Source of the DNA: Trypanosoma brucei
Taxonomy: Eukaryota
Direction of reading: 5' to 3'
Assembly (NCBI GenBank): GCA_000002445.1
Contig: CP000066.1
Span: 608,001 to 672,000, forward strand
Length of the DNA: 64,000 nucleotides
In this document: positions 1 to 64,000 of the stretch, in pieces
Layout: every line of letters starts with the position of its first letter
How positions within the stretch are numbered: position 1 is the first letter of the stretch
Made by a program: the position numbers and the translations under genes
Notes under the pieces: generated by a model
The model's input: only the letters and a program-made list of their open reading frames with translations
What the model was told of the DNA's origin: nothing
The model's database searches: none

Positions 1-1
1 T

Positions 2-244
2 TCGTGCGCTTTTGTAGCACCATTGGCGGTGTACCATGCGATGCTGGTAACAAAGAACATGACCACTGGCGAGGAACTGAACTGTGATGGCGTTTCGGTG
101 CACTACTTCAGCCGTGGTGGGTGTGTGGCTAACGTAAAAGCCTCACTTTGTTCTCCTATCCCACCGTCGATTTTCCAGGAAGGTGTTAGCAGTTTAACGC
201 CACTCGCTACGGCCGTCGTGATGGTTGAAGAGGCGGAGGTGTGA
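2..244 (+). CDS. 3' end of an upstream plus-strand gene (partial, unknown product)
   Basis: The reading frame is open from the window edge to the stop at 244. The ORF-track start at 23 is a TTG, so the true start lies left of the window. No recognisable motif. Confidence 0.3.
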   Translation, partial: SCAFVAPLAVYHAMLVTKNMTTGEELNCDGVSVHYFSRGGCVANVKASLCSPIPPSIFQEGVSSLTPLATAVVMVEEAEV

Positions 245-796
245 TCCATTTTTTCCTTAGGCTGCCCACTAGATGTCAGACGTGTATCTACACACGTCAT
301 ATGCCCTGCCGAAACCACTGATTTGGGCCTGCGCTTGTTTATCCGTTGAGGGCTTTGCTTCAAGAAACCCAACAGTCGACGACTTCCGTTCCTCGTAACC
401 ATGGTTATGGACGGACCTGTCGATTTTTATTTAGTTTTGCTGGTCTTGCACACCCCTCTCTTTTCCATTTTCCGGTTTTGCCCCCCCCTCAACAACCTAT
501 TTTTACTTTTACCTTTGATGTCACACAAACACACACACGCCTCATCTGCCTATTGAATTGGCTCTTTACATCTTTTTTCTTTCATTCCTTTCACTTGTTG
601 TCTTTGGATTAATATTCTTGTGTATGTTACACTTTGGAGAGGTGTTTGTGATTTCAATACAACAAAAAATATATATACATATCAATAAATAAAGGAGAAC
701 AAAGGAAGTAGAAGTGTATCACATATTTTACAGTGTGTAAGGGAACTCGGCCAAAGAGTGTTGTGGCTTTAATAACGTGGCGCACACATCTGAAAA

Positions 797-1693
797 ATGC
801 AACCGGCCACTGCACCGTACCTTCTGCGCTCGTTGTACAAGGATGATCACATCATCAGCACGCATCTGAATCGGCAAATCACAAATATAGTCACTGCTCT
901 CTTCGGCGCACACACCACCAATTGCTACGATGCGCAACTCTGTTACTTAGCAAAGGGGATTTATGTGGCGTTTGCGCTGCTGCGTGGGCAGACGTTGGGA
1001 CAAGAATTCTGTGACCTCTTACCAGTGACGGGTAGTAACCCACCTCGGCTGGTCGGCATGCGGAGAAAGCTGCTTCTCGCAACATTTCTCGCTTTGGAAC
1101 CAGCGGTAGTTTTTCAATTTGCAGTGCGTTTATTCCCCCGGCTCCCACCACACGATGTCGTATCGAATGTGAGCAAATGTACTTTGATGATGTTGATGCT
1201 GCTTGAAACATACGGTACTCTTGCCCACCGTTTCCTCAGAGTGCGTTATCTCAGCCTTGTGCCTTCGGGTGCCCTTCAAAATGGTGAAGGTGCCCCCCGT
1301 ACATATCTTAAACTAGGATTTGTGTTAATGCTCGAGCTGTTGATTCGGCTCTGGCGGGCTGTGGCAGAATGGCGGGGGAATCGTGGCGCGGGTGAACAAA
1401 ATGAGCAGGGCGGAGCTGCAGGTCGCGGAGAGGATGATTCAGACACGGCGGATGAGCATGCGTCAGTGTCTGGTAAATGCATGCTTTGTCTTGGGAACCG
1501 TAAGCAGCCCACGGCAACTCTCTGCGGCCATATTTTCTGCTGGCGCTGCCTTTCAGAGTGGATTAAGTCGAACACACAGGGAGCCATTTGTCCTTTTTGC
1601 AGACGGCGAATAACAGTAAACTCGTTAGTCCCGCTCTATTTCTATGTGGCGAAGGAGCCCCCGGTTGCGGATGGCGACAGCGGTGCGTCGTAG
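797..1693 (+). CDS. PEX10: Peroxin-10-like glycosomal/peroxisomal biogenesis factor with C-terminal C3HC4 RING finger
   Basis: ATG at 797. The C-terminus carries CMLCLGNRKQPTATLCGHIFCWRCLSEWIKSNTQGAICPFCRR, a canonical C3HC4 RING. The TLCGHIFCW-CL-EW spacing is typical of PEX10. Hydrophobic N-terminal half consistent with a peroxin membrane region. Confidence 0.7.
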   Translation: MQPATAPYLLRSLYKDDHIISTHLNRQITNIVTALFGAHTTNCYDAQLCYLAKGIYVAFALLRGQTLGQEFCDLLPVTGSNPPRLVGMRRKLLLATFLALEPAVVFQFAVRLFPRLPPHDVVSNVSKCTLMMLMLLETYGTLAHRFLRVRYLSLVPSGALQNGEGAPRTYLKLGFVLMLELLIRLWRAVAEWRGNRGAGEQNEQGGAAGRGEDDSDTADEHASVSGKCMLCLGNRKQPTATLCGHIFCWRCLSEWIKSNTQGAICPFCRRRITVNSLVPLYFYVAKEPPVADGDSGAS

Positions 1694-1765
1694 ACTGACG
1701 GCAGAGGAGGAAGAAGTGGCAGGTGCAGTTGGTACGCAAGGTTCCACCTCCGCGTCTTTTCCCTG

Positions 1766-1766
1766 C

Positions 1767-1808
<42 letters not shown>

Positions 1809-1820
1809 GTGTGTGTGTGT
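1766..1820. repeat. (TA)n(TG)n compound microsatellite in 3' intergenic region
   Basis: Direct read of atatatat...gtatgtgtgtgtgtgtgtgtgtg. Typical trypanosomatid intergenic dinucleotide repeat. Confidence 0.9.
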
Positions 1821-2111
1821 ATCCCTCACTTCCATCCCTTTGTTTGTCGGTTACAGTAATTGACCGTACATTTCTCACACGGCGTACACGTTCTTTGTAT
1901 GTGTATGTACGGGATTGTCACTTGTTCCTTTCCAAACTGAATACAGTACCGATTGTCATAAGCTCCCTTGCTCTTTACTTTCCTTTGTGCCTTATCAATT
2001 CACCCGCGTGATAACAATTACAATAATATTAAGTAAGAAAAAGAAAAGCGTGTGTAAAAACTTTTTTTTTCGTTGCCAGTTTCGTAGCATTCGAATTTGT
2101 TCAAAGCTCAA

Positions 2112-2492
2112 ATGGCTGGTGCAAAGGAAGTGCAGTCCGTGCACCCTTTCACACGGTGGGTTGCGGGGCTCTCATCACCCATGTCTTTAACAGATCAGCG
2201 TGCTGCGGCAACGAGGATCAGCCACCTTATGCTCACTACCGTTTTTGTCGCGACAGTGTGCGGTTACTTCGTTGGAAACGTTCACACGGCATTTTTTGCT
2301 GTAGCGGCGGCGTGCGGAGTGTCGCTTATTGTCTGGGGCCCAAATTGGTACCAAAACGAAGATCCGGATCAGCGGTGGTGCGATGAAAACGAAGTGAAGA
2401 AATATTACGAAACGCTGGAACAATTGCGTGACGAGGCGAAGCAGAAAATAATTGACGAGTTCGAGTCAAAAGGAGAGAAAAAGCGAAATTGA
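2112..2492 (+). CDS. small two-TM membrane protein, possibly signal peptidase complex subunit SPCS1/SPC12-like
   Basis: The ORF-track start at 2097 is TTG; the first ATG is at 2112 (MAGAKEV). Two adjacent hydrophobic helices (LMLTTVFVATVCGYFVGNVHTAFFAVAAACGVSLIVWGPNWYQ) are followed by P-W-Y. This resembles the SPCS1 pattern of D..G....VGF.YG....F...P.WP.Y. Inference only. Confidence 0.4.
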   Translation: MAGAKEVQSVHPFTRWVAGLSSPMSLTDQRAAATRISHLMLTTVFVATVCGYFVGNVHTAFFAVAAACGVSLIVWGPNWYQNEDPDQRWCDENEVKKYYETLEQLRDEAKQKIIDEFESKGEKKRN

Positions 2493-2700
2493 AGGAGGGA
2501 CCTTGGCGTTATGCGAACCCACGACTTATGCATGGAAACGAGCTGTAAGTGAGGTTGTAAAGATGATGCTTTCATTTTATCTAATGAGTGAACTTGCCCG
2601 TGCGCTAAGCTTCCCTATTGTCATTATTATTATTATTATTAGATTCCGCCCCTTCATCCCCACGCCTTTCTTTGGAGGAAGGGGGAAGGGTGCCACGCAA

Positions 2701-2800
2701 CTAAAGGCTCCTCTTTCTTCTCTGTTCCTTCCTTTTCTTTGCTTTACGCTACCCTTCGGTCCCTTATTTTTTTCAACTTCTCATCGTGGTCCAAGCAGCG
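2701..2800 (+). promoter_or_regulatory. polypyrimidine tract, candidate trans-splice acceptor region for the downstream MORN gene
   Basis: CT-rich run (ctcctctttcttctctgttccttccttttctttgctttacgctacccttcggtccc) immediately upstream of ATG 2862. Established kinetoplastid trans-splicing signal architecture. Confidence 0.4.
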
Positions 2801-2861
2801 ATATAGTTGGAGCGGACCAGCTGAGATTCAAAAAGGAAAAAAGAGAGAGGGAAGTGAGTTC

Positions 2862-5624
2862 ATGAAACGATGCAACAGTGAGTCTGAAACTGAGTTCGAT
2901 TCTTTAAAGAGTGAGAACCCGCTCCTTCATTCACCGTCTCTGAAGAGCTGGAACATAATGAAAAACACTCCCGTTGTGCCTCCTTTTTCCTCTGCCATGA
3001 CTATGGCAATGAAGGAACATTGCGGTGCCTCAACCGCAACCTCTGCAGCCAATGAACGGCAATATAAGGAACTAAACGTAGATTTCAACGATAAGTATTT
3101 CGGGGAAGTGACTCGTTCAGGTTCCATTGAGGTGCCTCATGGAAACGGGAGGCTGTTTTCGGGGGAGGGGAAACATTTTTATGAAGGTGGTTTCGTTAAC
3201 CGCTGCCGTGACGGGTACGGTGTGCTGAATACGGAGCGATATGCATTATGGTGTAAGTGGAAAATGAACCGTCCCGACCTCACGAGTCAGTCCCGTGTTG
3301 ATTACCGTGATGGCACAAGGTACAACGGTTTTTTGTCCGCTCATCAAAATAACAGTGCGGCCGCAAATATTCCCTCCTCCTTGCGGTGCCGTTTGTCGAA
3401 GTTTTCCATTTGGGTTCACAGCCTGACTTTAGTGCGTGAACGTTGGGGAGAAATTGTCCATAGCGGGGGTGACCGTTACTTTGGTCAATGGGACAACGAC
3501 ATGCCGTCGGGTTTCGGTTGTTATGTGACAAAATATGGCGACCGCTATATTGGATTGTTTCAACGAGGTAGGTTCCATGACACTGGCACGCTTTTTGTGC
3601 ACGCATGCAGGTGGGGAAATAGGGCTAGTAAAATTCCCGATGGTGTGGGCTTTTTGTATCAGCAGGAACAGGTGGAAAATCAACACGTCGAGGCTGCGGA
3701 GGCGGCTAAACAGAGAATAGAGGATCGTTTTAAAAATACTTTCACCGAATCCTGCGGTTGTAGCGGCGCGGACTATGAAATAAGTGGTCACAAGCGCCAG
3801 GGACCACCACGGGGTTGGGATGGCGTTATATTTGACGGTGTGTGGGAAATGGGCCGTTTCCTGGGCGAGGGACATGTGACGCTTCCATGTGGATCTCGCA
3901 TAACAGCTGAGTGGAAGAATCTATTCTCCCCCACGCAAGGGCGTGTGTTCATGGCATCCTCCAACGACAATAAAGCGAGTGGTCGGCAAGATATGGATAC
4001 GCGCGGTTGGTTCCAATGCTTTCATTGGGAATCGCTGCTCTCAGGACTCACTGACGAGTCAAAGGAGCAGAAATATGCCGCGTGTGCTTCTTTCCGTGAG
4101 CGACTGGGTCTCGCAACCACGGAAGAGGAGGAGCAGGTGGTTCTTGCCGACTTCTGCAGCAATGAGGATGCAATAAGAAACGCCCTAAAAGTTTTTCAAC
4201 GTTGCTTTTACTTTCTTCATGGGTCGTGTGGGAGCAGCAGTGAAATAGGATCTGGCTGGGGGTCGAACCCACTCGGTTGGTGTTATGTACGTAACTCATA
4301 CGGCGGCTGTATCCACAACATAAAGGGGCGACGGATAACGGCATGTGATGTGGACCTTGCGCTTACCGACATTATTTCATTTGTCCGCTCAACAGAGCGG
4401 TGGGTAGTGGAAATGTTAGGCGACTCTTCATTGTCGAGTCCAAGTTCGCATTTATTCGTCATGCGGAAGCTACTTGACTTAACGCTTCGCAGCGTCTACA
4501 ATGTGCTGTTCAACCTTTATGTTCATGCGTATGATGTGGAGGACATTGCGCTTACTCAGGCGTTGGAAAGAGTGCGTGAACATACCACACTTGACGACCT
4601 CGGAGTGAGTTTCGCGCGGCAGCAAAGTTCGGAAGAGCTCTTCGACCCGTACGCCGACGCTGTCAACCGGATTGAGCGTCTAGCCCGTGGTGTGTGGACG
4701 TATGGAAGCAAACTCAAGATTCTTGCACAGTGGTCTATGGAAATTGACCTTTCCACACGTCTGGCACGTGTAACTCTTGATGATGGGCCTCTGGCACTGT
4801 TGCCCAAAAGGAATGCGCAACCAGCGTCTGGCTCCGCTGACGATCTTATTCCCATTCACCAATTTGTGTTGATGAAAGCAAAAGTGGACCACTTATACGT
4901 GCACACGAAGTTGCTGGTGGACCTTAGTAGTGAGGACGTGTTCATGGAGTTTACGTCGCAGGAGAACTTCTTTGTTATCACGTTTCAGGCATGTACCATG
5001 ATATTATCGAAGTTTCACCCCCTGCTTCGTGATGAGTCACATGTGTTAGCACCACCTTCTCTGTTTGAGGAACGGCTGCGTTCTGGCGTGCATTCTATTA
5101 GACGACTAGCCGAAACATTTATTGCTCAGCTGTTGAAGTCGCATGGTGTATTTGAGGGGGAGGAATCGCGGGAATTCTCTGCTGAGGAATTTGGGGCTGT
5201 GGCTCTTGGCTACATCAAGGCGTGGTTAGCTGAAGCCGTTGACATGGCAGCGACGCACGGGGGCACCGCAGTTGCCAGTGGAAGTGATCAAATCCTTCCC
5301 GTAGCTGAATTATTGCAAATGGAGGAGACTCGTCAGTTGGCCCTTCTGAGCGAGCCGAACTTTCCGCGAGTGTTGGCACTTTTCTGTTGGCTTGCAGTTG
5401 CAAACGTCCTCTCGGTGCTTCACATTCACCTTGGTGTAATGGCGGCAAATGGTGATGACTTGCTAAATGTCGATACCGACCCGGCTAAGCTTCTAGACGA
5501 CTATGTTGCATGGCGCAACGTATGTGGTGGAGATGTTTCATCCCTCGTATTGCTCTTGGGCAAAGGTGCACCACGGCCTCTTTTCCTACGGCGAGCTGCG
5601 GCATTTATTGCATCTATTTTATAA
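2862..5624 (+). CDS. MORN-repeat-containing protein (about 920 aa)
   Basis: The ORF-track start at 2739 is TTG inside a polypyrimidine tract. The first in-frame ATG is at 2862 (MKRCNSESE). The N-terminal third contains MORN-like repeats (YEGGFVNRCRDGYGVL, YRDGTRYNGF, GDRYFGQWDNDMPSGFGCYVTKYGDRYIGLFQRGRFHDTGT). The rest is unassigned. Confidence 0.65.
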   Translation: MKRCNSESETEFDSLKSENPLLHSPSLKSWNIMKNTPVVPPFSSAMTMAMKEHCGASTATSAANERQYKELNVDFNDKYFGEVTRSGSIEVPHGNGRLFSGEGKHFYEGGFVNRCRDGYGVLNTERYALWCKWKMNRPDLTSQSRVDYRDGTRYNGFLSAHQNNSAAANIPSSLRCRLSKFSIWVHSLTLVRERWGEIVHSGGDRYFGQWDNDMPSGFGCYVTKYGDRYIGLFQRGRFHDTGTLFVHACRWGNRASKIPDGVGFLYQQEQVENQHVEAAEAAKQRIEDRFKNTFTESCGCSGADYEISGHKRQGPPRGWDGVIFDGVWEMGRFLGEGHVTLPCGSRITAEWKNLFSPTQGRVFMASSNDNKASGRQDMDTRGWFQCFHWESLLSGLTDESKEQKYAACASFRERLGLATTEEEEQVVLADFCSNEDAIRNALKVFQRCFYFLHGSCGSSSEIGSGWGSNPLGWCYVRNSYGGCIHNIKGRRITACDVDLALTDIISFVRSTERWVVEMLGDSSLSSPSSHLFVMRKLLDLTLRSVYNVLFNLYVHAYDVEDIALTQALERVREHTTLDDLGVSFARQQSSEELFDPYADAVNRIERLARGVWTYGSKLKILAQWSMEIDLSTRLARVTLDDGPLALLPKRNAQPASGSADDLIPIHQFVLMKAKVDHLYVHTKLLVDLSSEDVFMEFTSQENFFVITFQACTMILSKFHPLLRDESHVLAPPSLFEERLRSGVHSIRRLAETFIAQLLKSHGVFEGEESREFSAEEFGAVALGYIKAWLAEAVDMAATHGGTAVASGSDQILPVAELLQMEETRQLALLSEPNFPRVLALFCWLAVANVLSVLHIHLGVMAANGDDLLNVDTDPAKLLDDYVAWRNVCGGDVSSLVLLLGKGAPRPLFLRRAAAFIASIL

Positions 5625-6433
5625 GTTGAAGACGCGTATGTGTGTGATGCCGGCAACATTTGAATCCTGGGCAAGAGGGTGGGTGTGGGAGGGGGGGATG
5701 GGCTTTTCAGCATGGTGCTTAACGTGTCGACAAAAAATTTGAAAAAAAAAGAGGCAAATGTGCGTTGCTGGGCTGCTACGCTGGTTGCAGTTGCCTTCTC
5801 TATTTTTCGCCTACGGTTGCTTACTTTTCGGATAACAATCACATTCCAAAACATGTGGTTCACAATCGCCACACAAATCTCTCTTTATGTTTTTTGCTTT
5901 TACTTTTTCTCTCAGTGTTTTTTTTTTCAGGGTAGTGGCGTGAATACGCTTGAAAAAAAAAAGGAGGAGGGTGTGCGGTTTTACGGTTCAATCGCTCAAT
6001 CCCTTGTTGTTTTTTGCATTCATTCATTTATTATTATTATTTTTTTTTTTTTTTGCAGTCACTGCCTGAAAAGGGGTATATGCTGCTTTCTTTGTTAACT
6101 GAGTGGAATTGGTTTGTTTCCTCCTTCATTTGCTTCCTTTTCTTTCCATCTTTCCATCTACATTTCTCATTCCAAGTGCTCTGCCGGCAAACACCCGGTG
6201 CTGAGCAAGAAAAAAATAATAAAGTAAAAAAAGGAAACATAAAACAAGGGTGCAGAGCAACCGTGTGTGTCTGTGTGTGTGAGCCGTCGGTTACAACAAC
6301 CGTTAATACTTTGCTGCCTTCGTATTTGTTTGTGCAGCGAAGCAAATAATAAAAATAATAATAAGCGTAGAGGACGAACAGTGTGTAGTGCATAATATAT
6401 ATATATATATATTAAACGTGTTGGGAAGAATAA

Positions 6434-7702
<1,269 letters not shown>

Positions 7703-9807
7703 GGTGTCAAATATGCCCTCCTTTTCAGCATTGTTGGTAATGAAAGGGTGCAGTAAAGAAAAAAAAACGAAATAAAATCAAACAAAAACTAAAAAAATAA
7801 AAAAGGCAAACGTAACACAAGAAGAGGAAAATAAAACAAGAGGGTAATGAAAGAAAACAAAAGAGAGTTTGGGATGAAATGAGTGTGGATGAACGTTGTG
7901 ACGAAAGAAGAGCATGAAAAGGGGAAATTAAGAGTAAGTAAAGTGTAAGTGTTTGTAGGAAGAAAAAAGGGGGTGCGTTAGGAGCTGGTGTAGATATGTG
8001 ATGTTTGTGTTTGTGGCGTGAAATACAGGACTGATACTTTTTTTTTACTTTTTTTGATCTCTCTCTTTGTGTTTGTGTGTGTGTGTGTATGGTTTTTTTT
8101 TTCTTCCTTCTTGTGTGGTGTGTGTTATAACTGTTGCGTTTGTCCTTGCTTGTGTATTTACCATTTCATGTGCATTTTCCACCCACCCCCTCATTTATTC
8201 CTGATATATTTCCCTTATCTACTTTTTCGATTCCGTTCCTGCCACCACGTCACGTTACCGCCATCCAACCAACCACTTTTTCAATTTTTCGTGTGTTTTA
8301 TATGAATTAAATGCATGTAGGCTTTCATGTGCAGTAATTCCTCTTGTCATTAAACGACAACACACGGAGCCACGGACGCGTAACATTTCGTTTTTTTTTT
8401 CTTGTTCTTATTGTTTGGAGGAGAGTTTCATCATTTATTGACTCTTTTCATAATTCCCTTGCAATATGAATGTATGTATTTATATATATAATATATATGT
8501 TTACTTGTGTTTCTGTGTGGGTATGTTTTTTTCCTTCTTTCTTGGAGCTTCAGATGTGATGATGCTAATGATCATGGTCAGCACAATTATAAGTGTTGCT
8601 ATTTTCTATTTTTTTTTCTTTCATTTGATTTTTCTCCAACATTTTTTTCTTTTTATTTAACTATTCCGTGCGGCGCGTCGATATGCCTTGAGTAATTAAC
8701 TGATTGGCTCCCTGTGTTTTATTTTGTTTGCTTGGATGTGTGGAAGAGCGATGGCAGCAGCAGAAGCAGGAAATAAAAGAAAGAGGAAGTAAAAAAACAA
8801 AAAGGAGGCAATGGGAGAGAAAGTATATTATAACAGCAGCAACAAAATGAAAAAAAAAAAGAAGGTATATATATACATTGATTAAACAGAAATTCAGGAC
8901 AAAACAAACGAAAATAAAATAAAACAGATATCTCTTCACTGGCTCACCACTTCGTTTGTTATTTTACCAACAAATCCCGCTGGGCGTGTGACATGTGCAG
9001 TTATCCTTACGTCTGTGAAACCGTTATATTACCACTACTACTCTTCTTGCTCTTGTGTTTCTTGTTTCTTTTTAATGTTTTTTTTTCCTCTTTCACTTCA
9101 CTTCACTTGCATGGCACTGCAGCGAACATTAGACTTTTTTTTTGTTTTCTTCCCTTGTTGGCGTTTTTGGCGTTGCTGTTTTCTTTTCTTTTTTTGAGGG
9201 GGGTGGGGGTATTATTATTGTTATTATTATTACTATCATTATTTATTCACTGCTATTTGCGTTTCTCCCGGTCAGACCGATTGAGATGCTCATATATCTT
9301 CCTTTTGATTGTTTTCATTTCCTTTTTGTTGATGATGATGATGATGATGTTTTTGATTTGTTTTGTTTTGTTTTGTTTTGTTTTGTGCCCACCAGCACCT
9401 CACTGTCAGTTGTTCACACTTTTCCGCTACCTTTTTTTTTTTGCCGTGCAGGTCTCCAATAATATAAAGAAATATATACGTTTGTACTGAACAAATGATG
9501 ACCTCTTGCATTGGGAAATGAGTGAAAATGCACCGGGTTGTAACGCAAACGCAGCGATGTCCTCGTCCGTTACCTACTCTTTTTTTTTTTTCGTTTCTTC
9601 ATCACTTTTGTTTTTCTTCCTTCCTCTTGTGTCAGTTTCCTCCCTTCCTGTATCGCAAAGTGAAGGCTTTTTCCCCCTTTTTTGTTTGGTTTGGTTTCCT
9701 TCGCTTTCACCCCAACCACTGTGTTAGTTACAAACTGTAAAGTTACGCAAAGAAGTACACACATATATATATATACGCGCATAGTGACGGTTTTGAAGCG
9801 TAAAGAA

Positions 9808-10815
9808 ATGAAAGAAGTTAAAGGGGAAAATGAGTTTTTAAGCTGCAATGTGGAACTGTCAGAAGGTGTTGAAGATATTGCTGATGCCTTAAAACTTTGG
9901 GAGGATCAATTATATGCAGTAGAGCCACTTCTTGCAATATCGCTCAAGCTTCAACACCTCCAAGACACCACTCGCGGCATTGTTGCATCACTTGCCACTT
10001 CCAAAAAGAAATTACTGCAATCCACAAGATGCCACAAATATAAGCGTCAATATTTACTAAAAATGGAAGACACACCAAAGAAAGAAACAGCGTTATCGGA
10101 TTTTTCTTCACCCGATCCAATTGATGAATATGTGCGGCTGCATAAATGCAAGAGGGCGAGGGATGTAAATGTAAATGTAAATGCAAATGCAAATACGGAT
10201 GCGGGTGATGTTTCGTTGAGTGTTACCGCTGAGGAACATCAGACATGTGTGGAGGCGCTTCTTCGATGGGTTGATGAATCCATGCCATCGGTTGCGGAAC
10301 CTCATCTCACAGCCTCACGGAAGAAATTAGTCGCTCTCCTCACAAAAGGGGAATCACATGGAAAAGCAAAACCAACTAAAGAAACGCTCAGTAATGCTGA
10401 TGCATTTTGTAGTAAGCATTGGGCATATTATGCGGAGCAGCTGCATGCCGCACACAATGATGAATATGCGGCACTTAGGCGGGTGTGTGCTACGGATATC
10501 GGTGAGAGAATTCGCTCTCAAATGAAGTGGGAACAGTCACAAAGCAATTCAGTTCATGTCGTCACGCCTGCTGCTTCTGCTGGTGGTCTTCAGAGAAGTT
10601 TCACGCAGTTGTTAGGCGCAAAGGATGCATTGGCGGATTGTCAAAAAGCTGTTACGGTTTTATTATCGCTTCTGGGTGGCGCACTTGATGAATACGATGA
10701 ACAAACGCACAACGTCATCAAACGCGAAGAGGCATTTTGGAACAACGTACGAATTGCTGAATGTGAAAGTGAAGCGTTACGTTCCTTGTCTCTTCGTGTC
10801 AAAAAGCATTGTTGA
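9808..10815 (+). CDS. hypothetical protein (about 335 aa)
   Basis: The ORF-track start at 9682 is TTG within a low-complexity spacer. The first ATG is at 9808 (MKEVKGENEF). Coding-like composition. Contains an in-frame GTAAAT/GCAAAT hexamer repeat encoding VNVNVNANAN. No recognised domain. Confidence 0.45.
   Translation: MKEVKGENEFLSCNVELSEGVEDIADALKLWEDQLYAVEPLLAISLKLQHLQDTTRGIVASLATSKKKLLQSTRCHKYKRQYLLKMEDTPKKETALSDFSSPDPIDEYVRLHKCKRARDVNVNVNANANTDAGDVSLSVTAEEHQTCVEALLRWVDESMPSVAEPHLTASRKKLVALLTKGESHGKAKPTKETLSNADAFCSKHWAYYAEQLHAAHNDEYAALRRVCATDIGERIRSQMKWEQSQSNSVHVVTPAASAGGLQRSFTQLLGAKDALADCQKAVTVLLSLLGGALDEYDEQTHNVIKREEAFWNNVRIAECESEALRSLSLRVKKHC
10165..10194 (+). repeat. in-frame hexanucleotide repeat (GTAAAT)3(GCAAAT)2 inside CDS
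   Basis: Direct read. Encodes (VN)3(AN)2. Confidence 0.8.
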
Positions 10816-11536
10816 CTGCATCGTCTGTCATAAGTGCTTTTTCCCCCTTGTTTTAAAAAAAAAAAAAACGAGCATTGTCTCTACCTTGTATTACGTATGA
10901 TGCCTTTTTTTCCACTTCGTTTTTGTTGGTGTTTACCTTTTTTTCTTCCGTTATTTTTACCATTTTCCCTGTATTTTCTCTCTGTCTCTGTATCTGTTGT
11001 TGCTGTTTTGTTTTCGTTTTCGTTTTTGTTCTTTGCTTGGCTCCTTTTCATGATTGTGAAGACGAGACCTCCGACACGAGGTATCGAAGGTTATGACGAT
11101 TGTGCTGTTTAATTCTATGAATCCACATTACGTTGGAATTAATAAAACGGAACTTTCGCCTGGCGGTGGAGGGCGATGTGGACGCGTTTCTGCATCCTCC
11201 CGGGGGGGATCATATATTTTCAGTGACAAAAATGTCGACCCCTTGAAGGTGCTAAAAACTTCCTTTTTTATTTTTCTCTCTATTTTTTTTCTATTTGTTA
11301 TTTTTGTTATTGTTATTGTTGTTGTTGTTTTAGTCCTATAATTGGCGCGTGTTTCGCCTCATTTCATCATTCACACCATATCCTTTGTTGTTTTCATCTT
11401 TTCCCCCACACGTACTTTACATTTCTTTCCTCTTTTTTTTTTTTATTTTATTATTTTTTTCACCCTCTGCATGTGTATGGTTTGCATTGCGTGTGGGAAA
11501 AAAAATAATAAAATAAACTAAAATAAACAACAAAAG

Positions 11537-13351
11537 ATGGGTAAAACTAACACAAAAAAGCAGGAGGCTCGTGTTGCCCGCCTGCGTAGCCTTCCAAAGT
11601 CGGAGAGGCTCGTAAAGATTGCACGAATTAAAAAGCGTGAGGGAAGGATTCTCGACTCAGCAGAGAAACATGCCTTAAAGATGTCTTCCGAGTATGGTGA
11701 AATCATACGGCTTTGGGAGGTTCTCCGCACATCTGAGGGACAATCTAAAGAAGAGGAAGAGAAGGAAAAACAAAAAAAGAAAGGAAAGAACAAAAAAGGG
11801 GAGGATTCCACCGATGATGTGAAGCAGCAGAAACTCAGTCGATACAAACACAAATACCCAACAGTTGACAAACTGCTAAAAAAGATTGAGCCAAAATTCG
11901 ACACATATGTGAGGACGCCTCGTACAAGTCGTGTCATTCAGTCCATGATAAAGTACGGCTCAACTGAGCAGCTTGGGAAAATTGTTGGACTAATTTCTAG
12001 TGGATATGCGAACTACGCAACTGATGCGTATGGTCATTTTGTCGTCGTCGCATTACTTCGTCATGCACCGCATGATTTGTTTGATAAAATCCTGTCACTC
12101 ACCATTCCCGCCGTCCCCACGCTGATTTCGCATCGCTTCGGCATTGAGGTGATCCACAGCGCGTATAGCAGTAACCTTTGTACGGCTACGAACCGAAACC
12201 TTCTAATTTTAGCCGTGTTCAAGGACAACATTGCGCTCATGAAGCGGTGGAAAGGTTATCCCATTTTGGAGGATGTGTTAGCGCAAGAGGTGGAGCAGCG
12301 CAAGAGACTTCTTCCTAAACTCTTTGAATTGTGTGAAAAACTTGTGTCGCAAAAAAGTGCTGTGGATTTCCCATTTGTCCAGCGCTTAGCCGCTGCCTTT
12401 ATTCGAAACGGAACAAAACATGAAGTATCTGAGCTGTGTGACACACTTCGACCACATTTGGCGGTGCTGTGCACAATTCGCGAGGGAGCACCTCTTGCAT
12501 CACTTGCCTTTTCACTTACGGAGCCTAAAAAGCGAAAGGTTATTTTACGCGCCTTCTCTGAAAACCTTGGTGTACTCGTGGTGAGCAAATACAGTGCTCC
12601 CGTCATTGCGCGTCTATTTGATATTGTGTATGATGTGCAACTTCTCTGCAAATATGTGGTGAATGATGTGGTCTCGCATATTACACAACTTATCAACAGT
12701 CCCTTTGGACATCAAATTTTGTTACACCTTTTAACACCACATGACGAACGCAAAACTAAATTCCTCCTTCCCAACTGGTTCCAACATAACCTTTACTCCG
12801 TGGAGAATACGCGGTGGAATTGCCACACATGGCTCACACATGAGTACAAGGAAGAGGAAGTTGAGCTGTGTAGCAAAGACGCTGAGCAAACGCATTTGGC
12901 TGTGTTGCCAACTTTAATTAAAAAGTTCTTGGAAGTTCTGAGCAACTCCGAAGTGGCTTCAAAACTTAATAAACATTACGTGGGTCTCATTGCAAGGGAG
13001 GTGCTGCATGTTCATGAAAAGGAGCCAGCTTACCGGAAGGCACTGAAGCTTTCAGCGAATGATGTTCAAGTGCTGGAACGCTTATCGCTTTCACGTGGAA
13101 AGAAGGAACCACGACATGAAGAAGGCGGAAATTCTGTGGGGAAAATCACATCAGAGGTACAAAACAAAACGAAAGGGCGGAGGTTGGAACGGCCGCAAAT
13201 GCAAAAACCCGCCGAGACTCCCCGAGTTGTTAAAAAGATGATGAAAAGTAGCGGTGTTGAGAGATCTCGCAAGGAAGGAACTAAAGTGGAAACTGTGAGC
13301 CATGCGGTGAGTACACTCAAGAAGAAAAAGAAGGTTCTCCCCAAGAAATAA
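11537..13351 (+). CDS. Pumilio/PUF-domain RNA-binding protein, Puf6/PUM3(Puf-A)-like, with basic nucleolar-type tails
   Basis: ATG at 11537. Lys-rich N- and C-termini. Repeated PUF-like helices with aromatic-G-x-hydrophobic cores (YGHFVVVALLRH, FGIEVIHSAYS, SAPVIARLFD, FGHQILLHLL). Confidence 0.6.
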   Translation: MGKTNTKKQEARVARLRSLPKSERLVKIARIKKREGRILDSAEKHALKMSSEYGEIIRLWEVLRTSEGQSKEEEEKEKQKKKGKNKKGEDSTDDVKQQKLSRYKHKYPTVDKLLKKIEPKFDTYVRTPRTSRVIQSMIKYGSTEQLGKIVGLISSGYANYATDAYGHFVVVALLRHAPHDLFDKILSLTIPAVPTLISHRFGIEVIHSAYSSNLCTATNRNLLILAVFKDNIALMKRWKGYPILEDVLAQEVEQRKRLLPKLFELCEKLVSQKSAVDFPFVQRLAAAFIRNGTKHEVSELCDTLRPHLAVLCTIREGAPLASLAFSLTEPKKRKVILRAFSENLGVLVVSKYSAPVIARLFDIVYDVQLLCKYVVNDVVSHITQLINSPFGHQILLHLLTPHDERKTKFLLPNWFQHNLYSVENTRWNCHTWLTHEYKEEEVELCSKDAEQTHLAVLPTLIKKFLEVLSNSEVASKLNKHYVGLIAREVLHVHEKEPAYRKALKLSANDVQVLERLSLSRGKKEPRHEEGGNSVGKITSEVQNKTKGRRLERPQMQKPAETPRVVKKMMKSSGVERSRKEGTKVETVSHAVSTLKKKKKVLPKK

Positions 13352-14434
13352 CGAACTGTTTTTTTTTCCTGCTTTGTTTACGCGGGCGAAGAATAAATGT
13401 CACAATGGTGTGAAATGGGGCGGGGGAGGGGAACAGAAGCCCTTCGTTCTTTCCCTTCCTTTTCAAGTTAGCAGTTGGATTACTTCAGAAGGCACAAAAC
13501 AAAAAAAAAAAGAAAAACACATAGCAGGGCAAAAAAAAAAATTTTAAAAAGGAGGAGGACGAGGAGGAGGGAGGAAAGAGGACAAAGTTACGCAGCACAA
13601 ATGCAACGTATGCGGTTCCGCTATTTAGAGGAGAGAAAAGTTAAATTGATGTTAGTGTTAGTGCGCCACGCGTCGTCATGCGCACCAAAACATAATTCTT
13701 CGTTTCAGGTGTATGCGTTCGAACTCACCATTACCTCCTCCCTTCCTCCCCCCGCCCCACGCAACCGACCCGAATGACTCTCTTAATTCGTTATTCGCAC
13801 CGTTAAAATCATTTTTTTTTTGTTTTCACAATGTGCAACGCATCCATTCCTTTTCACCCACCCACCCCCCCCCCCCATTCCCTATCACTTAACATAAGTT
13901 TCGAATAAAAATAATAATAATAATAATAACAAAATAAAATAAAAATAAAGTGAACGAAAAGTTGCGGTTTGATGTGTGTCCCAACCCATTCTCTTGAATG
14001 TGCAATATTTTCCCCTCCTCTCTTCTCGTATCTCTTCTTTTAATGTTTACTCCCGCATTGTTTGTTTATGTGTGTTTGATTGAGTGGGGGGGGGGGGGGC
14101 CCACAGTGAAGGAAACACGGAGGAAAAACCTTTAGAAACCAAACAAACAAATAAATAATAACACCAACATCAGGGGAAATAATACCGGAGCGAAGAAGTA
14201 CTGAATTCAAAGTGATATATAGAATAGAAAGAAAAATCAATCAAAAAAAAGGAGTATTAAACACGAATAGAAGGTACGCAACGAGTAGTCTCCTCATATC
14301 TGATTGCATACCCACACTCTGTTATTATCACTCCCTTCTATTTTATTTTTTATTTTGTTGTTGTTAGAAGAAAGAAAAAAAAACTGAGAAACGAAAAAAA
14401 AAAGGTTGTGGTGGTGGTACTGTTGAAGAAATAA

Positions 14435-14815
14435 ATGCCACCAAAGAAGAGCAGCAATGCCAAAGCCGGCAAATCCGAAGCTGTCAGCGAAGTGAGCAAA
14501 ATTAATATGGATTATGTGCAATATGAACTTCCATCACCTGATATGGCTGTTGTGGAAAAATATATTGAAACGGCCAAAGCAAAAGCTCGCGCCTCATCTG
14601 CGCAACGAAGGCGGGAAGGCCGAAAGAGTTGTTGGAGGGCGGCGTCACCAAACATGTCACTTTGCAAAAAAATTCGTGGAGTGTTTTGTCCAAATATCTT
14701 TCAAACTCTGAAAGGACCTGTGAGGGATTTTGTGTTGGGATTTGTCGTTACTTTCTTCGTCATGTATGTATTTTTTGTGGCGTTGTATTTCGAAAAGGCG
14801 CCTTCCAAGCGATAG
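14435..14815 (+). CDS. tail-anchored small membrane protein, possibly Sec61-beta-like
   Basis: ATG at 14435. Basic/Ala-rich cytosolic N-terminus. Single C-terminal TM segment (TLKGPVRDFVLGFVVTFFVMYVFFVALYF) resembles the Sec61beta motif LKVGPVPVLVMSLLF. Inference. Confidence 0.35.
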   Translation: MPPKKSSNAKAGKSEAVSEVSKINMDYVQYELPSPDMAVVEKYIETAKAKARASSAQRRREGRKSCWRAASPNMSLCKKIRGVFCPNIFQTLKGPVRDFVLGFVVTFFVMYVFFVALYFEKAPSKR

Positions 14816-15856
14816 GCGGTAAAATAGATCTCAAAAACAAAAGAAAGAAAGAAAAAAAGAGGGACTGAAGAAATGAAGATGAAGATGAGAGAAATGAGTG
14901 AAGAAGTTACGAGGGGAGGGAGAGAAAGAAAAAGAAAAAGGGAGGGAAGGAGGGAAAGAAATAATTTCAAAATAAAACAAAAAAAAAGGGAAGTGACCAC
15001 AAATAGACGGCAACGCAAACGTTTTACGGTGTCGTATAATTTGGTAACCATCTTTAATGAAAAGTGTCTTCATTAGGCGAGGGACACCGTTCGTTTTTTG
15101 TTTTCTTTATATATACATATATATATATATTTATTTATTTATTTATTTATATTTATATATCCTCTCTCTCTCTCTGTGTGTTCCTCTTCCTTTCCCTATC
15201 CCTTTCTCTCTAATTCGCTAAATCTTCATTTATCTTCTTTCCATCCCCTCCCTTTCCACATCCTTTGATTTGTTTTGGAGGATTTTCGCACATCTTGTCG
15301 AGTTTCTACCGATTATTGTGGTGGTGAATTCTCGAATGCATCAAATGGTACAAATATTTCTTTCTGTTGCTTTTGTGTTCTCCCCTCTTTTTTTCTTTTA
15401 GGCGTTGTTATTACCGCTACGGTTGGTATTTTTGTACTTTCTTCGCATTCTTTTGGCATGTGTTGTCTTTGTATTTATTTAAATCTTGTTCTTGTTGTCG
15501 TTTTGCCTTCATACTCTTACAGTTCTAAACAGAAACAAACAAAAAAAATACCTTTACATCACTTTCCTTTACTTCCCTTTTACTTCATTTCTTTCTTTCG
15601 GCTTTCCTCTACCCATCTGCTGTTTGATTTATTTATTTATTGGTGCTTATGCGTCACGTAAATGTGCACATGAATAAATAAATAAATGAATGAATTGTTC
15701 TTTGCTTTATTAGTTCAAGGGAGAAAAAATAAATAAATAATAAATAGTAGTAACAGCATCACCAACAGTAGCGGCATAACAAAGAAAATTTCAAAAAAAA
15801 AGAAATAGAGGTGTGAGTTTATTTGCATCATTTATAAATATTAATATCAAATATAA

Positions 15857-16054
15857 ATGCCTGAGACGCCACAGCGAAATGGATTCAAGCGTCCAAGTCT
15901 TGCAGCTAAATTATTCGGTGATGCGGATGTCGTTTATTCGAGAGAAACAACATCTCGACTAACGGATTTTGCGGGAACATTTTTAGTCGGATTTTTCGCG
16001 GTTTACTTCACAATTGCGGGATATTTACTTTATCGTGAGGCAGCGCTCTCGTAA
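15857..16054 (+). CDS. hypothetical 65-aa tail-anchored mini-protein
   Basis: ATG ORF with charged N-terminus and one C-terminal hydrophobic helix (FLVGFFAVYFTIAGYLLY). Lies in a long AT-rich spacer. Could be spurious. Confidence 0.25.
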   Translation: MPETPQRNGFKRPSLAAKLFGDADVVYSRETTSRLTDFAGTFLVGFFAVYFTIAGYLLYREAALS

Positions 16055-17139
16055 AAAATAAAAAATAATATAATAATAATAAATAAATAAATAAATAAAG
16101 GAGAAGAAGAGAAAAATAAAATAAAATAAAACGTGTCATGGCGATGTTGTTGGATATTATTATTATTACTATTTATTCCAACAATGAAGATGCACCCATA
16201 ACGATCAGTTGAAGGGAAGGAAAGTGTGAAAAATCAATCATTACACTACCTATTTAGACATAGGTTTGGAGGGGAGAGATCTTTTTTTAAAAAAAACAAA
16301 AAAAAAATCTCCCCGGGTCCCTTTTGTGTTCTTCCTTTTATACGTGCGGTGTGTTGCGCTGAGAACTCACTGAGAAGTGCGTGACTGCGTATTTAAAAAT
16401 AAAAATAAAAAAAACACCGTCACCTTCCCTCGGTATTTAGTTAATCATTATATTGCCATACCTGTTTTTATTTTATTTTATTTACTTACTCACTTTGATC
16501 ACAATGTAAGTTCTCGGGCCGGTGCCGTTTTTTTTTTGCAATTTTTGGTGTTATGATCTTCCATTCGTCCCTCTTTTTTATCTCCTTTTTTTTTCCTTTT
16601 TTTTTCCACTGCTTTCTCCGCCTACACACTTTTAAAAATGAAATAAAAATTGTGCAGCATTTTCGCGCAGAAAGTCAATGTGCTCCCTTTATAAAAGCTA
16701 AGAGAATGGGGGAGTGTTGCGTACGCTCATGCGTTTTTGTGAGGGTTAATGAGTTTTCATCCTTTCAAAACAAAAACACAAAAGGGAGAAAATAACAGGG
16801 ACAAAGGGGGGGAAAAAAGTAGCAATGTTTTGTTTATTGATAATCCGCTAATTTATCTTAACTGCGTTACGGAATATATGATATATATTTGTGTGTGTAC
16901 GCGTGCATGTGAAATATCCAACACTCATTGCGTCATTTTGAAATTTATACCTTCTTTCTTTTTTGTTTTCCTTAAAATAATTCCGCTCCGCTTGGTTATT
17001 GCTCTGAAAGCTCAAGCGGCGCAGCGGGGGGGCGACTTTCCGTTGTTGTTGCTGTTATTATTATTATTATTATTGCTATTGTTGTGTGTTGTTCTTTTTT
17101 TTTAAAAATAAATAAATAAATAAAAGGAAACAGCATTGT

Positions 17140-17898
17140 ATGCTCCGGTGTATACAATGTAATGCGGCGGTCTACCGAATTGTTCAGCCGGAAAACGAGG
17201 TGGTTGAGAAGTGTGGGACATGCGGTAGGCGGTGTGATAGGTATTATGAATTCTCTAACTGTCAAAAGTGGATAAGCATCACGTTGCTTGAGAAACCTGC
17301 ATGGATTCATGTGTTATTTAACAAAAAAGATATCCGCGCGACATTATTTTGCACAGCCCTCCTGTCACGACTTATTGAAGCGTACGTCGTGCGAACGAGT
17401 TTGGTGTATGGCGCCTTACGCATGCTTCGGTCTAAGGGACCGGTTTCTAACGTAAGTTCGGTTGCGACACTTCAGCTTTTCCGGAATGTGAATCCCAAAA
17501 TAGAACCGCTGATGGCGTATCAGGACACTTTGCCCAATATATTTATTTGTGCTTGTGGAGAATATTTGCTTTGCCTTTTGGTCACTGTTATATTTGCGCT
17601 TCATTCGTGGCGTCGTGGTGGCTCGGCTTTATGGGATGTTGTACTCACATGGATGACATGTGTTAATCTTGCCTATTCAGCGAAGTTGTGTTTCGTAGTG
17701 TTCCTTATTTGGCGCATTCCCATCGCATTAGTATCCCTGGTGGATCTTATCAGTCTCCTTTGGGCTGCTCGCGGTTTCAGTCTTGTGGAAAATAGATATC
17801 CACCATTATTTACATCTGTTGTTGTGCTGATTTGTACGGCAGCCACACGATATCTCTTCCGTAGTGTTACGCAGTGGAGTCCACAACTTCTGGTGTGA
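17140..17898 (+). CDS. ARV1: ARV1-like lipid/sterol homeostasis protein
   Basis: ATG at 17140. The N-terminal ARV1 homology domain has a zinc ribbon (CIQCNAAV...CGTCGRRCDRYYE) and the conserved LLEKPAWIHVLFN block (compare yeast LLIKPQVYRHLLFN). Multiple TM helices follow. Confidence 0.65.
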   Translation: MLRCIQCNAAVYRIVQPENEVVEKCGTCGRRCDRYYEFSNCQKWISITLLEKPAWIHVLFNKKDIRATLFCTALLSRLIEAYVVRTSLVYGALRMLRSKGPVSNVSSVATLQLFRNVNPKIEPLMAYQDTLPNIFICACGEYLLCLLVTVIFALHSWRRGGSALWDVVLTWMTCVNLAYSAKLCFVVFLIWRIPIALVSLVDLISLLWAARGFSLVENRYPPLFTSVVVLICTAATRYLFRSVTQWSPQLLV

Positions 17899-18647
17899 TC
17901 GAAATGAATGTGAATGTCTCTTTTTCCCATTGTTCTCGCCCTTTTGTAATCATATTTATATATTTTTTCTTGTTTTTTTTTGTATTCTTCCGTCCTCGGT
18001 CCGGTCGGTTACCACTGTAAATGTAACCTACAACTTTCCTTTCCTTTCCTTTCTGCTTTGGTTTGGTTTGGTTTGGCTTGGTTGCACCGAAAGCACTTTT
18101 CTACTTCTCCATCGCCGCAATAATTGTTTTTTGTGGTGTTTCCCGTTCATTCGGTATCAGCATCAGATGGGAACTTTGTCGCTGCTTCTTTTCTTTGTTG
18201 TGTACCTTCCTCTTCTCCACTATTAATTGCGGTGCCCTCTGATTTATTTGCTTCGTCGTGTATATGCTGATGTATGTATATATATATATATAGAAATATA
18301 TAAATATACATGTGTGTATATGTATATATTGGCCCTTTTTGTTTCAATTTATTTCTTCGTCGTCTTTTCATGTTTCGTTATTGTGCAAGTAGAAACACCC
18401 ACAGGTGTCTGACACTTAGGCATAACAGTGTAAAAAGGTGGGGATTAGTTACGGGTGGAAGAAGAGGAGGAAGTTGAGGAAAAGATAGCAACGAAACAAA
18501 AGCTAAAGCTAAAGCAAAAAAAAAAAAGAAGAGAAAACGATAGAAGGGAGAGTAAAAAAACGGAAAAAAAACGGGAAAAAGTTAAGAGAACAATCATAGG
18601 GCAATAAAATAAGGCCAGATTTTCGCACAGGTGATAAACAGGAAACA

Positions 18648-21539
18648 ATGGATGCGAAACTTGTGTTCTGTGCGCACTCGCTCAAGTTACCAACGCTGAG
18701 CATTCCCCCAGCTCTGTCAGTAGATAATGAAACCATCAACTTCAGATGTCCGGAACCTCTTGCAGAAGCTGGTTTCCCCGTTCCAAACGCATCATTTACT
18801 GCTGACGTGATGATGGAGCAACCGCAATCCCGCTCCATTTACCAGCGGGTGTTCGCAACAGCTGCACGGGATTTCGAAGGGCGTAAAAATCTGGTAGTTT
18901 TCAGCTACGGCGTGCGTTCCACACCGAAACGGCAGCTTATGTTTGGTTCGGAATCGGGTAGCGGTTATGCTGCGAAGATCATTGGCGATGTTGTGGATGT
19001 TGGTGCCACCAAAGGCATCTTCGCCATCTCTGCGTATGGTGTTGGTTCCTCAGAGCATCTCACCGACTTCACTGATGAGAATAACGAAATGGGAGTAATT
19101 GTAGAATCGGTGAAGGAGGGCCCGCGTGTGCGTATGGTTGGGCGTGTTCGTGTAACGTCATCGGAGGATGTGCGTTCCGTTTTTAACACAGTTACGAAGA
19201 ACTATCAAAAACATTTCGAGTCAGTACTCCGCGAGAGGCAACCAACAGCTGAGCTTGAAGCCCTTCCGCCATATATGCCTGAGTCAATGATTCTTCAGCT
19301 CTACCGTTATGATGATGAGGAAGCATTCAGCGAGTATGTGGAAGCGAACTCCATGACGTTTGTTGCACTGGGAGACTCGGAACGGCCTGTTCTTTGTGGA
19401 ATTGAAGAAGAAACTCAGCAGGAGTATGAAAAGACACAGAAAGTCCTTGCGTCAGCAGTAGGAATTATCTCCAGTATTCGCTGTAATCGTCTGCGCATTC
19501 CATTCGGCAAGTCGAAATTAAGTCAGCTCCTTCGCCGTGCATACAATGCCGAGAAGGGCAACCCCAACAACGGCTACAATGAGCCAACATCAACCGTTTT
19601 TATTATTCATGCCTTTACAGACGCTGTTTGGGCAGAGGAGTCATACCACTGCCTTTTACTCTCGCGACGAGTTAGCAGCGTTGTTGGCACGAGCAGCATC
19701 GGTTCCATTACGCGCGACCTCAGTGTCGATAAGTGGCGTTTGGATCAAGATATTATGGAGTTGCGTGATGAGCTTCAAATTGCGCGCACAGTGTATGACT
19801 ACAGGCCCTGTATATATGACCAACCGAAGCCAGTTCAGAATATCAGAGAGGAGGAACAGAAACGCATTAGCGCCATTGTTTCAAAACGGGAGGAAGCCCG
19901 TGAAAGGCAGCTGAGTTTGGTCCGCGAGCAAGCCAAGCAGGATGCTGATAAAATCATTAAGGATCTCGAAGCTCGGACGGGGACGACGCTCTCGGCGCTG
20001 GAGGCCTCCCTCGAGGCGAAAATGAAGGAAAACTCGGCGCTTCATGCGGACAGGGAAAAACGAATTCATGAATATGAGCAAACCTTAGAAAAGATTCGCA
20101 AAAAGAAGCAGGAGGAGGAATCCGCGTGCGAGAAGCTACGTGAAGAGATGCTCCAGCTTGAACAGGAACTTAGTGTTCGGCAAAACGCAATTGAGAGCAA
20201 GCAGAAGAATTTGGAAATGATAAAGCTGGATAAGTCAAAGGGCCGTGACGCGGTTATGCGTGAGCGACAGTCCATACAAGCGATGCGCAAAACGGTGCTA
20301 GAGGAGAGGCGGCGTCAGCGCAAACAGTGGATTAACCAAATAAAAGAAATCAACGCTAAGGTTATTGATCAGGTCCGGATGCTGGCCGAGGAACGGAAGA
20401 AAAACGGTGAGCAGCCCACAGCAAATGAAGAGGCTGCTGAAAAGGCAATCATCGCGGATGTGCGAACTATCGAGGAATACTTGCCAAAACTCATTTCACT
20501 TGAGGACGTTCCCGTGAATTTGGAGGAGACGGAAGCCATTCGCCGACAATTTGCGGATGTGTTTGCGGAAGAGAAAAAGACATATCTTGCGCGGATCGAA
20601 GAGGAGAAGGCGCGGAGAGAAAAGCTGGAGCGTGGCCTCGAAGTATATCGTCAGCGCCTACTCGACACATATCAAGCTAAGAAAAAGGAGAAGGTGCATG
20701 ACGCCATAACAAAAGAGCAACACCTCAGCTCATTGGTGGATCAAGTCATTACGTACTTGCGCAACGGTGTCCGAATGAGCAAAATTTCAAGCAAAGGAAA
20801 TATTCGCCGGCGGTTCTACTTCCTCTCCGAAGATTACAAACGCATTCACTCCTGTGAGATTGATAACCAAGGCGCGCCAATCAGCCGGAAGAAACCACCC
20901 GTCACCATATGGCTGAAAGATATAAAGAAAGTGGTTATTGGCGTATACACATCTTCATTTACAAACTTTAGCAGTGAGGCTCAGTTGGCGAAGACGCGTC
21001 AGGAGGCCGTTTCTGACAGCGGAACTTACCGTCAAGACCCAACGCAAAACATCACCTCAGCCAACCTTGGTTTGCATAATTACAGATCCTTTGCACTTCT
21101 GCTTCGTGGAGGTAAATCTCTGGAAGTTGTTTGCGAAACGGACAGCGACTGCGAGGCTTGGCTTGTTGCGCTCAAGCGACTCCTTCAAATAAAATCTCCT
21201 ATTGAGCGAATTCTTGAGGAAAGGATGAACGGCAATACGACGAAAGAATCACCAAGTAACACACATGAAGGTGCTGTTGATATAAAATGGGGTGGTTCAC
21301 TTGATATACACAACATGCGCGGGTTTGTTTCCCTGTCGTCTGAAGAAGCCACGCTGTGTAGTGAAAACCACATCCCGCCCGCTTTGTTCCTTCGGATGAA
21401 GCAAGAAATGGCAGAAAAGGCGGAAAGGAATACCATCACGATTTATGATGTCCGTGTTTCTTCCGGTCTTGACTTATTCCGCTCAGGGAAGCTTTATGAT
21501 TTCTTATGCGAAAAGAGAGTCATACCGCTCCCGTACTGA
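18648..21539 (+). CDS. coiled-coil protein with N-terminal degenerate kinesin-motor-like region and C-terminal PH-like domain
   Basis: ATG at 18648. N-terminus: YQRVFATAARDFEGRKNLVVFSYG-VRSTPKRQLMFG. This resembles kinesin VYE...L.GYN.TIFAYGQTGSGKT, but the P-loop is not conserved. Residues about 380-700 are a long E/K/R-rich heptad-type coiled coil. The C-terminus (RRRFYFLSEDYKRIHSCEI...VTIWLKDIKKVVIG...CEAWLVALKRL) looks PH-like. Confidence 0.55.
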   Translation: MDAKLVFCAHSLKLPTLSIPPALSVDNETINFRCPEPLAEAGFPVPNASFTADVMMEQPQSRSIYQRVFATAARDFEGRKNLVVFSYGVRSTPKRQLMFGSESGSGYAAKIIGDVVDVGATKGIFAISAYGVGSSEHLTDFTDENNEMGVIVESVKEGPRVRMVGRVRVTSSEDVRSVFNTVTKNYQKHFESVLRERQPTAELEALPPYMPESMILQLYRYDDEEAFSEYVEANSMTFVALGDSERPVLCGIEEETQQEYEKTQKVLASAVGIISSIRCNRLRIPFGKSKLSQLLRRAYNAEKGNPNNGYNEPTSTVFIIHAFTDAVWAEESYHCLLLSRRVSSVVGTSSIGSITRDLSVDKWRLDQDIMELRDELQIARTVYDYRPCIYDQPKPVQNIREEEQKRISAIVSKREEARERQLSLVREQAKQDADKIIKDLEARTGTTLSALEASLEAKMKENSALHADREKRIHEYEQTLEKIRKKKQEEESACEKLREEMLQLEQELSVRQNAIESKQKNLEMIKLDKSKGRDAVMRERQSIQAMRKTVLEERRRQRKQWINQIKEINAKVIDQVRMLAEERKKNGEQPTANEEAAEKAIIADVRTIEEYLPKLISLEDVPVNLEETEAIRRQFADVFAEEKKTYLARIEEEKARREKLERGLEVYRQRLLDTYQAKKKEKVHDAITKEQHLSSLVDQVITYLRNGVRMSKISSKGNIRRRFYFLSEDYKRIHSCEIDNQGAPISRKKPPVTIWLKDIKKVVIGVYTSSFTNFSSEAQLAKTRQEAVSDSGTYRQDPTQNITSANLGLHNYRSFALLLRGGKSLEVVCETDSDCEAWLVALKRLLQIKSPIERILEERMNGNTTKESPSNTHEGAVDIKWGGSLDIHNMRGFVSLSSEEATLCSENHIPPALFLRMKQEMAEKAERNTITIYDVRVSSGLDLFRSGKLYDFLCEKRVIPLPY

Positions 21540-23197
21540 GCGGTGAAGGAAATATGAGAGTGTTATCAGGAGCCAACAGAATTTGTTTCTGAACTTTACC
21601 TTCCCTTCCTCTTTATTATTTCCCCTTATTTCAGTGATGATTCTGCTGCCGTCGCATTGTCCCACCCGCTACGTTCAATTATTTAGTAAATAGTTGGGAA
21701 GGGTGTCCACGTTTTTTTTTCAAGTTCTTTTTTTTTTTTTGGAACTTCCGGTCATATCCGAAATGGGCAGGGAGGTAGAAAGAGGAGGAAAGAGCAATAT
21801 AAACTTGGTTCCAGTCTGCGTTGCGTGAAATCCCCACGTTTCGAAACTGAAATAATATGTTCGAATGTTATGCTTAATAGTAACAATCACAATAATAATA
21901 ATAATACGTCTCACATCATCTTTCTTTCTTTCTTTATATTTAAATTTTTATTTGACAAAGAAAAAAGGATTATGGGTTTATAGTTAGGAAAAAATGACTA
22001 TATTTCCCCAATAACTGAGTTAAGGCGCATACCGCAGCAACATGCGAAACCCAAGTTTCAGTACCACTCAAATATACATTCATTAGTTAAAAATTTTTTT
22101 GCTTGCGGAATGAAGCTCGTTAGCTCACGCAAAAGGTGATGAAGTGGAACCGGCAATTTTTACAAAAAAAAAGCGTTATTGCTTTAATGACACAAGGGTG
22201 GGTATTCTTCGTAAAAACATAACGGCGTGATATGGGGTCAAATATGCGGACAGCCGCATATTTTAATTTTCGCACATGAAAAAAGCTCACCCGCAGCCAC
22301 ATCTCACTAGGGAAAGTTAGGAAGGGTAAAGTGCTCCCGCAAACGATGTGACGGAAGGATCAGAAATGATGCATTTGAAGATGGGGGCTGCCGGATTTTA
22401 TTATTTTGGGCCGGGGGAATACTCTTGCAAATGTGTGGAACGGGGGAAAAGGCAACACGAGGGGAGGGTTTTTTTTTAAAAAAAAGTGTCCGGGGAACAG
22501 GAATTTAATACGCTGTGCGGAGCATGGTGAAATTGGCAGAGGATGGTTTCATGGGAAGGACAGAGGTAGAATTCGGGCAAAACTGCTTGGAAGAAACTAA
22601 GCGAGGGTGCAATTTGTTAGAAATATCTAAATAAAGCGAACGTGGCGGATTGGGGGAAAGGGCGAGAGGAAACGCAAGAAACGCGAGCGCTTCTGTCAAA
22701 TACGGAAATACAGGAAATTGGAAGCAGGGCCAAGTTATCCGGTCAGATGCATAAAGACGCAACTCCCTCGTAATAATCCTCTGGAGAATACCATTAGGAA
22801 GTTTTATTTTAAAAAAAAAAAACTTTCGAAGTTCAACGCAAGATTCTTCGGAAGTACCGCAAAACTAAAACCGTGCCTACACTCGCTCCAGTCGACAAGA
22901 CGCTTTTAGCTAGTTTCTCAGTTGAGGTTGCACCTTTTGCTCCCAAGCATACTTGTTGTTTTGCTTTATCTGAAGAGATATAAAAAAAATACCACGCATC
23001 CGCAAAATGCGTCTGAACCAAACCGATCTTTTATGTATCGTATCAACTAGCCGATGAGGTGCGTGAGGAAACTTCCTTCATAGAATTGCTAAAACAACAG
23101 GTGTGTGGGGAGGAAGAAAGTGTTGTATAACAGTTTTGCATCGTTAAGACTCCGTGGGCACGTACCTGAACCAAACGTTAGGATTTAAGGGGTGTGC
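21540..23197. other. convergent strand-switch region (termination zone between plus and minus polycistronic units)
   Basis: The last plus-strand gene stops at 21539. The first minus-strand gene ends at 23198. No long ORFs between them. Contains the left inverted repeat. Confidence 0.5.
22153..22389. repeat. inverted repeat, left arm (IR-L), about 237 bp
   Basis: The reverse complement of 31157-31389 aligns along the whole length at roughly 90 percent identity. Example block: gcagccacatctcactagggaaagttaggaagggtaaagtgctcccgcaaacgatgtgacggaaggatcagaaatgatgcatttgaagatgg. Confidence 0.85.
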
Positions 23198-24385
23198 TTA
23201 AAAAACTAGAAAAAATAACTTAAGTGGTTCTGGGAGGCGGTTTACACCGCTGGAGGTGAATAATCTTCGTATGGAAGTCACGCATTCGCTCCCATTCCAT
23301 TCGCACCGCGGCTTCTGTTCCAGGCAAGTTACCTTGCTTTCGAAACCAGAGCATCCTCTTTTAGAGGACGTAGTCGGTTTTTTCCCCTCCAGTCCATTAT
23401 CAGTATTATTGGATTCGTCCTTTTCTTTTTCGCTTGAATTGTTTGGGACAGGTCGTGCCCCCCTCTTCAATTCGTTTACTTGGTTTTGAATCTTCACGAG
23501 GTACTCCTCGGCTTGGATCAGTTCTTCCATTCTGGTTGCAGCTTCTCGCAACTTTAGATACCACGAAATTGTTGGCGTGCTTTCATTGACGTGTCTTGGG
23601 AGATATATTACGCATCGGCCATGGCCAACCTCGGTGCTTCCGTCGCAGCCGTTGTGTAAGTCGGCGCCGCGCGCGCCCAGTAAGTTTCGTGAATCCGATG
23701 AAGAGTCCGGTATTTCCTGGAGTTCGCCAAGGAAGAAAGCGACCGCCTCTGAGAGCGCTTGAAGCGGCCGAGTTTTCTCTCTCCTCACGTTGCTGCACTT
23801 GGGATGGAGCAAATTCCAGTGATCAGGAGAATTTCTCTGGGGTACCCATGATCCTACATAAGTGGTGTTGCATCCATCACAGCAAACCGCGCTGCCGCCT
23901 TTGCCTTCGCTGGATGCTGCACAGATGCACAGTAAATCAAGCGCCAGCGCATCACCCGCTTTATTTCCGGGCTGGCCGCCAGCTCTTCCACATAACTCCG
24001 ACCTCCCACCCCGCGTGCGCCCGACCACCACCTGTTTATGACCGTTGCCGTACAGCGCTTCTGTTAAATTTTTTCTGATAGCTGATAAGGCCCGGCCGTT
24101 CCATAAATCACCGTTCTCTTCCTTATATGTTTTCGCTTTTAGTTTAAGTTCCTCAAGTTTTTTAACATTTTCTTCGGGCGCTTCGGCCTCTCCCTGAATT
24201 TCGTCTTCTGTTTCCTTAACCTTGCGCTCCAGATCCTCCGGTGTTTGTGTATCCAGCGCAAGATTTACAAAACCACACAGCGCTTCGAATTCCTTTCCAT
24301 TCACAATGTTGTTTTCATGCGCCTTTGAATTGACGCAGATATGTTGCAGCGTTACCACCGCAACAAACACGATGTAACTCCTCAT
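23198..24385 (-). CDS. VSG-family surface glycoprotein (type-B-like N-terminal domain, VSG-like Cys-rich C-terminal domain, GPI signal)
   Basis: Start moved to ATG 24385 (MRSYIVFVAVVTLQHICVNS signal peptide). The ORF-track start 24553 adds an unlikely 56-aa leader. Internal ALALDLLCICA motif is shared with gene 29733-30845. C-terminus CSGFESKVTCLEQKPRCEWNGSECVTS resembles VSG C-terminal CKWE-type motifs. Hydrophobic tail LPEPLKLFFLVF. Confidence 0.6.
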   Translation of the reverse strand: MRSYIVFVAVVTLQHICVNSKAHENNIVNGKEFEALCGFVNLALDTQTPEDLERKVKETEDEIQGEAEAPEENVKKLEELKLKAKTYKEENGDLWNGRALSAIRKNLTEALYGNGHKQVVVGRTRGGRSELCGRAGGQPGNKAGDALALDLLCICAASSEGKGGSAVCCDGCNTTYVGSWVPQRNSPDHWNLLHPKCSNVRREKTRPLQALSEAVAFFLGELQEIPDSSSDSRNLLGARGADLHNGCDGSTEVGHGRCVIYLPRHVNESTPTISWYLKLREAATRMEELIQAEEYLVKIQNQVNELKRGARPVPNNSSEKEKDESNNTDNGLEGKKPTTSSKRGCSGFESKVTCLEQKPRCEWNGSECVTSIRRLFTSSGVNRLPEPLKLFFLVF

Positions 24386-24831
24386 CCCCAACAATTTCGT
24401 ATATGCCTTTTTGTTCACAATGATGTCACCTGTCTCCCCAGAAAATTCGAAAGATGACGTACCAAACTTAGCGAAAAATACACACATACCGCGTAGGTGA
24501 GGATCATGACGAATAAAAAGCTCTCTCGGCTTCTCTCCCCAGCACACACACAAAAAATTGTTACATAACGTTTCAGCTCCCTTGAGAAGTCATAGCATCA
24601 CAAGAGAGCTCCACATGGAAGCCACCGCTGCTATCTCGATAGCAGCATCAAAAAGCCAGACACAAATTCCAAAAAAAGAAGGTGATACCACCTTAATTAT
24701 TCATCCAAAGAAAAACGAATTCATATGCGATTGTTAATAAACCCACATATTGTTAAAATGAAACACACGTACACATAAAAGCAAAATATAAAAAAGATAC
24801 TGCACGACAATGTTGGTAGCGTACCAGTAAA

Positions 24832-26202
24832 CTAAGACATACAAAAAAGGGATAGAATCATTAATGTAAAAATATCAGTTGTTATATCTATATAGTTGAA
24901 TCCATTATTATTTACTTCAGCATTGCCACCTTCACCATCATCCTGACCTCGGTTACTTCGCCATAGCTCAGCATCACCACCTAGCTTCACCTCAAGAAAT
25001 ATTTCCTCTGCCTCATGTTGGTATTCTTCCAATTCGTGAAGATGACTGTCAGACTCTTTGGCATACTTTGCCATTTCTTGTAGTTGCTCGGTGGCGTTAG
25101 TAAGATGGTTGTACCAAGGGATCCCACCATTTTCAAGTGTGTAGTTGTAGCTGACACATGTGAATCCAGCAGTATGACCCGTGCAGGTGCGATTCTCGTT
25201 GTTTAATGTTTTCACATAACCAAGAATACCCTTCACCTGATACTTATCCTGTTCCATTTCCACTAACGCATCGAACTGAGCTAGCGCACTCTTTAAGGTT
25301 TTCACATTAGATGCAATATTCTTGTACACGCAAGCTTTACTAATCACATCCCATGCCTCAGTATGGTTGTATTTTATATTTTCAGGCTTGCAGGTATTAT
25401 AGTTGCTCGGACAATACTCAGCCATCATAGTCCAACTACCATTTTTAGGTCTCCTTATTGCATCCTTACAAGGACAGTCATATCCACTGTATATGTTTTC
25501 ACTACTTGAGCCAGTATCCATTTGGTATACGCGTGTCTGTCGCTCTTCCTTCTTTTTTTCTATAGCCTCTCCCACACATAGGCAAAAGAAGTCATTAATT
25601 AGTGTCTTTCCAACTAGCTTGTCTCCGTAAGAACCACAGCTTGCGTCCGCATTGTAGACACTATTGAACAACAGTGATTTGTTTCCCCTCATGGCTTCCT
25701 CCAGAGTTTTATTCTCATTTCTTGCCACATCCACAGCGTCGCCATACACAGCCCTCAGCATATTTTCTTCAGCAGAGCGACTTGCATTCAAGGCTTTTGT
25801 CCTATTCACCTCTATCTGCTCCTTAAGCTTTTTCGCCTTCTCAAATAGTTTCTTCATCTCCTGATATGCTGTCGTGCTGTTAGATGAATTGTTCGAGCCC
25901 TTATTGCCACCAGCAGCTTCTGCCTCACTGACCATTTCCTCCAAATTCTTCAGAATCTCTCCTTCCTTCTCACGATTCTTAAAGGAGGGTTGCGGGGCCT
26001 CTGCTTGCGTGATTCGGTAAATCTTGCACAGTGTTTCGAACTCACCAACGTTGTGATGTTTTTCATCTGCATCGACGGTCTCCATAATCCTATCCCAGTC
26101 AAGCATATCAGTTCTCCATCGATATTCTGCCATATCACCCTGAGAGGAAGGAGATAAAACAACCACAAGCATCCCAACGGCAAACACTGTTTCGTGTCTC
26201 AT
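24832..26202 (-). CDS. VSG-related surface glycoprotein (B-type N-terminal domain-like)
   Basis: Start moved to ATG 26202 (MRHETVFAVGMLVVVLSPSSQG signal peptide). Long alpha-helical Ala/Glu/Lys-rich N-domain. Cys pattern FFCLCVGEAI, DCPCKD, YCPSNYNTCK. Many NxS/T sites. Short hydrophobic C-terminus (IFTLMILSLFCMS). Confidence 0.55.
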   Translation of the reverse strand: MRHETVFAVGMLVVVLSPSSQGDMAEYRWRTDMLDWDRIMETVDADEKHHNVGEFETLCKIYRITQAEAPQPSFKNREKEGEILKNLEEMVSEAEAAGGNKGSNNSSNSTTAYQEMKKLFEKAKKLKEQIEVNRTKALNASRSAEENMLRAVYGDAVDVARNENKTLEEAMRGNKSLLFNSVYNADASCGSYGDKLVGKTLINDFFCLCVGEAIEKKKEERQTRVYQMDTGSSSENIYSGYDCPCKDAIRRPKNGSWTMMAEYCPSNYNTCKPENIKYNHTEAWDVISKACVYKNIASNVKTLKSALAQFDALVEMEQDKYQVKGILGYVKTLNNENRTCTGHTAGFTCVSYNYTLENGGIPWYNHLTNATEQLQEMAKYAKESDSHLHELEEYQHEAEEIFLEVKLGGDAELWRSNRGQDDGEGGNAEVNNNGFNYIDITTDIFTLMILSLFCMS

Positions 26203-27418
26203 CGTGATTTTGCCTCTACAATCATCAGTCAAAAGGAGGGAAAAAAATCTTATTATCACGTTCATTACTGTTATTGACAAACACAACAAACATGGAGATA
26301 CATCAATGTATCGAAGTTAACAAGTGCCCGACACAAGTCAACCGAAACAGTATCCAACAAAACAGGAAGCACATCCCAATACATACAGTTAGATGAGTGT
26401 ATTCTTTCAAGCTGGACATCAACGTTAGACTTCCTCACAACTGCGGTATTCTCCTTTTCGTTACACCATTTCTCCTAATTTCCTCCCCAAAAAATCTGCT
26501 TTATTTGATACCATGCCAGTATATCCAATTTTCCAACTGAGTTCCTCTTGCACTCCCTTGATTTCCTCAATAATAAGCTGATCCATTCTCTTAATGAAGA
26601 CTTGCACCTTTATGCCATGTTTTTTTCCACATCCTTCATTGGATCTGTTAGTTTAAGTTGCCATTTTATGGTCTTATTTGCTAATAGATTACGTGCTTAA
26701 TTCGCACGTGTTACCTTTATCCAATGCACACAACTCTGCTGCTGAACTCCACTCAGCATATCCTCCTCCACTCATACGCATACTCACAAAACTTTTTGTT
26801 TACCTATTCTTGACCATGCACAGTTTCCTGCCTTCCATTTTCTTAAGCCATACACTAGAAAAGATAAAAGTTGTATTTTCAAAACACCATCTCGGATACT
26901 TATGCTCACTATTGAGGCCCTTGATTATATGGTGACATGATGGAATATTATGGTATTTTCCAACACAAAAAAGTCCCAGAATAATTAGTGACCTTCCCTG
27001 TCAGCACCCTCATTTAGATCGTTCACCTCATTAACCAGCCACCATCCTTATAGATACGCTGGTAGAAAAAAACGGAAGTTATGCACGTTATCGCCCATCC
27101 CCTCAACGAATTCTATCCACCCTTACCCCACACAGGTTTTTTGCATAAGAAACGACAAACAAGAAACAAAACTACTCTTGTGAGCACAAAACCAAATATT
27201 TCTTCCTTACTTCACATGCAGAAAGAATTAACACACCCCACTACCCTACAACACAAATGGTGGAGGGACAGCCATAGTCACTACCACTCACAATTAAGAT
27301 AACCCAGACAGGGAAACTCCAGATAAAGAAATGCCCAGTTACGAGAAAGATCCTAGCGCGCACACGTAAAGATATTTCATTTATTATGGAACAGGGAGAA
27401 TATTAATGAAAGTACTTT

Positions 27419-28393
27419 TCAGATGGTAAAATTAGTACTCTTCATATTATCAATGTTATTCGTGCTGAACTGCAGCGAAGTGAAATTCCTATGGATATCG
27501 TTGAAGTAGCTCTGCAGTAAAGTGATATTGGCCATCATATCCAGGAGTTCAGGAGGTGCTTTGCCAGAAGTAAAAGGTTCGATAAGAGGGTCAAATATCT
27601 CCTCCACGTAAATTTGGAGCTGAAAAAAAGCGGGGCCGTTCTCACGCCAGTTTATTAAGCCAGTTGAATTCTTCACCGCACCACCCTTATATAAGTTGTC
27701 ACGCGGTAAGTTCAAGCATTTGCTCACAGATCCAGATCCAGTTAAAACATCAATTTGAAGGCAACCTCCCCTGTATTTTTGGAGAGTGATCTCGTTCACA
27801 CCGGTTAATAAAGGACATGTCTGATCAACACATACGACTGGGAACCCCCTGACACCTTTCAGCGCTCCTTTCTTGCACTCGGGTCCTTCATCATTGCTCA
27901 CGGCTTTAACGTCATCCCACACAGTTCTTGCGATCTCAGCAATAGCTGTGTAATATTTATTTGATGTTATGAGGGCACCAGGTATTGCATTCCTCACTGC
28001 CCTCACGCTTTCATTAACCTCAGCAAATAATCCACCTGCCTTAGCAACAAGATCTCCCATTGCATTTCCATAAGATATAAGGTTTTCCAATTTATCATTT
28101 TCCTCTACCATTACACTGCTAATAACACTCAAATATATAACACTTTCGCCTGTTTTCCCTTCCATGTCATCCAGCATACGAGACGCATTTGCGTATACCT
28201 CCTCATTCAAAAAAAGCTTCCTCTCGCCATCTGTATATAGTTTGTTTAAGGCATCTGAAAGACATTTGAGGTAACATACGGATTGGTTTAAGTTTGTGCC
28301 CTTGTCATCATCTATTGATGTGCAATAACTTTCTTCTGCCACTCCAAAGGTCACAAAAAAAAAAACAACCAATCCTACAATCTTAATTTTCAT
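27419..28393 (-). CDS. ESAG/VSG-related secreted glycoprotein lacking C-terminal anchor signal
   Basis: Start moved to ATG 28393 (MKIKIVGLVVFFFVTFGVA signal peptide). An alternative ATG at 28579 is also possible. Cys-containing N-terminal region (SYCTSIDDD, VCYLKCL). At least 8 NxS/T sequons. Ends in a hydrophilic NMKSTNFTI with no GPI/TM tail. Confidence 0.45.
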   Translation of the reverse strand: MKIKIVGLVVFFFVTFGVAEESYCTSIDDDKGTNLNQSVCYLKCLSDALNKLYTDGERKLFLNEEVYANASRMLDDMEGKTGESVIYLSVISSVMVEENDKLENLISYGNAMGDLVAKAGGLFAEVNESVRAVRNAIPGALITSNKYYTAIAEIARTVWDDVKAVSNDEGPECKKGALKGVRGFPVVCVDQTCPLLTGVNEITLQKYRGGCLQIDVLTGSGSVSKCLNLPRDNLYKGGAVKNSTGLINWRENGPAFFQLQIYVEEIFDPLIEPFTSGKAPPELLDMMANITLLQSYFNDIHRNFTSLQFSTNNIDNMKSTNFTI

Positions 28394-29732
28394 TACTAAA
28401 CAATTACATTTGACAAGAGGAATGAAAAAAACACATACACATCGCCACACAAAACCAATGAGTGTCACAAATGTATAATCCCAATACCCACAGTGTTTCA
28501 TACACATAACATTGAACCACATAATAAATATTGCTACAAGAGACGTTAAACCCAACAGAATATGATGCTCCTTCTTCATTGTCAATCCTCCTTCATCCGT
28601 CACATCGTCATCATCCTCACTTCCATTGCATTTCCTCCCACTCTCCTTGAAATATTTACACACAATCAGGTTTTGAGATAGCAACTCTTTCAGTTTATTT
28701 TCATGCCCAGTAAAGGAAACAAAGATCAGCTCTACATCACCGTACCGTTTGGTGATACTCCCATATCATTTTGTGACTAAATTGTAGCTGTTGATAAGCT
28801 AGGGCACTATATCACTGAACATTAGGGTGACAACACCATCCCTATGGTAGTTAACGAAACCTCCGGTAGTTCCCACTATGAAAGTTCCAACTCCTGCAAC
28901 CGCAGCACCTTACGTACCCATGATCCAGCAATTGATGGTTGCTATCGGTTGTAAATTCAATTGGTTGATTAGCTGTGTAATTATTTGTGCAACCAATATA
29001 CCATCATTTGGCATATCTTCAGTGAAAGAGAAATTACACATGTTAGGAGATTCCGCTACTCTGTGCTTATGTTAATTACTTTAACATTCATTTCCTGAAG
29101 AGGCGGCTTTCTCCTTCACAAGACAACAACCATTTGCTTTAGCATTTGTTTGTCTAAAAACCATTACCAGATCCTTCAACACTTGTCCAATTGACAATGA
29201 TGCATTCACAACATGATTAGACACTCTTATTTCGTTTAAATAACTTGCGTCTATTACCTGTCCAGGTTCATCTGTATTCTTCATTATATTCCTCAACCTC
29301 TACGTTATCGCTTTCCATGCCCTTCCCTTTACATCATAGTGATATCACCACATCAGAAACCCATTCAACATTTACATAGCCTCCGATTGTCATCTTCAAA
29401 ACACTAACACTCACAGTCCCCAAGGCACAACTGAAGCTAAATACCGTTTGTGTCCCTTGACGGACACCTCAACTCAGTGCCAGGGTCTAGCACCCTGCTC
29501 AGGTAAGAGAAAAAAAGCGACAGCATCCTACTCCATTAGGATTAAGTTCAGACGGAAAATCCAAGGCTTCAATTCACAATGGAGCACACACCGTAAACGT
29601 TACAGGACAAGCATTATTCTTGGAAATAAAATAGGCACAGTTGCTGTGCCGTCAACTATACCAAAAAGAAATCCACTATTATTACCATTAGTGTTAGTAT
29701 TGGCGCAGTGGAGCCACATATGATGTTGTGTG

Positions 29733-30845
29733 TCACAGCAGAAAGAGCAAAAACACCACCAACGGTGAAATAGCCTGAGCGACATTTTTCGGCCGAAGTG
29801 GCTGGTGTGAGGGTTGGAGTGAGTGATTGGTTCTTGTTTCACCAAGAGGAACCAAGTCAGGGTCGGTGGTGCTTTGTGTAGCTGCACTTGTGTTGGGTGC
29901 CATTGGTGTATTGCCATCAGTTGCCGTTGAGGGAGATTGCTTGGGACGTTGCTCGGGAGATGGATCCTCCTCTGGTTGTACCTTTATTTCCGGGGGTGAC
30001 TGACGGGGTGGTGAGCCTCTTGTTGGAATAGGCGGTTCCCTCTGCTCCTGCGGTGGCATTTTGTTGACTTTTTGTGCATTTTCCTTTTTAGGGGTTTTCA
30101 ACCTTTTGACAAGGTCTTCTAGTTGTGTCAACCACTCAATTTTGACTTGATTTGCTCCTCCGCCTTCCATTTTATAGAAAACACATGGGGCGTTATTTGC
30201 ACTGCCAGACCCTCCACAAGATTTGGTGATCGGCTCCCGCCCGTGTCCGAAGCGCTTAGTTTCCCTCTCTGTTGTTTTCTCGGTCATTTCATTCAGTTTT
30301 TTCCTAAGATTTTGGACGGTTGTGGTTAATGATTCAAAACCGATGCTTTCTATATTAATTTGCTCGGTGCACTTTTGCTTGATTTTCCCCCAACTTTCTT
30401 CGGCTCTGTCCTTGTTTCCCCAACTTTCGGCAGGATCATACCACGCATTGGCTTCGTAGCACAGATTTTTTTGGTGGTCACCGTTTCCGCTGGGTCTGCA
30501 AAGACACAGAAGGTCCAGCGCTAACGCTTTGCCTCCAAATCCGCCTCCGAATATGCTGGTGTAGCCACAGTCAGCTTCTCGTTTTTCTTTTCCAGTCCAA
30601 TTAAGGGAGCCATCGCTGTCACTACCGTACAAGACTTTCATCGCGGAACTGTCGAAGTCGTTTGCGACCTCGGCTGTGAGTCTCTCTTTCTCCACCCACT
30701 CGTGTATTCTCAGTGTCAAATTTAAGAAACTGCAGAGCACGTCAAACTCCCTTTGGTTCAACGTATTTTCTATCTCTGCGGCCGGCACGCTCAACCCTGC
30801 CGCCTTCCAAACCACGCACAGCATAGTCACTAATATTTTCCACAT
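29733..30845 (-). CDS. VSG-family surface glycoprotein with Pro/Ser/Thr-rich stalk and GPI signal
   Basis: Start moved to ATG 30845 (MWKILVTMLCVVWKAAGLS signal peptide). ALALDLLCLC motif, paralogous to gene 23198-24385. C-terminal 100 aa Pro/Gln/Ser/Thr-rich. Hydrophobic tail AISPLVVFLLFLL. Confidence 0.55.
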   Translation of the reverse strand: MWKILVTMLCVVWKAAGLSVPAAEIENTLNQREFDVLCSFLNLTLRIHEWVEKERLTAEVANDFDSSAMKVLYGSDSDGSLNWTGKEKREADCGYTSIFGGGFGGKALALDLLCLCRPSGNGDHQKNLCYEANAWYDPAESWGNKDRAEESWGKIKQKCTEQINIESIGFESLTTTVQNLRKKLNEMTEKTTERETKRFGHGREPITKSCGGSGSANNAPCVFYKMEGGGANQVKIEWLTQLEDLVKRLKTPKKENAQKVNKMPPQEQREPPIPTRGSPPRQSPPEIKVQPEEDPSPEQRPKQSPSTATDGNTPMAPNTSAATQSTTDPDLVPLGETRTNHSLQPSHQPLRPKNVAQAISPLVVFLLFLL

Positions 30846-31156
30846 CGCCTTCCTAAGCATCAATAAAAAAAATGAAACAGATAGTAGAGAAATCTCCAAT
30901 GAGAGGGGCAGGGACACTTTTAAAGGGTGAAAGTTTAACCCTATTAGGTATTTCATGAAACATCAGCAGAGGTCAACCAGAGAAGATATGAAAGCTCATA
31001 TCTCCATAGACTACATTTATTTTTTTAAAAGTCTCTTTACCATCCCAAGACTAGTTTGGCACTTAAGTTTACTTCTGGTTTTGATACTTGCTGCCATTGT
31101 CTTAACCTATCTGCCTTAAAGTTTTGATAACATCAAGGGTTTCCGCTCTTTTTTGG

Positions 31157-31389
31157 GGGCCTCCATCTTCAAATGCATCATTTCTGATCCTTCCGTCACA
31201 TTGTTTGCGGGAGCACTTTACCCTTCCTAACTTTCCCTAGTGAGATGTGGCTGCAGGAGAGCTTTTTCATATGTGGAAATAAAACCACGCGGCTATCCGC
31301 ATATTTGACCCCATATCACGCCGTTATGTTTTTACGAAGAATACCCACCCTTGTGCCATTAAAGCAATAACGTTTTTTTTGTAAAAATG
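31157..31389. repeat. inverted repeat, right arm (IR-R), about 233 bp
   Basis: Reverse complement of IR-L (22153-22389). Arms are separated by 8767 bp. Confidence 0.85.
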
Positions 31390-32906
31390 CGATTAATTAT
31401 TAACATGACTATTGAAAACGCTATTGTGATGTTGAACATGGTTTACCGTTTCAATTCAATTATTTCACCACAACAATAGCCAAATAATACACGATCTACC
31501 AAACAAACGCAACAGAAAGGCATTCACCAACTTCAGAAAAAAAATTTATTCAAACGGTTTTCAAACAGTACATATCCTACCATTCCCACCCAAAACACCT
31601 CAGAAACTGTTGATTTTCAAGGTAAATCACAAATCGAAACATAAGCAGCAAACTACCCCACCCATACAAATACACGAGAATAAATGTGGTATAACAATAC
31701 CAGATAAGCTCGGTGACCGTATCCTACACCAAAATAGGTATTAATAACAATGTGAGGCTTGGGCACAAAATATGAAGGGCCATTGATTCCGCCTTTTTTC
31801 TTAGGGCAGAGGAGTTCTGTTCCCTTTCATTGGTGATGAGGCTATTATTATCACCCCAAAACCAGTTTTTTTTATCACTGCCTCTCCATGTGGATATTTT
31901 CCTTGTCTGGCGACCCGGCACTCACTTTTTTCTGCTTTTCTTAGGTGATGTTAATTGATTGCCTTACAGCCTATACCATTTATCTATTCACGAACGTTAC
32001 TGTTGGGAGGCGGTTATACGGAGACAATGTCAACGTGCCAAATTCGAGTACGCAGAGATCCACCACATGCCAAAGGTAAAACTATGCGCCATGCTACAAC
32101 AATGCATCGAGCTTCAAAACACTTCTCCACTACAAAAATCTCCCCCCAGTTCTGACGCTATGTTTTATTGAGCACAATTTCGTAGATGAGGGCGAGCCCT
32201 GGACGTTTATCGCCCACCATCCCACTACCTTATGTAACGTGACGGACAGCAACCGAACAAAAGGGTCGTATCCTTTCGTTTTCTACACATATCACTTTGA
32301 ATCCGAGAAGGAGTTCAACAGATGACAAACATAATGCAGTACGTACTAAAACAAAAAACACTTTTTACTTGAATCCCTATATCAACTCACAATCGACAGC
32401 ACATATTCGACATTAACTAACTCCATCATTAAAATACACTCCACTCTAACACAGAAACAACCCAATGTGATGCTTAGTTACCATAACAAAGGAATACGCC
32501 TCACGTTTCACAAACATGGGTACGAAGTCATTCCACCCTAGTACACACATTTGGTCACCTCACATTAATAACCTGTTTCTTAAACGCGTAAGGCGTTGTT
32601 TAAATTTCACGTTGTCATATAATATAATATTCCATACATAATTCTGCCTGCAGAGTCCACACCATATCGACAGCTGCCTTCATTTTGTTTCAGTGCAAAC
32701 GCCTAAACCCCTTCTAAAGGAGTCTGGCGTAGTATAAAGATATACAATGCTACAAATACCAGAGCAGCTAGATTGAAACACAGGTGGTGAGGAACTATCG
32801 GCATCTGGGGATGAATGACTTCATTCAAATGGGCATGCACGAATGCAGCACCTTTGAAGGGACAAAAACTCGTTTTAGAAAGAAAACTGACAAATAATTT
32901 GTACTC

Positions 32907-33563
32907 TCAGAGAAATAGGAGCAACACTGGAAAAAAAACCTGGTAGATAGGTGGTTGCAGCGGCTGAGATTTGCTTTTCTGCTGTTCCGGGGGGCGAACA
33001 GAGGAAGTTCCGTTACGTTCGCTGCCAAAAGTGGAGGAGACAGTACCTTTATTTTCGGATTTGAGGTGGCCGTCATCCTTAGAGGGTGAACCATTTTCCT
33101 CCTTTTTAGGGGTCGCAGAAACCGAACTACCATTTCTCACCGGCTCTTCAGAAAGCACAGGGCCGTACTCGGATGATGGAGGTGCCTCACCTTTGTTAGA
33201 GGCCTCGTCGCGACTTGAGTCTCCACCCGCTTCCACAACTGGTGAAGCGACTTCGGGTGTTGAGAGCCCAAGGAACTCACTAACCTTTGCGGTTACACAT
33301 CTGTGCGGTGAAAAGCAGGTCAATCCCCCGCCGCAAACGGTACAGTTCCCCTCTGCAGGTGCGCCCGAAGGAACCCTGTGTGCCAGGGTGCAGTTTTTCT
33401 GTGCATACGTCATGAGACGATTCTCCTCGTTTCTAGTTATACGGCTTTCAATTCCCAATACTTCCGTGCACTTACCCACATATCCAATTCTTCCCTCCCA
33501 TACATTCTCACACATGGCCACACGTTGAACGAAACCGAACAGTATTATTGGTAGGCACAGCAT
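32907..33563 (-). CDS. array copy 1: small Cys-rich / Ser-rich putatively GPI-anchored surface protein (218 aa)
   Basis: Signal peptide MLCLPIILFGFVQRVAMC. Seven Cys in the first 85 aa (NCTVCGGGLTCFSPHRC). Ser/Pro/Glu-rich low-complexity middle. Hydrophobic C-terminus VFFPVLLLFL. Confidence 0.55.
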   Translation of the reverse strand: MLCLPIILFGFVQRVAMCENVWEGRIGYVGKCTEVLGIESRITRNEENRLMTYAQKNCTLAHRVPSGAPAEGNCTVCGGGLTCFSPHRCVTAKVSEFLGLSTPEVASPVVEAGGDSSRDEASNKGEAPPSSEYGPVLSEEPVRNGSSVSATPKKEENGSPSKDDGHLKSENKGTVSSTFGSERNGTSSVRPPEQQKSKSQPLQPPIYQVFFPVLLLFL

Positions 33564-34420
33564 TTCAGAATTCTACACTGCCTGAGTTGCTCCAACACCA
33601 GCGCAAAGAAAAATAATAAACACCTCATACATAACATATATCATACAGTTATGTGTGTTTATACTTTGTTTCAAAATATATCGTATTGAATACAAATAGC
33701 AGACACATGACACGAAAAAATCCCATTAAGCGTTAACATGACATAAAATACCCTATTCAGATGCAACCGAACAAAAGGGTCGTATCCTTTCATTTTCTAC
33801 GCATATCACTTTTGATCCAAGATACGGTTAAACAGGTGACAAACATAATGCAGTACGTACTAAAACAAAAAACACTTTTTACTTGAATCCCTATATCAAC
33901 TCACAATCGACAACACATATTCGACATTAACTAACTCCATCATTAAAATACACTCCACTCTAACACAGAAACAACCCAATGTGATGCTTAGTTACCATAA
34001 CAAAGGAATACGCCTCACGTTTCACAAACATGGGTACGAAGTCATTCCACCCTAGTACACACATTTGGTCACCTCACATTAATAACCTGTTTCTTAAACG
34101 CGTAAGGCGTTGTTTAAATTTCACGTTGTCATATAATATAATATTCCATACATAATTCTGCCTGCAGAGTCCACACCATATCGACAGCTGCCTTCATCTT
34201 ACTTCCAAACAAACGCCTAAAACTCTTCTAAAGGAGTCTGGCGTAGCATAAAGATATACAATGACGCAAACACCAAAGAAGCTAGATTGAAACACAGGTG
34301 GGGAGGAACTATCGGCATCTGGGGATGAATGACTTCATTCAAATGGGCATGCACGAATGCAGCACCTTTGAAGGGACAAAAACTCGTTTTAGAAAGAAAA
34401 CTGACAAATAATTTGTACTC

Positions 34421-35077
34421 TCAGAGAAATAGGAGCAACACTGAGGAAAACACCTGGTAGATAGGTGGTTGCAGCGGCTGAGATTTGCTTGTCTGCTGTT
34501 CCGGGGGGCGAACAGAGGAAGTTCCGTTACGTTCGCTGCCAAAAGTGGAGGAGACAGTACCTTTATTTTCGGATTTGAGGTGGCCGTCATCCTTAGAGGG
34601 TGAACCATTTTCCTCCTTTTTAGGGGTCGCAGAAACCGAACTACCATTTCTCACCGGCTCTTCAGAAAGCACAGGGCCGTACTCGGATGATGGAGGTGCC
34701 TCACCTTTGTTAGAGGCATCGTCGCGACTTGAGTCTCCACCCGCTTCCACAACTGGTGAAGCGACTTCGGGTGTTGAGAGCCCAAGGAACTCACTAACCT
34801 TTGCGGTTACACATCTGTGCGGTGAAAAGCAGGTCAATCCCCCGCCGCAAACGGTACAGTTCCCCTCTGCAGGTGCGCCCGAAGGAACCCTGTGTGCCAG
34901 GGTGCAGTTTTTCTGTGCATACGTCATGAGACGATTCTCCTCGTTTCTAGTTATACGGCTTTCAATTCCCAATACTTCCGTGCACTTACCCACATATCCA
35001 ATTCTTCCCTCCCATACATTCTCACACATGGCCACACGTTGAACGAAACCGAACAGTATTATTGGTAGGCACAGCAT
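34421..35077 (-). CDS. array copy 2 (218 aa)
   Basis: Same architecture. Differs from copy 1 at a few residues (RDDASN, QQTSKS, VFSSVLLLFL). Confidence 0.55.
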   Translation of the reverse strand: MLCLPIILFGFVQRVAMCENVWEGRIGYVGKCTEVLGIESRITRNEENRLMTYAQKNCTLAHRVPSGAPAEGNCTVCGGGLTCFSPHRCVTAKVSEFLGLSTPEVASPVVEAGGDSSRDDASNKGEAPPSSEYGPVLSEEPVRNGSSVSATPKKEENGSPSKDDGHLKSENKGTVSSTFGSERNGTSSVRPPEQQTSKSQPLQPPIYQVFSSVLLLFL

Positions 35078-35934
35078 TTCAGAATTCTACACTGCCTGAG
35101 TTGCTCCAACACCAGCGCAAAGAAAAATAATAAACACCTCATACATAACATATATCATACAGTTATGTGTGTTTATACTTTGTTTCAAAATATATCGTAT
35201 TGAATACAAATAGCAGACACATGACACGAAAAAATCCCATTAAGCGTTAACATGACATAAAATACCCTATTCAGATGCAACCGAACAAAAGGGTCGTATC
35301 CTTTCATTTTCTACGCATATCACTTTTGATCCAAGATACGGTTAAACAGGTGACAAACATAATGCAGTACGTACTAAAACAAAAAACACTTTTTACTTGA
35401 ATCCCTATATCAACTCACAATCGACAACACATATTCGACATTAACTAACTCCATCATTAAAATACACTCCACTCTAACACAGAAACAACCCAATGTGATG
35501 CTTAGTTACCATAACAAAGGAATACGCCTCACGTTTCACAAACATGGGTACGAAGTCATTCCACCCTAGTACACACATTTGGTCACCTCACATTAATAAC
35601 CTGTTTCTTAAACGCGTAAGGCGTTGTTTAAATTTCACGTTGTCATATAATATAATATTCCATACATAATTCTGCCTGCAGAGTCCACACCATATCGACA
35701 GCTGCCTTCATCTTACTTCCAAACAAACGCCTAAAACTCTTCTAAAGGAGTCTGGCGTAGCATAAAGATATACAATGACGCAAACACCAAAGAAGCTAGA
35801 TTGAAACACAGGTGGGGAGGAACTATCGGCATCTGGGGATGAATGACTTCATTCAAATGGGCATGCACGAATGCAGCACCTTTGAAGGGACAAAAACTCG
35901 TTTTAGAAAGAAAACTGACAAATAATTTGTACTC

Positions 35935-36591
35935 TCAGAGAAATAGGAGCAACACTGAGGAAAACACCTGGTAGATAGGTGGTTGCAGCGGCTGAGATTT
36001 GCTTGTCTGCTGTTCCGGGGGGCGAACAGAGGAAGTTCCGTTACGTTCGCTGCCAAAAGTGGAGGAGACAGTACCTTTATTTTCGGATTTGAGGTGGCCG
36101 TCATCCTTAGAGGGTGAACCATTTTCCTCCTTTTTAGGGGTCGCAGAAACCGAACTACCATTTCTCACCGGCTCTTCAGAAAGCACAGGGCCGTACTCGG
36201 ATGATGGAGGTGCCTCACCTTTGTTAGAGGCATCGTCGCGACTTGAGTCTCCACCCGCTTCCACAACTGGTGAAGCGACTTCGGGTGTTGAGAGCCCAAG
36301 GAACTCACTAACCTTTGCGGTTACACATCTGTGCGGTGAAAAGCAGGTCAATCCCCCGCCACAAACGGTACAGTTCCCCTCTGCAGGTGCGCCCGAAGGA
36401 ACCCTGTGTGCCAGGGTGCAGTTTTTCTGTGCATACGTCATGAGACGATTCTCCTCGTTTCTAGTTATACGGCTTTCAATTCCCAATACTTCCGTGCACT
36501 TACCCACATATCCAATTCTTCCCTCCCATACATTCTCACACATGGCCACACGTTGAACGAAACCGAACAGTATTATTGGTAGGCACAGCAT
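35935..36591 (-). CDS. array copy 3 (218 aa, protein identical to copy 2)
   Basis: Identical translation to copy 2. Confidence 0.55.
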   Translation of the reverse strand: MLCLPIILFGFVQRVAMCENVWEGRIGYVGKCTEVLGIESRITRNEENRLMTYAQKNCTLAHRVPSGAPAEGNCTVCGGGLTCFSPHRCVTAKVSEFLGLSTPEVASPVVEAGGDSSRDDASNKGEAPPSSEYGPVLSEEPVRNGSSVSATPKKEENGSPSKDDGHLKSENKGTVSSTFGSERNGTSSVRPPEQQTSKSQPLQPPIYQVFSSVLLLFL

Positions 36592-37448
36592 TTCAGAATT
36601 CTACACTGCCTGAGTTGCTCCAACACCAGCGCAAAGAAAAATAATAAACACCTCATACATAACATATATCATACAGTTATGTGTGTTTATACTTTGTTTC
36701 AAAATATATCGTATTGAATACAAATAGCAGACACATGACACGAAAAAATCCCATTAAGCGTTAACATGACATAAAATACCCTATTCAGATGCAACCGAAC
36801 AAAAGGGTCGTATCCTTTCGTTTTCTACACATATCACTTTTGATCCAAGATACGGTTAAACAGGTGACAAACATAATGCAGTACGTACTAAAACAAAAAA
36901 CACTTTTTACTTGAATCCCTATATCAACTCACAATCGACAACACATATTCGACATTAACTAACTCCATCATTAAAATACACTCCACTCTAACACAGCAAC
37001 AACCCAATGTGATGCTTAGTTACCATAACAAAGGAATACGCCTCACGTTTCACAAACATGGGTACGAAGTCATTCCACCCTAGTACACACATTTGGTCAC
37101 CTCACATTAATAACCTGTTTCTTAAACGCGTAAGGCGTTGTTTAAATTTCACGTTGTCATATAATATAATATTCCATACATAATTCTGCCTGCAGAGTCC
37201 ACACCATATCGACAGCTGCCTTCATCTTACTTCCAAACAAACGCCTAAAACTCTTCTAAAGGAGTCTGGCGTAGCATAAAGATATACAATGACGCAAACA
37301 CCAAAGAAGCTAGATTGAAACACAGGTGGGGAGGAACTATCGGCATCTGGGGATGAATGACTTCATTCAAATGGGCATGCACGAATGCAGCACCTTTGAA
37401 GGGACAAAAACTCGTTTTAGAAAGAAAACTGACAAATAATTTGTACTC

Positions 37449-38123
37449 TCAGAGAAATAGGAGCAACACTGGAAAAAAAACCTGGTAGATAGGTGGTTGC
37501 AGCGGCTGAGATTTGCTTTTCTGCTGTTCCGGGGGGCGAACAGAGGAAGTTCCGTTACGTTCGCTGCCAAAAGTGGAGGAGACAGTACCTTTATTTTCGG
37601 ATTTGAGGTGGCCGTCATCCTTAGAGGGTGAACCATTTTCCTCCTTTTTAGGGGTCGCAGAAACCGAACTACCATTTCTCACCGGCTCTTCAGAAAGCAC
37701 AGGGCCGTACTCGGATGATGGAGGTGCCTCACCTTTGTTAGAGGCCTCGTCGCGACTTGAGTCTCCACCCGCTTCCACAACTGGTGAAGCGACTGCGGGT
37801 GTTGGGAGCCCAAGGAACTCACTAACCTTTGCAGTGACACATCTATAATTGAAAGGACAACGCAAGGTTCCCCCGCCACAAACGGTACAGTTCCCGTCAG
37901 TGGTTGCGCCAGATGGTACGCTTCGGATGGGAGTGCAGTTCGCTTCCGCATACTTCACGAGACGATTCTCTTCTGCTACGCCCGCTGGAGCCTTAATTTT
38001 CAGCAAATCCGTACACATATCCACAACTCCAACTCGCGTTCCCCATCCCTTCCCATAAGTAGCAACAATTTGAACCAATCCCGCGAACAGGGTTAATACA
38101 CAGACACACACAGGTCTCGTCAT
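37449..38123 (-). CDS. array copy 4: paralog with divergent N-terminal Cys domain, conserved stalk and tail (about 224 aa)
   Basis: Start moved to ATG 38123 (MTRPVCVCVLTLFAGLVQIVA signal peptide). Conserved NCTVCGGG..RC..RCVTAKVSEFLGL core. The C-terminal 120 aa match copy 1 variants (RDEASN, QQKSKS, VFFPVLLLFL). Confidence 0.5.
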   Translation of the reverse strand: MTRPVCVCVLTLFAGLVQIVATYGKGWGTRVGVVDMCTDLLKIKAPAGVAEENRLVKYAEANCTPIRSVPSGATTDGNCTVCGGGTLRCPFNYRCVTAKVSEFLGLPTPAVASPVVEAGGDSSRDEASNKGEAPPSSEYGPVLSEEPVRNGSSVSATPKKEENGSPSKDDGHLKSENKGTVSSTFGSERNGTSSVRPPEQQKSKSQPLQPPIYQVFFPVLLLFL

Positions 38124-39031
38124 TAATCTTTTACTAACATAACAATAAAAGCAAAAAAACTTCTTTGCAGAGCAATTAACTCGCTTTCTCTCATGTTTAA
38201 ACATTGTCAAGTTACCTTTTGTTTAATATACAGAGCCAGTTAACCACTCAGAAAACAACCAGTGAGTATAATCAGCGTCCACAATACTTATCCGTATGGG
38301 AAGAAATGAAATATGAAGTTACGTCTTTTAAAATCTTTATCAAAAGCAGCAGCCAAGCGACCGGAGACTCACATTTATCAAGTGCGAGTAGGGGGCATCT
38401 GTGGTTCAATAACATAAAAACACATGCAGTAACAAGTTTTCGCAGATAAATATTATGGAGTACCACCTATATAAGTCCAAGTCCACACAAAAAAAACCCA
38501 AGCAAAAGCAAATACACAGTAAAGAAATAATTACAAACACATTTGATAGCACCGTCTGTTGATAGCAAATACTTAAACAGCGAAGAAGAAAGACGTTCAA
38601 AGCATTACAAAACACATCGTGGAGCAGTTCTGTAGAAACGATTACAAATGGGAAATAACCAACTCCCACGAAACAGTACATCACTGTAGCCAGTCCATCA
38701 AGAAAAATTGGCAGCGTCTCGGCGCGTGATTCAACTCTTTTCGAACGCTAGACAGCATCCACAACACTAAGCAGTTAGGTACAAATATAGATCACTACAT
38801 AGCAAAAGCAAAATGCGGTAAGTACCGCAAAGGGGTCCCCCATCCTTACGCTGTTCTATTATTTATTTCGCTTCTTCCACTTTATTGCAGTCTACAATTA
38901 TAGGCGCTTTCTCCCATCATATATTAAAGCATAATAGCGCGAGAAAGAACAAAAGGTCATAGATTAACGTATCGAGCTAGTGTGAGGGGTGATGCTCTGA
39001 GGCAGTATTTGTATCTAGTTTAGTGACGGAT

Positions 39032-39949
39032 TTATCCGGTGATAAAGCATACAATTGCGACAAGGAGGTTCTGTATCGCTCCATATCTCACGTTGTTTCC
39101 TTTTTTGTTTTCTGGTTTGCGGTCGATTCTTCCTGTGTTTGATACAATTCCTGCACCTGCTGCAACTGTATCATCCCGTCCGCGCACTGGTTCCTCCCTT
39201 CCTGGGTCTGCATCCTGTTTCCCATTGGTCGTCGTGCCATCTTCTGCAGCATCGCGCTGGTGATCATTCACTGTACCTTTTTCTGGTGAAGATTCCCCTC
39301 GAGGGTGAGTATGCTTCCCTCCCTGAGTTGCTCCTCCCTTTTCTGGTTCCTTTCGGGTCAAGCCCTCACCTCCAGCTCCGTCCTTTTTCCCCGAAGCTCC
39401 CCGCTTCTCCCCAGCAGTTCCCCGCTTTTCCCCCGGACTTTGCTGATCTTCCTTTGGAGTTTCCTCACCTTCCCCCGAAGCTTCCTGCTCCTCCCCCTCA
39501 CTTTTGGGAGCACTGCTCGCTGTCTCTTCGTCGTCCGAACCGCTACCCTTAGTTGTGTCTGAGGGTCCCTGTTCAGACGCGGCAGACTGCTCTACCGTCT
39601 CTTCTGTAGGGACCTGTTGTGTTATACTCCGCCAGTCGGAGTCGGAGCATGTTGTGGCATTGAGTGAATCCTCGCTTGAGTCCTCGTCCGTGCAATTAAG
39701 GGTGTGCAGCCGGTGGCCGTTTCCATGAAAAATGGCGTACACTTTGAGCTTCAGCTTGAAATATCCCTGTGGTTGTCCCTTTCCGATCAGAAGCACAGGA
39801 GTGTTTGTGCAGTTGGCAGGGTGCCACTTGCCCTTCCATCTGCACAGCGCCCCTTCCGCTTCATTATGCAGACAGTCACACCTGAAAGTCACTGCTGAAG
39901 ATCCCAAAACTACACAACTTGCTAGAAACAACGCTGTAAATGTCAACAT
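39032..39949 (-). CDS. acidic Ser/Glu/Gly-rich secreted or membrane-anchored protein with N-terminal Cys-containing domain
   Basis: ATG confirmed at 39949. Signal peptide MLTFTALFLASCVVLGSSA. Cys motif FRCDCLHNEAEGALCRW...NCTNT...LNCTDED. Long acidic low-complexity region with imperfect GEKRG(T/A)(A/S)G repeats. Hydrophobic C-terminus LLVAIVCFITG. Confidence 0.5.
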   Translation of the reverse strand: MLTFTALFLASCVVLGSSAVTFRCDCLHNEAEGALCRWKGKWHPANCTNTPVLLIGKGQPQGYFKLKLKVYAIFHGNGHRLHTLNCTDEDSSEDSLNATTCSDSDWRSITQQVPTEETVEQSAASEQGPSDTTKGSGSDDEETASSAPKSEGEEQEASGEGEETPKEDQQSPGEKRGTAGEKRGASGKKDGAGGEGLTRKEPEKGGATQGGKHTHPRGESSPEKGTVNDHQRDAAEDGTTTNGKQDADPGREEPVRGRDDTVAAGAGIVSNTGRIDRKPENKKGNNVRYGAIQNLLVAIVCFITG

Positions 39950-42900
39950 AGAGTGTTAGCTGCCTGTCCTCTACTTGTAAAAATCACTGAAAAAGGGATG
40001 TACTCGGTAAACACAGGGTCCACACAAACGCAAACACACGTTCCTAACAGCTTTCAATTGCACTTACACTCCCCGTTACTCCAGCAGGTTCCACTGGTCG
40101 TCAAATTTAGCAGTAAATTTATTCCTCACGAAGATAAGCTATCACCAATCCACTAATAGGCAATCGGTCACCCTTCTGGTCGACTTCTGTAGACTTACTA
40201 CCCCATAATTAGTTGAAGTTTTTGGGTAAGGCTACCTGCGCCTGAAGTTTTAGAGACCCCGGGAATTTCTAAGTGCATGCGCGAGTTGCATTGCAGCCAC
40301 ACAACCATATATGCCCCGGCGTGCCTGTAAAAAAGACAAACACGTAGTTACTTAACAAGCAGATGTGCTCGCGCACGAATGTCTCCCAGTAAAAACACAC
40401 ACAAAGGTATAACGTGAAACAACAATTCCAAGCTAACTTAGCGGATATGTATTAAGACAAAATAATTAAAGCAGTCATGGTGGAAAGAACTTGAAATATG
40501 GAACTTAAGGGAACACCGTTTCCCCCTTTTTTCTTAAAGATAAACGGTCTGACTTTCCTATTTATCTTCGTTACCGGTTACGTCATTGTCACTCTGAAGC
40601 TTTGTTTCGATTCTGCTTCCCGCTACAACGCCGGCTGTAGCAATAAACCGGCCTCCTCTTAGGCATGCTTGAGCGCTTTTCATTCCCGCTTTTGTTATTC
40701 GCCAAGAAGTGGCTTGACAGGTGTTGGAGTTTCTTTGATCCACCTCAAACGCGGGGTTTCCTTTTTTTTATTCCCTCCAAAAATACGAAGGGGCAACTCG
40801 CCTAGCGGTGATTCCACCCACAAAAGAGAAAGCACACACAACGTAAGTTAGCGTGATGAATAGGGTGTACAAAGTTAATTATACCCTTTTTCCACCTTAC
40901 GTTGCAAAGGTCAGGCATGTCAGTTAGTTAATATATTTTTCACCACCGTCGGAAAGTAATTAAGTACCACTTTAGGCAATCTTTCCCTCTATGTCCGGGG
41001 ATCAATACGACCTTTCACATCTCTCCTCGTCAACACCTTCCCCCTACTGCGCTTTAGTGAGAACAGCACCAACTCAGGTGAATCAACGAAGTAAATACCA
41101 ACAACTATTGGGGACTTGGAAATGTACCTACCTCCGTGAGCGTTACCGATCCTTCAAATCACTGGGTGTTTTTTTTTAAAAAGAGCGGCTGGAACCCATG
41201 GCCCCTCATGTCACCACAAAGCCGAATCTCAGTACTTGTGCGCCCTCATTCACACGTTTAGTTGTTATCATATTAACAGGTTCCAATAAGATGGTACCTT
41301 TCGCGTTACTCTAGGCCCGAAATCGGTTGTGGAATCATTCAGGACCTACCGCCACCGGTGGGATACCTTTCCCGACTCCAAACTTCAGGTTGCAAACTCT
41401 CCGTACCTGCAGAAAGTAGCAGCGCCCCGATAGAAAGTTAGGTTCCATCACCTCTTATCTTTAAATTTGTTTTTATTCACATGCGACGGAGTTTAACTGA
41501 CGAGGCACCAACCCATTCCTTTGTAACTTCAGGGATGATGCCGCTTTCGGCCGCCCTCTACACGACAACCTCTAATTATCCAGAGTAGCACCAATAACAT
41601 ATGCTGTTACCATTTAAAAGAGCATTCAGCATGGATGACTTCCCCCCGATGTCACTAATAATTGAGTAACGCGGTTCCGGAAGTGTTGTGTTACAACTTA
41701 TTCTCTTAGGATGGAACAAACTCCTTCGTGGTAGCACACCTTAGCGGCATCGTGAGATATTCACCACAGCACCAAGTGGGGGAGATTGATTTAGGCGCAT
41801 GAAGTATGGATGTCACTGTGCGGGTTGTACTGTTCAAAAGAGTGGGTTGTCGGCAAAAGGTGTTACAAGCCACACGATGTTACACGAGTAGACGGAAATC
41901 TAATGAGGTGCGTTCAGCTGTTGTGCGCACGTTCGGACAAGAATACGCCAAAGTGAGGCAATAATGTGCACGTGAAGACGGCACTAACGCGTAGATCGTT
42001 TGCCACTTGTATATCATATTTCCCCAGGAGTCCAGCCCAAAGTATTCGTACCGGCTGAAGGCGCACATTAATGAATTTCAACGGATGCATCAACCACAGA
42101 ACTTAGAGAAGGGCTCCGCTACCACTGGTAAATACTAAAGGAGACATTGCCCCTCTCCCAAAGACATAAAACCGTTGCCGAAGGCGCCTCAGAGAATTGC
42201 GATTATAGAGGGAGTAAGCCGGCATGCAACACGTTGGCACTCGCGCGGCTCTCGCAAAGAGTATTTACATTTTATGTGCAATGCAAACTCCTCTCCGTGC
42301 GGATACGCCTTTCACCGTCGACACCATTGGCACTGAGACTTTAGCAGTAATTGTAGAAATGTATAAGCCCCCGTATGTTGCACTTTTATTTATTGACAAT
42401 GTGATACTTCACGCAATCCCGTGCCTGCCCTCCCCATCGTTTTGTTCATTCCGTTTTTAAGCCATAACTGCGGGGCTGTGGTGACAAGGTTCAAAGCGAC
42501 CACCAATAGGAGAGGAAAGATATATACATACATATATATCATCAGGCTTCTTTTGGCCCGAATGCGCCAAGAAACTATTGAGTGTTTCCCCTCGCGTGGC
42601 AAAACCACTTCATGGGGCGATAAACTCCCGAGCTCACTCACGGGCAAAACATTCCAGTAGGAACTTGTAAAATGTGGAATGGAGGAGGAATGACTAGCAA
42701 CCGAGCGGGAAGTTTTTGGCACACTGCTTATTCCCAGCACCATGACCGCTACCGATGGCATTGGACTCACCTTGTTCTTTTACCCCAAAGAACTTTAGCA
42801 GGTACCGTACTGCTTTTATGTTTTAACACAACCGTCGTTCCCCCTATAAACTCCGTTTACCTTCACTCCTTCCGCAGGGAAGCGCAAACGAGCAAATAAC

Positions 42901-44521
42901 CCCCGGTATTTGAGCTTTGCAGATCCCTCTTACGCATATATCTTGCGATGTTGACAACTGCAGCCCGACGACGATAGCGGTTAATTGCTAGTGACACTGG
43001 CTGATTTGGTACTTTATATATATATATAAAGGAAGTTAAACGTCACCGTCTTGCCCTCCGTAACCAGATGATGATGGAGATTAACTCACTGTCAAGCAGG
43101 TTAGATGCGCAACGCAATGCGGGACTCCTCAGTTTAAAAAAAAAAAAAAGCATCTTAGTCTACCACTGAACCCGCGGCAACTTGTTCTGACAAAAACTGA
43201 CCGTGGTGTGTTTCCCGCCATTTATTAGGGGAAAATGTCACGCGAAACCAAAGTAAAGAGGGCAGAAATAACTACTCACCAACCTCTGACCTGCTGAAAA
43301 ATGGTGAGGGACAGAGAATGTAGTTGGATTACTCAGCCAGGGATAACTTGTATTTGTGCTCGCGTCATGTGTTTCAGACTAGAGGTGTCATTTGCACAGA
43401 TAGATTCACATCATTGTTCCAACAGAAAGAGTAAATAAGGGGTGACGAATGATAGGGTGCGAAGGAAGGAATAAATAACTCAGAACCAAACGAAGTATAA
43501 GTTTCGTCAAGACATTTCGTACGACAAGAGTGAAACGTTATAGTCATCAGTGGCTTCATTTGTGGTAGCGGTGGTGCCGATCACTTGTGAGCCCGCCGGT
43601 AGGATGAAGGGTCTTCCACTGAACAATAACATGGCGGCGCGCTTTTCCACACCCAACTTTGTTAGGTCACACACACACGAAACAAATCCAACTGAATGTT
43701 CCATTGCTAAGGGTACAGTAGCAAAATGGGAGGAAATAAGTGCATAATCTGCTGAAGCGCACTACCAGTCCCTGGAATGAAGGTGATTACAGATAACTAA
43801 CTTCAACATACTCGAGCATTCTTTCAGCCATTCGAGCGGCCAATAAGGGAACCGTTGCACTTCCTTCCTTTCCTCCTCCTTCCCCCTATAAATATCGCAC
43901 TGGTAGCGCCCACGGGGATGCCTCACCGTCCCTAGGCGCTGCGGCGTCCCATGAACAATATCATGAACGGTTAAACAAAAACAGAAGTAAAAAAGTGAAC
44001 TTTTTGAATACTGGTGGAGGAAGAGGAAATAACAAGTATTTATGCACGACACAAAAATGATATTGGTACAAGGTTGAAAGCAAAGTGCTTTGGAGACCCA
44101 TCGTTGGGGCGAGGAATTTCTCACCACTCCCATTCAATGTGCACGAATAAACTCCCGCCTGCTCCACACCTTTGTACGCTCATTATCTCGTTCACCTTCT
44201 CTCACATCATCATCATTCCTTTATCATCTCCCTTCATTTATGCTTGCACGACAGCAGAGGTGTCATCCCGCAGAGACACACATACACATACACACACGCA
44301 CACGTATACAAATATCATCTTCAGCATGCGACGGCCAACACAGTTCAGTGGGAGTGAGGAAGACGCTAATCACATTCCCTCCATTTATTCCCCCTTGTCT
44401 TTCTCCCTCAGTTTCCCCTTGCGTATTTCCCTCGTCTACTCTCGTCGCTCCCCAACTTCCATGACTAGTCAATAAAAATAGATAAAATTAAAACAAAAAC
44501 AAAAACAAGACCGACAAACCC

Positions 44522-47500
44522 TCACTTCTGCTCATTTCGCTTTGCAGCGAGCTCGCTCACCCATTTCGCCTTTTTGGCGGCGTACTTTTCCTCGGCAAAT
44601 CGCTTCTGTATTTGCAGCTGAAGTGAATTTAACCGCTCGGCTACTTTCAGCAACCTCGGAGCTCCCGCACTGTAACCTTCCTCCTGTGCTGTAAAAGATT
44701 CATCAGGCATAATGGCTGTTAGAATGCTGGCGGCCGGTAAGTGAGCCTTCCGCACCAGTCCAGCCAAATTGGAAATGAGTTTTTCGGCTCTGTTGAGCAC
44801 CGAGTAGGAAAGAGACTGTGAGAGCCCATTGAGTTCCTCCAGCATCGTGAAGCGGTAGTTCTTCCGAGTGGTGTCAATCTGCGCTTTAACGCGGAGGAAA
44901 TCAGCGAGACAGGCGTTGATGAGAACCTGCGCTCCATCATGACGCCATCCGTCTGATACATCGAGAACGGGAAGCAGACGACGGTCGCAGAAGAGATCGT
45001 CGCGGAGAGAAAAGACAACTTCATCAACAGAAGTGAAGACGTCACCGCAACCACTGATGGCCACAAACGGGTGACGAGCCTTAAACTGAACGGCAGATTC
45101 CTTGAGCGCATCCATTAGTGGGAAATCACCGGCGCCGTTGCCAAATATAAGTTGGTCGCCACCCGTTTCCACGTATGGCAAGCGGGGACCTTCACTCGAT
45201 TCCTCCTCTTCCTCCTCTTCCTGCTCCTTTCCCTTCTCTTCTTTCTCCTTCTTCTCGTCCAACCTTGACGCCAATTGGTTGTAGAAGGCAGAAAGCAGAG
45301 CAAAGAACTCTGTGTTATCAAAAGGACGTACGGAGGGGGAGCAAACATCAACGGGCGACAGTACGACACGATGTTGTGTGGCATTTGTTTTGCCCTCCCA
45401 CACCACGCTTACAGCCGGGTCAAGTAAAGCGGAACGATGAATTTCCAGCGGTACACCACATGTTTGGTGGAATGAGAAGAGATAGGCAAGCAGTTCGGCA
45501 ATAGGTTCATCCGTAACACCGCTGTGTAGCTCCTTATCGAGAGCAGGTGGATAGTGAGCCTCATGGAAAACTCCAGAGGTCAGCATGCGAATAAAGGCGA
45601 ATCCCTCATTACCCACATGGGCCTCCCTGAAAACGTACATGACATCTTGCAACAAGGAACCCAATGAAGAGGGGCGGTCCCGAAAGTGGAGTCCTTGCTT
45701 CTGCAGGAATACAAGGAGCATTTGCAGGTACTCTATGGTGAATCCCTCCATGTTACTTTGTGCAAATGCCTCCCGGCGTTGGAAAAAGAGCGGATTAACA
45801 AACAGCCTCTCGGCCAACTTCTTAACGTGCTGCTTCCATGCGTCCTCGTGCTTCAACGATCTGTGCGTGTTATAATCATATAACTGAAGTAGTCGCAACT
45901 GTGATATGGGGTCCATCTGCACATTCCCCTTAATCACCGTCATGCCGCTCGTCATAAGCCGCTTAATGCGTTGCATGGTAATCCCTAGGAAAATCAAGTG
46001 GCCGAGGTGATCGAGACCACGACGACCCGCACGACCCATCATTTGACGGAACTGCGTCGGATTTAACAGGATGTGATCACCGGCGAGTACAACAGAACGA
46101 CACGGGCTGTGAATGCCCAGCGCCAATGTTTCCGTGGAGAAAATAACACCGCAGTGGCGGCCTCGGAACAGCCTTTCCACGTGACCACGAAGTTTACCCT
46201 TCACACCGGCATGATGCATCCCAATACCCCGCTTTAAAGCGCGAAGAAGGAGGTCCTCCCCCTCACCTTCGCAGTCCTTTATTAGTTCCTTTACGACATC
46301 GGGTTCCACGCTGCACCCCGCCCCAATGAAAGTGAACTCGGGAAGAATATCTGGGACTTCGCAGACCTCCCCCTCATCTTCTTCACCTTCGTCCACATCA
46401 CGCTCGGCCCTCTCCACCTCACCATCCTCATTAGTCCTGAGGCGCTTTTGCTTCAGCGTGGACTCGCGTTGTTTGTGCCTCGCCTCCCGCTCCGCGGCCG
46501 CGCGCTCCACCTTGGCTTTGTAGAGGGCGAATTCCTCAGTTTGCCGGTAGCGCTCCTCTGCCTCTTCCAGCTGCTCCACAACGTACTTCACCAAGTCTTC
46601 ACAGTCTTCGGACTCGAAGCTGAACACAATAGCTGGGCCCATGTCCCTAGCGGAAATCTCGCGCAACACATTCAAACTTTGCTCTCGAATAAATTGCCTT
46701 GATCCCGGAAAAGCCGCCTCCGGCACCGCCTCATCTGACTCTTGCTCACTTCTACCCTCAGTGTTGGTCCTGCTTTGTTGTTGTGCGCGCTTCCTCTCCA
46801 TAGCTGCAACAGCATAGCTACCGAGCGCCGCCTCCTTCTCGTTCAACTTTTGCGCAAAGGCTGCAAGGATGGTCTCCGTTGCATGTTTCATCGTGGAGTT
46901 GAACTCTTTCACCTGTTCATCGGAGGAAATATCCGGCTTCTTCACGCTACTGTTGCTTAGCAGAACCCACTGAGCGAAGGCGTCCTTTACTTCCCGTTCA
47001 TACAGACGTGCACGCTGCTGGGTAATATACAAGTCCGCTTCAAAGTATCTCCCTGGCTCAAGGAGCTTGAGCTTCGACTGCAGCATCTGAACCCGCGGTA
47101 TCGAAGACAACTTCGGCCAAATGATGTTATCGAAGGCGGTTCGCATTTCCCCAAATAATGATACCACCTCACTGGGGACAAGGGTAATGTCAGGAGGGAA
47201 TCCCCGCTGGAGTTGGTCCGTTGTGAGGATGGACAAGGGATGTAAGTCGTGGATGTAGCGGTTCTCATATGTGGTAGTGAGTTTCTTCAAAGACGTACGC
47301 GTATCGGGAGGGGGAAGATAAATGTACTTCTTTATGTCATTCCATCGCTGAATGGTTTGGCCCTCCGATGGAAGCACGTGTACCCTATAGTCACGTGCCT
47401 TAGCGGGTGTGTCAACTGCCTGCTCCTTCAGCCGAGATTGCACGCGATTAAGCCACCCACACAGTTGCTGAGTTTCTCCCAGCGTGGCTGAAAGCGCAAC

Positions 47501-50500
47501 GAAAGGGCAGGGCAGAAGGGCAAGAATGCGTTCCCACACGTCACCATTGCCATTGCTCTCCATGGAGTGAATCTCATCGAGAATTACGTAATCGATAAGG
47601 TCAACCCATTCAGCGTACTTGGGTGAAAGCAACATGGTTTCAAATGTCTCGGGCACAGTCAGAAGTACTTGGCAGGAATCGTGGAACTGATGGTAGTCGG
47701 CCCCACCAAGAACACCATAAATATATTTACCACTATTTTTGTACTCTTTGGACCCATAGCGAGCGCAGACATCGGCCACCGCTTGATTAATCAACGCACG
47801 GGCGGGAGCAAGGTACACAACAATCCGCCTGTTGGAGCGGCGAAGAGTGTTATACATGCAGTAATACGAAACAAACGTTTTCCCAGCTGAAGTTGGGGCA
47901 CACACTACAGCACTCCCGCGATTGTCCACGATGTCAAGGAGCTCTCGCTGCCAACTGTCTGGGTTGAAGGCAACGCGGTAATCGGGTCTTCGAATGACCG
48001 GCCGCTCAAGCAGGTGTCCCATGTGAATGAGTTGCATCATTTCTGGTGTGTCGGTCAGTTGCCGCATCCGCGGGAGCATCGTTGGCCCTAACAAACTCGG
48101 TGCCTTATTTTGCCACTGAGTGATGGCACGGTCCAGCTTGCTGTAGTAATCTTCCCCAAAGTCCAGGTGCCTCAGAGCGGAGCGTACCGTGTCAAGGTCC
48201 TCTTGCGATATTTGCAGACCCTCGTTTTGGACCACCGACAAGACGTGATGGTGGCAATAAAGAAACAGCGGAATGGCTACCGATAGATCCGGTGTTTCCT
48301 TGGCCAAACGGGCACGCTCCCGCTCACTACGCCAGTTTTCGAGACGAAGTTTAACTACGAAGCATTTGATTTTCATCTGGATGTGCAGTTCCACGTAGGA
48401 CAGATACACCCACCGCAGGTACGACGCAGCTTCCGCGCTTGTTATATCCGACTTGAACTTCCGCAGCCCCTCCAGTTCTCCCCATTCTGTGCTCTTATCA
48501 CTTATGGTGGCGACGAGGTTATCAATGACTGTAAAACCGTATGGCACAGCAGTCTCCGTCTTCAAGCCCTTTTTCTTGACAGCGCGGTTCTTTGCCGAGG
48601 GATCTTCAAGCGTGAGCGCAAACTCCGCCTCACGGAGCCCACTGGAAGCCACAAGCAGGCGCCACATGGAAATCTTTAACGAAATATCGCTACCTTCACT
48701 CTTTCCAATCGTGCGATCGGGCTCGAAACCTTTGGTGAACTTTGCCTCCGCGAGTCGCTTGACTGCAGCCAAAAGTTTCTTCACAGCGTCATCACGATCT
48801 TTGTTGGTCGTACGTCCGTGCGTTGGGTCGATGCTGCGGAGGTGATCGTCCATTTGCTTCAACCAACTCTGAATGCTACTTGCGGCGTCTTTCAAATTCT
48901 TCTGCTCACGAATTTCATCATCCTTGCTACGCCCCTTCTTATTACGCTGTCCCTCGTGCTCATTATTCCCCTTTTTCTTCTTCGCGGCCGCACCCTTACC
49001 ACACCCTCCTGCACCTCCTGATCCAGCGGCGTCAGTGCTTTCTTGCTCATTATCCGAGCAAACCAAAGTTAGTGGTTGGGCGGCGAAACCACTTATTCCC
49101 ATGGACTGCGCCTGCTGGAAGGCGTTACGGACGAACTTCGTCTGAAACTCCTGCGCATGTCTTGCTTCCTTCTCAGTCATGTGAATCTTTGCCTCACGCT
49201 CCCCATCAGCATCAGTAACGTCGTTGAACTTGTCGAAAGGAGTGGTTATATCCCACCCAATAAGCTCATTGGCGGCGCCGTAGCCATCGGGTATCGGCCG
49301 CTTTGCCTTGTGTCCCTCCACCTTGAAGGTTTTGGCCAGGTGCTCTACTAACTCGTGTTTAAGGTACGGATATTCCTGAAGCTGCACAGGTTGAGGCTGA
49401 GCTAGCTCAGGGAGGCTCCTAAACGGTGTCGAGGTAATGTCAAGTGTGTCGTCGTCCATAAGATACTGCCAAGTCATGGAGATGTCCCCTACACCGTCTT
49501 CATCCAACAAATGGCTTGGCGCTTCTTCGCGTAGCAATCGCGCAACGGCGTAGAGGAGATGTCCGTCGATAATGTCGAATACCTGACCGCCTCCGTTGTC
49601 GCAGCCAGCGTGTCGAAGTGCGCTAAGGAGAAATGGTGAGATATCCGCAATAAAGTTTTGGAGCACGGCGCTGGGTAATGCCGCCTGGGCCCTGGCCTCG
49701 CAGCTCAGTATTCCCACAATGTAAGCCGTTATAACAAGGGCCTGACAAAGCTGCTGCTCTTGTTCGCTTCGTTCCTTCATGGTTAGATAGGTGCGTACTG
49801 CCGAACAGACAATCTTCTCACGGAATGTCAGGTCCTCGTTCAGCACGTTCAATGATTTTTGGGACAATGTGGGCAACGTCACTTCACGTTCGAGTGATTG
49901 AGCCAACGCGCGCACCTCCGGCTCGATTCCCAGCGAGCGCTCAAGGGTTGAGCCGTCCACGCCCATGGTGAAGACGATCATAGAGTTCTCCCTGTAGATG
50001 ACACGAGACGAGTACGCGACTTTGAGGCGGCGGGAGGCTGCCCAAAGCAGCAGACATCGAATATACATAGCCGCATCATTTCCTATTTCCTCGTCCTCAA
50101 CGATGCTCCTGTACGGCCGACGTGCAGGCACAGCGACGGCACCGCTGGAGTTGACACCTGAGGATGCATTAGTTGTTTCAACCTCCGGATTGACAAAAAA
50201 CTCTTGCAGCGGGTTCAAGGAACCCAGTTGCTCACCGTCAGACATGAAGATAAACTCCGGCTCCCACTCTTTCAGGTAGGTCTCAAAGGCCTCACTATGG
50301 AAACTTGGAAAGGTACGCACGGTGAAGCGGGAGCCGCCTGGGCACTCGCTCGCGGCTGTCAGTGCCAGTCGTAAGTTTTCCCTCATCAGCATTTTCGCAG
50401 GGGCTCGTTCCCACATCCACAACATACTATCGAAGAAAACAATGTGGAATCGGGCCCCGCGGCACTCCATATCGAAGAGCAGCTTTTGTGCATTGTACAT

Positions 50501-51034
50501 GACATGTAATGGCTGTATGAGGTCCCAGTCTACATTTGGTGGTGAGAGGGCAGACATGAACAAGGAATCACCGTCTATAAAAAACATCTCCGTTGCGGCA
50601 AGATGTGCGAACATGTCACAGAGTTCGGGCCGTGCAGTGGCGTAATGGTGCTCCACCGCCGTACGCAGCAGCTCTTCTTCAATCACAGCTCGCATCTTCC
50701 CATCCTTCTGGACGGCAGCAACAAGGAACTTCCACGCATTGCGTTCCTCTTCCTCGTGCTTCAGGGTGCCGACAATTCCACCGGCTGGTGGCTTCCCTCC
50801 GTTTCGGAACGCGGATAACACGGCGTCACATACGCGACTTAATGCGCTGCGGCGACGTGCAACTTGAGCGATTTTCCCCTCATATGAGGCATCAGCCTCT
50901 TCCTGAATCGGAATGTTTTTGGCTTCGAAAATGGCCTGTAGGGCCCCTACGGTATCCATAGGAATTTTTAAAAAATCATCATCCTTGAGACAGTTACCGA
51001 ACAGCAGGTTAAGATCCCGTTGCTGAGTAGCCAT
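44522..51034 (-). CDS. giant DExH-box (Ski2/DDX60-like) RNA helicase, 2170 aa
   Basis: ATG confirmed at 51034. Central helicase core: motif I VCAPTSAGKTFVSYY, Ia VYLAPARALINQ, II DYVILDEIHSM, III LSATLGE, VI QMMGRAGRRGLDHLGHLIF. About 1000 aa N-terminal and about 500 aa C-terminal extensions carry no recognisable motif. Acidic E-rich linker (EKGKEQEEEEEEESSE). Confidence 0.85.
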   Translation of the reverse strand: MATQQRDLNLLFGNCLKDDDFLKIPMDTVGALQAIFEAKNIPIQEEADASYEGKIAQVARRRSALSRVCDAVLSAFRNGGKPPAGGIVGTLKHEEEERNAWKFLVAAVQKDGKMRAVIEEELLRTAVEHHYATARPELCDMFAHLAATEMFFIDGDSLFMSALSPPNVDWDLIQPLHVMYNAQKLLFDMECRGARFHIVFFDSMLWMWERAPAKMLMRENLRLALTAASECPGGSRFTVRTFPSFHSEAFETYLKEWEPEFIFMSDGEQLGSLNPLQEFFVNPEVETTNASSGVNSSGAVAVPARRPYRSIVEDEEIGNDAAMYIRCLLLWAASRRLKVAYSSRVIYRENSMIVFTMGVDGSTLERSLGIEPEVRALAQSLEREVTLPTLSQKSLNVLNEDLTFREKIVCSAVRTYLTMKERSEQEQQLCQALVITAYIVGILSCEARAQAALPSAVLQNFIADISPFLLSALRHAGCDNGGGQVFDIIDGHLLYAVARLLREEAPSHLLDEDGVGDISMTWQYLMDDDTLDITSTPFRSLPELAQPQPVQLQEYPYLKHELVEHLAKTFKVEGHKAKRPIPDGYGAANELIGWDITTPFDKFNDVTDADGEREAKIHMTEKEARHAQEFQTKFVRNAFQQAQSMGISGFAAQPLTLVCSDNEQESTDAAGSGGAGGCGKGAAAKKKKGNNEHEGQRNKKGRSKDDEIREQKNLKDAASSIQSWLKQMDDHLRSIDPTHGRTTNKDRDDAVKKLLAAVKRLAEAKFTKGFEPDRTIGKSEGSDISLKISMWRLLVASSGLREAEFALTLEDPSAKNRAVKKKGLKTETAVPYGFTVIDNLVATISDKSTEWGELEGLRKFKSDITSAEAASYLRWVYLSYVELHIQMKIKCFVVKLRLENWRSERERARLAKETPDLSVAIPLFLYCHHHVLSVVQNEGLQISQEDLDTVRSALRHLDFGEDYYSKLDRAITQWQNKAPSLLGPTMLPRMRQLTDTPEMMQLIHMGHLLERPVIRRPDYRVAFNPDSWQRELLDIVDNRGSAVVCAPTSAGKTFVSYYCMYNTLRRSNRRIVVYLAPARALINQAVADVCARYGSKEYKNSGKYIYGVLGGADYHQFHDSCQVLLTVPETFETMLLSPKYAEWVDLIDYVILDEIHSMESNGNGDVWERILALLPCPFVALSATLGETQQLCGWLNRVQSRLKEQAVDTPAKARDYRVHVLPSEGQTIQRWNDIKKYIYLPPPDTRTSLKKLTTTYENRYIHDLHPLSILTTDQLQRGFPPDITLVPSEVVSLFGEMRTAFDNIIWPKLSSIPRVQMLQSKLKLLEPGRYFEADLYITQQRARLYEREVKDAFAQWVLLSNSSVKKPDISSDEQVKEFNSTMKHATETILAAFAQKLNEKEAALGSYAVAAMERKRAQQQSRTNTEGRSEQESDEAVPEAAFPGSRQFIREQSLNVLREISARDMGPAIVFSFESEDCEDLVKYVVEQLEEAEERYRQTEEFALYKAKVERAAAEREARHKQRESTLKQKRLRTNEDGEVERAERDVDEGEEDEGEVCEVPDILPEFTFIGAGCSVEPDVVKELIKDCEGEGEDLLLRALKRGIGMHHAGVKGKLRGHVERLFRGRHCGVIFSTETLALGIHSPCRSVVLAGDHILLNPTQFRQMMGRAGRRGLDHLGHLIFLGITMQRIKRLMTSGMTVIKGNVQMDPISQLRLLQLYDYNTHRSLKHEDAWKQHVKKLAERLFVNPLFFQRREAFAQSNMEGFTIEYLQMLLVFLQKQGLHFRDRPSSLGSLLQDVMYVFREAHVGNEGFAFIRMLTSGVFHEAHYPPALDKELHSGVTDEPIAELLAYLFSFHQTCGVPLEIHRSALLDPAVSVVWEGKTNATQHRVVLSPVDVCSPSVRPFDNTEFFALLSAFYNQLASRLDEKKEKEEKGKEQEEEEEEESSEGPRLPYVETGGDQLIFGNGAGDFPLMDALKESAVQFKARHPFVAISGCGDVFTSVDEVVFSLRDDLFCDRRLLPVLDVSDGWRHDGAQVLINACLADFLRVKAQIDTTRKNYRFTMLEELNGLSQSLSYSVLNRAEKLISNLAGLVRKAHLPAASILTAIMPDESFTAQEEGYSAGAPRLLKVAERLNSLQLQIQKRFAEEKYAAKKAKWVSELAAKRNEQK

Positions 51035-51786
51035 GCACTGCCTTACTCACCTTTCACCTTCTTTCAGTTCCCTTTTTCTCCTTCCCTGAATTTTACCCTT
51101 TTCTCTTGTTCGCTATATAAAAACTATAACCTGAGATTTCTCTTTTATATGCCTGCTTTTTGTTCTGCTTCTTAGGATCACTTAGTTAGTTTATTTTTTT
51201 TATTTTATTTTTGTTCTGTGCGTGTATTTCACCTTTGTTAGCTAAATTTCTGACAGATAATGTGAGCAGAAAGAAGGAAAAAGGATTAAGCACTACGTCC
51301 ATCTCATGGTATTACCGGCGCGCAACTTAAACATTCCGCATTTTTTATGCAAAGGAATTTCAAGTATGCCGTGGATAAGCAAACACACGAACACAGGGAA
51401 GGAGAGACCGTCGCAGCATACACAACTGCGTGCGAAATGCAAAGGAGCGGCAAGAAAAGAAAAATGAAACAACACCGACAAAAACAGAAGACGACAAACG
51501 TCAACCATGGATTGGGTAGCCGCAATATTATAAAAAGTTATGGCCCTCACGCCTTCCTGCCGAGACAAGTGTGGATTTTCATCGCAGGTTGGAGGTCGAC
51601 TACGAAAGTCTCGTACGACACCACTGCAGCGTCGTTTGTCTCCCAGTGTGCCGCCAGTCCACCAAGCAGCAACAAAAAAAAAGACAGGGAGAGAGGAGGA
51701 AGAAAACGAAAAAAACAAAAAGGAAAGGAAAGGAACACGAGAGCCGTGATTCCAAAAGCAAAGTTAATATACACGCTTTTATTTTC

Positions 51787-54234
51787 TTAGTTTGAGGTAC
51801 CAGGAGCTAGAAGGGTGCCACCACTACCACCGGACACGAGCGCCGGACCAAGCAAAAAACATGGAAAGGCGTACAGCAGCACCCAAACAATACGAAAAGA
51901 CGCCACTGGAACACTGATCATCCAAACAAGGGGAATCAGCACAAGGAGAATGCACAAATGCGGTGACAGCCGCTGAATCCATGGGCTGGCCAAAGCCTTG
52001 GCCAAAGAAGACAGTTTGTCCCTATGAAGCTGCTCACAAAACCGTTGCTCATGATATAAAGGCCACATCACGTATGAGAGAATAAGCACGAGTAATAGCA
52101 CCTCCACGGCGCGACTGGTGAAGTCCACTACGGTGGCATCGTCAAACGTGGCTGATCGCAGCGCGTTCCTCCACGCGAAGAAGGGATGAAGGTGAATTAA
52201 GTGCAAAAGGGCGTAGGCCGACACTAACATATACGCCTCCTCCCTTCTGCCGTCACTGCTGTCAAAGGTAGCGGTTTGATATGACGCAGAGAGAGGCAGT
52301 AGAACTATAGTGAGACACAACCACACTAGGGCGCGGTCACATATACGCAGCGGTAACAACACACCACACAGAAAAACAACTACACCAAACACAGTGACCG
52401 GTATTATCCGGTTCCACGGCTCATCGCAATTATCATCGCTACGTGTGGGCGACCTGCGAACCCACCGCGGTAGTCTTAGATAGATGCACGCACGATGAGT
52501 AACCAACCAGAATTTCGTCCATCCAAACTTACTTCCCCTCAAAAGCAGCTGAAGCAAGCGATAAGCAATAATACCCATCCATATGCCTTTCAACGCGGGG
52601 CCGGAAGCGGCAAAAGCACACCAAACCAACATGAGAGGATCAAATGTGGGTTTGCACACAAGCGTGTCAGCGATCCAGGGCGACTTACATCCTTCCATTG
52701 CTGGTAGCAGACAACATGGTATCTGCACGAGTAACAAGTGGCCCACAATTCCCATTATCGGGGTAACCATAACAACAGCCGTGTGCGATGACGTGAACAA
52801 TGATTTCCATGACCAATCTGCGCAGCAATGGGACAGCACACGGAGGTTCAGCAGCAGCCGCAGCAGCAGCGGGTGGATCGCGGAGAGGACGAAAGAACCG
52901 TATGAAAACGCCACCAACACGGTAAGGCCGACATGAGTGTAACTCGCCTCCGCCCACCACGAAAAGGCATCTGAAAAGGAGTGCGGCGGAGGTGCTGGAT
53001 CATTGATGCCCTCTGGTAAAGACCAGTTCCGCAACTTAAGGTTCCTTGACTCGGGTGAAATACCATCCCCCCTGACCAGAGAATTTCTAATAACGGCAGA
53101 GGTCCAGAATTCAACAACACAGTAGTCCCTCATTATATCGTCATGAGAAAACGTCTTTCCACACACTTTTGGGTGCTCTGTGGTGACATCAATACACGAC
53201 CCATTGTTGCACCCAATGCTGTCACTGAGGCGCGTGTGTTTAGACTGCACCATCAAGTCTAACGGCCCCGACGTAAGTGAAAGAATGCGGGGATTGCGAT
53301 AGCCGTTGCGGTCATTAGCCAACACATTTTTCTGAACAGGATCCCAAAGTGTTTTGTACAACCTCCACATGGGCAGGTCAAGAAAAACAGGCATCTGACG
53401 GTTTGGACTGTTCAGTGTAATAACTCCGGCAATCAACGGGAAAACCTGTGAGTCTGATAGAGTCGACAGCGCCATTCGTACCACAACGCCACCCATGGAG
53501 TGACCAATGAGCCATATGAAGGGAGGGTTATGCGTCTCGTTTTTTCGGTCTTCATACAAAGTTATTATTGTATCCGCTACAAAATCTGCCTGATGATGCA
53601 GAAGAGCACCGCGATGGGCATTTGCCTGCTCGGAGAAATCAAAGGTGTACAACCTTCCCTTGATTTTTTGCTCCTGCAAAAAAAGAATGCCAAGCCGGTG
53701 GGCCTGCATGTAAGAGCCTGCGTTTCCATGAGCAAAGAATATAATTACCTCCGGCGGCTTTTCCTGCGTCGGTGCGTATGTGCTGTAACAATCAGGACAA
53801 CTGACTTCAAAAAAGGAGTACGGCGGGCTGCTTCCCCTGTTACTCCTCTCGTCACCCCACTTCGGATTCTGCAAGAACAATCTTCGATAACTCAGTGGGT
53901 GCCACGCAACCGAGTCCGGAAACACACGAAATCGGTTGTTGTTGGCGTAGTCCCTGATCTGTAACCCAAGTCGCACGACCGAAAGTGCGTAGAGCAGTGC
54001 AGCAGCCAAAGAAAACAGTGTAAATAGCACAACGAGATTTTTCTTCCTTTGCGGAAGGGATGTCGCAGCCGGATTGACACCTGACGAGGGGGCACCAATT
54101 CCACTTAACTCTTCATCTTCTTGGCTAGGCATATGTTCGTCGCACAAACCTTTGTCGAAGCAGTACCCACTGACAGGTCCGTCCCCTGTATATGCACTGC
54201 AATCATCCTCCCTTTCATCACCACAAAGGCGCAT
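51787..54234 (-). CDS. PGAP1/Bst1-like GPI inositol deacylase
   Basis: ATG confirmed at 54234. N-terminal TM. IIFFAHGNAGSYMQ (PGAP1 oxyanion region) and the lipase serine motif WLIGHSMGGVV. Many TM helices in the C-terminal half, as in PGAP1. Confidence 0.75.
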   Translation of the reverse strand: MRLCGDEREDDCSAYTGDGPVSGYCFDKGLCDEHMPSQEDEELSGIGAPSSGVNPAATSLPQRKKNLVVLFTLFSLAAALLYALSVVRLGLQIRDYANNNRFRVFPDSVAWHPLSYRRLFLQNPKWGDERSNRGSSPPYSFFEVSCPDCYSTYAPTQEKPPEVIIFFAHGNAGSYMQAHRLGILFLQEQKIKGRLYTFDFSEQANAHRGALLHHQADFVADTIITLYEDRKNETHNPPFIWLIGHSMGGVVVRMALSTLSDSQVFPLIAGVITLNSPNRQMPVFLDLPMWRLYKTLWDPVQKNVLANDRNGYRNPRILSLTSGPLDLMVQSKHTRLSDSIGCNNGSCIDVTTEHPKVCGKTFSHDDIMRDYCVVEFWTSAVIRNSLVRGDGISPESRNLKLRNWSLPEGINDPAPPPHSFSDAFSWWAEASYTHVGLTVLVAFSYGSFVLSAIHPLLLRLLLNLRVLSHCCADWSWKSLFTSSHTAVVMVTPIMGIVGHLLLVQIPCCLLPAMEGCKSPWIADTLVCKPTFDPLMLVWCAFAASGPALKGIWMGIIAYRLLQLLLRGSKFGWTKFWLVTHRACIYLRLPRWVRRSPTRSDDNCDEPWNRIIPVTVFGVVVFLCGVLLPLRICDRALVWLCLTIVLLPLSASYQTATFDSSDGRREEAYMLVSAYALLHLIHLHPFFAWRNALRSATFDDATVVDFTSRAVEVLLLVLILSYVMWPLYHEQRFCEQLHRDKLSSLAKALASPWIQRLSPHLCILLVLIPLVWMISVPVASFRIVWVLLYAFPCFLLGPALVSGGSGGTLLAPGTSN

Positions 54235-54833
54235 TTTTCTTTTTTTTTCTTGCCTTGTCTTGTCTTGTCAGCCTTTGTCCGTGCACACCTTTCCCCCAGT
54301 CTGCTCGTTACACCTTTAGTGGTAAAAGAAAAGGAGAAACGAAAGCACAAGAACAACGAGAAATATACATATATATATATATATATATATGAAAACAGAA
54401 AGATAAAATAAAACACTTGAACGGGGAGAAGCGAATGGGGAAGGACACTCCACGCACACACATCCCATTGAGAGAAATATGTATCATATGCCGAGATGAT
54501 AATCACCATACACATCCCACAAAGAAAGGCAAACAAACGAAGAAAAGAAACAAAAGCAACCTCACCCACTTTCTTAGGAGGGTTCACACACCGTCAAGGT
54601 TGTGAGGCCTAAAAGCAAAACCAACTTTCACGCATGAAGGAGGATCAAAACATCCTCGGTAAAACAAAGACATCTACCACTTGCGTACGCTGGCACTCCC
54701 ACATGAGCACTAGTGATCATTACAATTTTAACATTTGACTACGACTAACACTTTCCAAAGCAAAGGGGACGAAACTCAGCAGAGGGTGCCACGGCTAACT
54801 CATATCGCGGCCATCGTTCTCCCATCTTCAGCT

Positions 54834-57800
54834 TCACTCACGTTTTAGTGGCCACTGAAGGAATTTAACTGCACTCACAAGTTTATTCGATATAATAACG
54901 GAGATATTCACCGACACATCTCTCAGGAGGCATACTACACGCCATGGTTGTGGAGGTCGCGAGACACGCGTATGACTCGCAGCGTCGGCCACAACCGCAC
55001 CTTCAATGCGTGTGCGAAGGCAGAGGCGTAAATGGGAATCTTCCAGCCTCACGCTTGTTCGTTGATGGAGAGCAGGTTGCTCCGACGCGTGCAGCGAGGG
55101 GCGGATAGTTTGACCCGCATTATGGTTCATGAGACTTGGTTCCACTGGACTCTTTACTTCCATCAAACGTGGCGAAGCAAAGCCGCTACTGAAGTTGCGC
55201 AACTCCCCTTCATGATTAGTGCCGCCTTGCAGCCTCACACATCCACTCACCTCGCATCCCCCCGGTGCCTCATAGCAACTGCCGCAGCTACCAAATTGTG
55301 TGGAATGGCCACATTGGACAGCTGCTAAGGTAAACGAACTTATATCTAGTCCTTGTATTGGCCCGGACCTCGAGTGCTTTCCCTCATTTCCATAATCCCA
55401 TGGTTGGTTATCAGCACACCATGGCAAGTCGCTCCACGGGATAGAAGTTGTGGGTGATTGGATTCCGCCATGTGCAGCCGTGGAAGAGGCTATTGCATGC
55501 AACACAGAATTCTTCAGTGTTACTGTGGCATGTCTTGCTACAATGATCTCCTTGTAGATGCAGTAGCCGCTACATCCCGTGAGTGATACCTTGGCACACT
55601 CTGCTTGTAAGGCAGGGCCCCCAACAGCACTTATAAATACACTTCGAGTTGCCTCCAGAGAGCTGTCACTAACAACAAATACAGCCTCCGAGCCGGCAAA
55701 AACACAGCGAGTGGCAGCAACCCTTGAATCCATTGCCACCGAAAGCCGTCGCACACGTACATTCTCCAACACCAATGAAGACCCATCCGTAACATGCAAG
55801 CGTACAGGCAATATTGGGGTGTCTGAATCACTCCGCTTCGTGGGTTTTGGTGCTTGCTGGTCACTTTCTTCATTTAATGGGCACCCACCATTTTGTCTTG
55901 GACCAATATCAATATCAGCTGCGGATGTGCGGTAGCGTACGTCATCACGCGGCACACCCGCCACAGCAGCCGCAGGTCTTCTGGACTCTTCTCGTGATGG
56001 TAACCTCCCGGAGTGAGTGGCTCCCTCTGATGTGCTTCGGTGAAAGAAAAATGTCATATTCTTATTGTGCATTGGGGGAACTACATCAGCAGCCCCGCAC
56101 ACCTCACCCCTGGCCCCGCTATGCAGTACTAATGTGTGCCAAATCACCTTGCTGTGAAGTTGGCCTATTTCTCCAGGCTTAAATGAATCAGTGGCACGGG
56201 GGACATGGCCAGATGAAGTGCCGCGAGACAAACCGGCTTTGTTTGCAAGACATGGTGTTGGAACACATTGCAGCAAGACATTGCGCAGTCGAACATACGC
56301 ATTCGATCCCTTAGCAAAGATGGCAGCCCGCACTGCCGGGCATTTGTGCCCACAATCACATTTGTCTTCTTCCAGGACATTCAACTGTGCAGCTTGCGTT
56401 TCCTGCACTATTACATAACACGAGTTCATGGACAGCTGGCCGCCTTCATAAACACGAATGGGACACCCCACTTGCTCTAATACACCATCTAACTCCAGAG
56501 ACTGCGGCGCCATATCCGCAGCGGCAGCAGCATCACCGTCCAGGTGAAGAACGGTGTTGTCGAGTACACATTTCCCAAAAATTCTCACATTCCCCTGCAG
56601 GACGCTGAAGACATTCTTCACACTGGAAAAACGAGAAAACACCTGTGATGCTGTCACGCGGATAGCTCCGCCATGGGAAACTAACAGCGAGTAATTCCAC
56701 ACATTTTGTGCTAAGCAATCAGATAGATACACGTTCGACCCAACTAGAGCGTTGAAGGCGACGTTGCAAAACTCTGCCTTACACCGATACAGGTACGCGA
56801 CAGCTTCGGCACCACACCTCACCGCAATCGCCGCGCCGCCGCCAAACACTGCATTATGAATAACAGCCGTCCCTTTGTCCATCACAAAACAAGATGGGGG
56901 TTGACCGCAAAGACTAGAGCAAGTGGTTGCGGGTCCCAAAGGGCCTGACAGCCGACATGCTCCAAAGTCTCCGGATACGCTGACCTCTAAGAGGCTATCC
57001 ACCGTCGCGTCAAATCTTGCACCGCAGTTTACGTGGACACCTGAGCGCGAGAATCCGCTAATCTTCACATTGCCCTCAACCTGCACAATGCCGTTTCTGT
57101 TCTCAATACCGCACACCCGCGCCCTGTAACTTCCGTGATGAACAATGCACGTTCCCTGATTGAGCACAAGCACACCAACATGGTTACACTCAGTAGTACA
57201 GTGATTAAGACAACATTTCGCACTATCCACCAGGTAACCGTTGGCAACGTCGGACGCTACACATTGCCAGGCCTCCATCTCCGTATCCGCGTCAAGCGCG
57301 GCGTAACCAAAAGTTACGTGACGAACTTCGCACGCAGTTAACTCACAATGGCTACCTGCCCACGCCTTTACACCTAAACTCCACGTTCCACCGCATAAGC
57401 ACGTGGGGGAAGTCGTGGCGGTCTCATCCAAATCCCTGCAAACGCCGCACCCTCCGTCGACACTTACGGAACTGCAAGTGATGACGGGCGCGTACACCGG
57501 CGATTCAGTCGATTGGGGCTCGCCTGGTAAATCGGGCGGCGCTACGGAAGCTGTACAGCCATGGAACGGGTCATCGCTCATGTCCACCATACACTTTTTG
57601 AGGCATAAATAGCCACCGTTGTGAGAAGTAAAACCGCTCTCAAGACTTCCACGGACGGTAACGCCAACGCATCGAACGTGACTCGACCGGCTATCCAATC
57701 CGCGAATGCGGCACTGAAAAATGCAGGGGATGCCACCCAATATACAGTGTGGTGCGTCCGAGTTGTCTATGCTAAGCTTAGACTGATTAAAGGCGAGCAC

Positions 57801-60683
57801 CCCAACCTGCTCTGCGTATGCCCCACAGGAATATAACCTGCACTCCGCACCATCAAACACAAAACTGTTGGATCGGCACACCCCCACGCATTCCCTGCAA
57901 AGAACAACAGATCCTTGGGAGGCAGTAAACCCAAGAGAGTGATCAGTAACTAAGCAGCGACTCAATGTTGCACTACTGTTCACAATTCTAACCGCGCACG
58001 TTTTACGCGATGCCGGAAGTGTCGACATGACGATCACGTCGGTTAACTCGATAGAACTTTTATCGTAGGCAAATATGGATGTTATCCCGGTGTCCTTCAG
58101 TATCAAACCCCTGGCCACGACAGTTGCCTCGCGTACCTCTAGCCCAAATGCACCTCCTACGAACGACAGCGGCAGTAAGGTCTCCGTGTTCGCTTCCGTT
58201 GCTACACCTTCACAGTCATTGCTATTGTTTGCTTTATTCGCTTTACTTTTGGTGGTGCCACTTCCCCTCCGCTTTTTCGAAAAAGCTCTTCTAATAGAGG
58301 AGACATAATCATTTTCTTGCTCAACTTCATCCACAGCCAACGGCAGGGCAGACTTGTGTACGCCGCGCCAGCCGCGACCCATGTCGTACCGCAGCTCACC
58401 TCCCTCCACAGTAAAAACTGCATTGCTCTCGTTATCCCCCCCAGATCCACAGGTATTCATTAGAGGCAGTCGGTACCAGCCGTTTTCACGACCACGTAGC
58501 GCCAGTAGCGTGCGGCAGCGTTTCTCAAATAGCTCTGGGGGTCCTGCGTCGTTGTTGATTGTGCACTTGGCACCGTTCAAAGCAAATATGCCCACATGAT
58601 TTGTGAAGGCAGAGCTGCTGTCAAATGTTGCACGTGAGGCTTCAACTGTGTATCCGTTAACGACGTGCTCAGCGTGGCAACTGTAGAAGTGTGCCACCGA
58701 GTGTGATATCACTGAAAAACCAAAATAAACGTACTCAGCGAGGCAGTGACGGGCGGTAACCAATCCACCCAGCTCTACACTGAGGCCCGTGGGACGGTTA
58801 CCGTCGGATGCCTCAAAAACGACTTGATCCCCGCCATAAAACCGAGTGCCAGCGAAAAAAGCCCGGCATCCAGCAACGCTCACGGCATTGATGTAGCCAG
58901 CCATGATGTCACAATCAGAGATATCCACAGAAGCATCCTGCTCAGCAAGAATAACCCGCTCACACTCGGACGGTGCAATACTGCATCCGCCACGGGCACA
59001 CAACCGTGCGCTATTTGAAACATGAATAAAAGAATGCAAAACGTTCAGGGAGGCCACTCCCGTAAAACCAGTGTCCTGGCAATCAGCGGAAGGGGGAGCA
59101 TAGCGCTTCATCACGGTCCCATCGCGCAGATCCAACTTCGATTCATCCAATACTAGAATTCCCTCGCGGTAGCCATCCGGCACATCGACGAACAACTTTG
59201 AACGAGAGAAAATCACTTGACCCTGCCCTTCCACCACAATGCTTCCGGTGACAATACAACTATCTACTTCCAGCGTTCCTAATACGGTGATAACGGAGGC
59301 ATACACCTCGAGTTTTTGCAACCGTAACGTACAATCTGGTGGAATTACACACTGCTCGGTGGTGCTTGACCATCTGATGGAGGTGAGGAAAGACTCTACT
59401 CCGCTCCCACCCTCACCACAAAGGACCAGTCGGATGGGGGCACATTCACAGGTTTTGTTCTTGTCGCAGAAGGCACAGTTGATCCCAGTCCCCCCACTCC
59501 CCCCTTCGCCAACGGAGTTGCTTTCTTCTCCAGCTTCTCCTTCACTTGCAGCGCATGTGCAGATCACTGGGGTCACCTCGTCCCTCCCCTCCTCGGCTAA
59601 GCGAGACAAAACTTCATTTTCCATTGTTTCGGCGGCATCCGTCTTGCATTCTCCCGCCCCAGCTGAACTCCCAAAAGCGGGGCTATTGACTGTGGGATTC
59701 GCATTGTTATCTAGCGGTGGATTAAGCATCCCTTCCCTCGCGCACAGCGGCGCAAGCAAAATGTTAAAAGATAAGTTTTCGCGAAGTGCGCCACTGGTGG
59801 ACGGGAGGTTGCAAACGAACATATCATCATCCACAACCGTGTCCTTGGTAGGGTGCTCCGGTGACTGAAACAACGCCCGCCTTCGTGGAGCGTCCAAGAA
59901 AATGTCCATCACCTCAGACGAGAAACGCATCTGCTGCAATTCTCCACATGAACACACCACCTTCTCCCTCCGTGTCGTGCCCGAATCCCCTTCAATCCCG
60001 TCATCACTTGTGATTGCAGAACTGCGCTGCCCCTCATCGTTCGTTACTGCCGTGGCTGCTGCTGATAGCCCCTCCCTTGTTGCAAGTTGGTTTGCCTCGG
60101 GAATTCGCTTTTGTCCAGTAACCTTACTTCTGAAGAGATGCGGGTGGGAGTTTCGAATGTGTTGGATTCCTAAGTCATGCTCCTCAAGAGAGTAGGCGGA
60201 AGCGGCTGACTGCTGTGGCATCCATGCGGCATCGTCGTTTCCTCCATGAGCTCCATTCCCAACCAACCACCGCCGCGACTCATCAACTGTTACTCTGCTG
60301 TCACACCCGAACGGGTTGAGTGTTGTGTAAAGGGAGTGAAACAGCAAACTGAGACCCTCCACATCCACCGTCCACTGCTGAGACATGAGTTCAAAAGAGC
60401 AAATGGCTCCATAATGGATAAACGTCGCAAAGAGACGGGGCGAGACAACAAAAACAAGTGGCATGCGCTGCAGCTCTTCTAAAAAAAGCACTCGCAGGGA
60501 GATGATAAACTCTTTCTTGTTCTCATCCTCGTAGCGCAACTGAACGAACCAGTTGGTCAGGTCATCCTCGTCAAGAAGCTCAACAGCAGTGCAGCAACCC
60601 CCTAATAGCGTGTGAAGGTTCTGCTTAAAATGGGCATAAAGCCGTTGTAGGCGTTGAAGGTACGAAGTGGACAGTTGGAGCAT
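54834..60683 (-). CDS. very large Cys-rich protein with predicted right-handed beta-helix (PbH1/CASH-like) repeats
   Basis: The ORF-track start 60977 is a TTG; in-frame ATGs lie at 60887 and 60683. I chose 60683 (MLQLSTSYLQ) because a pyrimidine-rich tract lies immediately upstream on the coding strand. Reiterated 22-25 aa units (xCxxxNGxxVxxSxAxF; many V-x-N/D-G, C every about 20-25 aa) are typical of parallel beta-helix proteins. Inference, not searched. Confidence 0.55.
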   Translation of the reverse strand: MLQLSTSYLQRLQRLYAHFKQNLHTLLGGCCTAVELLDEDDLTNWFVQLRYEDENKKEFIISLRVLFLEELQRMPLVFVVSPRLFATFIHYGAICSFELMSQQWTVDVEGLSLLFHSLYTTLNPFGCDSRVTVDESRRWLVGNGAHGGNDDAAWMPQQSAASAYSLEEHDLGIQHIRNSHPHLFRSKVTGQKRIPEANQLATREGLSAAATAVTNDEGQRSSAITSDDGIEGDSGTTRREKVVCSCGELQQMRFSSEVMDIFLDAPRRRALFQSPEHPTKDTVVDDDMFVCNLPSTSGALRENLSFNILLAPLCAREGMLNPPLDNNANPTVNSPAFGSSAGAGECKTDAAETMENEVLSRLAEEGRDEVTPVICTCAASEGEAGEESNSVGEGGSGGTGINCAFCDKNKTCECAPIRLVLCGEGGSGVESFLTSIRWSSTTEQCVIPPDCTLRLQKLEVYASVITVLGTLEVDSCIVTGSIVVEGQGQVIFSRSKLFVDVPDGYREGILVLDESKLDLRDGTVMKRYAPPSADCQDTGFTGVASLNVLHSFIHVSNSARLCARGGCSIAPSECERVILAEQDASVDISDCDIMAGYINAVSVAGCRAFFAGTRFYGGDQVVFEASDGNRPTGLSVELGGLVTARHCLAEYVYFGFSVISHSVAHFYSCHAEHVVNGYTVEASRATFDSSSAFTNHVGIFALNGAKCTINNDAGPPELFEKRCRTLLALRGRENGWYRLPLMNTCGSGGDNESNAVFTVEGGELRYDMGRGWRGVHKSALPLAVDEVEQENDYVSSIRRAFSKKRRGSGTTKSKANKANNSNDCEGVATEANTETLLPLSFVGGAFGLEVREATVVARGLILKDTGITSIFAYDKSSIELTDVIVMSTLPASRKTCAVRIVNSSATLSRCLVTDHSLGFTASQGSVVLCRECVGVCRSNSFVFDGAECRLYSCGAYAEQVGVLAFNQSKLSIDNSDAPHCILGGIPCIFQCRIRGLDSRSSHVRCVGVTVRGSLESGFTSHNGGYLCLKKCMVDMSDDPFHGCTASVAPPDLPGEPQSTESPVYAPVITCSSVSVDGGCGVCRDLDETATTSPTCLCGGTWSLGVKAWAGSHCELTACEVRHVTFGYAALDADTEMEAWQCVASDVANGYLVDSAKCCLNHCTTECNHVGVLVLNQGTCIVHHGSYRARVCGIENRNGIVQVEGNVKISGFSRSGVHVNCGARFDATVDSLLEVSVSGDFGACRLSGPLGPATTCSSLCGQPPSCFVMDKGTAVIHNAVFGGGAAIAVRCGAEAVAYLYRCKAEFCNVAFNALVGSNVYLSDCLAQNVWNYSLLVSHGGAIRVTASQVFSRFSSVKNVFSVLQGNVRIFGKCVLDNTVLHLDGDAAAAADMAPQSLELDGVLEQVGCPIRVYEGGQLSMNSCYVIVQETQAAQLNVLEEDKCDCGHKCPAVRAAIFAKGSNAYVRLRNVLLQCVPTPCLANKAGLSRGTSSGHVPRATDSFKPGEIGQLHSKVIWHTLVLHSGARGEVCGAADVVPPMHNKNMTFFFHRSTSEGATHSGRLPSREESRRPAAAVAGVPRDDVRYRTSAADIDIGPRQNGGCPLNEESDQQAPKPTKRSDSDTPILPVRLHVTDGSSLVLENVRVRRLSVAMDSRVAATRCVFAGSEAVFVVSDSSLEATRSVFISAVGGPALQAECAKVSLTGCSGYCIYKEIIVARHATVTLKNSVLHAIASSTAAHGGIQSPTTSIPWSDLPWCADNQPWDYGNEGKHSRSGPIQGLDISSFTLAAVQCGHSTQFGSCGSCYEAPGGCEVSGCVRLQGGTNHEGELRNFSSGFASPRLMEVKSPVEPSLMNHNAGQTIRPSLHASEQPALHQRTSVRLEDSHLRLCLRTRIEGAVVADAASHTRVSRPPQPWRVVCLLRDVSVNISVIISNKLVSAVKFLQWPLKRE

Positions 60684-60689
60684 CTGCTT

Positions 60690-60800
60690 CTTCCTCCTGT
60701 GCGTCCACCTCACGATCCAACCCTCTTCTAGAGCTATTGGAGAGAGAAACGGAGTAGAAGCCCTTATCAAACGGAAGAGACAAAAAACAAAAGACACACA
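60690..60800 (-). promoter_or_regulatory. polypyrimidine tract (on coding strand), candidate splice-acceptor region of the large beta-helix gene
   Basis: The plus strand is purine-rich (agagagaaacggagtagaag...gagacaaaaaacaaaagacacacaag), so the minus strand is CT-rich just upstream of ATG 60683. Confidence 0.35.
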
Positions 60801-62203
60801 AGTTGGCGTACGGCACTCGGTAAGTAAAGTTAGCAGAGAGCTAAAACAAAAGTAAGACATAAAAAATAATTGCCCTTCCGCTTTCATGAGAAGCAGCCAC
60901 CCCCCTCCTCCCAGCGACGGCTGCCGTTTCCATACGAGAGGGGAAACAGGTGACAACCACTTGAAAGAGAAATGCAAACGATAACAACATCATATACCCA
61001 ACACAAGCAGTCAAAGTGGGCTACGCGGCAAAGTGCTGGCAGCGGAAGCAAAACACACTATGATAATAGGATGACAAAGTGGAAAAAAAACAGAATGACA
61101 AAGATGACGGGTAGCACTACAACAATAATTCTTTTGAGAATCACTACGAGCAGGTCTCGTGGTTTTCCTGTCCCTCTGTGAGAAACGACAACGTAAATCG
61201 AAATAAACAAAAATAAAGGCACAATATTGTAGGAGAAGGGTCTTTTCATCCTGATATCCCCGTTCTTTTTCTTTTTCTTGGTTCGTGAGATACCCGTACG
61301 GGAAACTGAGCAAACACGTCTGCCCTGTTGAAAGGGGGAAAATGGACCACGACATTTCCAAAAATATAAAAGAACACCACTTTGTACTCCCTCTCGCTCC
61401 CCATTGCATAATCATACGAACTCTCTTGCACCACATGGCGCTTGTCTCTAATGCTTATGAAGCTGCTCTTCCCCTTACAGCGCGGCCGCACTCCGCTGCG
61501 CAACGGAAGACACCACGAGAAGAAAACAATAACGCACACCTCAGTCGACCTTCAATTTCCCATGCACTCCACCGCGGTGTGCCAGCCTTCTCGCTTCACT
61601 TTCTCTAGCTGATATTGTTGACGGTAGCCACATCATCTTACATCTACAATGCAAAAGATTCCCGCAGCATCTTCCGGTGCACACGACAACTACGGTACAG
61701 GGCACCTCATGATGGTGAGATGCTATTTTTAAGGCCAAATGTGCTCGATGTCACATAACCTGCGCTTTGAGTCTGCGGGTACACACATTTGTCATTTCCT
61801 CGGCGAAATGTTCATCCGCTACAATGTTAGGCCATTTCCGTCTCTCTTCGGGCACTTGTCTGTGTGCGTACGCGGCGGAGCACATAGTGCATATATGAAT
61901 GTCTATCTGATTGAGGACAGGAGCTTCAGCTCGACAATGGCCACGCGAACTCTTTGGGACTATTGAGTGGAAACATTATGAATGTCAACTGATCGAAAGG
62001 AAATACAAAGAAAAGAACGATTAACGACTACATTGGGTGTACTGCGCGAACGAAACAGTGAGATAACAATATTAAGCGCTTTGTGTCGATGCCCACGAAT
62101 ACCACAAAACGCACCTCTTCCCTCCAAGTGGCATCGATAAGGTAACGAGTCACCCAAAGTCCCACCCAACCCTTCAGATATTGGTGAAAGCCTCCTTCAC
62201 TTC

Positions 62204-64000
62204 TCACAGTGCAGCTGCCTGTTGCTGTTTCATGCACTTTACAACCGAGGCAAATCTGGAAAAAACCATCGACAGCTTCACAACCCTCCTTCGTTTCCCT
62301 TGTGAACGGTTGTTTGTATCCTTCGCTGCACCGTCGCTTTCATGCCGGTTATCATTCCATCGCACCTCCAACTGTAACCGTTCGGTCTCCACAGCAGCAG
62401 CAACCCGAGGGGCGAGTTGAATAACCTCTTGGGGCATCGTAAATGTGTTCGCTGCTAAGAGCTCACGCCCTACCAAGAGGTCAACAAGGGCAACTGCGCG
62501 CCGTTGCCAGAGGGGCACAACATTAACTGTTTTTACACCATCACTAGTGGCAGTGTCATGTGCCTTAACACGCCGAGCGCCCACCAGCCTCGTAAAGACG
62601 TAGGCAACCTCAACAACAAATGGGTGCTCATTTTCTCGCGGTATTTGAAGCAGGGCAGAAAGTAATTTCTCCACAAGTCCCGGGCGCTCCATCAGAAACC
62701 TAAGTGACTTCACGCCAGCATGCGCATCATTTAACAATGCCTCATACAGAGCTGTGGCTTGAGCATCCAATGCGCTGCACCGCGCAGCTTGCCCTTGGCA
62801 ACGACAATATTCCATTGTTATAGATACGATGTGATTGAGGCTCTCAAGAAACACCGGGAGTGTTCCGATGTCAATGAAACTAGTGGTAAAGTGGCCGACC
62901 TGCTTCGCAGATGTGGCAGAACGTTCCGCAGCGGGTAGCCCCTCAGCAACTCCCAGTGGCTCCGAAGAGCAGGTCCGAGTGGAGAACAACTGCAACTCAT
63001 CATCATCATCATCATCATACCCACCGCTTTCTGCGGTATCCATTGCGCCAGCATCAGTGCCGGGGCAGTCTAGCTCCGCTGTCACTACCCCTGAGGCTAC
63101 CAGAGAGGCGCTATCCAGTTTGTGGTGCCGTTTTTTTAATGATGTTGACTGAGTGTCGTAGCGGCAGCCGCGTTTCCGCATTGCATTGAGCAGCGTCTGC
63201 AAGAGTAACTCAGTTGTTTCTACCGCGCACACCTTCACCTCACGACGTCCTAAAAATAGTACAACACCGAGGAATTGGCCGGGAAATGCCTTGATGGCCT
63301 CATGTAGCTGTGGAAGGAGCACCTCCGCACAATCATCTCGAAACCATTTGATCTTGGCCAGAGCCAACGTGAGGAAGAAAAATGTCGCTGGAGAGCCCTG
63401 CCGCGTGATGTGGAGAGAGCCATCCCTTATGCCGCGAACAAGCCCCCCTACTACCGTTTCATAAAGGGACACGTTTAGAATGGGGTGCTTGAGGTTCTCC
63501 ACTGCCACTGTTACAGTATTGATAGAGGAAACACCAGGGGAAGTTGTGTACCGATTCATCAGCGGCACTTCCGCCTTCAGCAACCTCATAAACCGGATCT
63601 GGCAACGCGATATGGCGTCCAGTAACACAGCATAGCTACTCACGCCGAACAACTCTCCTGCGTTCGAGCCAGGGGCGGAAGCACGCAAAGATAAATGAGA
63701 GGGACCCTGAAATGCGTTATTGTTTAGGTGAACCCTAATATTATCACATAAGGTTTCCAGCACGGCATCAGCGTGGAATAACTTTTGCTGAACGATAAGG
63801 TGAAGAAACGTCGCACTGCTAGATGGGCTAAAGCAAGCCACGCGGACCGTTAACCACTGAAGCAGTAGATGACTAAGCTCTGAGACCCACACTTCTCCCA
63901 CCGTATCGTCCATACAAGCAGCGACGACGGAGGTGTGCTGAATACTGTCCAAATTGATCTTCGCCAAAGTCCGCAGTACACACTCCAATAAGTAGTCACT
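62204..64000 (-). CDS. hypothetical protein, partial (N-terminus beyond right edge)
   Basis: The minus-strand frame is open to the window edge. The ORF-track start 63988 is TTG with no stop beyond it. Contains an acidic DDDDDDE run encoded by (CAT)6 at 63000-63018. No recognised domain. Confidence 0.5.
   Translation of the reverse strand, partial: SDYLLECVLRTLAKINLDSIQHTSVVAACMDDTVGEVWVSELSHLLLQWLTVRVACFSPSSSATFLHLIVQQKLFHADAVLETLCDNIRVHLNNNAFQGPSHLSLRASAPGSNAGELFGVSSYAVLLDAISRCQIRFMRLLKAEVPLMNRYTTSPGVSSINTVTVAVENLKHPILNVSLYETVVGGLVRGIRDGSLHITRQGSPATFFFLTLALAKIKWFRDDCAEVLLPQLHEAIKAFPGQFLGVVLFLGRREVKVCAVETTELLLQTLLNAMRKRGCRYDTQSTSLKKRHHKLDSASLVASGVVTAELDCPGTDAGAMDTAESGGYDDDDDDELQLFSTRTCSSEPLGVAEGLPAAERSATSAKQVGHFTTSFIDIGTLPVFLESLNHIVSITMEYCRCQGQAARCSALDAQATALYEALLNDAHAGVKSLRFLMERPGLVEKLLSALLQIPRENEHPFVVEVAYVFTRLVGARRVKAHDTATSDGVKTVNVVPLWQRRAVALVDLLVGRELLAANTFTMPQEVIQLAPRVAAAVETERLQLEVRWNDNRHESDGAAKDTNNRSQGKRRRVVKLSMVFSRFASVVKCMKQQQAAAL

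What the first reader, a model, noticed from the sequence alone, without database searches (positions are those of the whole stretch)
22153..31389. 8.8 kb VSG/ESAG-family gene island bracketed by about 235 bp inverted repeats at a convergent strand-switch region
The two arms are 22153-22389 and the reverse complement of 31157-31389. They align over their full length at roughly 90 percent identity, and I checked several blocks by hand. Everything between them is surface-antigen-family coding sequence: four genes, all on the minus strand. Everything outside is housekeeping (left) or the tandem array (right). IR-L sits inside the convergent termination zone of the plus-strand unit. Homologous recombination between the arms would invert the island and attach the four genes to the plus-strand unit instead. 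So the structure behaves like an invertible cassette or a composite-transposon-like insertion. It could equally be a footprint of segmental duplication/transposition, a hotspot for ectopic recombination of antigen genes, or a boundary element. I know of no named element with these terminal sequences.
Basis: seen in the sequence. Interest (0 to 1): 0.85.

Follow-up and report, generated by a model that had tools for sequence, protein, structure and literature searches.

The report
Diverged inverted repeat flanking trypanosome antigen-gene island
A real 233-base inverted repeat brackets a known, normally silent cluster of surface-antigen-like genes where two transcription units converge on Trypanosoma brucei chromosome 3. 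It looks like an old rearrangement scar with occasional sequence exchange between its arms, not a flipping switch or a transposon.

Summary
Arms 22156-22388 (+) and 31159-31388 (reverse complement) align over 233 bp at 93.1% identity (E 2e-96), and they are the only such pair in the window. Between them lie three VSG_B-domain (VSG-related) genes and one ESAG1 gene, all on the minus strand.

The window is T. brucei TREU927 chromosome 3, genes Tb927.3.2490 (TbPH1) to Tb927.3.2590. This is the convergent strand-switch region cSSR 3.3. Its terminal genes are published as silenced by histone H3.V and base J. VSG-related genes at strand-switch regions are already a described class.

The invertible-cassette and transposon readings find no support:
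- There is no target-site duplication, no recombinase and no coding capacity or RNA structure in the arms.
- T. b. gambiense DAL972 has both arms and a colinear island. Two T. equiperdum assemblies, which cover only arm L and the left junction, are colinear there too.
- The T. brucei-specific, silenced block extends about 9 kb beyond arm R, so the arms do not delimit it.

The arms predate the brucei/gambiense split. They are no better conserved than the flanking DNA, but they show signs of short inter-arm gene conversion.

I could not test copy number elsewhere in the T. brucei genome. Best reading: a decaying rearrangement relic. Interest is low to moderate.

The parts
22156..22388 (+). Arm L of the inverted repeat. 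It lies 617 bp downstream of the TbPH1 stop codon and 810 bp beyond the stop of the last minus-strand gene.
   Evidence: 233 bp, 93.1%, E 2e-96. Present at the same place in DAL972, T. b. equiperdum IVM-t1 and T. equiperdum OVI.
31159..31388 (-). Arm R of the inverted repeat. On the minus strand it reads like arm L on the plus strand. It lies about 200 bp upstream of the long ORF of VSG-related gene 4, and about 290 bp upstream of that gene's likely splice-acceptor polypyrimidine tract.
   Evidence: The DAL972 ortholog is 98.3% identical.
22240..22263 (.). Perfect hairpin with a 10-bp stem (AAATATGCGG-ACAG-CCGCATATTT) inside arm L. It is imperfect in arm R and in the OVI arm L. It adjoins the 32-bp patch that holds all the consistent L-versus-R differences.
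   Evidence: (self-hit 22240-22263).
23198..24553 (-). VSG-related gene 1 (VSG_B domain). By numbering this is probably Tb927.3.2510. The DAL972 ortholog is called at 429 aa, so the true start is probably the ATG at about 24487.
   Evidence: (E 7e-45).
24832..26289 (-). VSG-related gene 2 (VSG_B domain), probably Tb927.3.2520. Its N-terminal half and upstream spacer form a mosaic of deeply divergent haplotypes among strains.
   Evidence: (E 2e-24).
27419..28684 (-). ESAG1-family gene (Tb927.3.2530). It is annotated as 324 aa in TREU927, not called as a gene at the orthologous DAL972 locus, and listed as an ESAG pseudogene in Lister 427.
   Evidence: (E 2e-114).
29733..30956 (-). VSG-related gene 4 (Tb927.3.2540; XP_843847.1). 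The likely true start is MWKILV, downstream of a polypyrimidine tract at about 30870-30930.
30966..31158 (.). Hypervariable patch that starts at the inner edge of arm R. It is about 80% identical between TREU927 and DAL972, with 99-100% identity on both sides.
18648..21539 (+). TbPH1 (Tb927.3.2490), a kinesin-like PH-domain protein. It is the last gene of the plus-strand unit and the last gene syntenic with other trypanosomes.
32249..37973 (-). Tandem array of 1514-bp units (3.8 units) encoding 218-aa putative surface proteins (Tb927.3.2550-2570), plus a diverged fourth copy (37449-38210, 253-aa ORF). The array is T. brucei-specific and belongs to the same silent terminal cluster.

Best explanation
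The two arms are a structural relic. About 233 bp of non-coding DNA was copied in inverted orientation on either side of a T. brucei-specific cluster of VSG-related and ESAG1 genes. This happened in an ancestor of the Trypanozoon group, at a convergent strand-switch region (cSSR 3.3, chromosome 3). That site is a synteny breakpoint and a recurrent landing place for lineage-specific genes.

The order of events is open. Either the copy arose during insertion or repair of the island (for example a templated patch), or the island landed in the centre of a small pre-existing palindrome.

Since then the arms have drifted at roughly the neutral rate. They exchange short gene-conversion tracts now and then, but no crossover has been fixed that would invert the island.

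The island's expression state is set by something else: H3.V- and base-J-dependent termination inside the minus-strand transcription unit, upstream of Tb927.3.2590. That mechanism is published.

Shown: the repeat, its age relative to the subspecies split, one orientation in every assembly that covers a junction, no excess conservation, and gene identities. Inferred: how the copy arose, the absence of function, and the link to published chromatin and small-RNA data through gene numbering.
For: - The repeat is real, sharply bounded and unique in the window.
- The arms are non-coding. RNA folding is not significant (z -1.5 and -1.9). There is no Rfam or tRNA match.
- DAL972 carries both arms and a colinear island. 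IVM-t1 and OVI carry arm L with a colinear left junction.
- Seven L-versus-R differences are shared by all strains. In the TREU927/DAL972 comparison, 16 sites show the L-versus-R pattern. The duplication therefore predates strain divergence.
- TREU927 versus DAL972 identity is 96.1% for arm L and 98.3% for arm R, against 98.4% for the adjacent spacers. There is no sign of purifying selection.
- Two sites 12 bp apart carry the same polymorphism in both arms, which indicates short inter-arm conversion.
- Synteny ends right after TbPH1 in T. vivax, T. cruzi (an RHS gene follows) and T. theileri (a GH32 gene follows).
- Tb427.03.2500, 2530, 2540, 2580 and 2590 are silent and are derepressed in the H3.V knockout; 2540 rises 11.9-fold (PMC4721609).
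- Gene numbering is anchored by TbPH1 = Tb927.3.2490, the Tb927.3.2550 array and XP_843847 as the VR protein.
Against: - Copy number of the arm in the rest of the T. brucei genome is unknown. Only about 120 kb of Trypanozoon DNA could be searched.
- The sharp 233-bp edges would also fit a discrete repeat unit.
- A hypervariable patch starts exactly at the inner edge of arm R. The differences between the two R arms are clustered. Both hint at a third arm-bearing donor or at recombination activity focused on the arm.
- Evidence for inter-arm conversion means the arms are not inert.
- For IVM-t1 and OVI only the left junction could be examined. No population or long-read data were available, so rare inversions cannot be excluded.
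Confidence: 0.55

Rival explanations
1. The arms are two members of a low- or medium-copy repeat or homology block found elsewhere in the T. brucei genome, for example upstream of other VSG-related genes. Their inverted arrangement here would then be a by-product. Such blocks could serve as homology for segmental gene conversion of VR genes and their upstream regions.
For: - The unit has sharp edges of identical length in both copies.
- A ~195-bp patch of only 80% identity between TREU927 and DAL972 begins within 1-2 nt of the inner edge of arm R. This is what a conversion tract anchored in arm homology would produce.
- All four differences between the two R arms lie within 14 bp, and only two of them match arm L.
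- VR gene 2 of the island is itself a mosaic of divergent haplotypes.
Against: - There is no third copy in the 64-kb window, nor in about 56 kb from three other ESAG1 or VR+ESAG1 loci of DAL972 and T. equiperdum.
- Those loci contain no inverted repeats.
- The arm matches no known RNA family.
- The DNA sampled is too small to exclude fewer than about 800 random copies.
Confidence: 0.2
2. The repeat has a function in RNA or chromatin. A minus-strand read-through transcript would contain both arms, which could pair over 233 nt and feed the nuclear Dicer DCL2. Alternatively, the arms help to position transcription termination or H3.V and base J at this convergent region.
For: - All seven long inverted repeats described in T. 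brucei yield siRNAs, and all surveyed convergent units do so as well (PMC3447711).
- The chromosome 3 convergent unit CTU6 (626.6-634.3 kb) is very probably this locus. It gives 227 AGO1-bound small-RNA reads, falling to about 1% in dcl2-/- cells.
- The cluster is under H3.V and base J control.
Against: - The arms are no better conserved than neighbouring spacer.
- They are much shorter and more diverged (233 bp, 93%) than the siRNA-producing repeats (422-10,011 bp, 99-100%).
- CTU6 is among the weakest small-RNA sources in the table.
- Convergent transcription alone explains small RNAs at such sites.
- The derepressed cluster starts upstream of Tb427.03.2590, about 8 kb before arm R, so the arm is not the termination boundary.
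- No read mapping could be done here.
Confidence: 0.12
3. The structure is an invertible cassette. Crossover between the arms flips the four genes between the minus-strand and plus-strand transcription units as a regulatory or diversity-generating switch.
For: The geometry allows it. T. brucei relies on homologous recombination. The shared polymorphisms show that the arms do interact.
Against: - DAL972 is colinear with TREU927 across the whole island. IVM-t1 and OVI are colinear across the left junction.
- The Lister 427 annotation places genes 2500-2590 in one transcription unit.
- Arm-specific differences persist across strains. The arms show no L/R chimeras beyond short tracts.
- There is no recombinase gene.
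- At 233 bp with 7% mismatch, the arms are a poor substrate for crossover (inference from general knowledge of mismatch-sensitive recombination in T. brucei).
Confidence: 0.03
4. The island is a composite-transposon-like mobile unit whose terminal inverted repeats are the arms.
For: Inverted terminal sequences bracket a gene cargo.
Against: - There is no target-site duplication at the outer edges.
- There is no transposase or integrase domain in or near the island.
- The arms have no coding capacity.
- The arm is not found at other sampled ESAG1 or VR loci.
- No DNA transposons of this type are known in T. brucei (own knowledge).
Confidence: 0.02

Closest known systems
Chromosome-internal VSG-related (VR) / GRESAG gene clusters at strand-switch regions of T. 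brucei (Berriman 2005; Marcello and Barry 2007, as cited in PMC2771046; Jackson 2013, PMC3605285)
   Same: The island has VSG_B-domain genes without 70-bp repeats, an ESAG1-family gene, a chromosome-internal position at a strand-switch region, T. brucei-specific content and neighbouring tandem arrays of putative surface proteins. Tb927.3.2540 is itself listed as a VR gene.
   Different: In the papers read here, nothing in those descriptions mentions a flanking inverted repeat.
Gene clusters silenced by termination inside a transcription unit, controlled by base J and histone H3.V (Reynolds 2014, PMC4150806; Reynolds 2016, PMC4721609; cSSR 3.3 in Fig 3 of the latter)
   Same: This appears to be the very locus. 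Tb427.03.2500, 2530, 2540, 2580 and 2590 are silent in wild type and derepressed on loss of H3.V or base J.
   Different: The published mechanism is chromatin-based and does not involve the repeat. The silent domain begins well upstream of arm R.
Long inverted repeats of T. brucei that yield siRNAs (Tschudi 2012, PMC3447711, Table 3: IR1-IR7)
   Same: These are inverted repeats with kilobase-scale spacers in the megabase chromosomes. By coordinates, three of them (IR3, IR5, IR7) coincide with convergent regions listed by Reynolds 2016. Small RNAs also arise from the spacers.
   Different: Those repeats are 422-10,011 bp long and 99-100% identical. This one is 233 bp at 93% and was not reported in that survey. 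siRNA production from the arms is unknown.
Bacterial invertible DNA switches and composite transposons
   Same: Inverted repeats bracket a gene-bearing segment.
   Different: There is no recombinase or transposase, no target-site duplication, only one orientation observed, and the organism is a eukaryote with polycistronic transcription.

Membership tests
Chromosome-internal VR/GRESAG island at a strand-switch region | Genes with a b-type VSG N-terminal domain and/or ESAG-family genes | tested here: met
   Pfam VSG_B in three genes (E 7e-45, 2e-24, 3e-27) and ESAG1 in one (E 2e-114). Sources name gene 4 as VSG-related.
Chromosome-internal VR/GRESAG island at a strand-switch region | Located at a strand-switch region in the chromosome core, not in a subtelomeric array | tested here: met
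   Plus-strand housekeeping genes (Arv1, TbPH1) meet minus-strand genes at about 21.5-23.2 kb. GC skew changes sign there.
Chromosome-internal VR/GRESAG island at a strand-switch region | No 70-bp repeats upstream of the genes | tested here: met
   Tandem Repeats Finder reports no array in the window at score >= 100. No direct repeats were found in 21000-32500.
Chromosome-internal VR/GRESAG island at a strand-switch region | Absent from the syntenic position in other trypanosome species | tested here: met
   T. vivax, T. cruzi and T. theileri carry unrelated genes after the TbPH1 ortholog. T. congolense could not be retrieved.
H3.V / base J silent cluster (termination inside a transcription unit) | Genes silent in wild type and derepressed on loss of H3.V or base J, lying downstream of an H3.V/J peak | not testable with these tools
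   Taken from PMC4721609 S1/S4 tables. The link to this window rests on gene numbering.
siRNA-producing long inverted repeats (Tschudi 2012) | Arms of at least about 400 bp at 99-100% identity | tested here: not met
   233 bp at 93.1%, against 422-10,011 bp at 99-100%.
siRNA-producing long inverted repeats (Tschudi 2012) | AGO1-bound small RNAs map to the arms | not testable with these tools
   Only a locus-level count is available for CTU6 (227 reads, DCL2-dependent).
Composite transposon / TIR element | Target-site duplication flanking the terminal inverted repeats | tested here: not met
   Outer flanks are ...GGAACCGGCA (left) and GCGATTAATT... (right), with no direct repeat.
Composite transposon / TIR element | Transposase encoded in the element or in the arms | tested here: not met
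   Only VSG_B and ESAG1 domains are present. The arms hold only short, non-conserved ORFs.
Composite transposon / TIR element | Multiple copies or other insertion sites in the genome | tested here: inconclusive
   No copy was found in the window or in about 56 kb of other Trypanozoon loci. No whole-genome search was possible.
Invertible DNA switch | Both orientations occur among cells or strains | tested here: not met
   DAL972 is colinear with TREU927 across the whole island. IVM-t1 and OVI are colinear across the left junction. No population data were available.
Invertible DNA switch | Dedicated recombinase nearby | tested here: not met
   No recombinase domain was found among the ten flanking or internal proteins scanned.

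The most novel reading that the evidence does not exclude
The arm is a conserved homology block that focuses recombination on this antigen-like gene cluster, playing a role analogous to the 70-bp repeats upstream of VSGs. It would anchor segmental gene conversion of VR genes and their upstream regions from other arm-bearing copies or alleles, and rarely allow inversion of the island between two transcription units. The hints are the hypervariable patch that begins at the inner edge of arm R, polymorphisms shared between the arms, and the mosaic haplotypes of VR gene 2.
Probability: 0.1. Interest if true: 0.6.

Novelty: new member of a known kind. Interest (0 to 1): 0.25.

Why it matters
If the repeat is only a scar, it adds one small documented example of how lineage-specific surface-gene islands were assembled at strand-switch regions in T. 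brucei, and little more.

It would matter more if whole-genome searches showed the arm to be a recombination anchor shared by VSG-related loci. It would also matter if long reads revealed inversion. Either result would point to a way of diversifying or re-wiring chromosome-internal antigen-like genes outside the classical VSG system.

The strain comparison also exposes unusually deep, mosaic allelic divergence in one VR gene of the island. That may be the more interesting lead.

Tried and rejected
- **Decayed plus-strand VR pseudogene next to arm L.** An 'EQEFNTLCGAW' motif at about 22495 suggested this. It would have made the repeat the upstream region of an inverted gene duplicate. tblastn and Pfam found nothing, so I rejected it.
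- **Extension of the repeat beyond 233 bp.** Sensitive BLASTN of both flanks found none.
- **Relation of the outer flank of arm R to the array unit.** The Smith-Waterman score was 50, against a shuffle mean of 36 and maximum of 57. Not significant.
- **Structured RNA, tRNA or Rfam family in the arms.** Negative.
- **Retrieving TREU927 itself, T. congolense, the chromosome 9 VR paralog, or arm-encoded ORFs from read assemblies to look for inverted junctions.** None was on record.
- **Arm copies at other ESAG1 or VR loci.** None found. Those loci also have no inverted repeats.
- **Exact arm cores in metagenome and prokaryote collections.** No hits, as expected.
- **T. vivax as an island-free allele.** Synteny simply ends after TbPH1, so it gives no information on the arms.
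Full report
**1. The observation.** The repeat finder reports two abutting inverted pairs, 22159-22283 with 31263-31387 (90%) and 22280-22388 with 31159-31267 (96%). BLASTN merges them into one 233-bp alignment, 22156-22388 against 31388-31159, at 93.1% identity and E 2e-96. A MAFFT alignment with 50-bp flanks shows that similarity stops abruptly at both ends. Self-comparison of the whole window finds no third copy. The only other repeat is a 1514-bp tandem array at 32249-37973. The arms are 8770 nt apart. The identity is slightly better than stated.

**2. What lies between and around the arms.** Four long ORFs, all on the minus strand, fill the interval.
- 23198-24553, 24832-26289 and 29733-30956 carry the Pfam VSG_B domain.
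- 27419-28684 is ESAG1 (E 2e-114).
- To the left, on the plus strand, are Arv1 (17140-17898) and a 963-aa PH-domain protein (18648-21539).
- To the right, on the minus strand, is the array encoding 218-aa proteins with signal-peptide-like and hydrophobic C-terminal ends. A diverged fourth copy and a 305-aa protein follow.

GC skew changes sign at about 22-24 kb. No tRNA or Rfam family is present in the window.

**3. Identity of the locus.** Gene 4 is XP_843847.1, 'VSG-related, putative', of T. brucei brucei TREU927, on a 1,653,225-bp contig (chromosome 3). The array proteins are XP_843848-50. Three literature anchors fix the numbering:
- TbPH1, a 110-kDa kinesin-like protein with a C-terminal PH domain, is Tb927.3.2490.
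- Tb927.3.2550 is a four-copy array of a hypothetical protein with a 1536-nt alignment length. It is present in conserved gene order only in T. brucei and T. b. gambiense.
- Tb927.3.2540 is a VSG-related gene.

The island is therefore Tb927.3.2510-2540. It lies between Tb927.3.2490 and the Tb927.3.2550 array.

**4. [quoted passage not shown] T. brucei-specific surface-protein arrays also sit next to strand-switch regions (PMC3605285).

Reynolds et al. 2016 (PMC4721609) use 'cSSR 3.3' on chromosome 3 (617-670 kb) as a showcase for termination inside a transcription unit. Their tables list Tb427.03.2500, 2530 (ESAG pseudogene), 2540 (VSG-related; RPKM 0.34 rising to 4.1, or 11.9-fold, in the H3.V knockout), 2580 and 2590. 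All are in one transcription unit, all lie next to H3.V and base J, and all are derepressed.

Tschudi et al. 2012 (PMC3447711) list a convergent unit on chromosome 3 at 626.6-634.3 kb. It has 227 AGO1-bound small-RNA reads, and these depend on DCL2. This is the only convergent unit in that coordinate range, so it is very probably the same site. That link is an inference, because I cannot place the window on chromosome coordinates.

The same paper surveyed the genome for inverted repeats and reported seven, of 422-10,011 bp at 99-100% identity. None is on chromosome 3. The present repeat is below what that survey reported.

**5. Comparison with other genomes.** The T. b. gambiense DAL972 locus (L001, L010) is colinear over 21 kb and carries both arms. 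T. b. equiperdum IVM-t1 (L009) and T. equiperdum OVI (L011) are colinear with TREU927 across arm L and into the island. Their retrieved loci stop inside the island, so arm R and the right junction could not be checked in those two. No assembly shows an inverted junction.

Beyond Trypanozoon, synteny holds up to the TbPH1 ortholog and then ends:
- T. vivax continues with five unrelated plus-strand genes.
- T. cruzi has an Arv1-PH-RHS unit repeated in tandem.
- T. theileri has a GH32 gene.
- T. congolense could not be retrieved.

The site is therefore a synteny breakpoint that holds different lineage-specific genes in each lineage. The T. brucei-specific block is larger than the interval between the arms.

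**6. Evolution of the arms.** TREU927 versus DAL972 identity by segment is as follows.

| Segment | Identity |
|---|---|
| TbPH1 | 99.7% |
| Spacer outside arm L | 98.4% |
| Arm L | 96.1% |
| Spacer inside arm L | 98.4% |
| Arm R | 98.3% |
| Spacer outside arm R | 96.4% |

The arms are not better conserved than neutral-looking neighbours.

In a six-arm alignment (four L, two R), only seven sites separate all L arms from both R arms. All seven lie in a 32-bp central patch next to a perfect 10-bp-stem hairpin in arm L (22240-22263). Elsewhere the arms differ only by strain-specific polymorphisms, about 3%. A cluster of that kind suggests one complex mutational event, for example correction at a quasi-palindrome (inference).

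Two sites 12 bp apart carry the same polymorphism in both arms: C,A in TREU927 L and R, and T,G in DAL972 L and R. By a rough estimate this coincidence has a probability of a few in a thousand if the arms evolve independently. It therefore points to short gene-conversion tracts between the arms after the strains separated. So the arms do interact, but without a fixed crossover.

**7. What the arms are not.**
- They have no conserved ORF; the small ORFs differ between arms because of an indel.
- RNA folding is not significantly better than shuffles (z -1.46 and -1.90).
- There is no Rfam hit even at E <= 1.
- There is no target-site duplication at the outer edges and no transposase or recombinase.
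- A suspected VSG-like motif just inside arm L was not confirmed.
- Three other ESAG1 loci lack the arm and contain no inverted repeats. One of them is a VR+ESAG1 island on another DAL972 chromosome record (FN554968.1).

**8. What stays open.** No tool here searches T. brucei genomic DNA as a whole. Only about 120 kb of Trypanozoon sequence was available, which excludes only very high copy numbers. Three observations keep the 'repeat family / recombination anchor' idea alive:
- the sharp edges of the unit;
- the clustering of all four differences between the two R arms within 14 bp, only half of which match arm L;
- a ~195-bp stretch (30966-31158) that begins within 1-2 nt of the inner edge of arm R and is only about 80% identical between TREU927 and DAL972, while both sides are 99-100% identical.

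A conversion donor for that patch would need arm-like homology on one side and gene-4 homology on the other. That means either a third copy or an old allele.

**9. Verdict.** The repeat is real and, as far as the papers I could read show, unreported. It sits in a well-described kind of locus that has itself been studied functionally.

The evidence favours a decaying structural relic with occasional inter-arm conversion (confidence about 0.55). The alternatives are a wider repeat family (about 0.2), an RNA or chromatin function (about 0.12), an inversion switch (about 0.03) and a transposon-like unit (about 0.02).

Interest is low to moderate. A specialist would see it as a curiosity comparable to, but weaker than, the long inverted repeats already noted in this genome.

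Noticed in passing
window 24900-27300 (VSG-related gene 2 and its upstream spacer); L009, L010, L011: This segment is a mosaic of deeply divergent haplotypes among four Trypanozoon assemblies, while neighbouring DNA is 98-100% identical. At 25800-26399, TREU927 equals T. b. equiperdum IVM-t1 (100%) but DAL972 is only 70-77% identical. At 25500-25799, T. equiperdum OVI is about 84% identical to all others. At 26700-27299, DAL972 equals IVM-t1 (99.7%) but TREU927 is 89%. This suggests segmental conversion or recombination between old alleles in the N-terminal domain of a chromosome-internal VR gene.
   Followed up: partly
window 30966-31158: A ~195-bp patch between arm R and VR gene 4 is only about 80% identical between TREU927 and DAL972. 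It starts within 1-2 nt of the arm's inner edge, and the flanks on both sides are 99-100% identical.
   Followed up: partly
window 22240-22263 and alignment columns 105-136: Arm L has a perfect hairpin with a 10-bp stem. Arm R and the OVI arm L have an imperfect version. All consistent L-versus-R differences cluster in the adjoining 32 bp, as a single template-switch-type event would produce.
   Followed up: partly
L002 (T. vivax), L003/L004 (T. cruzi), L005 (T. theileri): Synteny with T. brucei ends immediately after the TbPH1 ortholog in every species examined. Different lineage-specific genes follow. In T. cruzi an Arv1-PH-RHS unit is tandemly duplicated.
   Followed up: partly
window 32249-39949: The proteins to the right of the island are fast-evolving putative surface proteins, not housekeeping genes: the 218-aa array, a 253-aa ORF that is a diverged fourth copy with a different N-terminus, and a 305-aa protein. 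The 305-aa protein differs at 28 positions between TREU927 and DAL972. The array is 93% identical between the two.
   Followed up: partly
window 29733-30956: The annotated 407-aa and 375-aa versions of Tb927.3.2540 probably over-extend the N-terminus. A strong polypyrimidine tract and an AG lie just upstream of 'ATGTGGAAAATA' (MWKILV...), and a 370-aa version exists in a VSG catalogue entry.
   Followed up: no
Tschudi 2012 Table 3 versus Reynolds 2016 S2 Table: By coordinates, three of the seven published long inverted repeats coincide with entries in the convergent strand-switch table: IR3 on chromosome 7 at about 1.125-1.135 Mb, IR5 on chromosome 8 at about 1.048-1.060 Mb, and IR7 on chromosome 11 at about 4.219-4.231 Mb. 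Inverted repeats around convergence zones may therefore be recurrent in this genome.
   Followed up: no

What the first reader, a model, noticed from the sequence alone, without database searches (positions are those of the whole stretch)
23198..24385. Complete VSG-like gene (signal peptide, B-type N-domain, VSG-type C-terminal Cys motif, GPI tail) embedded in a chromosome-core context
Bona fide VSG architecture is expected in subtelomeric arrays. Here it lies next to PEX10, kinase, ARV1 and helicase genes. The C-terminal CxxxxxxxCEWNGSEC plus the LFFLVF tail is VSG-like. I see no 70-bp-repeat-like sequence upstream. I also do not find the conserved T. brucei VSG 3'UTR 16-mer downstream. Together these suggest a VSG-related (VR) or invariant relative rather than a switchable VSG. 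The ALALDLLC[IL]C motif is shared with gene 29733-30845, so the island contains at least one paralogous pair.
Basis: partly seen in the sequence, partly recalled or inferred. Interest (0 to 1): 0.5.

Follow-up and report, generated by a model that had tools for sequence, protein, structure and literature searches.

The report
Known chromosome-internal VSG-related gene
The ORF is the already-annotated Trypanosoma brucei gene Tb927.3.2500, a non-switching "VSG-related" cousin of the parasite's coat protein; it is the last gene of a transcription unit in a locus already published as silenced by early transcription termination, so the finding is correct but ordinary.

Summary
Window 23198-24385 (-) is an intact 395-codon ORF, identical to T. 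brucei brucei TREU927 Tb927.3.2500 on chromosome 3. It has a B-type VSG N-domain (Pfam VSG_B, E 4e-45). The AlphaFold model's best PDB matches are all class-B VSGs. One VSG-like 4-Cys C-terminal module is present but scores below the Pfam threshold. The hydrophobic tail is not the canonical VSG GPI signal. Neither a 70-bp repeat nor the VSG 3'UTR 16-mer is present. Housekeeping genes flank the island.

The gene groups with genes annotated "VSG-related" (VR) (NJ bootstrap 81-97%). It has a 74% paralogue on chromosome 5, Tb927.5.660. Syntenic orthologues are about 99% identical in T. b. gambiense and about 98% in T. equiperdum and EATRO1125.

It is the last gene of a minus-strand transcription unit, next to a convergent strand-switch region. 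Upstream lie ESAG2, ESAG1 and VR genes and a small surface-protein array. Published data (Reynolds 2016) place base J and H3.V at this cluster (PTU 13). Expression there is very low and rises when both marks are lost.

Novelty: already known. Function is still unknown. Minor extras: a 233-nt inverted repeat bracketing the ESAG/VR block, and mosaic conservation with the paralogue.

The parts
23198..24385 (-). CDS of Tb927.3.2500 (395 aa plus stop), a VSG-related (VR-clade) B-type VSG-family protein
   Evidence: ORF and translation. Exact match to XP_843844.1. Pfam VSG_B E 4.4e-45.
24323..24385 (-). Predicted N-terminal signal peptide (residues 1 to about 21, MRSYIVFVAVVTLQHICVNSK)
   Evidence: Hydrophobic core IVFVAVVTL, mean KD 3.22. 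Residues 1-30 are 100% identical in paralogue Tb927.5.660. Low-pLDDT helix 3-16. Not checked with SignalP.
23456..24322 (-). B-type VSG N-terminal domain (residues about 22-310)
   Evidence: Pfam VSG_B. PDB sequence hit to mVSG1954 8b3w, E 1.3e-10. AF2 pLDDT mostly 83-97. Foldseek top 21 hits are all class-B VSGs.
23357..23455 (-). Low-complexity, probably disordered linker (residues about 311-343, N/S/E/K-rich, with NxS/T sites)
   Evidence: pLDDT below 50 for residues 327-342. NxS/T sites at 315, 316 and 326.
23282..23353 (-). Single 4-Cys C-terminal module: C345-x8-C354-x6-C361-EWNGSE-C368
   Evidence: Same spacing as the last CTD module of canonical VSGs and of VR relatives. Pfam Trypan_glycop_C is sub-threshold at 17.4 bits, profile positions 30-85. 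Model pLDDT 74-90.
23201..23281 (-). 27-residue C-terminal tail VTSIRRLFTSSGVNRLPEPLKLFFLVF: a putative, non-canonical (VR-type) GPI-addition signal
   Evidence: A short (about 8 aa) hydrophobic end. The tail type is shared with VR relatives P0012 and P0013, not with canonical VSGs. The paralogue's tail is GPI-positive by BigPI and FragAnchor. TREU927 carries E386 where the orthologue and the paralogue carry A.
24485..24487 (-). Alternative in-frame upstream ATG (gives the 429-aa annotation used in other strains)
   Evidence: Sequence. 429-aa orthologue records.
24386..24831 (-). 446-bp upstream intergenic region, without 70-bp repeats
   Evidence: Sequence read. BLAST with a published 77-bp repeat unit gives no hit longer than 18 nt. 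TRF negative.
21540..23197 (.). Convergent strand-switch region and 3' flank of the gene. No VSG 16-mer, no tRNA, no Rfam match.
   Evidence: Plus-strand gene ends at 21539 and the minus-strand gene at 23198. GC-skew sign flips at about 22-24 kb..
22156..22388 (.). Arm A of a 233-nt inverted repeat, about 0.8 kb 3' of the stop codon
   Evidence: 93% identical to arm B; also present in T. b. gambiense.
31159..31388 (.). Arm B of the inverted repeat, about 0.3 kb 5' of VR gene Tb927.3.2540
24832..26202 (-). Neighbour Tb927.3.2510, an ESAG2-family (B-type VSG-derived) gene
   Evidence: Exact match to XP_843845.1, 'ESAG protein'. 65-79% identity to ESAG2/GRESAG2 proteins. Pfam VSG_B 1e-24.
27419..28393 (-). 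Neighbour Tb927.3.2520, an ESAG1-family gene (324 aa)
   Evidence: Pfam ESAG1 E 2e-114. Exact match to XP_843846.1.
29733..30845 (-). Neighbour, inferred to be Tb927.3.2540 (annotated VSG-related)
   Evidence: Pfam VSG_B 2e-27. Its T. b. gambiense orthologue P0060 is annotated VSG-related. The locus tag is inferred from gene order and accession order, since the exact-sequence look-ups of this ORF failed. Tb927.3.2540 is listed as VR in PMC2771046.
32907..38210 (-). Tandem array (period 1514 bp) of three 218-aa genes plus a divergent 4th copy, inferred to be Tb927.3.2550-2580. Each has a signal-like N-terminus and a hydrophobic tail.
   Evidence: The array is listed in PMC2854126 and PMC1855330.

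Best explanation
This is Tb927.3.2500 of T. brucei brucei TREU927 chromosome 3. It is an invariant, VR-clade member of the B-type VSG superfamily and not part of the switchable VSG archive.

Shown: the protein has a cleavable-looking signal peptide, a class-B VSG three-helix-bundle N-domain, a disordered N-glycosylatable linker and one VSG-type 4-Cys module. It ends in a VR-type hydrophobic tail.

Inferred: that tail most likely directs GPI anchoring, so the product would be a low-abundance surface or flagellar-pocket glycoprotein.

Shown: the gene is the last one of a Pol II polycistronic unit, directly abutting a convergent strand-switch region. It lacks the cis elements a VSG needs. There are no 70-bp repeats, which mediate duplicative transposition into an expression site. 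There is no 3'UTR 16-mer, which is needed for VSG-level mRNA abundance (established knowledge).

Shown in the literature for the Lister 427 orthologue: the cluster lies in chromatin marked by base J and H3.V, downstream of a PTU-internal termination site. The gene is transcribed only at about 1.6 RPKM in bloodstream forms and rises about 2.5-fold when H3.V and J are removed.

Inferred: expression is controlled mainly by regulated premature Pol II termination, and possibly relieved in stages that lack base J. The protein acts as an invariant ligand-binding or surface-interaction molecule, as other VSG-derived proteins do. Its ligand is unknown.
For: - Identity: exact match to XP_843844.1.
- Fold: Pfam VSG_B 4e-45. 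AF2 pLDDT 82, pTM 0.73. Foldseek top hits are mVSG1954, VSG11, VSG615 and VSG3 (E 3e-9 to 3e-4), against ISG65 at 4e-3 and TfR at 0.07.
- VR clade: the four nearest clusters outside its own are three annotated 'VSG-related, putative' plus one annotated 'VSG, putative'. NJ bootstrap for the clade is 81-97%. There is a full-length match, including CTD and tail, to P0013 (E 1e-44).
- Missing VSG elements.
- Core and strand-switch context.
- Conservation: the locus is colinear in T. b. gambiense. The gene is about 98.9% nt identical with an intact ORF and dN/dS 0.47, against a genome mean of 99.2% for coding sequence.
- Regulation: Reynolds 2016 S4 Table, PTU 13. Tb427.03.2500 RPKM is 1.59 (WT), 1.29 (+DMOG), 2.61 (H3.V KO) and 3.92 (KO+DMOG), flagged H3.V yes and J yes. 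The neighbours Tb427.03.2530, 2540, 2580 and 2590 are derepressed too. The paper's Fig 3 (cSSR 3.3, chr 3, 617-670 kb) probably shows this same region, but no gene identifiers link the two.
- Surface location of the class: VR proteins are enriched in the bloodstream surface proteome, and the GPI signal of ESP5 (Tb927.5.291b, listed as a VR in PMC2771046) works experimentally.
- GPI signal: the paralogue's tail is GPI-positive by two predictors.
Against: - No direct protein-level, localisation or function data exist for this gene. It was absent from the held supplements of the surface proteome paper and from the GPI-candidate lists of Savage 2012.
- The hydrophobic tail is short, and TREU927 has a charged E386 within it, so GPI addition is unproven.
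- The start codon is ambiguous. A 429-aa reading would bury the signal sequence behind a 34-aa extension.
- Purifying selection is only weakly demonstrated: 13 substitutions in total.
- Derepression on J/H3.V loss is modest for this gene (about 2.5-fold) compared with its neighbours.
- GenBank and the Lister 427 annotation call it 'hypothetical protein'. I could not check whether it is in the original VR catalogue (Marcello & Barry 2007), because that paper is not in the library.
Confidence: 0.82

Rival explanations
1. It is a bona fide silent archive VSG that happens to lie in the chromosome core. It could be activated by gene conversion into an expression site, or contribute segments to mosaic VSGs.
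For: The architecture is complete and VSG-like. The EATRO1125 orthologue of this gene and the Lister 427 orthologue of its chromosome-5 paralogue are listed as 'VSG 1125.4916' and 'VSG 746' in VSGnome-type catalogues. PMC2854126 notes that canonical VSGs can be imported into core islands.
Against: There are no 70-bp repeats and no 16-mer. The GPI signal is non-canonical and the CTD is sub-threshold. The representatives ranking just below the VR clusters, several of them named VSG, share at most about 29% identity. The gene is held in synteny at about 99% identity across subspecies. It clusters with VR genes.
Confidence: 0.03
2. It is a functionless relic: an intact-looking but effectively silent gene that persists in repressed chromatin at a transcription-unit end and drifts neutrally.
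For: Transcript level is about 1.6 RPKM in bloodstream forms. dN/dS is 0.47 from only 5 synonymous and 8 non-synonymous changes, which does not clearly differ from weak constraint. TREU927 has an A-to-E change in the hydrophobic tail. The surrounding island contains an ESAG pseudogene, Tb427.03.2530.
Against: The ORF is intact in TREU927, EATRO1125, DAL972 and T. equiperdum, and so is the chromosome-5 paralogue. All family-invariant Cys, Trp and Gly positions are kept. The fold prediction is confident. The ends of the two paralogues are kept 93-100% identical while the middle diverges, which is not a neutral-decay pattern. Other VR proteins are translated and surface-associated.
Confidence: 0.12
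3. It belongs functionally with ESAG2 or Fam1-type B-VSG derivatives, that is, it is a member of one of those named families rather than of the VR group.
For: All are B-type VSG derivatives found at strand-switch regions or expression sites. An ESAG2 gene is its immediate neighbour.
Against: It is only 23% identical to ESAG2 (E 8e-6), whereas ESAG2 members are 65-79% identical to each other. In the tree the ESAG2 neighbour falls far from the target. Fam1 is described as lacking the typical CTD, while the target keeps a 4-Cys module.
Confidence: 0.03

Closest known systems
VSG-related (VR) genes of T. brucei (Marcello & Barry 2007 class). Nearest members: Tb927.5.660 (74% identity) and the clusters P0010 (chr 11), P0011 (chr 2), P0012 (chr 3) and P0013 (chr 9).
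   Same: B-type VSG N-domain. One 4-Cys module followed by a long tail that ends in a short hydrophobic run (PLxLFFLxx type). Chromosome-internal position at a strand-switch region. No 70-bp repeats. Conserved between subspecies.
   Different: GenBank and the Lister 427 annotation call it 'hypothetical protein' rather than VR. It is shorter (395 aa) than most relatives (420-490 aa). It is only 30-35% identical to VR genes other than its chromosome-5 paralogue.
Canonical class-B VSGs (mVSG1954 8b3w, VSG3 6elc, VSG11, VSG615)
   Same: N-domain fold and the conserved Cys/Trp/Gly framework. The last CTD Cys module has the pattern C-x8-C-x6-C-x-W-x4-C.
   Different: 15-22% identity in the structural alignments, with TM-scores of only 0.39-0.60. 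No second CTD module. No 17- or 23-residue canonical GPI signal (..KDSS/ILV..KKFALSVVSAAF..LLF). No 70-bp repeats and no 16-mer. Transcribed from a Pol II core locus rather than a telomeric Pol I site.
ESAG2 / GRESAG2 (for example its neighbour Tb927.3.2510)
   Same: B-type VSG-derived, with a signal peptide and a hydrophobic C-terminus. Found outside the switchable archive.
   Different: 23% identity. ESAG2 has no 4-Cys CTD module. They are separate clades.
Genes silenced by base J/H3.V PTU-internal termination (Reynolds 2016; Kieft 2020)
   Same: Terminal position in a PTU before a convergent SSR. The Lister 427 orthologue is listed in the paper's table of regulated genes (PTU 13) and flagged adjacent to J and H3.V. 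The paper's Fig 3 example, cSSR 3.3 on chromosome 3, probably shows this region.
   Different: This gene responds less (about 2.5-fold) than its neighbours Tb427.03.2540 (24-fold) and 2580 (20-fold).

Membership tests
Canonical (switchable) T. brucei VSG | A- or B-type VSG N-terminal domain | tested here: met
   Pfam VSG_B E 4.4e-45. Class-B VSG structures are the best fold matches.
Canonical (switchable) T. brucei VSG | VSG C-terminal domain (Pfam PF10659, 4 or 8 Cys) above threshold | tested here: not met
   17.4 bits against a cut-off of 21.4, covering profile positions 30-85 of 104 only. Two canonical controls score 86 bits over 1-104. One 4-Cys module is present.
Canonical (switchable) T. 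brucei VSG | Conserved GPI signal of 17 or 23 residues, with omega = S/D/N, omega+2 = S and omega+7 = K (as stated in PMC11298655) | tested here: not met
   The tail after the last Cys is 27 residues (VTSIRRLFTSSGVNRLPEPLKLFFLVF). The best 17-residue reading (omega S378) has omega+2 = G and omega+7 = P.
Canonical (switchable) T. brucei VSG | 70-bp repeats upstream | tested here: not met
   No HSP longer than 18 nt to a published 77-bp unit anywhere in the window. TRF negative. The upstream spacer is only 446 bp.
Canonical (switchable) T. brucei VSG | Conserved 3'UTR 16-mer TGATATATTTTAACAC | tested here: not met
No match with up to 3 mismatches in 21540-23197.
Canonical (switchable) T. brucei VSG | Subtelomeric, expression-site or minichromosomal location | tested here: not met
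   Flanked by PEX-RING, VPS9, kinase, ARV1, helicase and PGAP1 genes. Located on chromosome 3; the published Fig 3 region (617-670 kb of 1.65 Mb) probably covers it.
VSG-related (VR) genes | VSG-like protein that is structurally distinct from canonical VSGs and groups with other VR genes | tested here: met
   Nearest clusters are annotated VSG-related. NJ clade bootstrap is 81-97%. The CTD and tail type are shared.
VSG-related (VR) genes | Chromosome-internal, typically at strand-switch regions | tested here: met
   It is the last gene before the convergent SSR at 21540-23197. The definition is from PMC2771046.
VSG-related (VR) genes | No 70-bp repeats | tested here: met
VSG-related (VR) genes | Restricted to T. 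brucei (Trypanozoon) | tested here: inconclusive
VSG-related (VR) genes | Listed in the original VR catalogue (Marcello & Barry 2007) | not testable with these tools
   The paper is not in the library. GenBank and Tb427 annotate the gene as 'hypothetical protein'.
ESAG2 / GRESAG2 | High identity to ESAG2 proteins (members are 65-79% identical to each other) | tested here: not met
   23% identity, E 8e-6 to ESAG2 P0176.
Fam1 (Tb927.6.1310-type B-VSG derivative) | B-type VSG homologue lacking the typical CTD; tandem array on chromosome 6 | not tested
   No identified Fam1 sequence was compared. The description is from PMC3605285. The target retains a 4-Cys module.
Base J/H3.V-silenced PTU-terminal genes | Located at the 3' end of a PTU, downstream of J/H3.V, and derepressed on their loss | not testable with these tools
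   The position is met by sequence. The marks and the derepression are taken from published tables for Tb427.03.2500; they were not re-derived here.

The most novel reading that the evidence does not exclude
The 8.8-kb block bracketed by the 233-nt inverted repeat may be a chromosome-internal relic, or a precursor, of the distal end of a VSG expression site. In transcription order the block holds VR 2540, an annotated ESAG pseudogene (not located in the window), ESAG1, ESAG2 and the VSG-like terminal gene. On this reading it is kept off by the same J/H3.V chromatin that silences telomeric VSGs. Its terminal VSG-like gene would be switched on when base J is absent, in insect stages, or when termination fails. 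A read-through transcript could fold the two arms into a long hairpin that feeds the siRNA pathway known to act at convergent strand-switch regions.
Probability: 0.08. Interest if true: 0.5.

Novelty: already known. Interest (0 to 1): 0.12.

Why it matters
As it stands this is a confirmation. The gene, its Pfam domain, the class it belongs to (chromosome-internal VR genes without 70-bp repeats) and the epigenetic silencing of this very cluster are all in public databases and papers.

Two small points add value. First, Tb927.3.2500 and Tb927.5.660 are annotated 'hypothetical' or 'T. brucei spp.-specific' although they clearly belong to the VR clade. Second, VR proteins remain functionally uncharacterised, even though several VSG-derived proteins act as host-ligand receptors or resistance factors (from my own knowledge: the transferrin receptor, SRA, TgsGP).

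The paralogue pair has near-identical ends and a divergent exposed middle. That makes it a tractable case for asking whether invariant VSG relatives bind host or vector ligands.

Tried and rejected
- The word-indexed homologue search found only 2-3 relatives for the target. The exhaustive representative search was needed to reach the rest of the family.
- The look-up of encoding contigs returned nothing for P0001, P0002 or the window protein itself. The T. b. gambiense locus was reached through the neighbour's orthologue P0060 instead. I could not obtain DNA for Tb927.5.660, so there is no dN/dS for the paralogue pair and no view of its genomic context.
- The afdb50 fold library was unavailable, so the published statement that VRs resemble T. 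congolense VSGs was not tested.
- There are no tRNA genes and no Rfam family in the strand-switch region, so a Pol III gene or snoRNA does not explain the inverted repeat.
- Full-text search for Tb927.3.2500 or Tb927.5.660 found no paper discussing either gene in its main text. Neither is in the held supplements of the surface-proteome paper or of the cell-surface phylome.
- A search for recent functional work on VR proteins returned nothing specific.
- The first bootstrap run had invalid distances for very divergent pairs and was repeated with a cap. Support for the VR clade fell from 97% to 81%.
- The antisense ORF 23596-24078 (+) is treated as a chance ORF inside the CDS.
- The ESAG pseudogene Tb427.03.2530 could not be located among the short ORFs at 28600-29800.
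Full report
**What is there**

Window 23198-24385 (minus strand) is an uninterrupted ORF of 395 codons. An exact-sequence look-up identifies it as XP_843844.1 / AAZ10285.1, 'hypothetical protein Tb927.3.2500' of Trypanosoma brucei brucei TREU927, on the 1.65-Mb chromosome 3. The same 90% cluster holds orthologues from EATRO1125 ('VSG 1125.4916', 98% identical), T. b. gambiense DAL972 and T. equiperdum. Those three are annotated from an upstream in-frame ATG as 429 aa. A second cluster, 74% identical, is Tb927.5.660 on chromosome 5 with its Lister 427 orthologue 'VSG 746'.

**Protein anatomy**

- N-domain. Pfam VSG_B (PF13206) matches at E 4.4e-45. The only solved structure found by sequence is metacyclic VSG1954 (8b3w, E 1.3e-10). 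An AlphaFold2 model built on a 61-sequence alignment has mean pLDDT 82 and pTM 0.73, and pLDDT is mostly 83-97 over residues 30-310. Its 21 Foldseek hits in the PDB with E <= 0.001 are all class-B VSGs (mVSG1954, VSG11, VSG615, VSG3). ISG65, the transferrin receptor, the factor H receptor and the haptoglobin-haemoglobin receptor score orders of magnitude worse.
- Signal peptide. The N-terminus MRSYIVFVAVVTLQHICVNS has a strong hydrophobic core.
- C-terminal module. After a disordered N/S/E/K-rich linker (pLDDT below 50 at residues 327-342) comes a single 4-Cys module, C345-x8-C354-x6-C361-EWNGSE-C368. Its spacing is that of the last C-terminal module of canonical VSGs, for example ..C-x8-C-x5-CKWEGETC... 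Scanned alone, the C-terminal 115 residues give only a sub-threshold, partial match to Pfam Trypan_glycop_C: 17.4 bits against a cut-off of 21.4, over profile positions 30-85 of 104. Two canonical VSG C-termini score 86 bits over the whole profile.
- Tail. What follows the last Cys is not the conserved VSG GPI signal. Per PMC11298655, that signal is 17 or 23 residues with omega S/D/N, omega+2 Ser and omega+7 Lys. Here there is a 27-residue tail ending in a hydrophobic run of about 8 residues, LKLFFLVF. This tail type is shared with the VR relatives, for example P0013..CEWNGDACVAATRRRAIRSRVNNLQTPLALFLLL.
- GPI anchoring. I could not run a GPI predictor. Savage et al. 2012 scored the paralogue Tb927.5.660 GPI-positive with both BigPI and FragAnchor. 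Its tail differs from the target's at three positions. They found no signal peptide for it, but they used its over-extended 490-aa annotation. The target is not in their lists. TREU927 carries Glu at position 386 where the orthologue and the paralogue have Ala. GPI anchoring is therefore likely but unproven.

**Missing VSG cis-elements**

- A real 77-bp '70-bp repeat' unit from the S1 Dataset of Hovel-Miner et al. 2016 gives no alignment longer than 18 nt anywhere in the 64-kb window. None meets the published criterion of >45 bp at >70% identity.
- Tandem Repeats Finder reports no array with a period near 70-77 bp.
- The spacer to the next upstream gene is only 446 bp.
- The 16-mer TGATATATTTTAACAC has no match with up to three mismatches in the 1.66 kb downstream of the stop codon.

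**Family placement**

An exhaustive HMMER search of 1.84 billion representatives finds 142 relatives, only five of them at E <= 1e-30. Apart from the gene's own cluster, those are four clusters from TREU927 chromosomes 11, 2, 3 and 9. [quoted passage not shown] In a neighbour-joining tree of 61 B-type sequences, the target, Tb927.5.660 and these four form a clade. Its bootstrap support is 97% in a first run and 81% after fixing a distance-cap problem. The target is 23% identical to ESAG2.

The two other VSG_B-domain genes of the island are only about 22% identical to the target. The shared ALALDLLC[IL]C motif sits on columns that are invariant or nearly so across the whole B-type alignment (D150, C153, C155). 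It marks the superfamily, not a local duplicate pair.

Compared with its real paralogue, the protein is a mosaic. Residues 1-30 are identical and residues 271-395 are 93-97% identical, but residues 61-270 are only 43-83% identical.

**Genomic context**

Plus-strand genes run up to 21539: a Pex2/12-RING protein, a VPS9-domain protein, a protein kinase, a PUF protein, ARV1 and a PH-domain protein. Minus-strand genes run from 64000 down to 23198, and GC skew changes sign at 22-24 kb. [quoted passage not shown]

In transcription order the minus-strand genes are:
- a DEAD-box/DDX60-like helicase and PGAP1;
- a 4.5-kb gene-free gap;
- Tb927.3.2590 (305 aa);
- a 1514-bp-period array of 218-aa predicted surface proteins;
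- the gene I take to be VR gene Tb927.3.2540;
- an ESAG1 gene, Tb927.3.2520 (Pfam ESAG1, 2e-114);
- an ESAG2-family gene, Tb927.3.2510 (65-79% identical to ESAG2/GRESAG2);
- the target.

The tags 2500, 2510, 2520 and 2590 come from exact sequence matches; 2540 and 2550-2580 are inferred from gene and accession order.

The T. b. gambiense locus is colinear over 21 kb. The target is about 98.9% identical there at the nucleotide level (5 synonymous and 8 non-synonymous changes, dN/dS 0.47, ORF intact). That is ordinary against the published genome mean of 99.2% for coding sequence.

**What the literature already says**

[quoted passage not shown] They are T. brucei-specific (PMC3605285). Non-telomeric VSG/ESAG 'islands' are a recognised feature (PMC2854126).
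- Reynolds et al. 2016 (PMC4721609) use 'cSSR 3.3', chromosome 3 at 617-670 kb, as a worked example of PTU-internal termination marked by base J and histone H3.V. That figure probably shows this region. The link rests on position only, because the figure legend gives no gene identifiers.
- Their S4 Table ties the gene itself to the mechanism. PTU 13 lists Tb427.03.2500 at RPKM 1.59 (WT), 1.29 (+DMOG), 2.61 (H3.V KO) and 3.92 (KO+DMOG), flagged as adjacent to both marks. The same PTU lists 2530 (ESAG pseudogene), 2540 (VR; 0.34 to 8.28), 2580 (0.73 to 14.6) and 2590.
- Kieft et al. 2020 link this type of silencing to the J-binding PJW/PP1 complex.
- Gadelha et al. 2015 found several VR proteins enriched in the bloodstream surface proteome. 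The held supplements do not list this gene.
- No paper in the library discusses Tb927.3.2500 in its main text.

**Most likely mechanism**

Shown here:
- the protein is a VR-clade B-type VSG-family protein;
- it lacks every element that lets a VSG be moved into, and highly expressed from, an expression site;
- its gene occupies the terminal slot of a Pol II unit.

Shown in the literature for the Lister 427 orthologue:
- the cluster lies in J/H3.V chromatin, is almost silent in bloodstream forms, and is derepressed when the marks are removed.

Inferred:
- the product is a low-abundance, GPI-anchored, invariant surface or flagellar-pocket glycoprotein;
- its output is set mainly by regulated premature termination, so it may be expressed in stages or conditions where J/H3.V-dependent termination is relaxed;
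- its role is ligand binding or surface interaction, as for other VSG-derived proteins.

Its ligand and stage of action are unknown.

**Rivals**

- A switchable archive VSG is contradicted by all the cis-element, location, conservation and phylogenetic tests.
- A drifting relic cannot be fully excluded, because expression is very low and the substitution sample is small. It fits poorly with intact ORFs in four lineages plus a paralogue, retained framework residues and the mosaic conservation.
- Membership of ESAG2 or Fam1 is not supported.

**Verdict**

Interest is low. The residual leads are the unexplained 233-nt inverted repeat that brackets the VR-ESAG1-ESAG2-VSG-like block, the expression-site-like gene content of that block, and the uncharacterised function of VR proteins.

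Noticed in passing
window 22156-22388 and 31159-31388: A 233-nt inverted repeat, 93% identical, with only two copies in the window and both arms present in T. b. gambiense. The arms bracket an 8.8-kb block holding the target, ESAG2, ESAG1 and VR gene 2540. One arm lies inside the convergent strand-switch region. There is no Rfam match. It could be the trace of a rearrangement or a long-hairpin siRNA source.
   Followed up: partly
window 24832-26202 (Tb927.3.2510, ESAG2 family) versus L001 14694-16055: The syntenic T. b. brucei and T. b. gambiense copies of this ESAG2 gene are only 72-91% identical in nucleotides (dS 0.42, dN 0.11; protein 78%), while flanking genes are about 99% identical. This suggests gene conversion from other ESAG2 copies, or very divergent alleles.
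   Followed up: partly
window 32907-38210: Three tandem 218-aa genes (period 1514 bp) plus a divergent fourth copy (251-253 aa), inferred to be Tb927.3.2550-2580. They have a signal-like N-terminus, Cys-rich head, S/P/E-rich stalk and hydrophobic tail (..QVFFPVLLLFL), and no Pfam match. Copies are 91-94% identical between subspecies. Tb427.03.2580 is derepressed about 20-fold on loss of H3.V and J.
   Followed up: partly
window 39032-39949 (Tb927.3.2590): A 305-aa predicted surface protein with a signal-like N-terminus, an acidic G/E/K-rich low-complexity middle and a hydrophobic tail. dN/dS against T. b. gambiense is 0.90 (35 non-synonymous against 12 synonymous changes), so it is evolving fast or is unconstrained.
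   Followed up: no
window 39950-44520: A 4.5-kb stretch with no ORF of 150 aa or more on the transcribed strand. It lies between the helicase gene and the first island gene, and is the likely site of the published PTU-internal J/H3.V termination peak. This cannot be tested from sequence alone.
   Followed up: no
window 24386-24640: The 5' flank of the target contains an in-frame upstream ATG (24487, giving the 429-aa annotation used in other strains) and several short out-of-frame uORF ATGs downstream of polypyrimidine tracts. The start codon and any uORF-mediated translational damping are unresolved.
   Followed up: no
target residues 1-395 versus Tb927.5.660: Mosaic conservation between the two paralogues. 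The signal peptide and the C-terminal 125 residues (last helix, linker, Cys module, tail) are 93-100% identical, while the central N-domain is 43-83% identical. This is the pattern seen among VSGs that share C-termini, here in a two-member invariant family.
   Followed up: partly
window 33668-33683, 35182-35197, 36696-36711: The only near-matches to the VSG 16-mer on the transcribed strand (CGATATATTTTGAAAC, 3 mismatches) recur once per unit of the 218-aa array, about 100 nt upstream of each start codon. They are probably chance matches carried by the repeat.
   Followed up: no

What the first reader, a model, noticed from the sequence alone, without database searches (positions are those of the whole stretch)
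32245..38210. Perfect 1514-bp tandem array of small Cys-rich/Ser-rich putative GPI-anchored proteins with a mosaic copy pattern
The period is exactly 1514 bp, measured at three successive landmarks. Each unit encodes a 218-aa protein with a signal peptide, a 7-Cys N-domain (NCTVCGGGLTCFSPHRC), a Ser/Pro/Glu-rich stalk and a hydrophobic tail. Copies 2 and 3 are identical. Copy 1 and the terminal copy 4 share the alternative residues (RDEASN, QQKSKS, FFPVLLLFL; RFFFQ in the overlapping frame). Copy 4 has a completely different N-terminal Cys domain while keeping the CVTAKVSEFLGL core. This pattern suggests gene conversion or unequal crossing-over homogenising internal units. The true copy number may also be higher, because near-identical arrays tend to collapse in assemblies. 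I do not recognise the family. It is not EP/GPEET procyclin, and not obviously BARP or ISG.
Basis: seen in the sequence. Interest (0 to 1): 0.65.

Follow-up and report, generated by a model that had tools for sequence, protein, structure and literature searches.

The report
Known trypanosome stumpy-stage surface-gene array
This is a real four-gene tandem array in Trypanosoma brucei chromosome 3 (Tb927.3.2550-2580) that encodes small secreted, cysteine-knotted, probably GPI-anchored glycoproteins; the array, its mosaic copies and its family ("Fam5") are already published, and only the proteins' function is still unknown.

Summary
Four head-to-tail units with a period of exactly 1514 bp start at window 32249. 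Each carries a minus-strand gene for a signal peptide, a six-Cys head, a Ser/Pro/Glu/Gly stalk and a hydrophobic C-terminal tail.

The window is T. brucei TREU927 chromosome 3, 608001-672000. The genes are Tb927.3.2550, .2560, .2570 and .2580. This is "array 13" of Jackson 2007/2010, where recombination mosaics were already shown. Rico et al. 2017 list all four genes as cell-surface phylome Family 5.

Published data show mRNA enriched in bloodstream forms, peaking in stumpy forms, and de-repressed about 3-fold on REG9.1 knock-down.

My analyses add four points:
- The head is under purifying selection (dN/dS 0.36 at dS about 1).
- The stalk and 3'UTR evolve in concert within each genome.
- The coding region is the most diverged part of the locus between subspecies.
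- The only relatives among 1.8 billion representative proteins are two other T. brucei chromosome 3 genes.

The head has no Pfam, PDB or fold match.

Copy 4's head is diverged (58% identity, all six Cys kept), not "completely different". Its annotated N-terminal extension is probably spurious.

Verdict: already known as an object, function unknown, low interest.

The parts
32249..38123 (-). Whole tandem array: 3 full 1514-bp units plus a fourth unit whose 5' (head-coding) end is diverged. Equals T. brucei TREU927 chr3 640249-646123.
   Evidence: Coordinate offset of 608000 from the Rico 2017 S2 table and the Jensen 2009 table.
32907..33563 (-). Copy 1 CDS, Tb927.3.2550, 218 aa plus TGA. Head identical to copies 2 and 3; stalk and tail identical to copy 4; its own 3'UTR variant.
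34421..35077 (-). Copy 2 CDS, Tb927.3.2560, 218 aa plus TGA.
35935..36591 (-). Copy 3 CDS, Tb927.3.2570, 218 aa plus TGA. Protein identical to copy 2; one synonymous difference at 36361.
37449..38123 (-). Copy 4 CDS, Tb927.3.2580, as I read it: 224 aa starting MTRPVCV. Public annotation extends to 38204 (251 aa); the bacterial-code ORF extends to 38210.
   Evidence: The T. equiperdum orthologues are annotated from the MTRP start.
34763..35023 (-). Head domain of copy 2 (residues 19-105). Six invariant Cys, YAxxNCT and GNCTVC motifs, two N-glycosylation sequons. Equivalent segments sit at -1514 and +1514; in copy 4 at 37794-38054.
34487..34762 (-). Stalk of copy 2 (about residues 106-197). Low complexity: S 21, E 11, P 10, G 10 per 100 residues. 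Three N-glycosylation sequons. AF2 predicts no structure. Ends in the family-conserved EQQxSxS motif, with Ser197 as the inferred GPI omega site.
   Evidence: omega site is inference
34424..34486 (-). C-terminal 21 residues of copy 2 (KSQPLQPPIYQVFSSVLLLFL). Polar spacer plus a 10-13 residue hydrophobic end with no cytoplasmic tail, read as a GPI-addition signal (inferred).
   Evidence: mean hydropathy 2.8-3.0 for the last 10 residues. Fam5 scored GPI-positive in Jackson 2013 Table S1.
35104..35134 (-). Putative polypyrimidine tract and first AG trans-splice acceptor upstream of copy 2 (ATG at 35077, implied 5'UTR about 26 nt). The same element sits upstream of copy 1 (33590-33620) and copy 3 (36618-36648).
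   Evidence: Read directly from the sequence; inferred, not mapped
38134..38160 (-). Putative polypyrimidine tract and AG acceptor of copy 4, lying inside the annotated N-terminal extension.
   Evidence: inferred
35078..35934 (-). 857-nt intergenic spacer between copies 3 and 2, one of three. It holds the 3'UTR and polyadenylation region of the upstream gene and the splice signals of the next. The 3'UTR is the likely target of REG9.1-dependent repression (inferred by analogy with ESAG9).
   Evidence: Rico 2017

Best explanation
The feature is the tandem array Tb927.3.2550-.2580 of Trypanosoma brucei TREU927 chromosome 3. It has four paralogous genes of cell-surface phylome family 5 (Fam5), a family found only in the T. 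brucei group.

The array lies near the 3' end of a minus-strand polycistronic unit, within a T. brucei-specific island of ESAG1-like and VSG-related genes beside a convergent strand-switch region.

How it most likely works:
1. Shown by published data: the genes are transcribed, and their mRNAs are low in procyclic forms, higher in bloodstream forms and highest in stumpy (transmission) forms. They are repressed by REG9.1 together with ESAG9 and Fam7.
2. Inferred from sequence: each mRNA is matured by trans-splicing at its own polypyrimidine/AG signal and polyadenylated in the 857-nt spacer. Stage control acts through the 3'UTR.
3. Inferred from sequence: the product enters the ER through a cleaved signal peptide. 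It forms three disulfides in a head of about 85 residues, is N-glycosylated at up to five conserved sequons, and receives a GPI anchor at or near Ser197. The head therefore sits on a disordered stalk of about 90 residues at the stumpy-form surface or flagellar pocket, or is shed.
4. Shown here and published: unequal crossing-over and gene conversion keep the stalk, tail and 3'UTR nearly identical within a genome. Meanwhile two head types (copies 1-3 versus copy 4) persist and are patch-wise reshuffled between strains.
5. Inferred: the array multiplies gene dosage in an organism that lacks gene-specific promoters.

The biochemical role of the head is unknown. My best guess is a ligand-binding or host/vector-interacting module used around transmission.
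For: Identity:
- Exact protein matches to TREU927 chr3 entries AAZ10289-92.
- Coordinates and gene IDs, with the label 'Family 5', in Rico 2017 S2. Positions in the Jensen 2009 table agree.
- Catalogued as array 13.

Coding:
- Head of copy 2 versus copy 4: dS 1.00, dN 0.36, omega 0.36.
- Six Cys, two NCT sequons and the C-terminal EQQxSxS motif are invariant even in paralogues only 22-29% identical, Tb927.3.600 and Tb927.3.5670.

Expression:
- Array signal for cBF, SL-BF, ST-BF, PF-log, PF-stat: 4653, 7070, 9998, 2689, 642 for .2550-.2570; 1430, 1908, 3114, 473, 414 for .2580.
- log2FC 1.50-1.69 on REG9.1 RNAi, adjusted P 0.015-0.019.
- Northern blots show stumpy enrichment.

Secretory and GPI architecture:
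- Hydrophobic N- and C-termini and five sequons.
- Fam5 scored SP-positive and GPI-positive.
- Two other Fam5 members are in the bloodstream surface-labelled proteome.

Concerted evolution and mosaic:
- 0/339 versus 110/318 differences in adjacent segments of copies 1 and 4.
- stalk dS 0-0.02 within a genome versus 0.12-0.15 between subspecies.
- Array conserved with 4 and 3 genes in two other assemblies.

Context: Pfam ESAG1 and VSG_B neighbours, and the strand switch.
Against: - No protein-level evidence for these four genes. They were absent from the supplementary tables of the Gadelha 2015 surface proteome that I could search. Rico et al. state that Fam5 was not detected in stumpy-form proteomes.
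- GPI anchoring is only predicted. Rico et al. describe the tail as a transmembrane helix.
- Splice and polyadenylation sites were read from sequence, not mapped.
- The Tb927.3.2550-.2570 microarray probe set cannot separate the three copies.
- The structure model of the head is only moderately confident (pLDDT 66.6), and the full-length model is poor (pLDDT 40.5).
- Copy number in TREU927 was not verified by read depth.
Confidence: 0.8

Rival explanations
1. The ORFs are fortuitous frames in a non-coding 1.5-kb satellite.
For: No Pfam or PDB match. Other long ORFs occur in alternative frames of the same unit: 102 aa on the same strand and 185 aa antisense. No peptide evidence was found for these four genes.
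Against: Purifying selection in this frame across a divergence of dS about 1 (omega 0.36). The Cys scaffold and motifs are invariant in paralogues 22-29% identical at two other loci. The mRNAs are regulated. Signal peptide and C-terminal signal are in the right places.
Confidence: 0.01
2. The array is an assembly duplication artefact, or conversely a collapsed version of a much longer array.
For: Units 2 and 3 differ by a single base. In the short-read T. equiperdum OVI assembly a family member sits alone on a 1175-bp contig, which suggests the array was not resolved there. Read depth could not be examined.
Against: Units 1 and 4 are distinct from units 2 and 3 at 35 or more sites and in the head. 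Collinear arrays with period 1519 occur in T. b. gambiense DAL972 (4 genes) and T. b. equiperdum IVM-t1 (3 genes). Jackson 2010 lists 4 and 4 annotated copies.
Confidence: 0.07
3. The proteins are not GPI-anchored surface molecules. They are released (secreted or shed) factors, like some ESAG9 proteins, acting on the host or on the tsetse midgut.
For: Co-regulated with ESAG9 by REG9.1. Not detected in cell-associated stumpy proteomes, and Rico et al. themselves suggest release. The hydrophobic tail is short, at 10-13 residues.
Against: The C-terminal S-x-S plus spacer plus hydrophobic end is conserved family-wide, as expected of a GPI signal. Fam5 is scored GPI-positive. Fam5 members Tb927.3.600 and Tb927.10.5700 were recovered from surface-labelled cells. 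Release after GPI anchoring is also possible, so this rival overlaps the main explanation.
Confidence: 0.25
4. The array is a young, lineage-specific orphan family that is drifting with no important function. Its stumpy profile would be a by-product of sharing 3'UTR features with ESAG9-type genes.
For: Restricted to the T. brucei group. Copy number varies from 3 to 4. Stalk omega is about 0.4-1 in the few within-genome changes. No phenotype has been published.
Against: The head has been kept under purifying selection over dS about 1 with invariant Cys and sequons. Three separate loci are retained. The array is conserved in three subspecies.
Confidence: 0.12

Closest known systems
Cell-surface phylome Fam5 (Jackson et al. 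2013), exemplar Tb927.3.600; other members Tb927.3.5670, Tb927.10.5700 and Tb927.10.5710
   Same: The array genes are members. They are listed as Family 5 in Rico 2017 S2. They show full-length HMM matches to Tb927.3.600 (E 2e-10) and Tb927.3.5670 (E 7e-9). They share the same size, signal peptide, 6-Cys head, low-complexity stalk, EQQxSxS motif and hydrophobic tail.
   Different: The array copies are only 22-29% identical to the single-copy members. They are the REG9.1-responsive, stumpy-peaking subset, whereas Tb927.3.600 is unresponsive (log2FC -0.06) and peaks in slender forms. Tb927.10.5700 and .5710 were not retrieved by my sequence profiles.
ESAG9 (Fam2) and Fam7, the other REG9.1-repressed, stumpy-enriched, T. 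brucei-specific families
   Same: Same regulatory behaviour and species restriction. All are small secretory proteins, often near strand-switch or ESAG-rich regions.
   Different: No sequence relationship was detected; neither family appeared in the exhaustive profile search. Some ESAG9 members are released, but the fate of Fam5 is unknown.
Procyclins (EP/GPEET) and other mucin-like GPI-anchored coat proteins of kinetoplastids
   Same: Small size, signal peptide, extended low-complexity acidic/Pro-rich region, C-terminal GPI-type signal, tandemly arrayed genes with stage-specific 3'UTR control.
   Different: No EP or GPEET repeats. Fam5 has a folded disulfide-bonded head. It is expressed in bloodstream and stumpy forms rather than procyclic forms. 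No homology was found.
Other mosaic tandem arrays of T. brucei surface genes (ISG65 array Tb927.2.3270-3320, BARP, Fam1 Tb927.6.1310-1390)
   Same: Same evolutionary mechanics: concerted evolution, recombination mosaics and subspecies-specific isoforms. Fam1 also shares the position beside a strand-switch region.
   Different: Unrelated proteins. The neighbouring genes carry VSG_B and ESAG1 Pfam domains, but the array proteins carry none.

Membership tests
Cell-surface phylome Fam5 (T. brucei) | Listed as a member by the authors who use the classification | tested here: met
   Rico 2017 S2 Table labels Tb927.3.2550.2560.2570 and .2580 'Family 5'. Their chr3 coordinates equal window coordinates plus 608000.
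Cell-surface phylome Fam5 (T. brucei) | Sequence homology to the family exemplar Tb927.3.600 | tested here: met
   Profile of the array proteins hits Tb927.3.600 at E 2e-10 over positions 3-222, in a search of 1.84 billion representatives. The alignment shows 6 invariant Cys and shared motifs.
Cell-surface phylome Fam5 (T. brucei) | Restricted to T. brucei (absent from T. congolense, T. vivax and elsewhere) | tested here: met
   Only T. brucei brucei, gambiense and equiperdum proteins were found in 5.8 billion and 1.84 billion sequence databases.
Cell-surface phylome Fam5 (T. brucei) | Predicted signal peptide and GPI/C-terminal hydrophobic signal | tested here: inconclusive
   Hydropathy and motif inspection agree, as does the family-level SP y / GPI y call in Jackson 2013 Table S1. 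No dedicated SignalP or GPI predictor and no experiment were available.
Cell-surface phylome Fam5 (T. brucei) | Tandemly arrayed next to a strand-switch region; preferential bloodstream-form expression | tested here: met
   Four units. Plus-strand genes end at 21539 and minus-strand genes start at 23198. GC skew changes sign at about 24 kb. Published microarray values are 7-16 fold higher in bloodstream than in stationary procyclic forms.
VSG / VSG-related / ESAG2 (Pfam VSG_B PF13206) | Match to the VSG_B domain model | tested here: not met
   No Pfam hit for array proteins at E<=1, whereas three neighbouring genes hit VSG_B at 3e-27 to 7e-45.
Procyclin (EP/GPEET) | EP dipeptide or GPEET pentapeptide repeat region; procyclic-stage expression | tested here: not met
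   No such repeats in the translated sequence. Expression is lowest in procyclic forms.
ISG / BARP (Fam49, Fam50) | Sequence homology to ISG or BARP families | tested here: not met
   No Pfam family at all. No ISG or BARP protein was retrieved by profile searches of the full databases.
ESAG9 (Fam2) | Sequence homology to ESAG9 | tested here: not met
   Exhaustive profile searches returned no ESAG9 protein. Only the regulation is shared. No direct pairwise alignment with an ESAG9 sequence was run.

The most novel reading that the evidence does not exclude
The Fam5 head may be a previously undescribed disulfide-rich fold that acts as a strain-variable interaction module of stumpy forms. Three observations point this way:
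- The coding region is the most diverged part of the locus between T. b. brucei and T. b. gambiense: 87.5-88.3% identity, against 92-97% for the spacers and 99-100% for the flanks.
- Two old head types (dS about 1) are maintained side by side.
- The C83-C89 loop differs in almost every isolate.

Together these would fit balancing or diversifying selection by the host or the tsetse on a second, non-VSG tier of surface variation that affects transmission.
Probability: 0.12. Interest if true: 0.55.

Novelty: already known. Interest (0 to 1): 0.2.

Why it matters
As an object it adds nothing new. The array, its mosaic evolution, its family assignment and its regulation by REG9.1 are all in the literature.

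Its remaining value is as a pointer. Fam5 is one of three T. brucei-specific surface families switched on in the transmission stage, and none has a known function.

The analyses here sharpen what to test:
- A six-Cys head with no fold relatives.
- A probable omega site at Ser197.
- A likely mis-annotated start for Tb927.3.2580.
- A head-coding segment that is unusually diverged between subspecies, while the stalk is homogenised within genomes.

Tried and rejected
- Tandem Repeats Finder found nothing for the array because its period limit is 500. I used the repeat finder and a lag scan instead.
- AlphaFold2 on the full-length protein with the 8-sequence family alignment gave pLDDT 40.5, which is unusable.
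- Pfam and PDB sequence searches with single sequences and profiles were empty.
- I tested whether the neighbour Tb927.3.2590, which has a similar architecture, is related. There is no similarity, BLASTP E about 1.
- The supplements of Savage 2012 (GPI-protein survey) hold none of these IDs.
- The Gadelha 2015 surface-proteome tables hold Fam05 members Tb927.3.600 and Tb927.10.5700 but not the array genes, searched under both Tb927 and Tb427 IDs.
- A literature search on 'Fam5' alone was swamped by unrelated uses.
- TREU927 proteins are not indexed in the contig look-up, so no extra TREU927-like assemblies could be fetched.
- The ESAG9 3'UTR element paper (Monk 2013) is not in the library, so I could not test for a shared 3'UTR motif. 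Rico et al. report that no simple linear motif explains the regulation.
- No tRNA or Rfam family occurs anywhere in the window.

Full report

Yes. The repeat finder reports four copies beginning at 32249, 33763, 35277 and 36791, with start-to-start spacing of 1514, 1514 and 1514. A lag-1514 self-comparison gives 84-100% identity in every 50-nt bin from 32250 to about 36340. Outside that range it gives the random level of about 25%. Homology begins exactly at 32249. Tandem Repeats Finder missed the array only because its longest period is 500.

On the minus strand there are three 218-aa ORFs at 32907-33563, 34421-35077 and 35935-36591, and a longer ORF at 37449-38210.

The array is perfect in period but not in sequence:
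- Units 2 and 3 differ at one base, 34847 G versus 36361 A. This is a synonymous TGC/TGT change at Cys77.
- Unit 1 differs from units 2 and 3 at 35-36 positions.
- Unit 4 is in exact register up to about 37854. It then carries a 3-nt indel and a diverged head-coding segment.

**2. What organism and which genes?**

The neighbouring genes carry Pfam ESAG1 and VSG_B domains.

The array proteins are exact matches to T. brucei brucei TREU927 chromosome 3 entries AAZ10289-AAZ10292. The next gene is Tb927.3.2590.

Published tables give these positions:
- Tb927.3.2550 at Tb927_03:640907-641563
- Tb927.3.2560 at 642421-643077
- Tb927.3.2570 at 643935-644591
- Tb927.3.2580 at 645449-646204

All are on the reverse strand. 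These are the window coordinates plus 608000, so the window is chr3:608001-672000.

**3. Context**

Plus-strand housekeeping genes (Pex2/12-RING, VPS9, a kinase, Arv1, a PH-domain protein) run up to 21539. Minus-strand genes start at 23198. This is therefore a convergent strand-switch region, and the GC skew changes sign at about 24 kb.

Reading the minus-strand unit 5' to 3', the genes are:
- a 2047-aa protein
- a PGAP1-like hydrolase
- a DDX60-like helicase (Tb927.3.2600)
- Tb927.3.2590
- the array (.2580 to .2550)
- the VSG-related gene Tb927.3.2540 (VR8)
- an ESAG1-family gene
- two more VSG_B genes

After these comes the strand switch.

This matches the description by Jackson et al. 2013 of the T. 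brucei-specific families Fam4-7. [quoted passage not shown]

**4. It is already catalogued**

The array is "array 13, hypothetical protein Tb927.3.2550" in Jackson 2007 (PMC1855330), where Ds is 0.156 and Dn 0.086.

It also appears in the T. b. gambiense genome paper (PMC2854126). That paper lists four annotated copies in each subspecies, three shared isoforms and one unique isoform in each. The PHI recombination test gives p<0.001 and GARD finds four breakpoints.

Rico et al. 2017 (PMC5380359) label all four genes "Family 5" of the cell-surface phylome in their S2 table. The eight Fam5 members are these four plus Tb927.3.5670, Tb927.3.600, Tb927.10.5700 and Tb927.10.5710.

**5. Independent test of family membership**

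An HMM built from eight array-type proteins (alignment A1) was run against 1.84 billion representative proteins. Besides its own cluster it found only two proteins:
- Tb927.3.600 (E 2e-10, full length), which is the Fam5 exemplar in Jackson's Table S1
- Tb927.3.5670 (E 7e-9)

A second profile that included these two, searched against 5.8 billion sequences, added only a T. equiperdum orthologue of Tb927.3.5670.

The family as seen by sequence is therefore confined to the T. brucei group. It sits at three loci on chromosome 3.

The alignment shows these features are invariant across the family:
- six Cys (positions 32, 58, 74, 77, 83 and 89 of copy 2)
- a Y-A-x-x-N-C-T motif
- a G-N-C-T-[VL]-C motif
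- near the C-terminus, P-x-[ED]-Q-Q-x-S-x-S followed by a spacer and a hydrophobic end

Tb927.10.5700 and Tb927.10.5710 were not reached by my profiles.

**6. Are the ORFs really coding?**

Yes.
- Between the copy 1-3 head type and the copy 4 head type, dS is 1.00, dN 0.36 and omega 0.36. Between subspecies omega is 0.32-0.38.
- The Cys scaffold and sequons survive in paralogues that are 22-29% identical.
- The mRNAs are detected and regulated (section 7).

The alternative-frame ORFs (102 aa and 185 aa) are simply repeated because the unit is repeated.

**7. Expression (published data, looked up here)**

Jensen et al. 2009 (PMC2771046, Additional file 2) give microarray signals in the order cultured bloodstream, slender, stumpy, log procyclic, stationary procyclic:

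| Probe set | cBF | SL-BF | ST-BF | PF-log | PF-stat | Range | Peak |
|---|---|---|---|---|---|---|---|
| Tb927.3.2550/.2560/.2570 (shared) | 4653 | 7070 | 9998 | 2689 | 642 | 15.6-fold | stumpy |
| Tb927.3.2580 | 1430 | 1908 | 3114 | 473 | 414 | 7.5-fold | stumpy |

The neighbours Tb927.3.2540 and Tb927.3.2590 are also bloodstream-enriched.

Rico et al. found the four genes raised by log2FC 1.67, 1.50, 1.54 and 1.69 after REG9.1 RNAi, with adjusted P of 0.015-0.019. Northern blots showed Family 5 transcripts elevated in stumpy forms. The authors concluded that REG9.1 represses ESAG9, Family 5 and Family 7.

They also note that Fam5 proteins were not detected in stumpy-form proteomes and might be released.

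Two other Fam5 members, Tb927.3.600 and Tb927.10.5700, are in the surface-labelled bloodstream proteome of Gadelha et al. 2015. The array genes are not in the tables I could search.

A 2024 paper still cites Fam5 only as REG9.1-regulated. I found no functional study.

**8. Protein anatomy**

- **Residues 1-18:** a hydrophobic signal peptide. Cleavage after A-M-C18 is my inference. Copy 4 has Tyr at the position aligned with Cys18.
- **Residues 19-105:** the head, with six conserved Cys (presumably three disulfides) and two NCT sequons.
- **Residues 106-197:** a low-complexity stalk with S 21, E 11-12, P 10 and G 10 per 100 residues and three more sequons. AF2 predicts it as unstructured.
- **Last 21 residues (KSQPLQPPIYQVFSSVLLLFL):** a polar spacer and a hydrophobic end of 10-13 residues that stops at the C-terminus.

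A tail with no cytoplasmic extension, preceded by a family-conserved S-x-S, is what a GPI-addition signal looks like. I infer omega at Ser197. Jackson's table scores Fam5 as GPI-positive. No dedicated predictor or experiment was available, so this remains a prediction.

**9. Head structure**

The full-length AF2 model was useless, with pLDDT 40.5.

A head-only run with six diverse sequences gave pLDDT 66.6 and pTM 0.60. The predicted order of elements is helix, long helix, beta-hairpin, helix.

I therefore claim no fold assignment.

**10. Gene-model details**

Upstream of copies 1-3 there is a polypyrimidine tract and a first AG at 35105/4, using copy 2 coordinates. This is 26 nt before the ATG.

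For copy 4 a polypyrimidine tract (38160-38136) and AG (38135/4) lie inside the annotated 251-aa ORF, directly before the ATG at 38123. That ATG begins a normal signal peptide, MTRPVCVCVLTLFAGLVQIVA. The T. equiperdum orthologues are annotated from that Met.

I conclude, by inference, that Tb927.3.2580 is 224 aa and that the N-terminal extension is an annotation artefact. This also explains why the longer model scores as having a transmembrane segment in Jensen's table.

**11. Evolution of the array**

Segment-wise distances:

| Pair | Head | Stalk + tail | Proximal 3'UTR |
|---|---|---|---|
| Copy 1 vs copy 4 | 110/318 | 0/339 | 17/303 |
| Copy 2 vs copy 4 | 110/318 | 6/339 | 0/303 |
| Copy 1 vs copy 2 | 0/318 | 6/339 | 17/303 |

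So copy 4 consists of its own head, the copy-1 stalk and the copy-2/3 3'UTR. Copy 1 consists of the copy-2/3 head, the copy-4 stalk and its own 3'UTR. Adjacent segments with 0% and 35% divergence cannot share one history, so conversion or crossover tracts are required.

Two other assemblies were compared:
- T. b. gambiense DAL972 has three full units with period 1519 plus the divergent copy, giving four genes.
- T. b. equiperdum IVM-t1 has two full units plus the divergent copy, giving three genes.

Within each genome the stalks are nearly identical, with dS 0-0.02. Between T. b. brucei and T. b. gambiense the stalk dS is 0.12-0.15. This is classic concerted evolution.

The copy-4 head is orthologously conserved (dS 0.05). 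The copy 1-3 head differs strongly between subspecies (dS 0.34). In T. b. gambiense it carries the copy-4 version of the C77-C89 loop, GGGTLRCPFNYRC.

A sliding comparison of the collinear 20.7 kb gives these identities:
- 99-100% in the flanks
- 92-97% in the array spacers
- 87.5-88.3% in the bins holding the coding sequences

The coding sequence is therefore the most diverged part of the locus. Overall omega stays about 0.35, so I do not claim positive selection. The pattern does leave room for balancing or diversifying selection, or for repeated patch conversion.

**12. Copy number**

Read depth could not be examined. The distinct end units and the 3-4 genes in two independent assemblies argue against an artefactual duplication.

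A modest under-count of the nearly identical units 2 and 3 in TREU927 cannot be excluded. In the short-read T. equiperdum OVI assembly a family member sits alone on a 1175-bp contig, which suggests the array was not resolved there.

**13. Mechanism, with status of each step**

- **Shown (published data):** transcription, a bloodstream/stumpy-biased mRNA level, and repression by REG9.1.
- **Shown (here and published):** concerted evolution and recombination mosaics.
- **Inferred from sequence:** trans-splice sites, signal-peptide cleavage, three disulfides, N-glycosylation at five sequons, GPI addition near Ser197, and display of the head on a flexible stalk at the surface or flagellar pocket, or shedding.
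- **Inferred from general trypanosome biology:** the array serves gene dosage, because Pol II transcription is polycistronic and promoterless at the gene level (the rationale in Jackson 2007). Stage control acts through the 3'UTR.
- **Unknown:** the ligand or activity of the head. My best guess is a host- or vector-facing interaction module used around transmission, as Rico et al. proposed for the co-regulated families.

**14. Verdict**

However, the object is already known:
- a catalogued array (Jackson 2007, 2010)
- a named family (Fam5; Jackson 2013)
- a known regulator and stage profile (Jensen 2009, Rico 2017)

What remains open is protein-level expression, anchoring and function.

Interest is low (0.2). 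The most novel reading still allowed is a strain-variable, novel-fold interaction module under balancing or diversifying selection. I rate it at about 0.12 probability.

Noticed in passing
window 22156-22388 and 31159-31388: A 233-bp inverted repeat (93% complementary, arms about 8.8 kb apart). It brackets the block of two VSG_B genes, the ESAG1-family gene and the VSG-related gene Tb927.3.2540. One arm lies in the convergent strand-switch region and the other just before the array. It has no other copy in the window. It could mark an inversion or insertion of the ESAG/VR block.
   Followed up: partly
window 37449-38204 (Tb927.3.2580): The public 251-aa gene model probably starts too far upstream. 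A polypyrimidine tract and AG acceptor lie inside the N-terminal extension, and the ATG at 38123 begins a normal signal peptide. The T. equiperdum orthologues are annotated from that Met.
   Followed up: partly
window 39032-39949 (Tb927.3.2590): The adjacent gene has a similar layout: signal peptide, Cys-containing N-terminal part, long acidic Gly/Glu/Ser-rich region with a 21-nt imperfect tandem repeat at 39428-39477, and a hydrophobic C-terminus. It shows no detectable similarity to Fam5 (BLASTP E about 1). It is T. brucei-specific and bloodstream-enriched in the Jensen 2009 data.
   Followed up: partly
window 26000-39500 versus L002 (T. b. gambiense DAL972): Divergence between subspecies is confined to the T. 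brucei-specific island. Flanking housekeeping sequence is 99-100% identical and the array 87.5-97%. Around 26000-27000 (the second VSG_B gene) identity falls to 75-82% with many gaps, and the collinear alignment ends at 25988.
   Followed up: partly
L004 773-1444 and 3863-5335 (T. equiperdum OVI, orthologue of the Tb927.3.5670 locus): The distant Fam5 paralogue is also followed downstream by a VSG_B-domain gene. That gene is 24% identical to Tb927.3.2540, much as the Fam5 genes are 22-24% identical to each other. This suggests an old segmental duplication of a Fam5 plus VSG-related module.
   Followed up: partly
window 39950-44521: A stretch of about 4.5 kb between Tb927.3.2590 and the DDX60-like helicase has no ORF of 150 aa or more, no repeats, and no Rfam or tRNA hit. 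It is 98-99.8% identical to T. b. gambiense, where small ORFs of 112-123 aa are annotated. It is probably long UTRs or an unannotated transcript.
   Followed up: partly
window 21540-23197: Convergent strand-switch region between the plus-strand and minus-strand gene clusters. GC skew changes sign nearby, at about 24 kb. No tRNA genes or Rfam families were detected there, although such regions in T. brucei often hold tRNA genes.
   Followed up: yes
L003 (T. equiperdum OVI contig CZPT02000830.1, 1175 bp): A family member with a further head variant (GGGLRCWGEHRC loop, copy-4-like signal peptide) sits alone on a 1175-bp contig. This suggests that short-read assemblies do not resolve this array, and it shows that more head isoforms exist among strains.
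   Followed up: no

What the first reader, a model, noticed from the sequence alone, without database searches (positions are those of the whole stretch)
39950..44521. 4.6 kb ORF-free stretch of complex (non-simple) sequence inside a polycistronic unit
Typical intergenic spacers in this window are 0.3-2 kb and dominated by homopolymer/dinucleotide runs. This interval is 4.6 kb and has ordinary base complexity. The longest ORF in any frame is under 130 codons. That profile fits a degenerate element, such as a decayed ingi/RIME-type retroposon or a dead paralog of a neighbouring gene. It also fits a non-coding RNA locus or an internal transcription-start/termination region. It directly follows the accessory segment, so it may mark the boundary where the surface-gene block was joined to the core.
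Basis: seen in the sequence. Interest (0 to 1): 0.55.

Follow-up and report, generated by a model that had tools for sequence, protein, structure and literature searches.

The report
Non-coding spacer at internal transcription stop
The 4.6 kb gene-free stretch is real and non-coding; it separates the last conserved gene of a Trypanosoma brucei transcription unit from a T. brucei-only surface-gene block, and published work shows that block is kept low by base J/H3.V-dependent transcription termination, so the locus is interesting but largely already explained.

Summary
The window is T. brucei TREU927 chromosome 3. The interval 39950-44521 lies between the DDX60-like helicase Tb927.3.2600 and the orphan surface-protein gene Tb927.3.2590, both on the minus strand.

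**Observation: confirmed.**
- It is 4,572 bp and the longest spacer in the window.
- Its sequence complexity matches coding DNA.
- Its ORFs are no longer than chance.

**No support** for a decayed retroposon, a dead paralog or a catalogued ncRNA.

**What is there:**
- RNA-seq contigs show the helicase mRNA ends about 220-430 nt past its stop codon. The interval is therefore not one long 3'UTR.
- In Leishmania infantum and T. cruzi the helicase is the last gene of its transcription unit. In Leishmania it is followed by the chromosome-3 tRNA-Lys termination region.
- In T. brucei about 17 kb of lineage-specific genes (2590, a four-copy array, VSG-related, ESAG1) sit beyond that point.
- Reynolds et al. 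2014 and 2016 show these genes (Tb427.03.2500-2590) rise when base J and/or H3.V are lost. They present "cSSR 3.3" on chromosome 3 as a termination site inside a transcription unit.

**Best reading:** the interval is the junction spacer and probably where that known attenuation zone begins. The exact J/H3.V peak position could not be checked.

**Verdict:** already known in kind, low to moderate interest.

The parts
44522..51034 (-). Tb927.3.2600, a DDX60-like helicase and the last conserved (core) gene of this minus-strand gene cluster
   Evidence: Pfam finds DEAD, Helicase_C and PIN-like_DDX60 domains. It is identified as Tb927.3.2600 by exact cluster look-up. Orthologs at 50-66% identity occur across trypanosomatids. 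It is the terminal gene of its cluster in T. cruzi and L. infantum.
44089..44521 (-). 3'UTR of the helicase mRNA, at least 433 nt at its longest observed end
   Evidence: Four Logan RNA-seq contigs (L007-L010) cover the whole mRNA. L007 starts with the spliced-leader 3' end joined at window 51249/51250, after a polypyrimidine tract and AG. The 3' ends fall at 44299, 44173, 44120 and 44089, and none extends further.
43973..44038 (-). First sense-strand polypyrimidine tracts, with AG dinucleotides at 44001 and 43940. This is the predicted processing signal that fixes the helicase poly(A) site just upstream.
   Evidence: Polypyrimidine scan, combined with the position of the RNA contig ends. The coupling of polyadenylation to downstream trans-splicing is established knowledge and is stated in PMC4150806.
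42505..43742 (-). Seven further sense-strand polypyrimidine/AG sites. These are candidate orphan splice-acceptor sites for short non-coding products. There are none in the downstream half, 42500-40001.
   Evidence: No RNA evidence was available. No coding potential.
39987..44088 (-). About 4.1 kb of unique non-coding spacer. It is the candidate seat or upstream edge of the base J/H3.V-marked termination zone inside this transcription unit (published as 'cSSR 3.3').
   Evidence: No ORF beyond chance. No protein-domain relic, no paralogy or repeats, no Rfam or tRNA hit, no structured-RNA signal. It is not alignable to the post-helicase DNA of T. cruzi, T. theileri or T. grayi. The genes immediately downstream respond to loss of J/H3.V while the helicase is not listed.
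39950..39986 (-). Predicted short 5'UTR of Tb927.3.2590. The AG acceptor is at 39988-39987, preceded by the polypyrimidine stretch 40000-39989.
   Evidence: Read directly from the sequence. This is an inference; no transcript contig for 2590 was found.
39032..39949 (-). Tb927.3.2590, an acidic orphan protein with a signal peptide and a hydrophobic C-terminus. It is the first J/H3.V-responsive gene.
   Evidence: Translation. Identity. No homolog outside the T. brucei group. RPKM is 10.2 in wild type, 18.0 with DMOG, 20.1 in the H3.V knockout and 45.6 in the knockout with DMOG. It rises at least 2-fold on J loss, confirmed by RT-qPCR. It is 48-fold higher in bloodstream than in procyclic forms.
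23198..38210 (-). T. brucei-specific accessory block: four tandem 218/253-aa genes (Tb927.3.2550-2580), VSG-related 2540, an ESAG1-like gene and two VSG_B-domain genes
   Evidence: ORFs. Pfam finds VSG_B and ESAG1. The array is present only in T. brucei and T. b. gambiense. Tb427.03.2580, 2540, 2530 and 2500 are derepressed in the H3.V knockout with or without DMOG.
21540..23197 (.). Convergent strand-switch region. Plus-strand core genes end at 21539 and minus-strand genes start at 23198. It is probably the published cSSR 3.3.
   Evidence: ORF map. Pfam on the plus-strand genes finds PH, Arv1, PUF, kinase and VPS9 domains. The Fig 3 legend of PMC4721609 gives 'chromosome 3 (617-670 kb) representing cSSR 3.3'. 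The link to this window rests on the gene IDs in that paper's tables, not on coordinates.

Best explanation
The interval is a unique, non-coding, T. brucei-lineage spacer. It sits where an ancestral RNA polymerase II transcription unit ended.

Its first ~0.2-0.43 kb is the helicase 3'UTR. A polypyrimidine/AG signal at 44038-43973 sets the helicase poly(A) site. Its last ~40 nt are the predicted 5'UTR of Tb927.3.2590.

The ~4.1 kb in between carries no gene, no gene relic and no catalogued RNA. It is most likely where Pol II begins to be attenuated by the base J/H3.V-marked termination zone that Reynolds et al. described for this locus ('cSSR 3.3').

On this reading, most polymerases that have transcribed the helicase stop in or soon after this spacer. 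As a result 2590 is only moderately expressed, and the VSG-related, ESAG and array genes beyond it are nearly silent in bloodstream forms. Removing H3.V and/or base J lets polymerase read through and derepresses the block.

Shown: the anatomy, the non-coding nature, the helicase mRNA ends, the synteny break, and the published derepression of the downstream genes. Inferred: that the J/H3.V domain and the actual stop lie in this spacer rather than only downstream of 2590.
For: 1. Identity of the locus.
2. Non-coding and unique.
3. Helicase mRNA boundaries. The spliced-leader junction is at 51249/51250. The 3' ends fall at 44299-44089, directly upstream of the first sense polypyrimidine tracts.
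4. Ancestral end of the transcription unit.
   - In T. cruzi, opposite-strand genes start 466 bp after the helicase.
   - In L. infantum chromosome 3, a tRNA-Lys lies 782 bp downstream, followed by a convergent gene.
   - PMC2695483 reports that Pol II transcription of both convergent clusters on L. major chromosome 3 terminates in that tRNA region.
5. The downstream block is T. brucei-specific and made of VSG-related and ESAG-type genes.
6. PMC4721609 tables list Tb427.03.2590, 2580, 2540, 2530 and 2500 as one cluster.
   - They are upregulated after loss of H3.V and/or J; 2540 goes from 0.34 to 8.3 RPKM and 2580 from 0.73 to 14.6.
   - Every row visible in the retrieved passages is flagged as within 10 kb of J and of H3.V (the 2590 row is cut off before its flags).
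   - A search for Tb427.03.26 in the held supplementary files found nothing.
   - Fig 3 of that paper shows a chromosome 3 region as a termination site inside a transcription unit, with J and H3.V co-localised and read-through detected by strand-specific RT-PCR.
7. PMC4150806 confirms by RT-qPCR that Tb427.03.2590 rises at least 2-fold when J is lost. For 2590 to respond through read-through, attenuation must begin upstream of or within it. The interval is the only sizeable sequence there.
Against: - The position of the J and H3.V peaks and of the 'proposed TTS' is given only in a figure that could not be read.
- The tables say only 'within 10 kb'.
- 2590 still has RPKM 10 in wild type, whereas 2580 has 0.7. 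The main stop could therefore lie after 2590, with 2590 merely 'within the peak'.
- The equation of cSSR 3.3 (427 coordinates 617-670 kb) with this window rests on gene IDs, not on mapped coordinates.
- No sequence feature in the interval is diagnostic of termination. There is no tRNA relic, no G-quadruplex motif, no repeat and no unusual conservation.
- Later data sets did not list these genes: PNUTS RNAi (file cut when stored), the H3.V/H4.V/J knockouts and the SET27 knockout. ID formats may explain part of that.
Confidence: 0.6

Rival explanations
1. Passive long spacer. The interval is transcribed evenly as part of the primary transcript and simply discarded. It perhaps yields unstable trans-spliced fragments. 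The J/H3.V termination site lies downstream of 2590.
For: - 2590 is expressed at RPKM 10 in wild-type bloodstream forms, while 2580 drops to 0.7.
- 2590 is a robust bloodstream-specific mRNA.
- The interval has no diagnostic sequence feature.
- Its between-subspecies divergence (0.9%) is like that of an ordinary spacer at 0.66%.
Against: - 2590 itself rises 1.8-4.4-fold on loss of J/H3.V, confirmed by RT-qPCR. Reynolds et al. restrict such a response to genes downstream of or within the peak.
- The interval occupies the ancestral end of the transcription unit.
Confidence: 0.22
2. Head-to-tail boundary. Transcription of the core unit terminates after the helicase, and a new Pol II start region in the interval drives the accessory block as its own small unit.
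For: - A long same-strand gap at an ancestral terminus.
- 2590 is clearly expressed.
- GT-rich stretches occur on the sense strand.
Against: - PMC4150806 states that most of these internal termination sites lack initiation marks (H2AZ, H2BV, histone acetylation) and carry H3V/H4V.
- Expression falls steeply from 2590 to 2580 rather than being sustained.
- Derepression upon loss of termination marks, together with the read-through RT-PCR, argues for read-through rather than independent initiation.
Confidence: 0.1
3. A long non-coding RNA locus. One or more trans-spliced, polyadenylated lncRNAs are made from the upstream half and have a function of their own, for example in regulating the neighbouring bloodstream-stage genes.
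For: - Eleven sense-strand polypyrimidine/AG sites cluster in 44510-42505.
- T. brucei has about 1,400-1,500 mostly intergenic lncRNAs with ordinary processing motifs, many of them bloodstream-enriched and next to VSG/ESAG genes.
Against: - No novel intergenic lncRNA is listed for this place in the nanopore study. Its chromosome 3 entries are at 384-394 kb and 1,160 kb.
- No RNA-seq contig carrying an interval ORF was found.
- There is no excess RNA structure.
- There is no special conservation.
- Whether an annotated KS17gene lncRNA lies here could not be checked.
Confidence: 0.1
4. Decayed mobile element or dead gene (ingi/RIME/DIRE/SIDER relic, or a pseudogene of an ancestral or neighbouring gene).
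For: - GC content and complexity resemble coding DNA.
- An A14 run lies at 43136-43149.
Against: - No Pfam domain in any frame at E<=1.
- No similarity to any window gene.
- No similarity to the genes or DNA downstream of the helicase in T. cruzi, T. theileri or T. grayi.
- No codon-usage signal: the maximum is 5.7 bits per 300 nt, against an in-frame helicase mean of 19.
- No target-site duplication and no repeats.
Confidence: 0.04

Closest known systems
Termination sites inside T. brucei transcription units marked by base J and histone H3.V (Reynolds et al. 2014 NAR, PMC4150806; Reynolds et al. 2016 PLoS Genet, PMC4721609; PJW/PP1 complex, Kieft et al. 2020, PMC7055916)
   Same: - Same-strand gene cluster, upstream of a convergent strand-switch region.
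- The downstream genes are VSG-related, ESAG or hypothetical, and low or silent in bloodstream forms.
- Those genes (Tb427.03.2500-2590) appear in the published tables as derepressed on loss of H3.V and/or J and as lying next to both marks.
- A chromosome 3 site ('cSSR 3.3') is one of the paper's three worked examples.
   Different: Nothing known to differ. What is missing is the exact position of the marks relative to the 4.6 kb spacer. The first downstream gene (2590) is only partly repressed, unlike the fully silent genes of the chromosome 5 model site.
Convergent strand-switch termination region of Leishmania major chromosome 3 (tRNA gene between two convergent clusters; Martinez-Calvillo et al. 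2004, as summarised in PMC2695483)
   Same: The same position relative to the orthologous helicase. In L. infantum the helicase is the terminal gene and the single chromosome 3 tRNA (tRNA-Lys CTT) lies 782 bp downstream.
   Different: - T. brucei has no tRNA or tRNA relic here.
- The opposing cluster is not the orthologous one.
- About 17 kb of same-strand lineage-specific genes follow before the strand switch.
Synteny-break insertion of lineage-specific surface-gene families at ends of transcription units (a general trypanosomatid pattern; recalled from my own knowledge of the TriTryp comparative genome papers, not tested here as a family)
   Same: - Core synteny ends at the helicase.
- T. 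brucei and T. theileri each carry their own small secreted or surface-type ORFs at this spot.
   Different: Here the insertion lies behind what was, and apparently still is, a terminator, so position alone lowers its expression.
T. brucei intergenic trans-spliced lncRNAs (Guegan et al. 2022, PMC9200285; Kruse and Goeringer 2023, PMC10048164)
   Same: Long intergenic space with ordinary polypyrimidine/AG processing motifs, next to bloodstream-specific surface genes.
   Different: No transcript evidence could be obtained for this interval, and no novel lncRNA is listed there.

Membership tests
Base J/H3.V-marked termination site inside a T. brucei transcription unit | Lies inside a run of same-strand genes, upstream of the convergent strand-switch region that ends the unit | tested here: met
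   All ORFs from 63988 down to 23198 are on the minus strand. The strand switch is at 21540-23197.
Base J/H3.V-marked termination site inside a T. brucei transcription unit | Genes downstream are low or silent in wild-type bloodstream forms and rise when base J and/or H3.V are removed; genes upstream do not | tested here: met
   Look-up in the published tables of PMC4721609. Tb427.03.2590, 2580, 2540, 2530 and 2500 are listed as upregulated; no Tb427.03.26xx entry exists. RT-qPCR confirmation for 2590 is in PMC4150806.
Base J/H3.V-marked termination site inside a T. brucei transcription unit | Peaks of base J and H3.V located at the site itself | not testable with these tools
   The published tables flag the listed genes of this cluster (rows visible for 2500, 2530, 2540 and 2580) as within 10 kb of J and of H3.V. 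The peak positions are shown only in Fig 3, whose image is not held.
Base J/H3.V-marked termination site inside a T. brucei transcription unit | Nascent read-through RNA spanning the site appears when the marks are lost | not testable with these tools
   Reported for cSSR 3.3 by strand-specific RT-PCR. Primer positions relative to the interval are unknown.
Head-to-tail boundary (termination plus re-initiation) | Start-region chromatin marks (H2A.Z/H2B.V, H4K10ac) downstream of the stop | not testable with these tools
   There is only the general statement that most such internal sites lack these marks.
ingi/RIME/DIRE/SIDER retroposon relic | Remnants of reverse transcriptase or endonuclease coding sequence | tested here: not met
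   Six-frame translations against Pfam-A gave 0 families at E<=1.
ingi/RIME/DIRE/SIDER retroposon relic | 3' poly(A) tail flanked by a target-site duplication | tested here: not met
   The only long A-run (43136-43149) has no matching 12-mer, allowing 2 mismatches, upstream within 7 kb.
ingi/RIME/DIRE/SIDER retroposon relic | Nucleotide similarity to the family consensus or the 79-bp signature; multi-copy in the genome | not tested
Within the 64 kb window the interval is single-copy.
Dead paralog of a neighbouring gene | Translated or nucleotide similarity to a window gene | tested here: not met
   tblastn of 19 window proteins gave a best E of 0.13. tblastx and blastn found nothing. The codon-usage scan was negative.
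Catalogued structured ncRNA (snoRNA, snRNA, 7SL, tRNA) | Match to an Rfam covariance model at gathering score, or an ARAGORN tRNA | tested here: not met
   the best sub-threshold hit scored 21 bits against a gathering score of 46.7. The folding z-score scan had mean 0.06 and SD 1.04. Its single outlier was not reproducible.
Long 3'UTR of the helicase mRNA | Helicase transcripts continue across the interval | tested here: not met
   Four independent RNA-seq contigs end at 44299-44089. Minor longer isoforms cannot be excluded.

The most novel reading that the evidence does not exclude
The internal terminator is older than the genes it silences. The T. brucei J/H3.V termination zone at this locus would be the retained ancestral terminus of the helicase transcription unit. 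That is the same position as the experimentally defined tRNA-associated terminator of Leishmania chromosome 3 and the convergent switch of T. cruzi. The T. brucei-specific surface-gene block was then inserted behind it. If this is general, 'termination sites inside transcription units' would be relic unit ends, and placing new genes behind them would be a route to position-dependent silencing.
Probability: 0.35. Interest if true: 0.55.

Novelty: already known. Interest (0 to 1): 0.3.

Why it matters
Trypanosomes are usually said to lack transcriptional gene control. Termination inside a transcription unit, marked by base J and H3.V, is one of the few exceptions, and this locus is one of its published examples.

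Pinning the 4.6 kb spacer as the junction gives a concrete, single-copy DNA segment to delete, move or map. On one side is a deeply conserved terminal gene. On the other is a lineage-specific, bloodstream-stage surface-gene block. That makes it possible to ask what specifies such a stop.

The comparative result is the only new element. The same spot is the end of a transcription unit in Leishmania and T. cruzi. It suggests a simple evolutionary origin for these sites.

Tried and rejected
1. Concatenated six-frame segments (3,030 aa, joined by X) searched against 5.8 billion proteins returned nothing. The search also missed the gambiense 123-aa ORF that is known to be in the collection, so it is uninformative.
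2. Exact look-up of the 123-aa interval ORF found only the gambiense genome and no RNA-seq contig. Look-up of Tb927.3.2590 found no gene record, so TREU927 chromosome coordinates of the window could not be obtained.
3. Supplement searches with Tb927-style IDs found nothing in Kieft 2020 (file cut when stored), Kim 2021, the SPARC paper and, at first, Reynolds 2016. The Reynolds 2016 hit came only with Tb427.03 IDs. The Kim 2021 search did include Tb427.03-style terms and still found nothing; the negatives in the other papers may reflect ID format. Supplement look-ups are exhausted.
4. The Guegan 2022 lncRNA tables are not held, so annotated KS17gene lncRNAs in the interval could not be checked.
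5. Between-subspecies divergence is not unusually conserved or diverged. The interval is at 0.9%, an ordinary spacer at 0.66%, helicase synonymous sites at 1.6%. It rises towards 2590, from 0.44% to 1.9%.
6. The RNA folding scan gave one window with z -4.4. On refolding with 200 shuffles it fell to z -1.6.
7. No canonical G-quadruplex motif. Direct and inverted repeats are short and at chance level.
8. T. congolense and T. vivax loci could not be retrieved; there were no contigs on record. The age of the spacer within African trypanosomes is therefore unknown.
9. The sequencing runs behind the RNA contigs (ERR7929156-63) could not be traced to a paper, so strain and life-cycle stage are unknown. 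The contigs are 99.8% identical to TREU927.


Full report
**Where we are.** The window is Trypanosoma brucei brucei TREU927 chromosome 3.
- The 2170-aa ORF at 44522-51034 (minus) is the DDX60-like helicase Tb927.3.2600.
- The 305-aa ORF at 39032-39949 (minus) is Tb927.3.2590, annotated in T. b. gambiense as a 'T. brucei spp.-specific protein'.
- The tandem 218-aa ORFs are Tb927.3.2550-2580.
- The 407-aa ORF at 29733-30956 is VSG-related, Tb927.3.2540.
- Further down the minus strand lie an ESAG1-family gene (27419-28684) and two VSG_B-domain genes (23198-26289).
- Plus-strand core genes (VPS9, kinase, PUF, Arv1, PH domain) run from 797 to 21539.
- 21540-23197 is therefore a convergent strand-switch region.

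The gap between the helicase stop and the 2590 ATG is 4,572 bp, the longest spacer in the window.
- The longest open frame is 155 codons and the longest ATG ORFs are 123 aa.
- Shuffles give 130 +/- 24 and 103 +/- 25, so the ORF content is at chance level.
- Trinucleotide entropy (5.94 bits) equals that of the helicase CDS (5.95).
- Only 2.2% of bases are in simple runs, and GC is 0.45.
- The claim that other spacers are 'dominated' by simple runs is overstated; the figure is 0-14%.
- T. b. gambiense annotators called three small genes here (112, 123 and 123 aa). These are the same chance ORFs.

**What it is not.**
- *Protein relics.* Six-frame translations hit no Pfam family at E<=1, so there is no reverse transcriptase, endonuclease, VSG, ESAG or RHS relic.
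- *Paralogy.* No window protein, and no other window DNA, resembles the interval.
- *Coding signal.* A codon-usage log-odds scan trained on the window's genes peaks at 5.7 bits per 300 nt. In-frame helicase windows average 19.1, and the maxima of the other spacers are 4-11.
- *Repeats.* There are no meaningful direct, inverted or tandem repeats.
- *Retroposon signature.* There is no target-site duplication at the A14 run.
- *Catalogued RNAs.* Rfam finds nothing at gathering threshold and only noise at E<=10. ARAGORN finds no tRNA.
- *RNA structure.* A folding scan on both strands is centred on z = 0. Its one outlier was not reproducible.

**RNA boundaries.** Four contigs assembled from public sequencing runs carry the complete helicase ORF.
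- One starts with the 3' end of the spliced leader, joined to the genome at 51249/51250 behind a classical polypyrimidine tract and AG.
- These are therefore mature mRNA, with a 215-nt 5'UTR.
- Their 3' ends fall at 44299, 44173, 44120 and 44089. None goes further.
- Directly downstream lie the first sense-strand polypyrimidine tracts (44038-43973), with AGs at 44001 and 43940.
[quoted passage not shown] This arrangement explains a helicase 3'UTR of about 0.2-0.43 kb.
- It also shows the interval is not one long 3'UTR.
- Ten more sense tracts lie between 44510 and 42505 and none in the downstream half.
- The sequence just before the 2590 ATG has a short polypyrimidine run and an AG at 39988-39987, predicting a 37-nt 5'UTR (inference).

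**Comparative anatomy.** Upstream synteny (the 2047-aa protein, the PGAP1-like gene and the helicase) is conserved in T. cruzi, T. theileri and T. grayi. It ends exactly at the helicase.
- In T. cruzi, opposite-strand genes begin 466 bp after the helicase stop.
- In L. infantum chromosome 3 a tRNA-Lys(CTT) lies 782 bp after the helicase, followed by a convergent HEM4-like gene.
- PMC2695483, citing Martinez-Calvillo et al. 2004, states three things:
  - L. major chromosome 3 has two convergent clusters separated by a tRNA gene.
  - Pol II transcription of both clusters terminates in the tRNA region.
  - Chromosome 3 holds a single tRNA locus.
- The interval therefore occupies the position of an ancestral, experimentally defined end of a transcription unit.
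- None of the DNA after the helicase in the other species aligns with the interval.
- The 2550 array is reported only from T. brucei and T. b. gambiense.
- 2590 has no homolog outside the T. brucei group.
- T. theileri carries its own small signal-peptide ORFs at the same spot.
- The interval is kept at 4.5-4.6 kb in T. b. gambiense and in two T. equiperdum genomes.
- Its divergence from gambiense is 0.9%. An ordinary neighbouring spacer shows 0.66%, helicase synonymous sites 1.6% and the 2590 CDS 5.1%.

**Function, from the literature.**
- Reynolds et al. 2016 (PMC4721609) define 'PTU internal termination' sites. There base J and histone H3.V co-localise inside a gene cluster and Pol II stops before the end, silencing downstream genes.
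- One of their three worked examples is 'a region on chromosome 3 (617-670 kb) representing cSSR 3.3'. It comes with RT-qPCR and with strand-specific RT-PCR of read-through.
- Their tables use Tb427.03 identifiers. They list Tb427.03.2500, 2530 (ESAG pseudogene), 2540, 2580 and 2590 as one cluster, with the rows visible in the retrieved passages flagged as adjacent to both marks.

| Gene | Wild type | + DMOG | H3.V knockout | H3.V knockout + DMOG |
|---|---|---|---|---|
| Tb427.03.2540 | 0.34 | 0.68 | 4.1 | 8.3 |
| Tb427.03.2580 | 0.73 | 1.09 | 5.5 | 14.6 |
| Tb427.03.2590 | 10.2 | 18.0 | 20.1 | 45.6 |

(Values are RPKM.)

- No Tb427.03.26xx gene appears in those tables.
- Reynolds et al. 2014 (PMC4150806) confirmed by RT-qPCR that Tb427.03.2590 rises at least 2-fold on J loss.
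  - They add that the majority of these sites lack initiation marks.
- Independently, 2590 is 48-fold higher in bloodstream than in procyclic forms by nanopore direct RNA sequencing. That study lists no novel intergenic lncRNA at this place.

**Synthesis.**
- *Shown:* a real, unique, non-coding, lineage-specific spacer. Its first ~0.2-0.43 kb is the helicase 3'UTR. It lies at a synteny break and an ancestral unit terminus. The genes beyond it are repressed by J/H3.V-dependent termination.
- *Inferred:* Pol II attenuation begins in the spacer itself. 2590 responds to loss of the marks while the helicase does not, and the spacer is the only substantial sequence between them.
- *Main alternative:* the stop lies mainly after 2590. 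This fits the 14-fold drop from 2590 to 2580. In that case the spacer is passive.
- The remainder is shared by a head-to-tail boundary, an lncRNA locus and a decayed element.
- The peak positions are shown only in a figure I could not read. The link between 'cSSR 3.3' and this window rests on gene identifiers.

**Verdict.** Two of its suggested readings (junction of core and surface-gene block; internal termination region) are supported. The others are not. The biology is already published, so novelty is low. The one new point is that this internal terminator coincides with the end of the same transcription unit in Leishmania and T. cruzi.

Noticed in passing
window 39032-39949 (minus), Tb927.3.2590: Between TREU927 and T. 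b. gambiense the gene has 41 non-synonymous and 6 synonymous differences (pN/pS about 2.1). They cluster at residues 168-190 and 227-240 of the acidic region. The CDS diverges by 5.1%, against 1.6% at helicase synonymous sites. The protein has no homolog outside the T. brucei group. This could reflect diversifying selection or repeat-register shuffling.
   Followed up: partly
window about 42500-41900: T. equiperdum OVI is nearly identical to TREU927 from 52000 down to about 42500. From 41944 downwards it shares SNPs with the gambiense/BoTat haplotype. This is a haplotype switch (a recombination or loss-of-heterozygosity breakpoint) inside the interval.
   Followed up: no
window 13352-17139: A second long ORF-poor gap (3,788 bp) lies in the plus-strand core cluster between the PUF-like and Arv1 genes. 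It has lower GC (0.36) and more simple repeats (8.9%) than the interval studied.
   Followed up: no
L005 (T. theileri) 16499-21543: T. theileri has its own same-strand ORFs right after the helicase. One is a 284-aa protein with a signal peptide. They are unrelated to the T. brucei block. The same end of the transcription unit has therefore acquired lineage-specific genes independently.
   Followed up: partly
window 32907-38210: Four tandem copies with a period of 1,514 bp (Tb927.3.2550-2580). The copy nearest the interval (37449-38210) has a divergent N-terminal half. Each copy also carries a 185-aa ORF on the opposite strand, probably a composition artefact.
   Followed up: no
L002 16560-18655 (T. 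b. gambiense), equivalent to window about 44475-42390: The gambiense genome annotation contains three gene models (112, 123 and 123 aa) inside the interval. They correspond to chance-length ORFs with no coding signal and are likely over-annotation.
   Followed up: yes
window 40513-41462 (plus strand): Eight polypyrimidine tracts cluster on the antisense strand in the downstream part of the interval, where the sense strand has none. This might be a relic of an earlier opposite-strand unit, or it might be chance.
   Followed up: no
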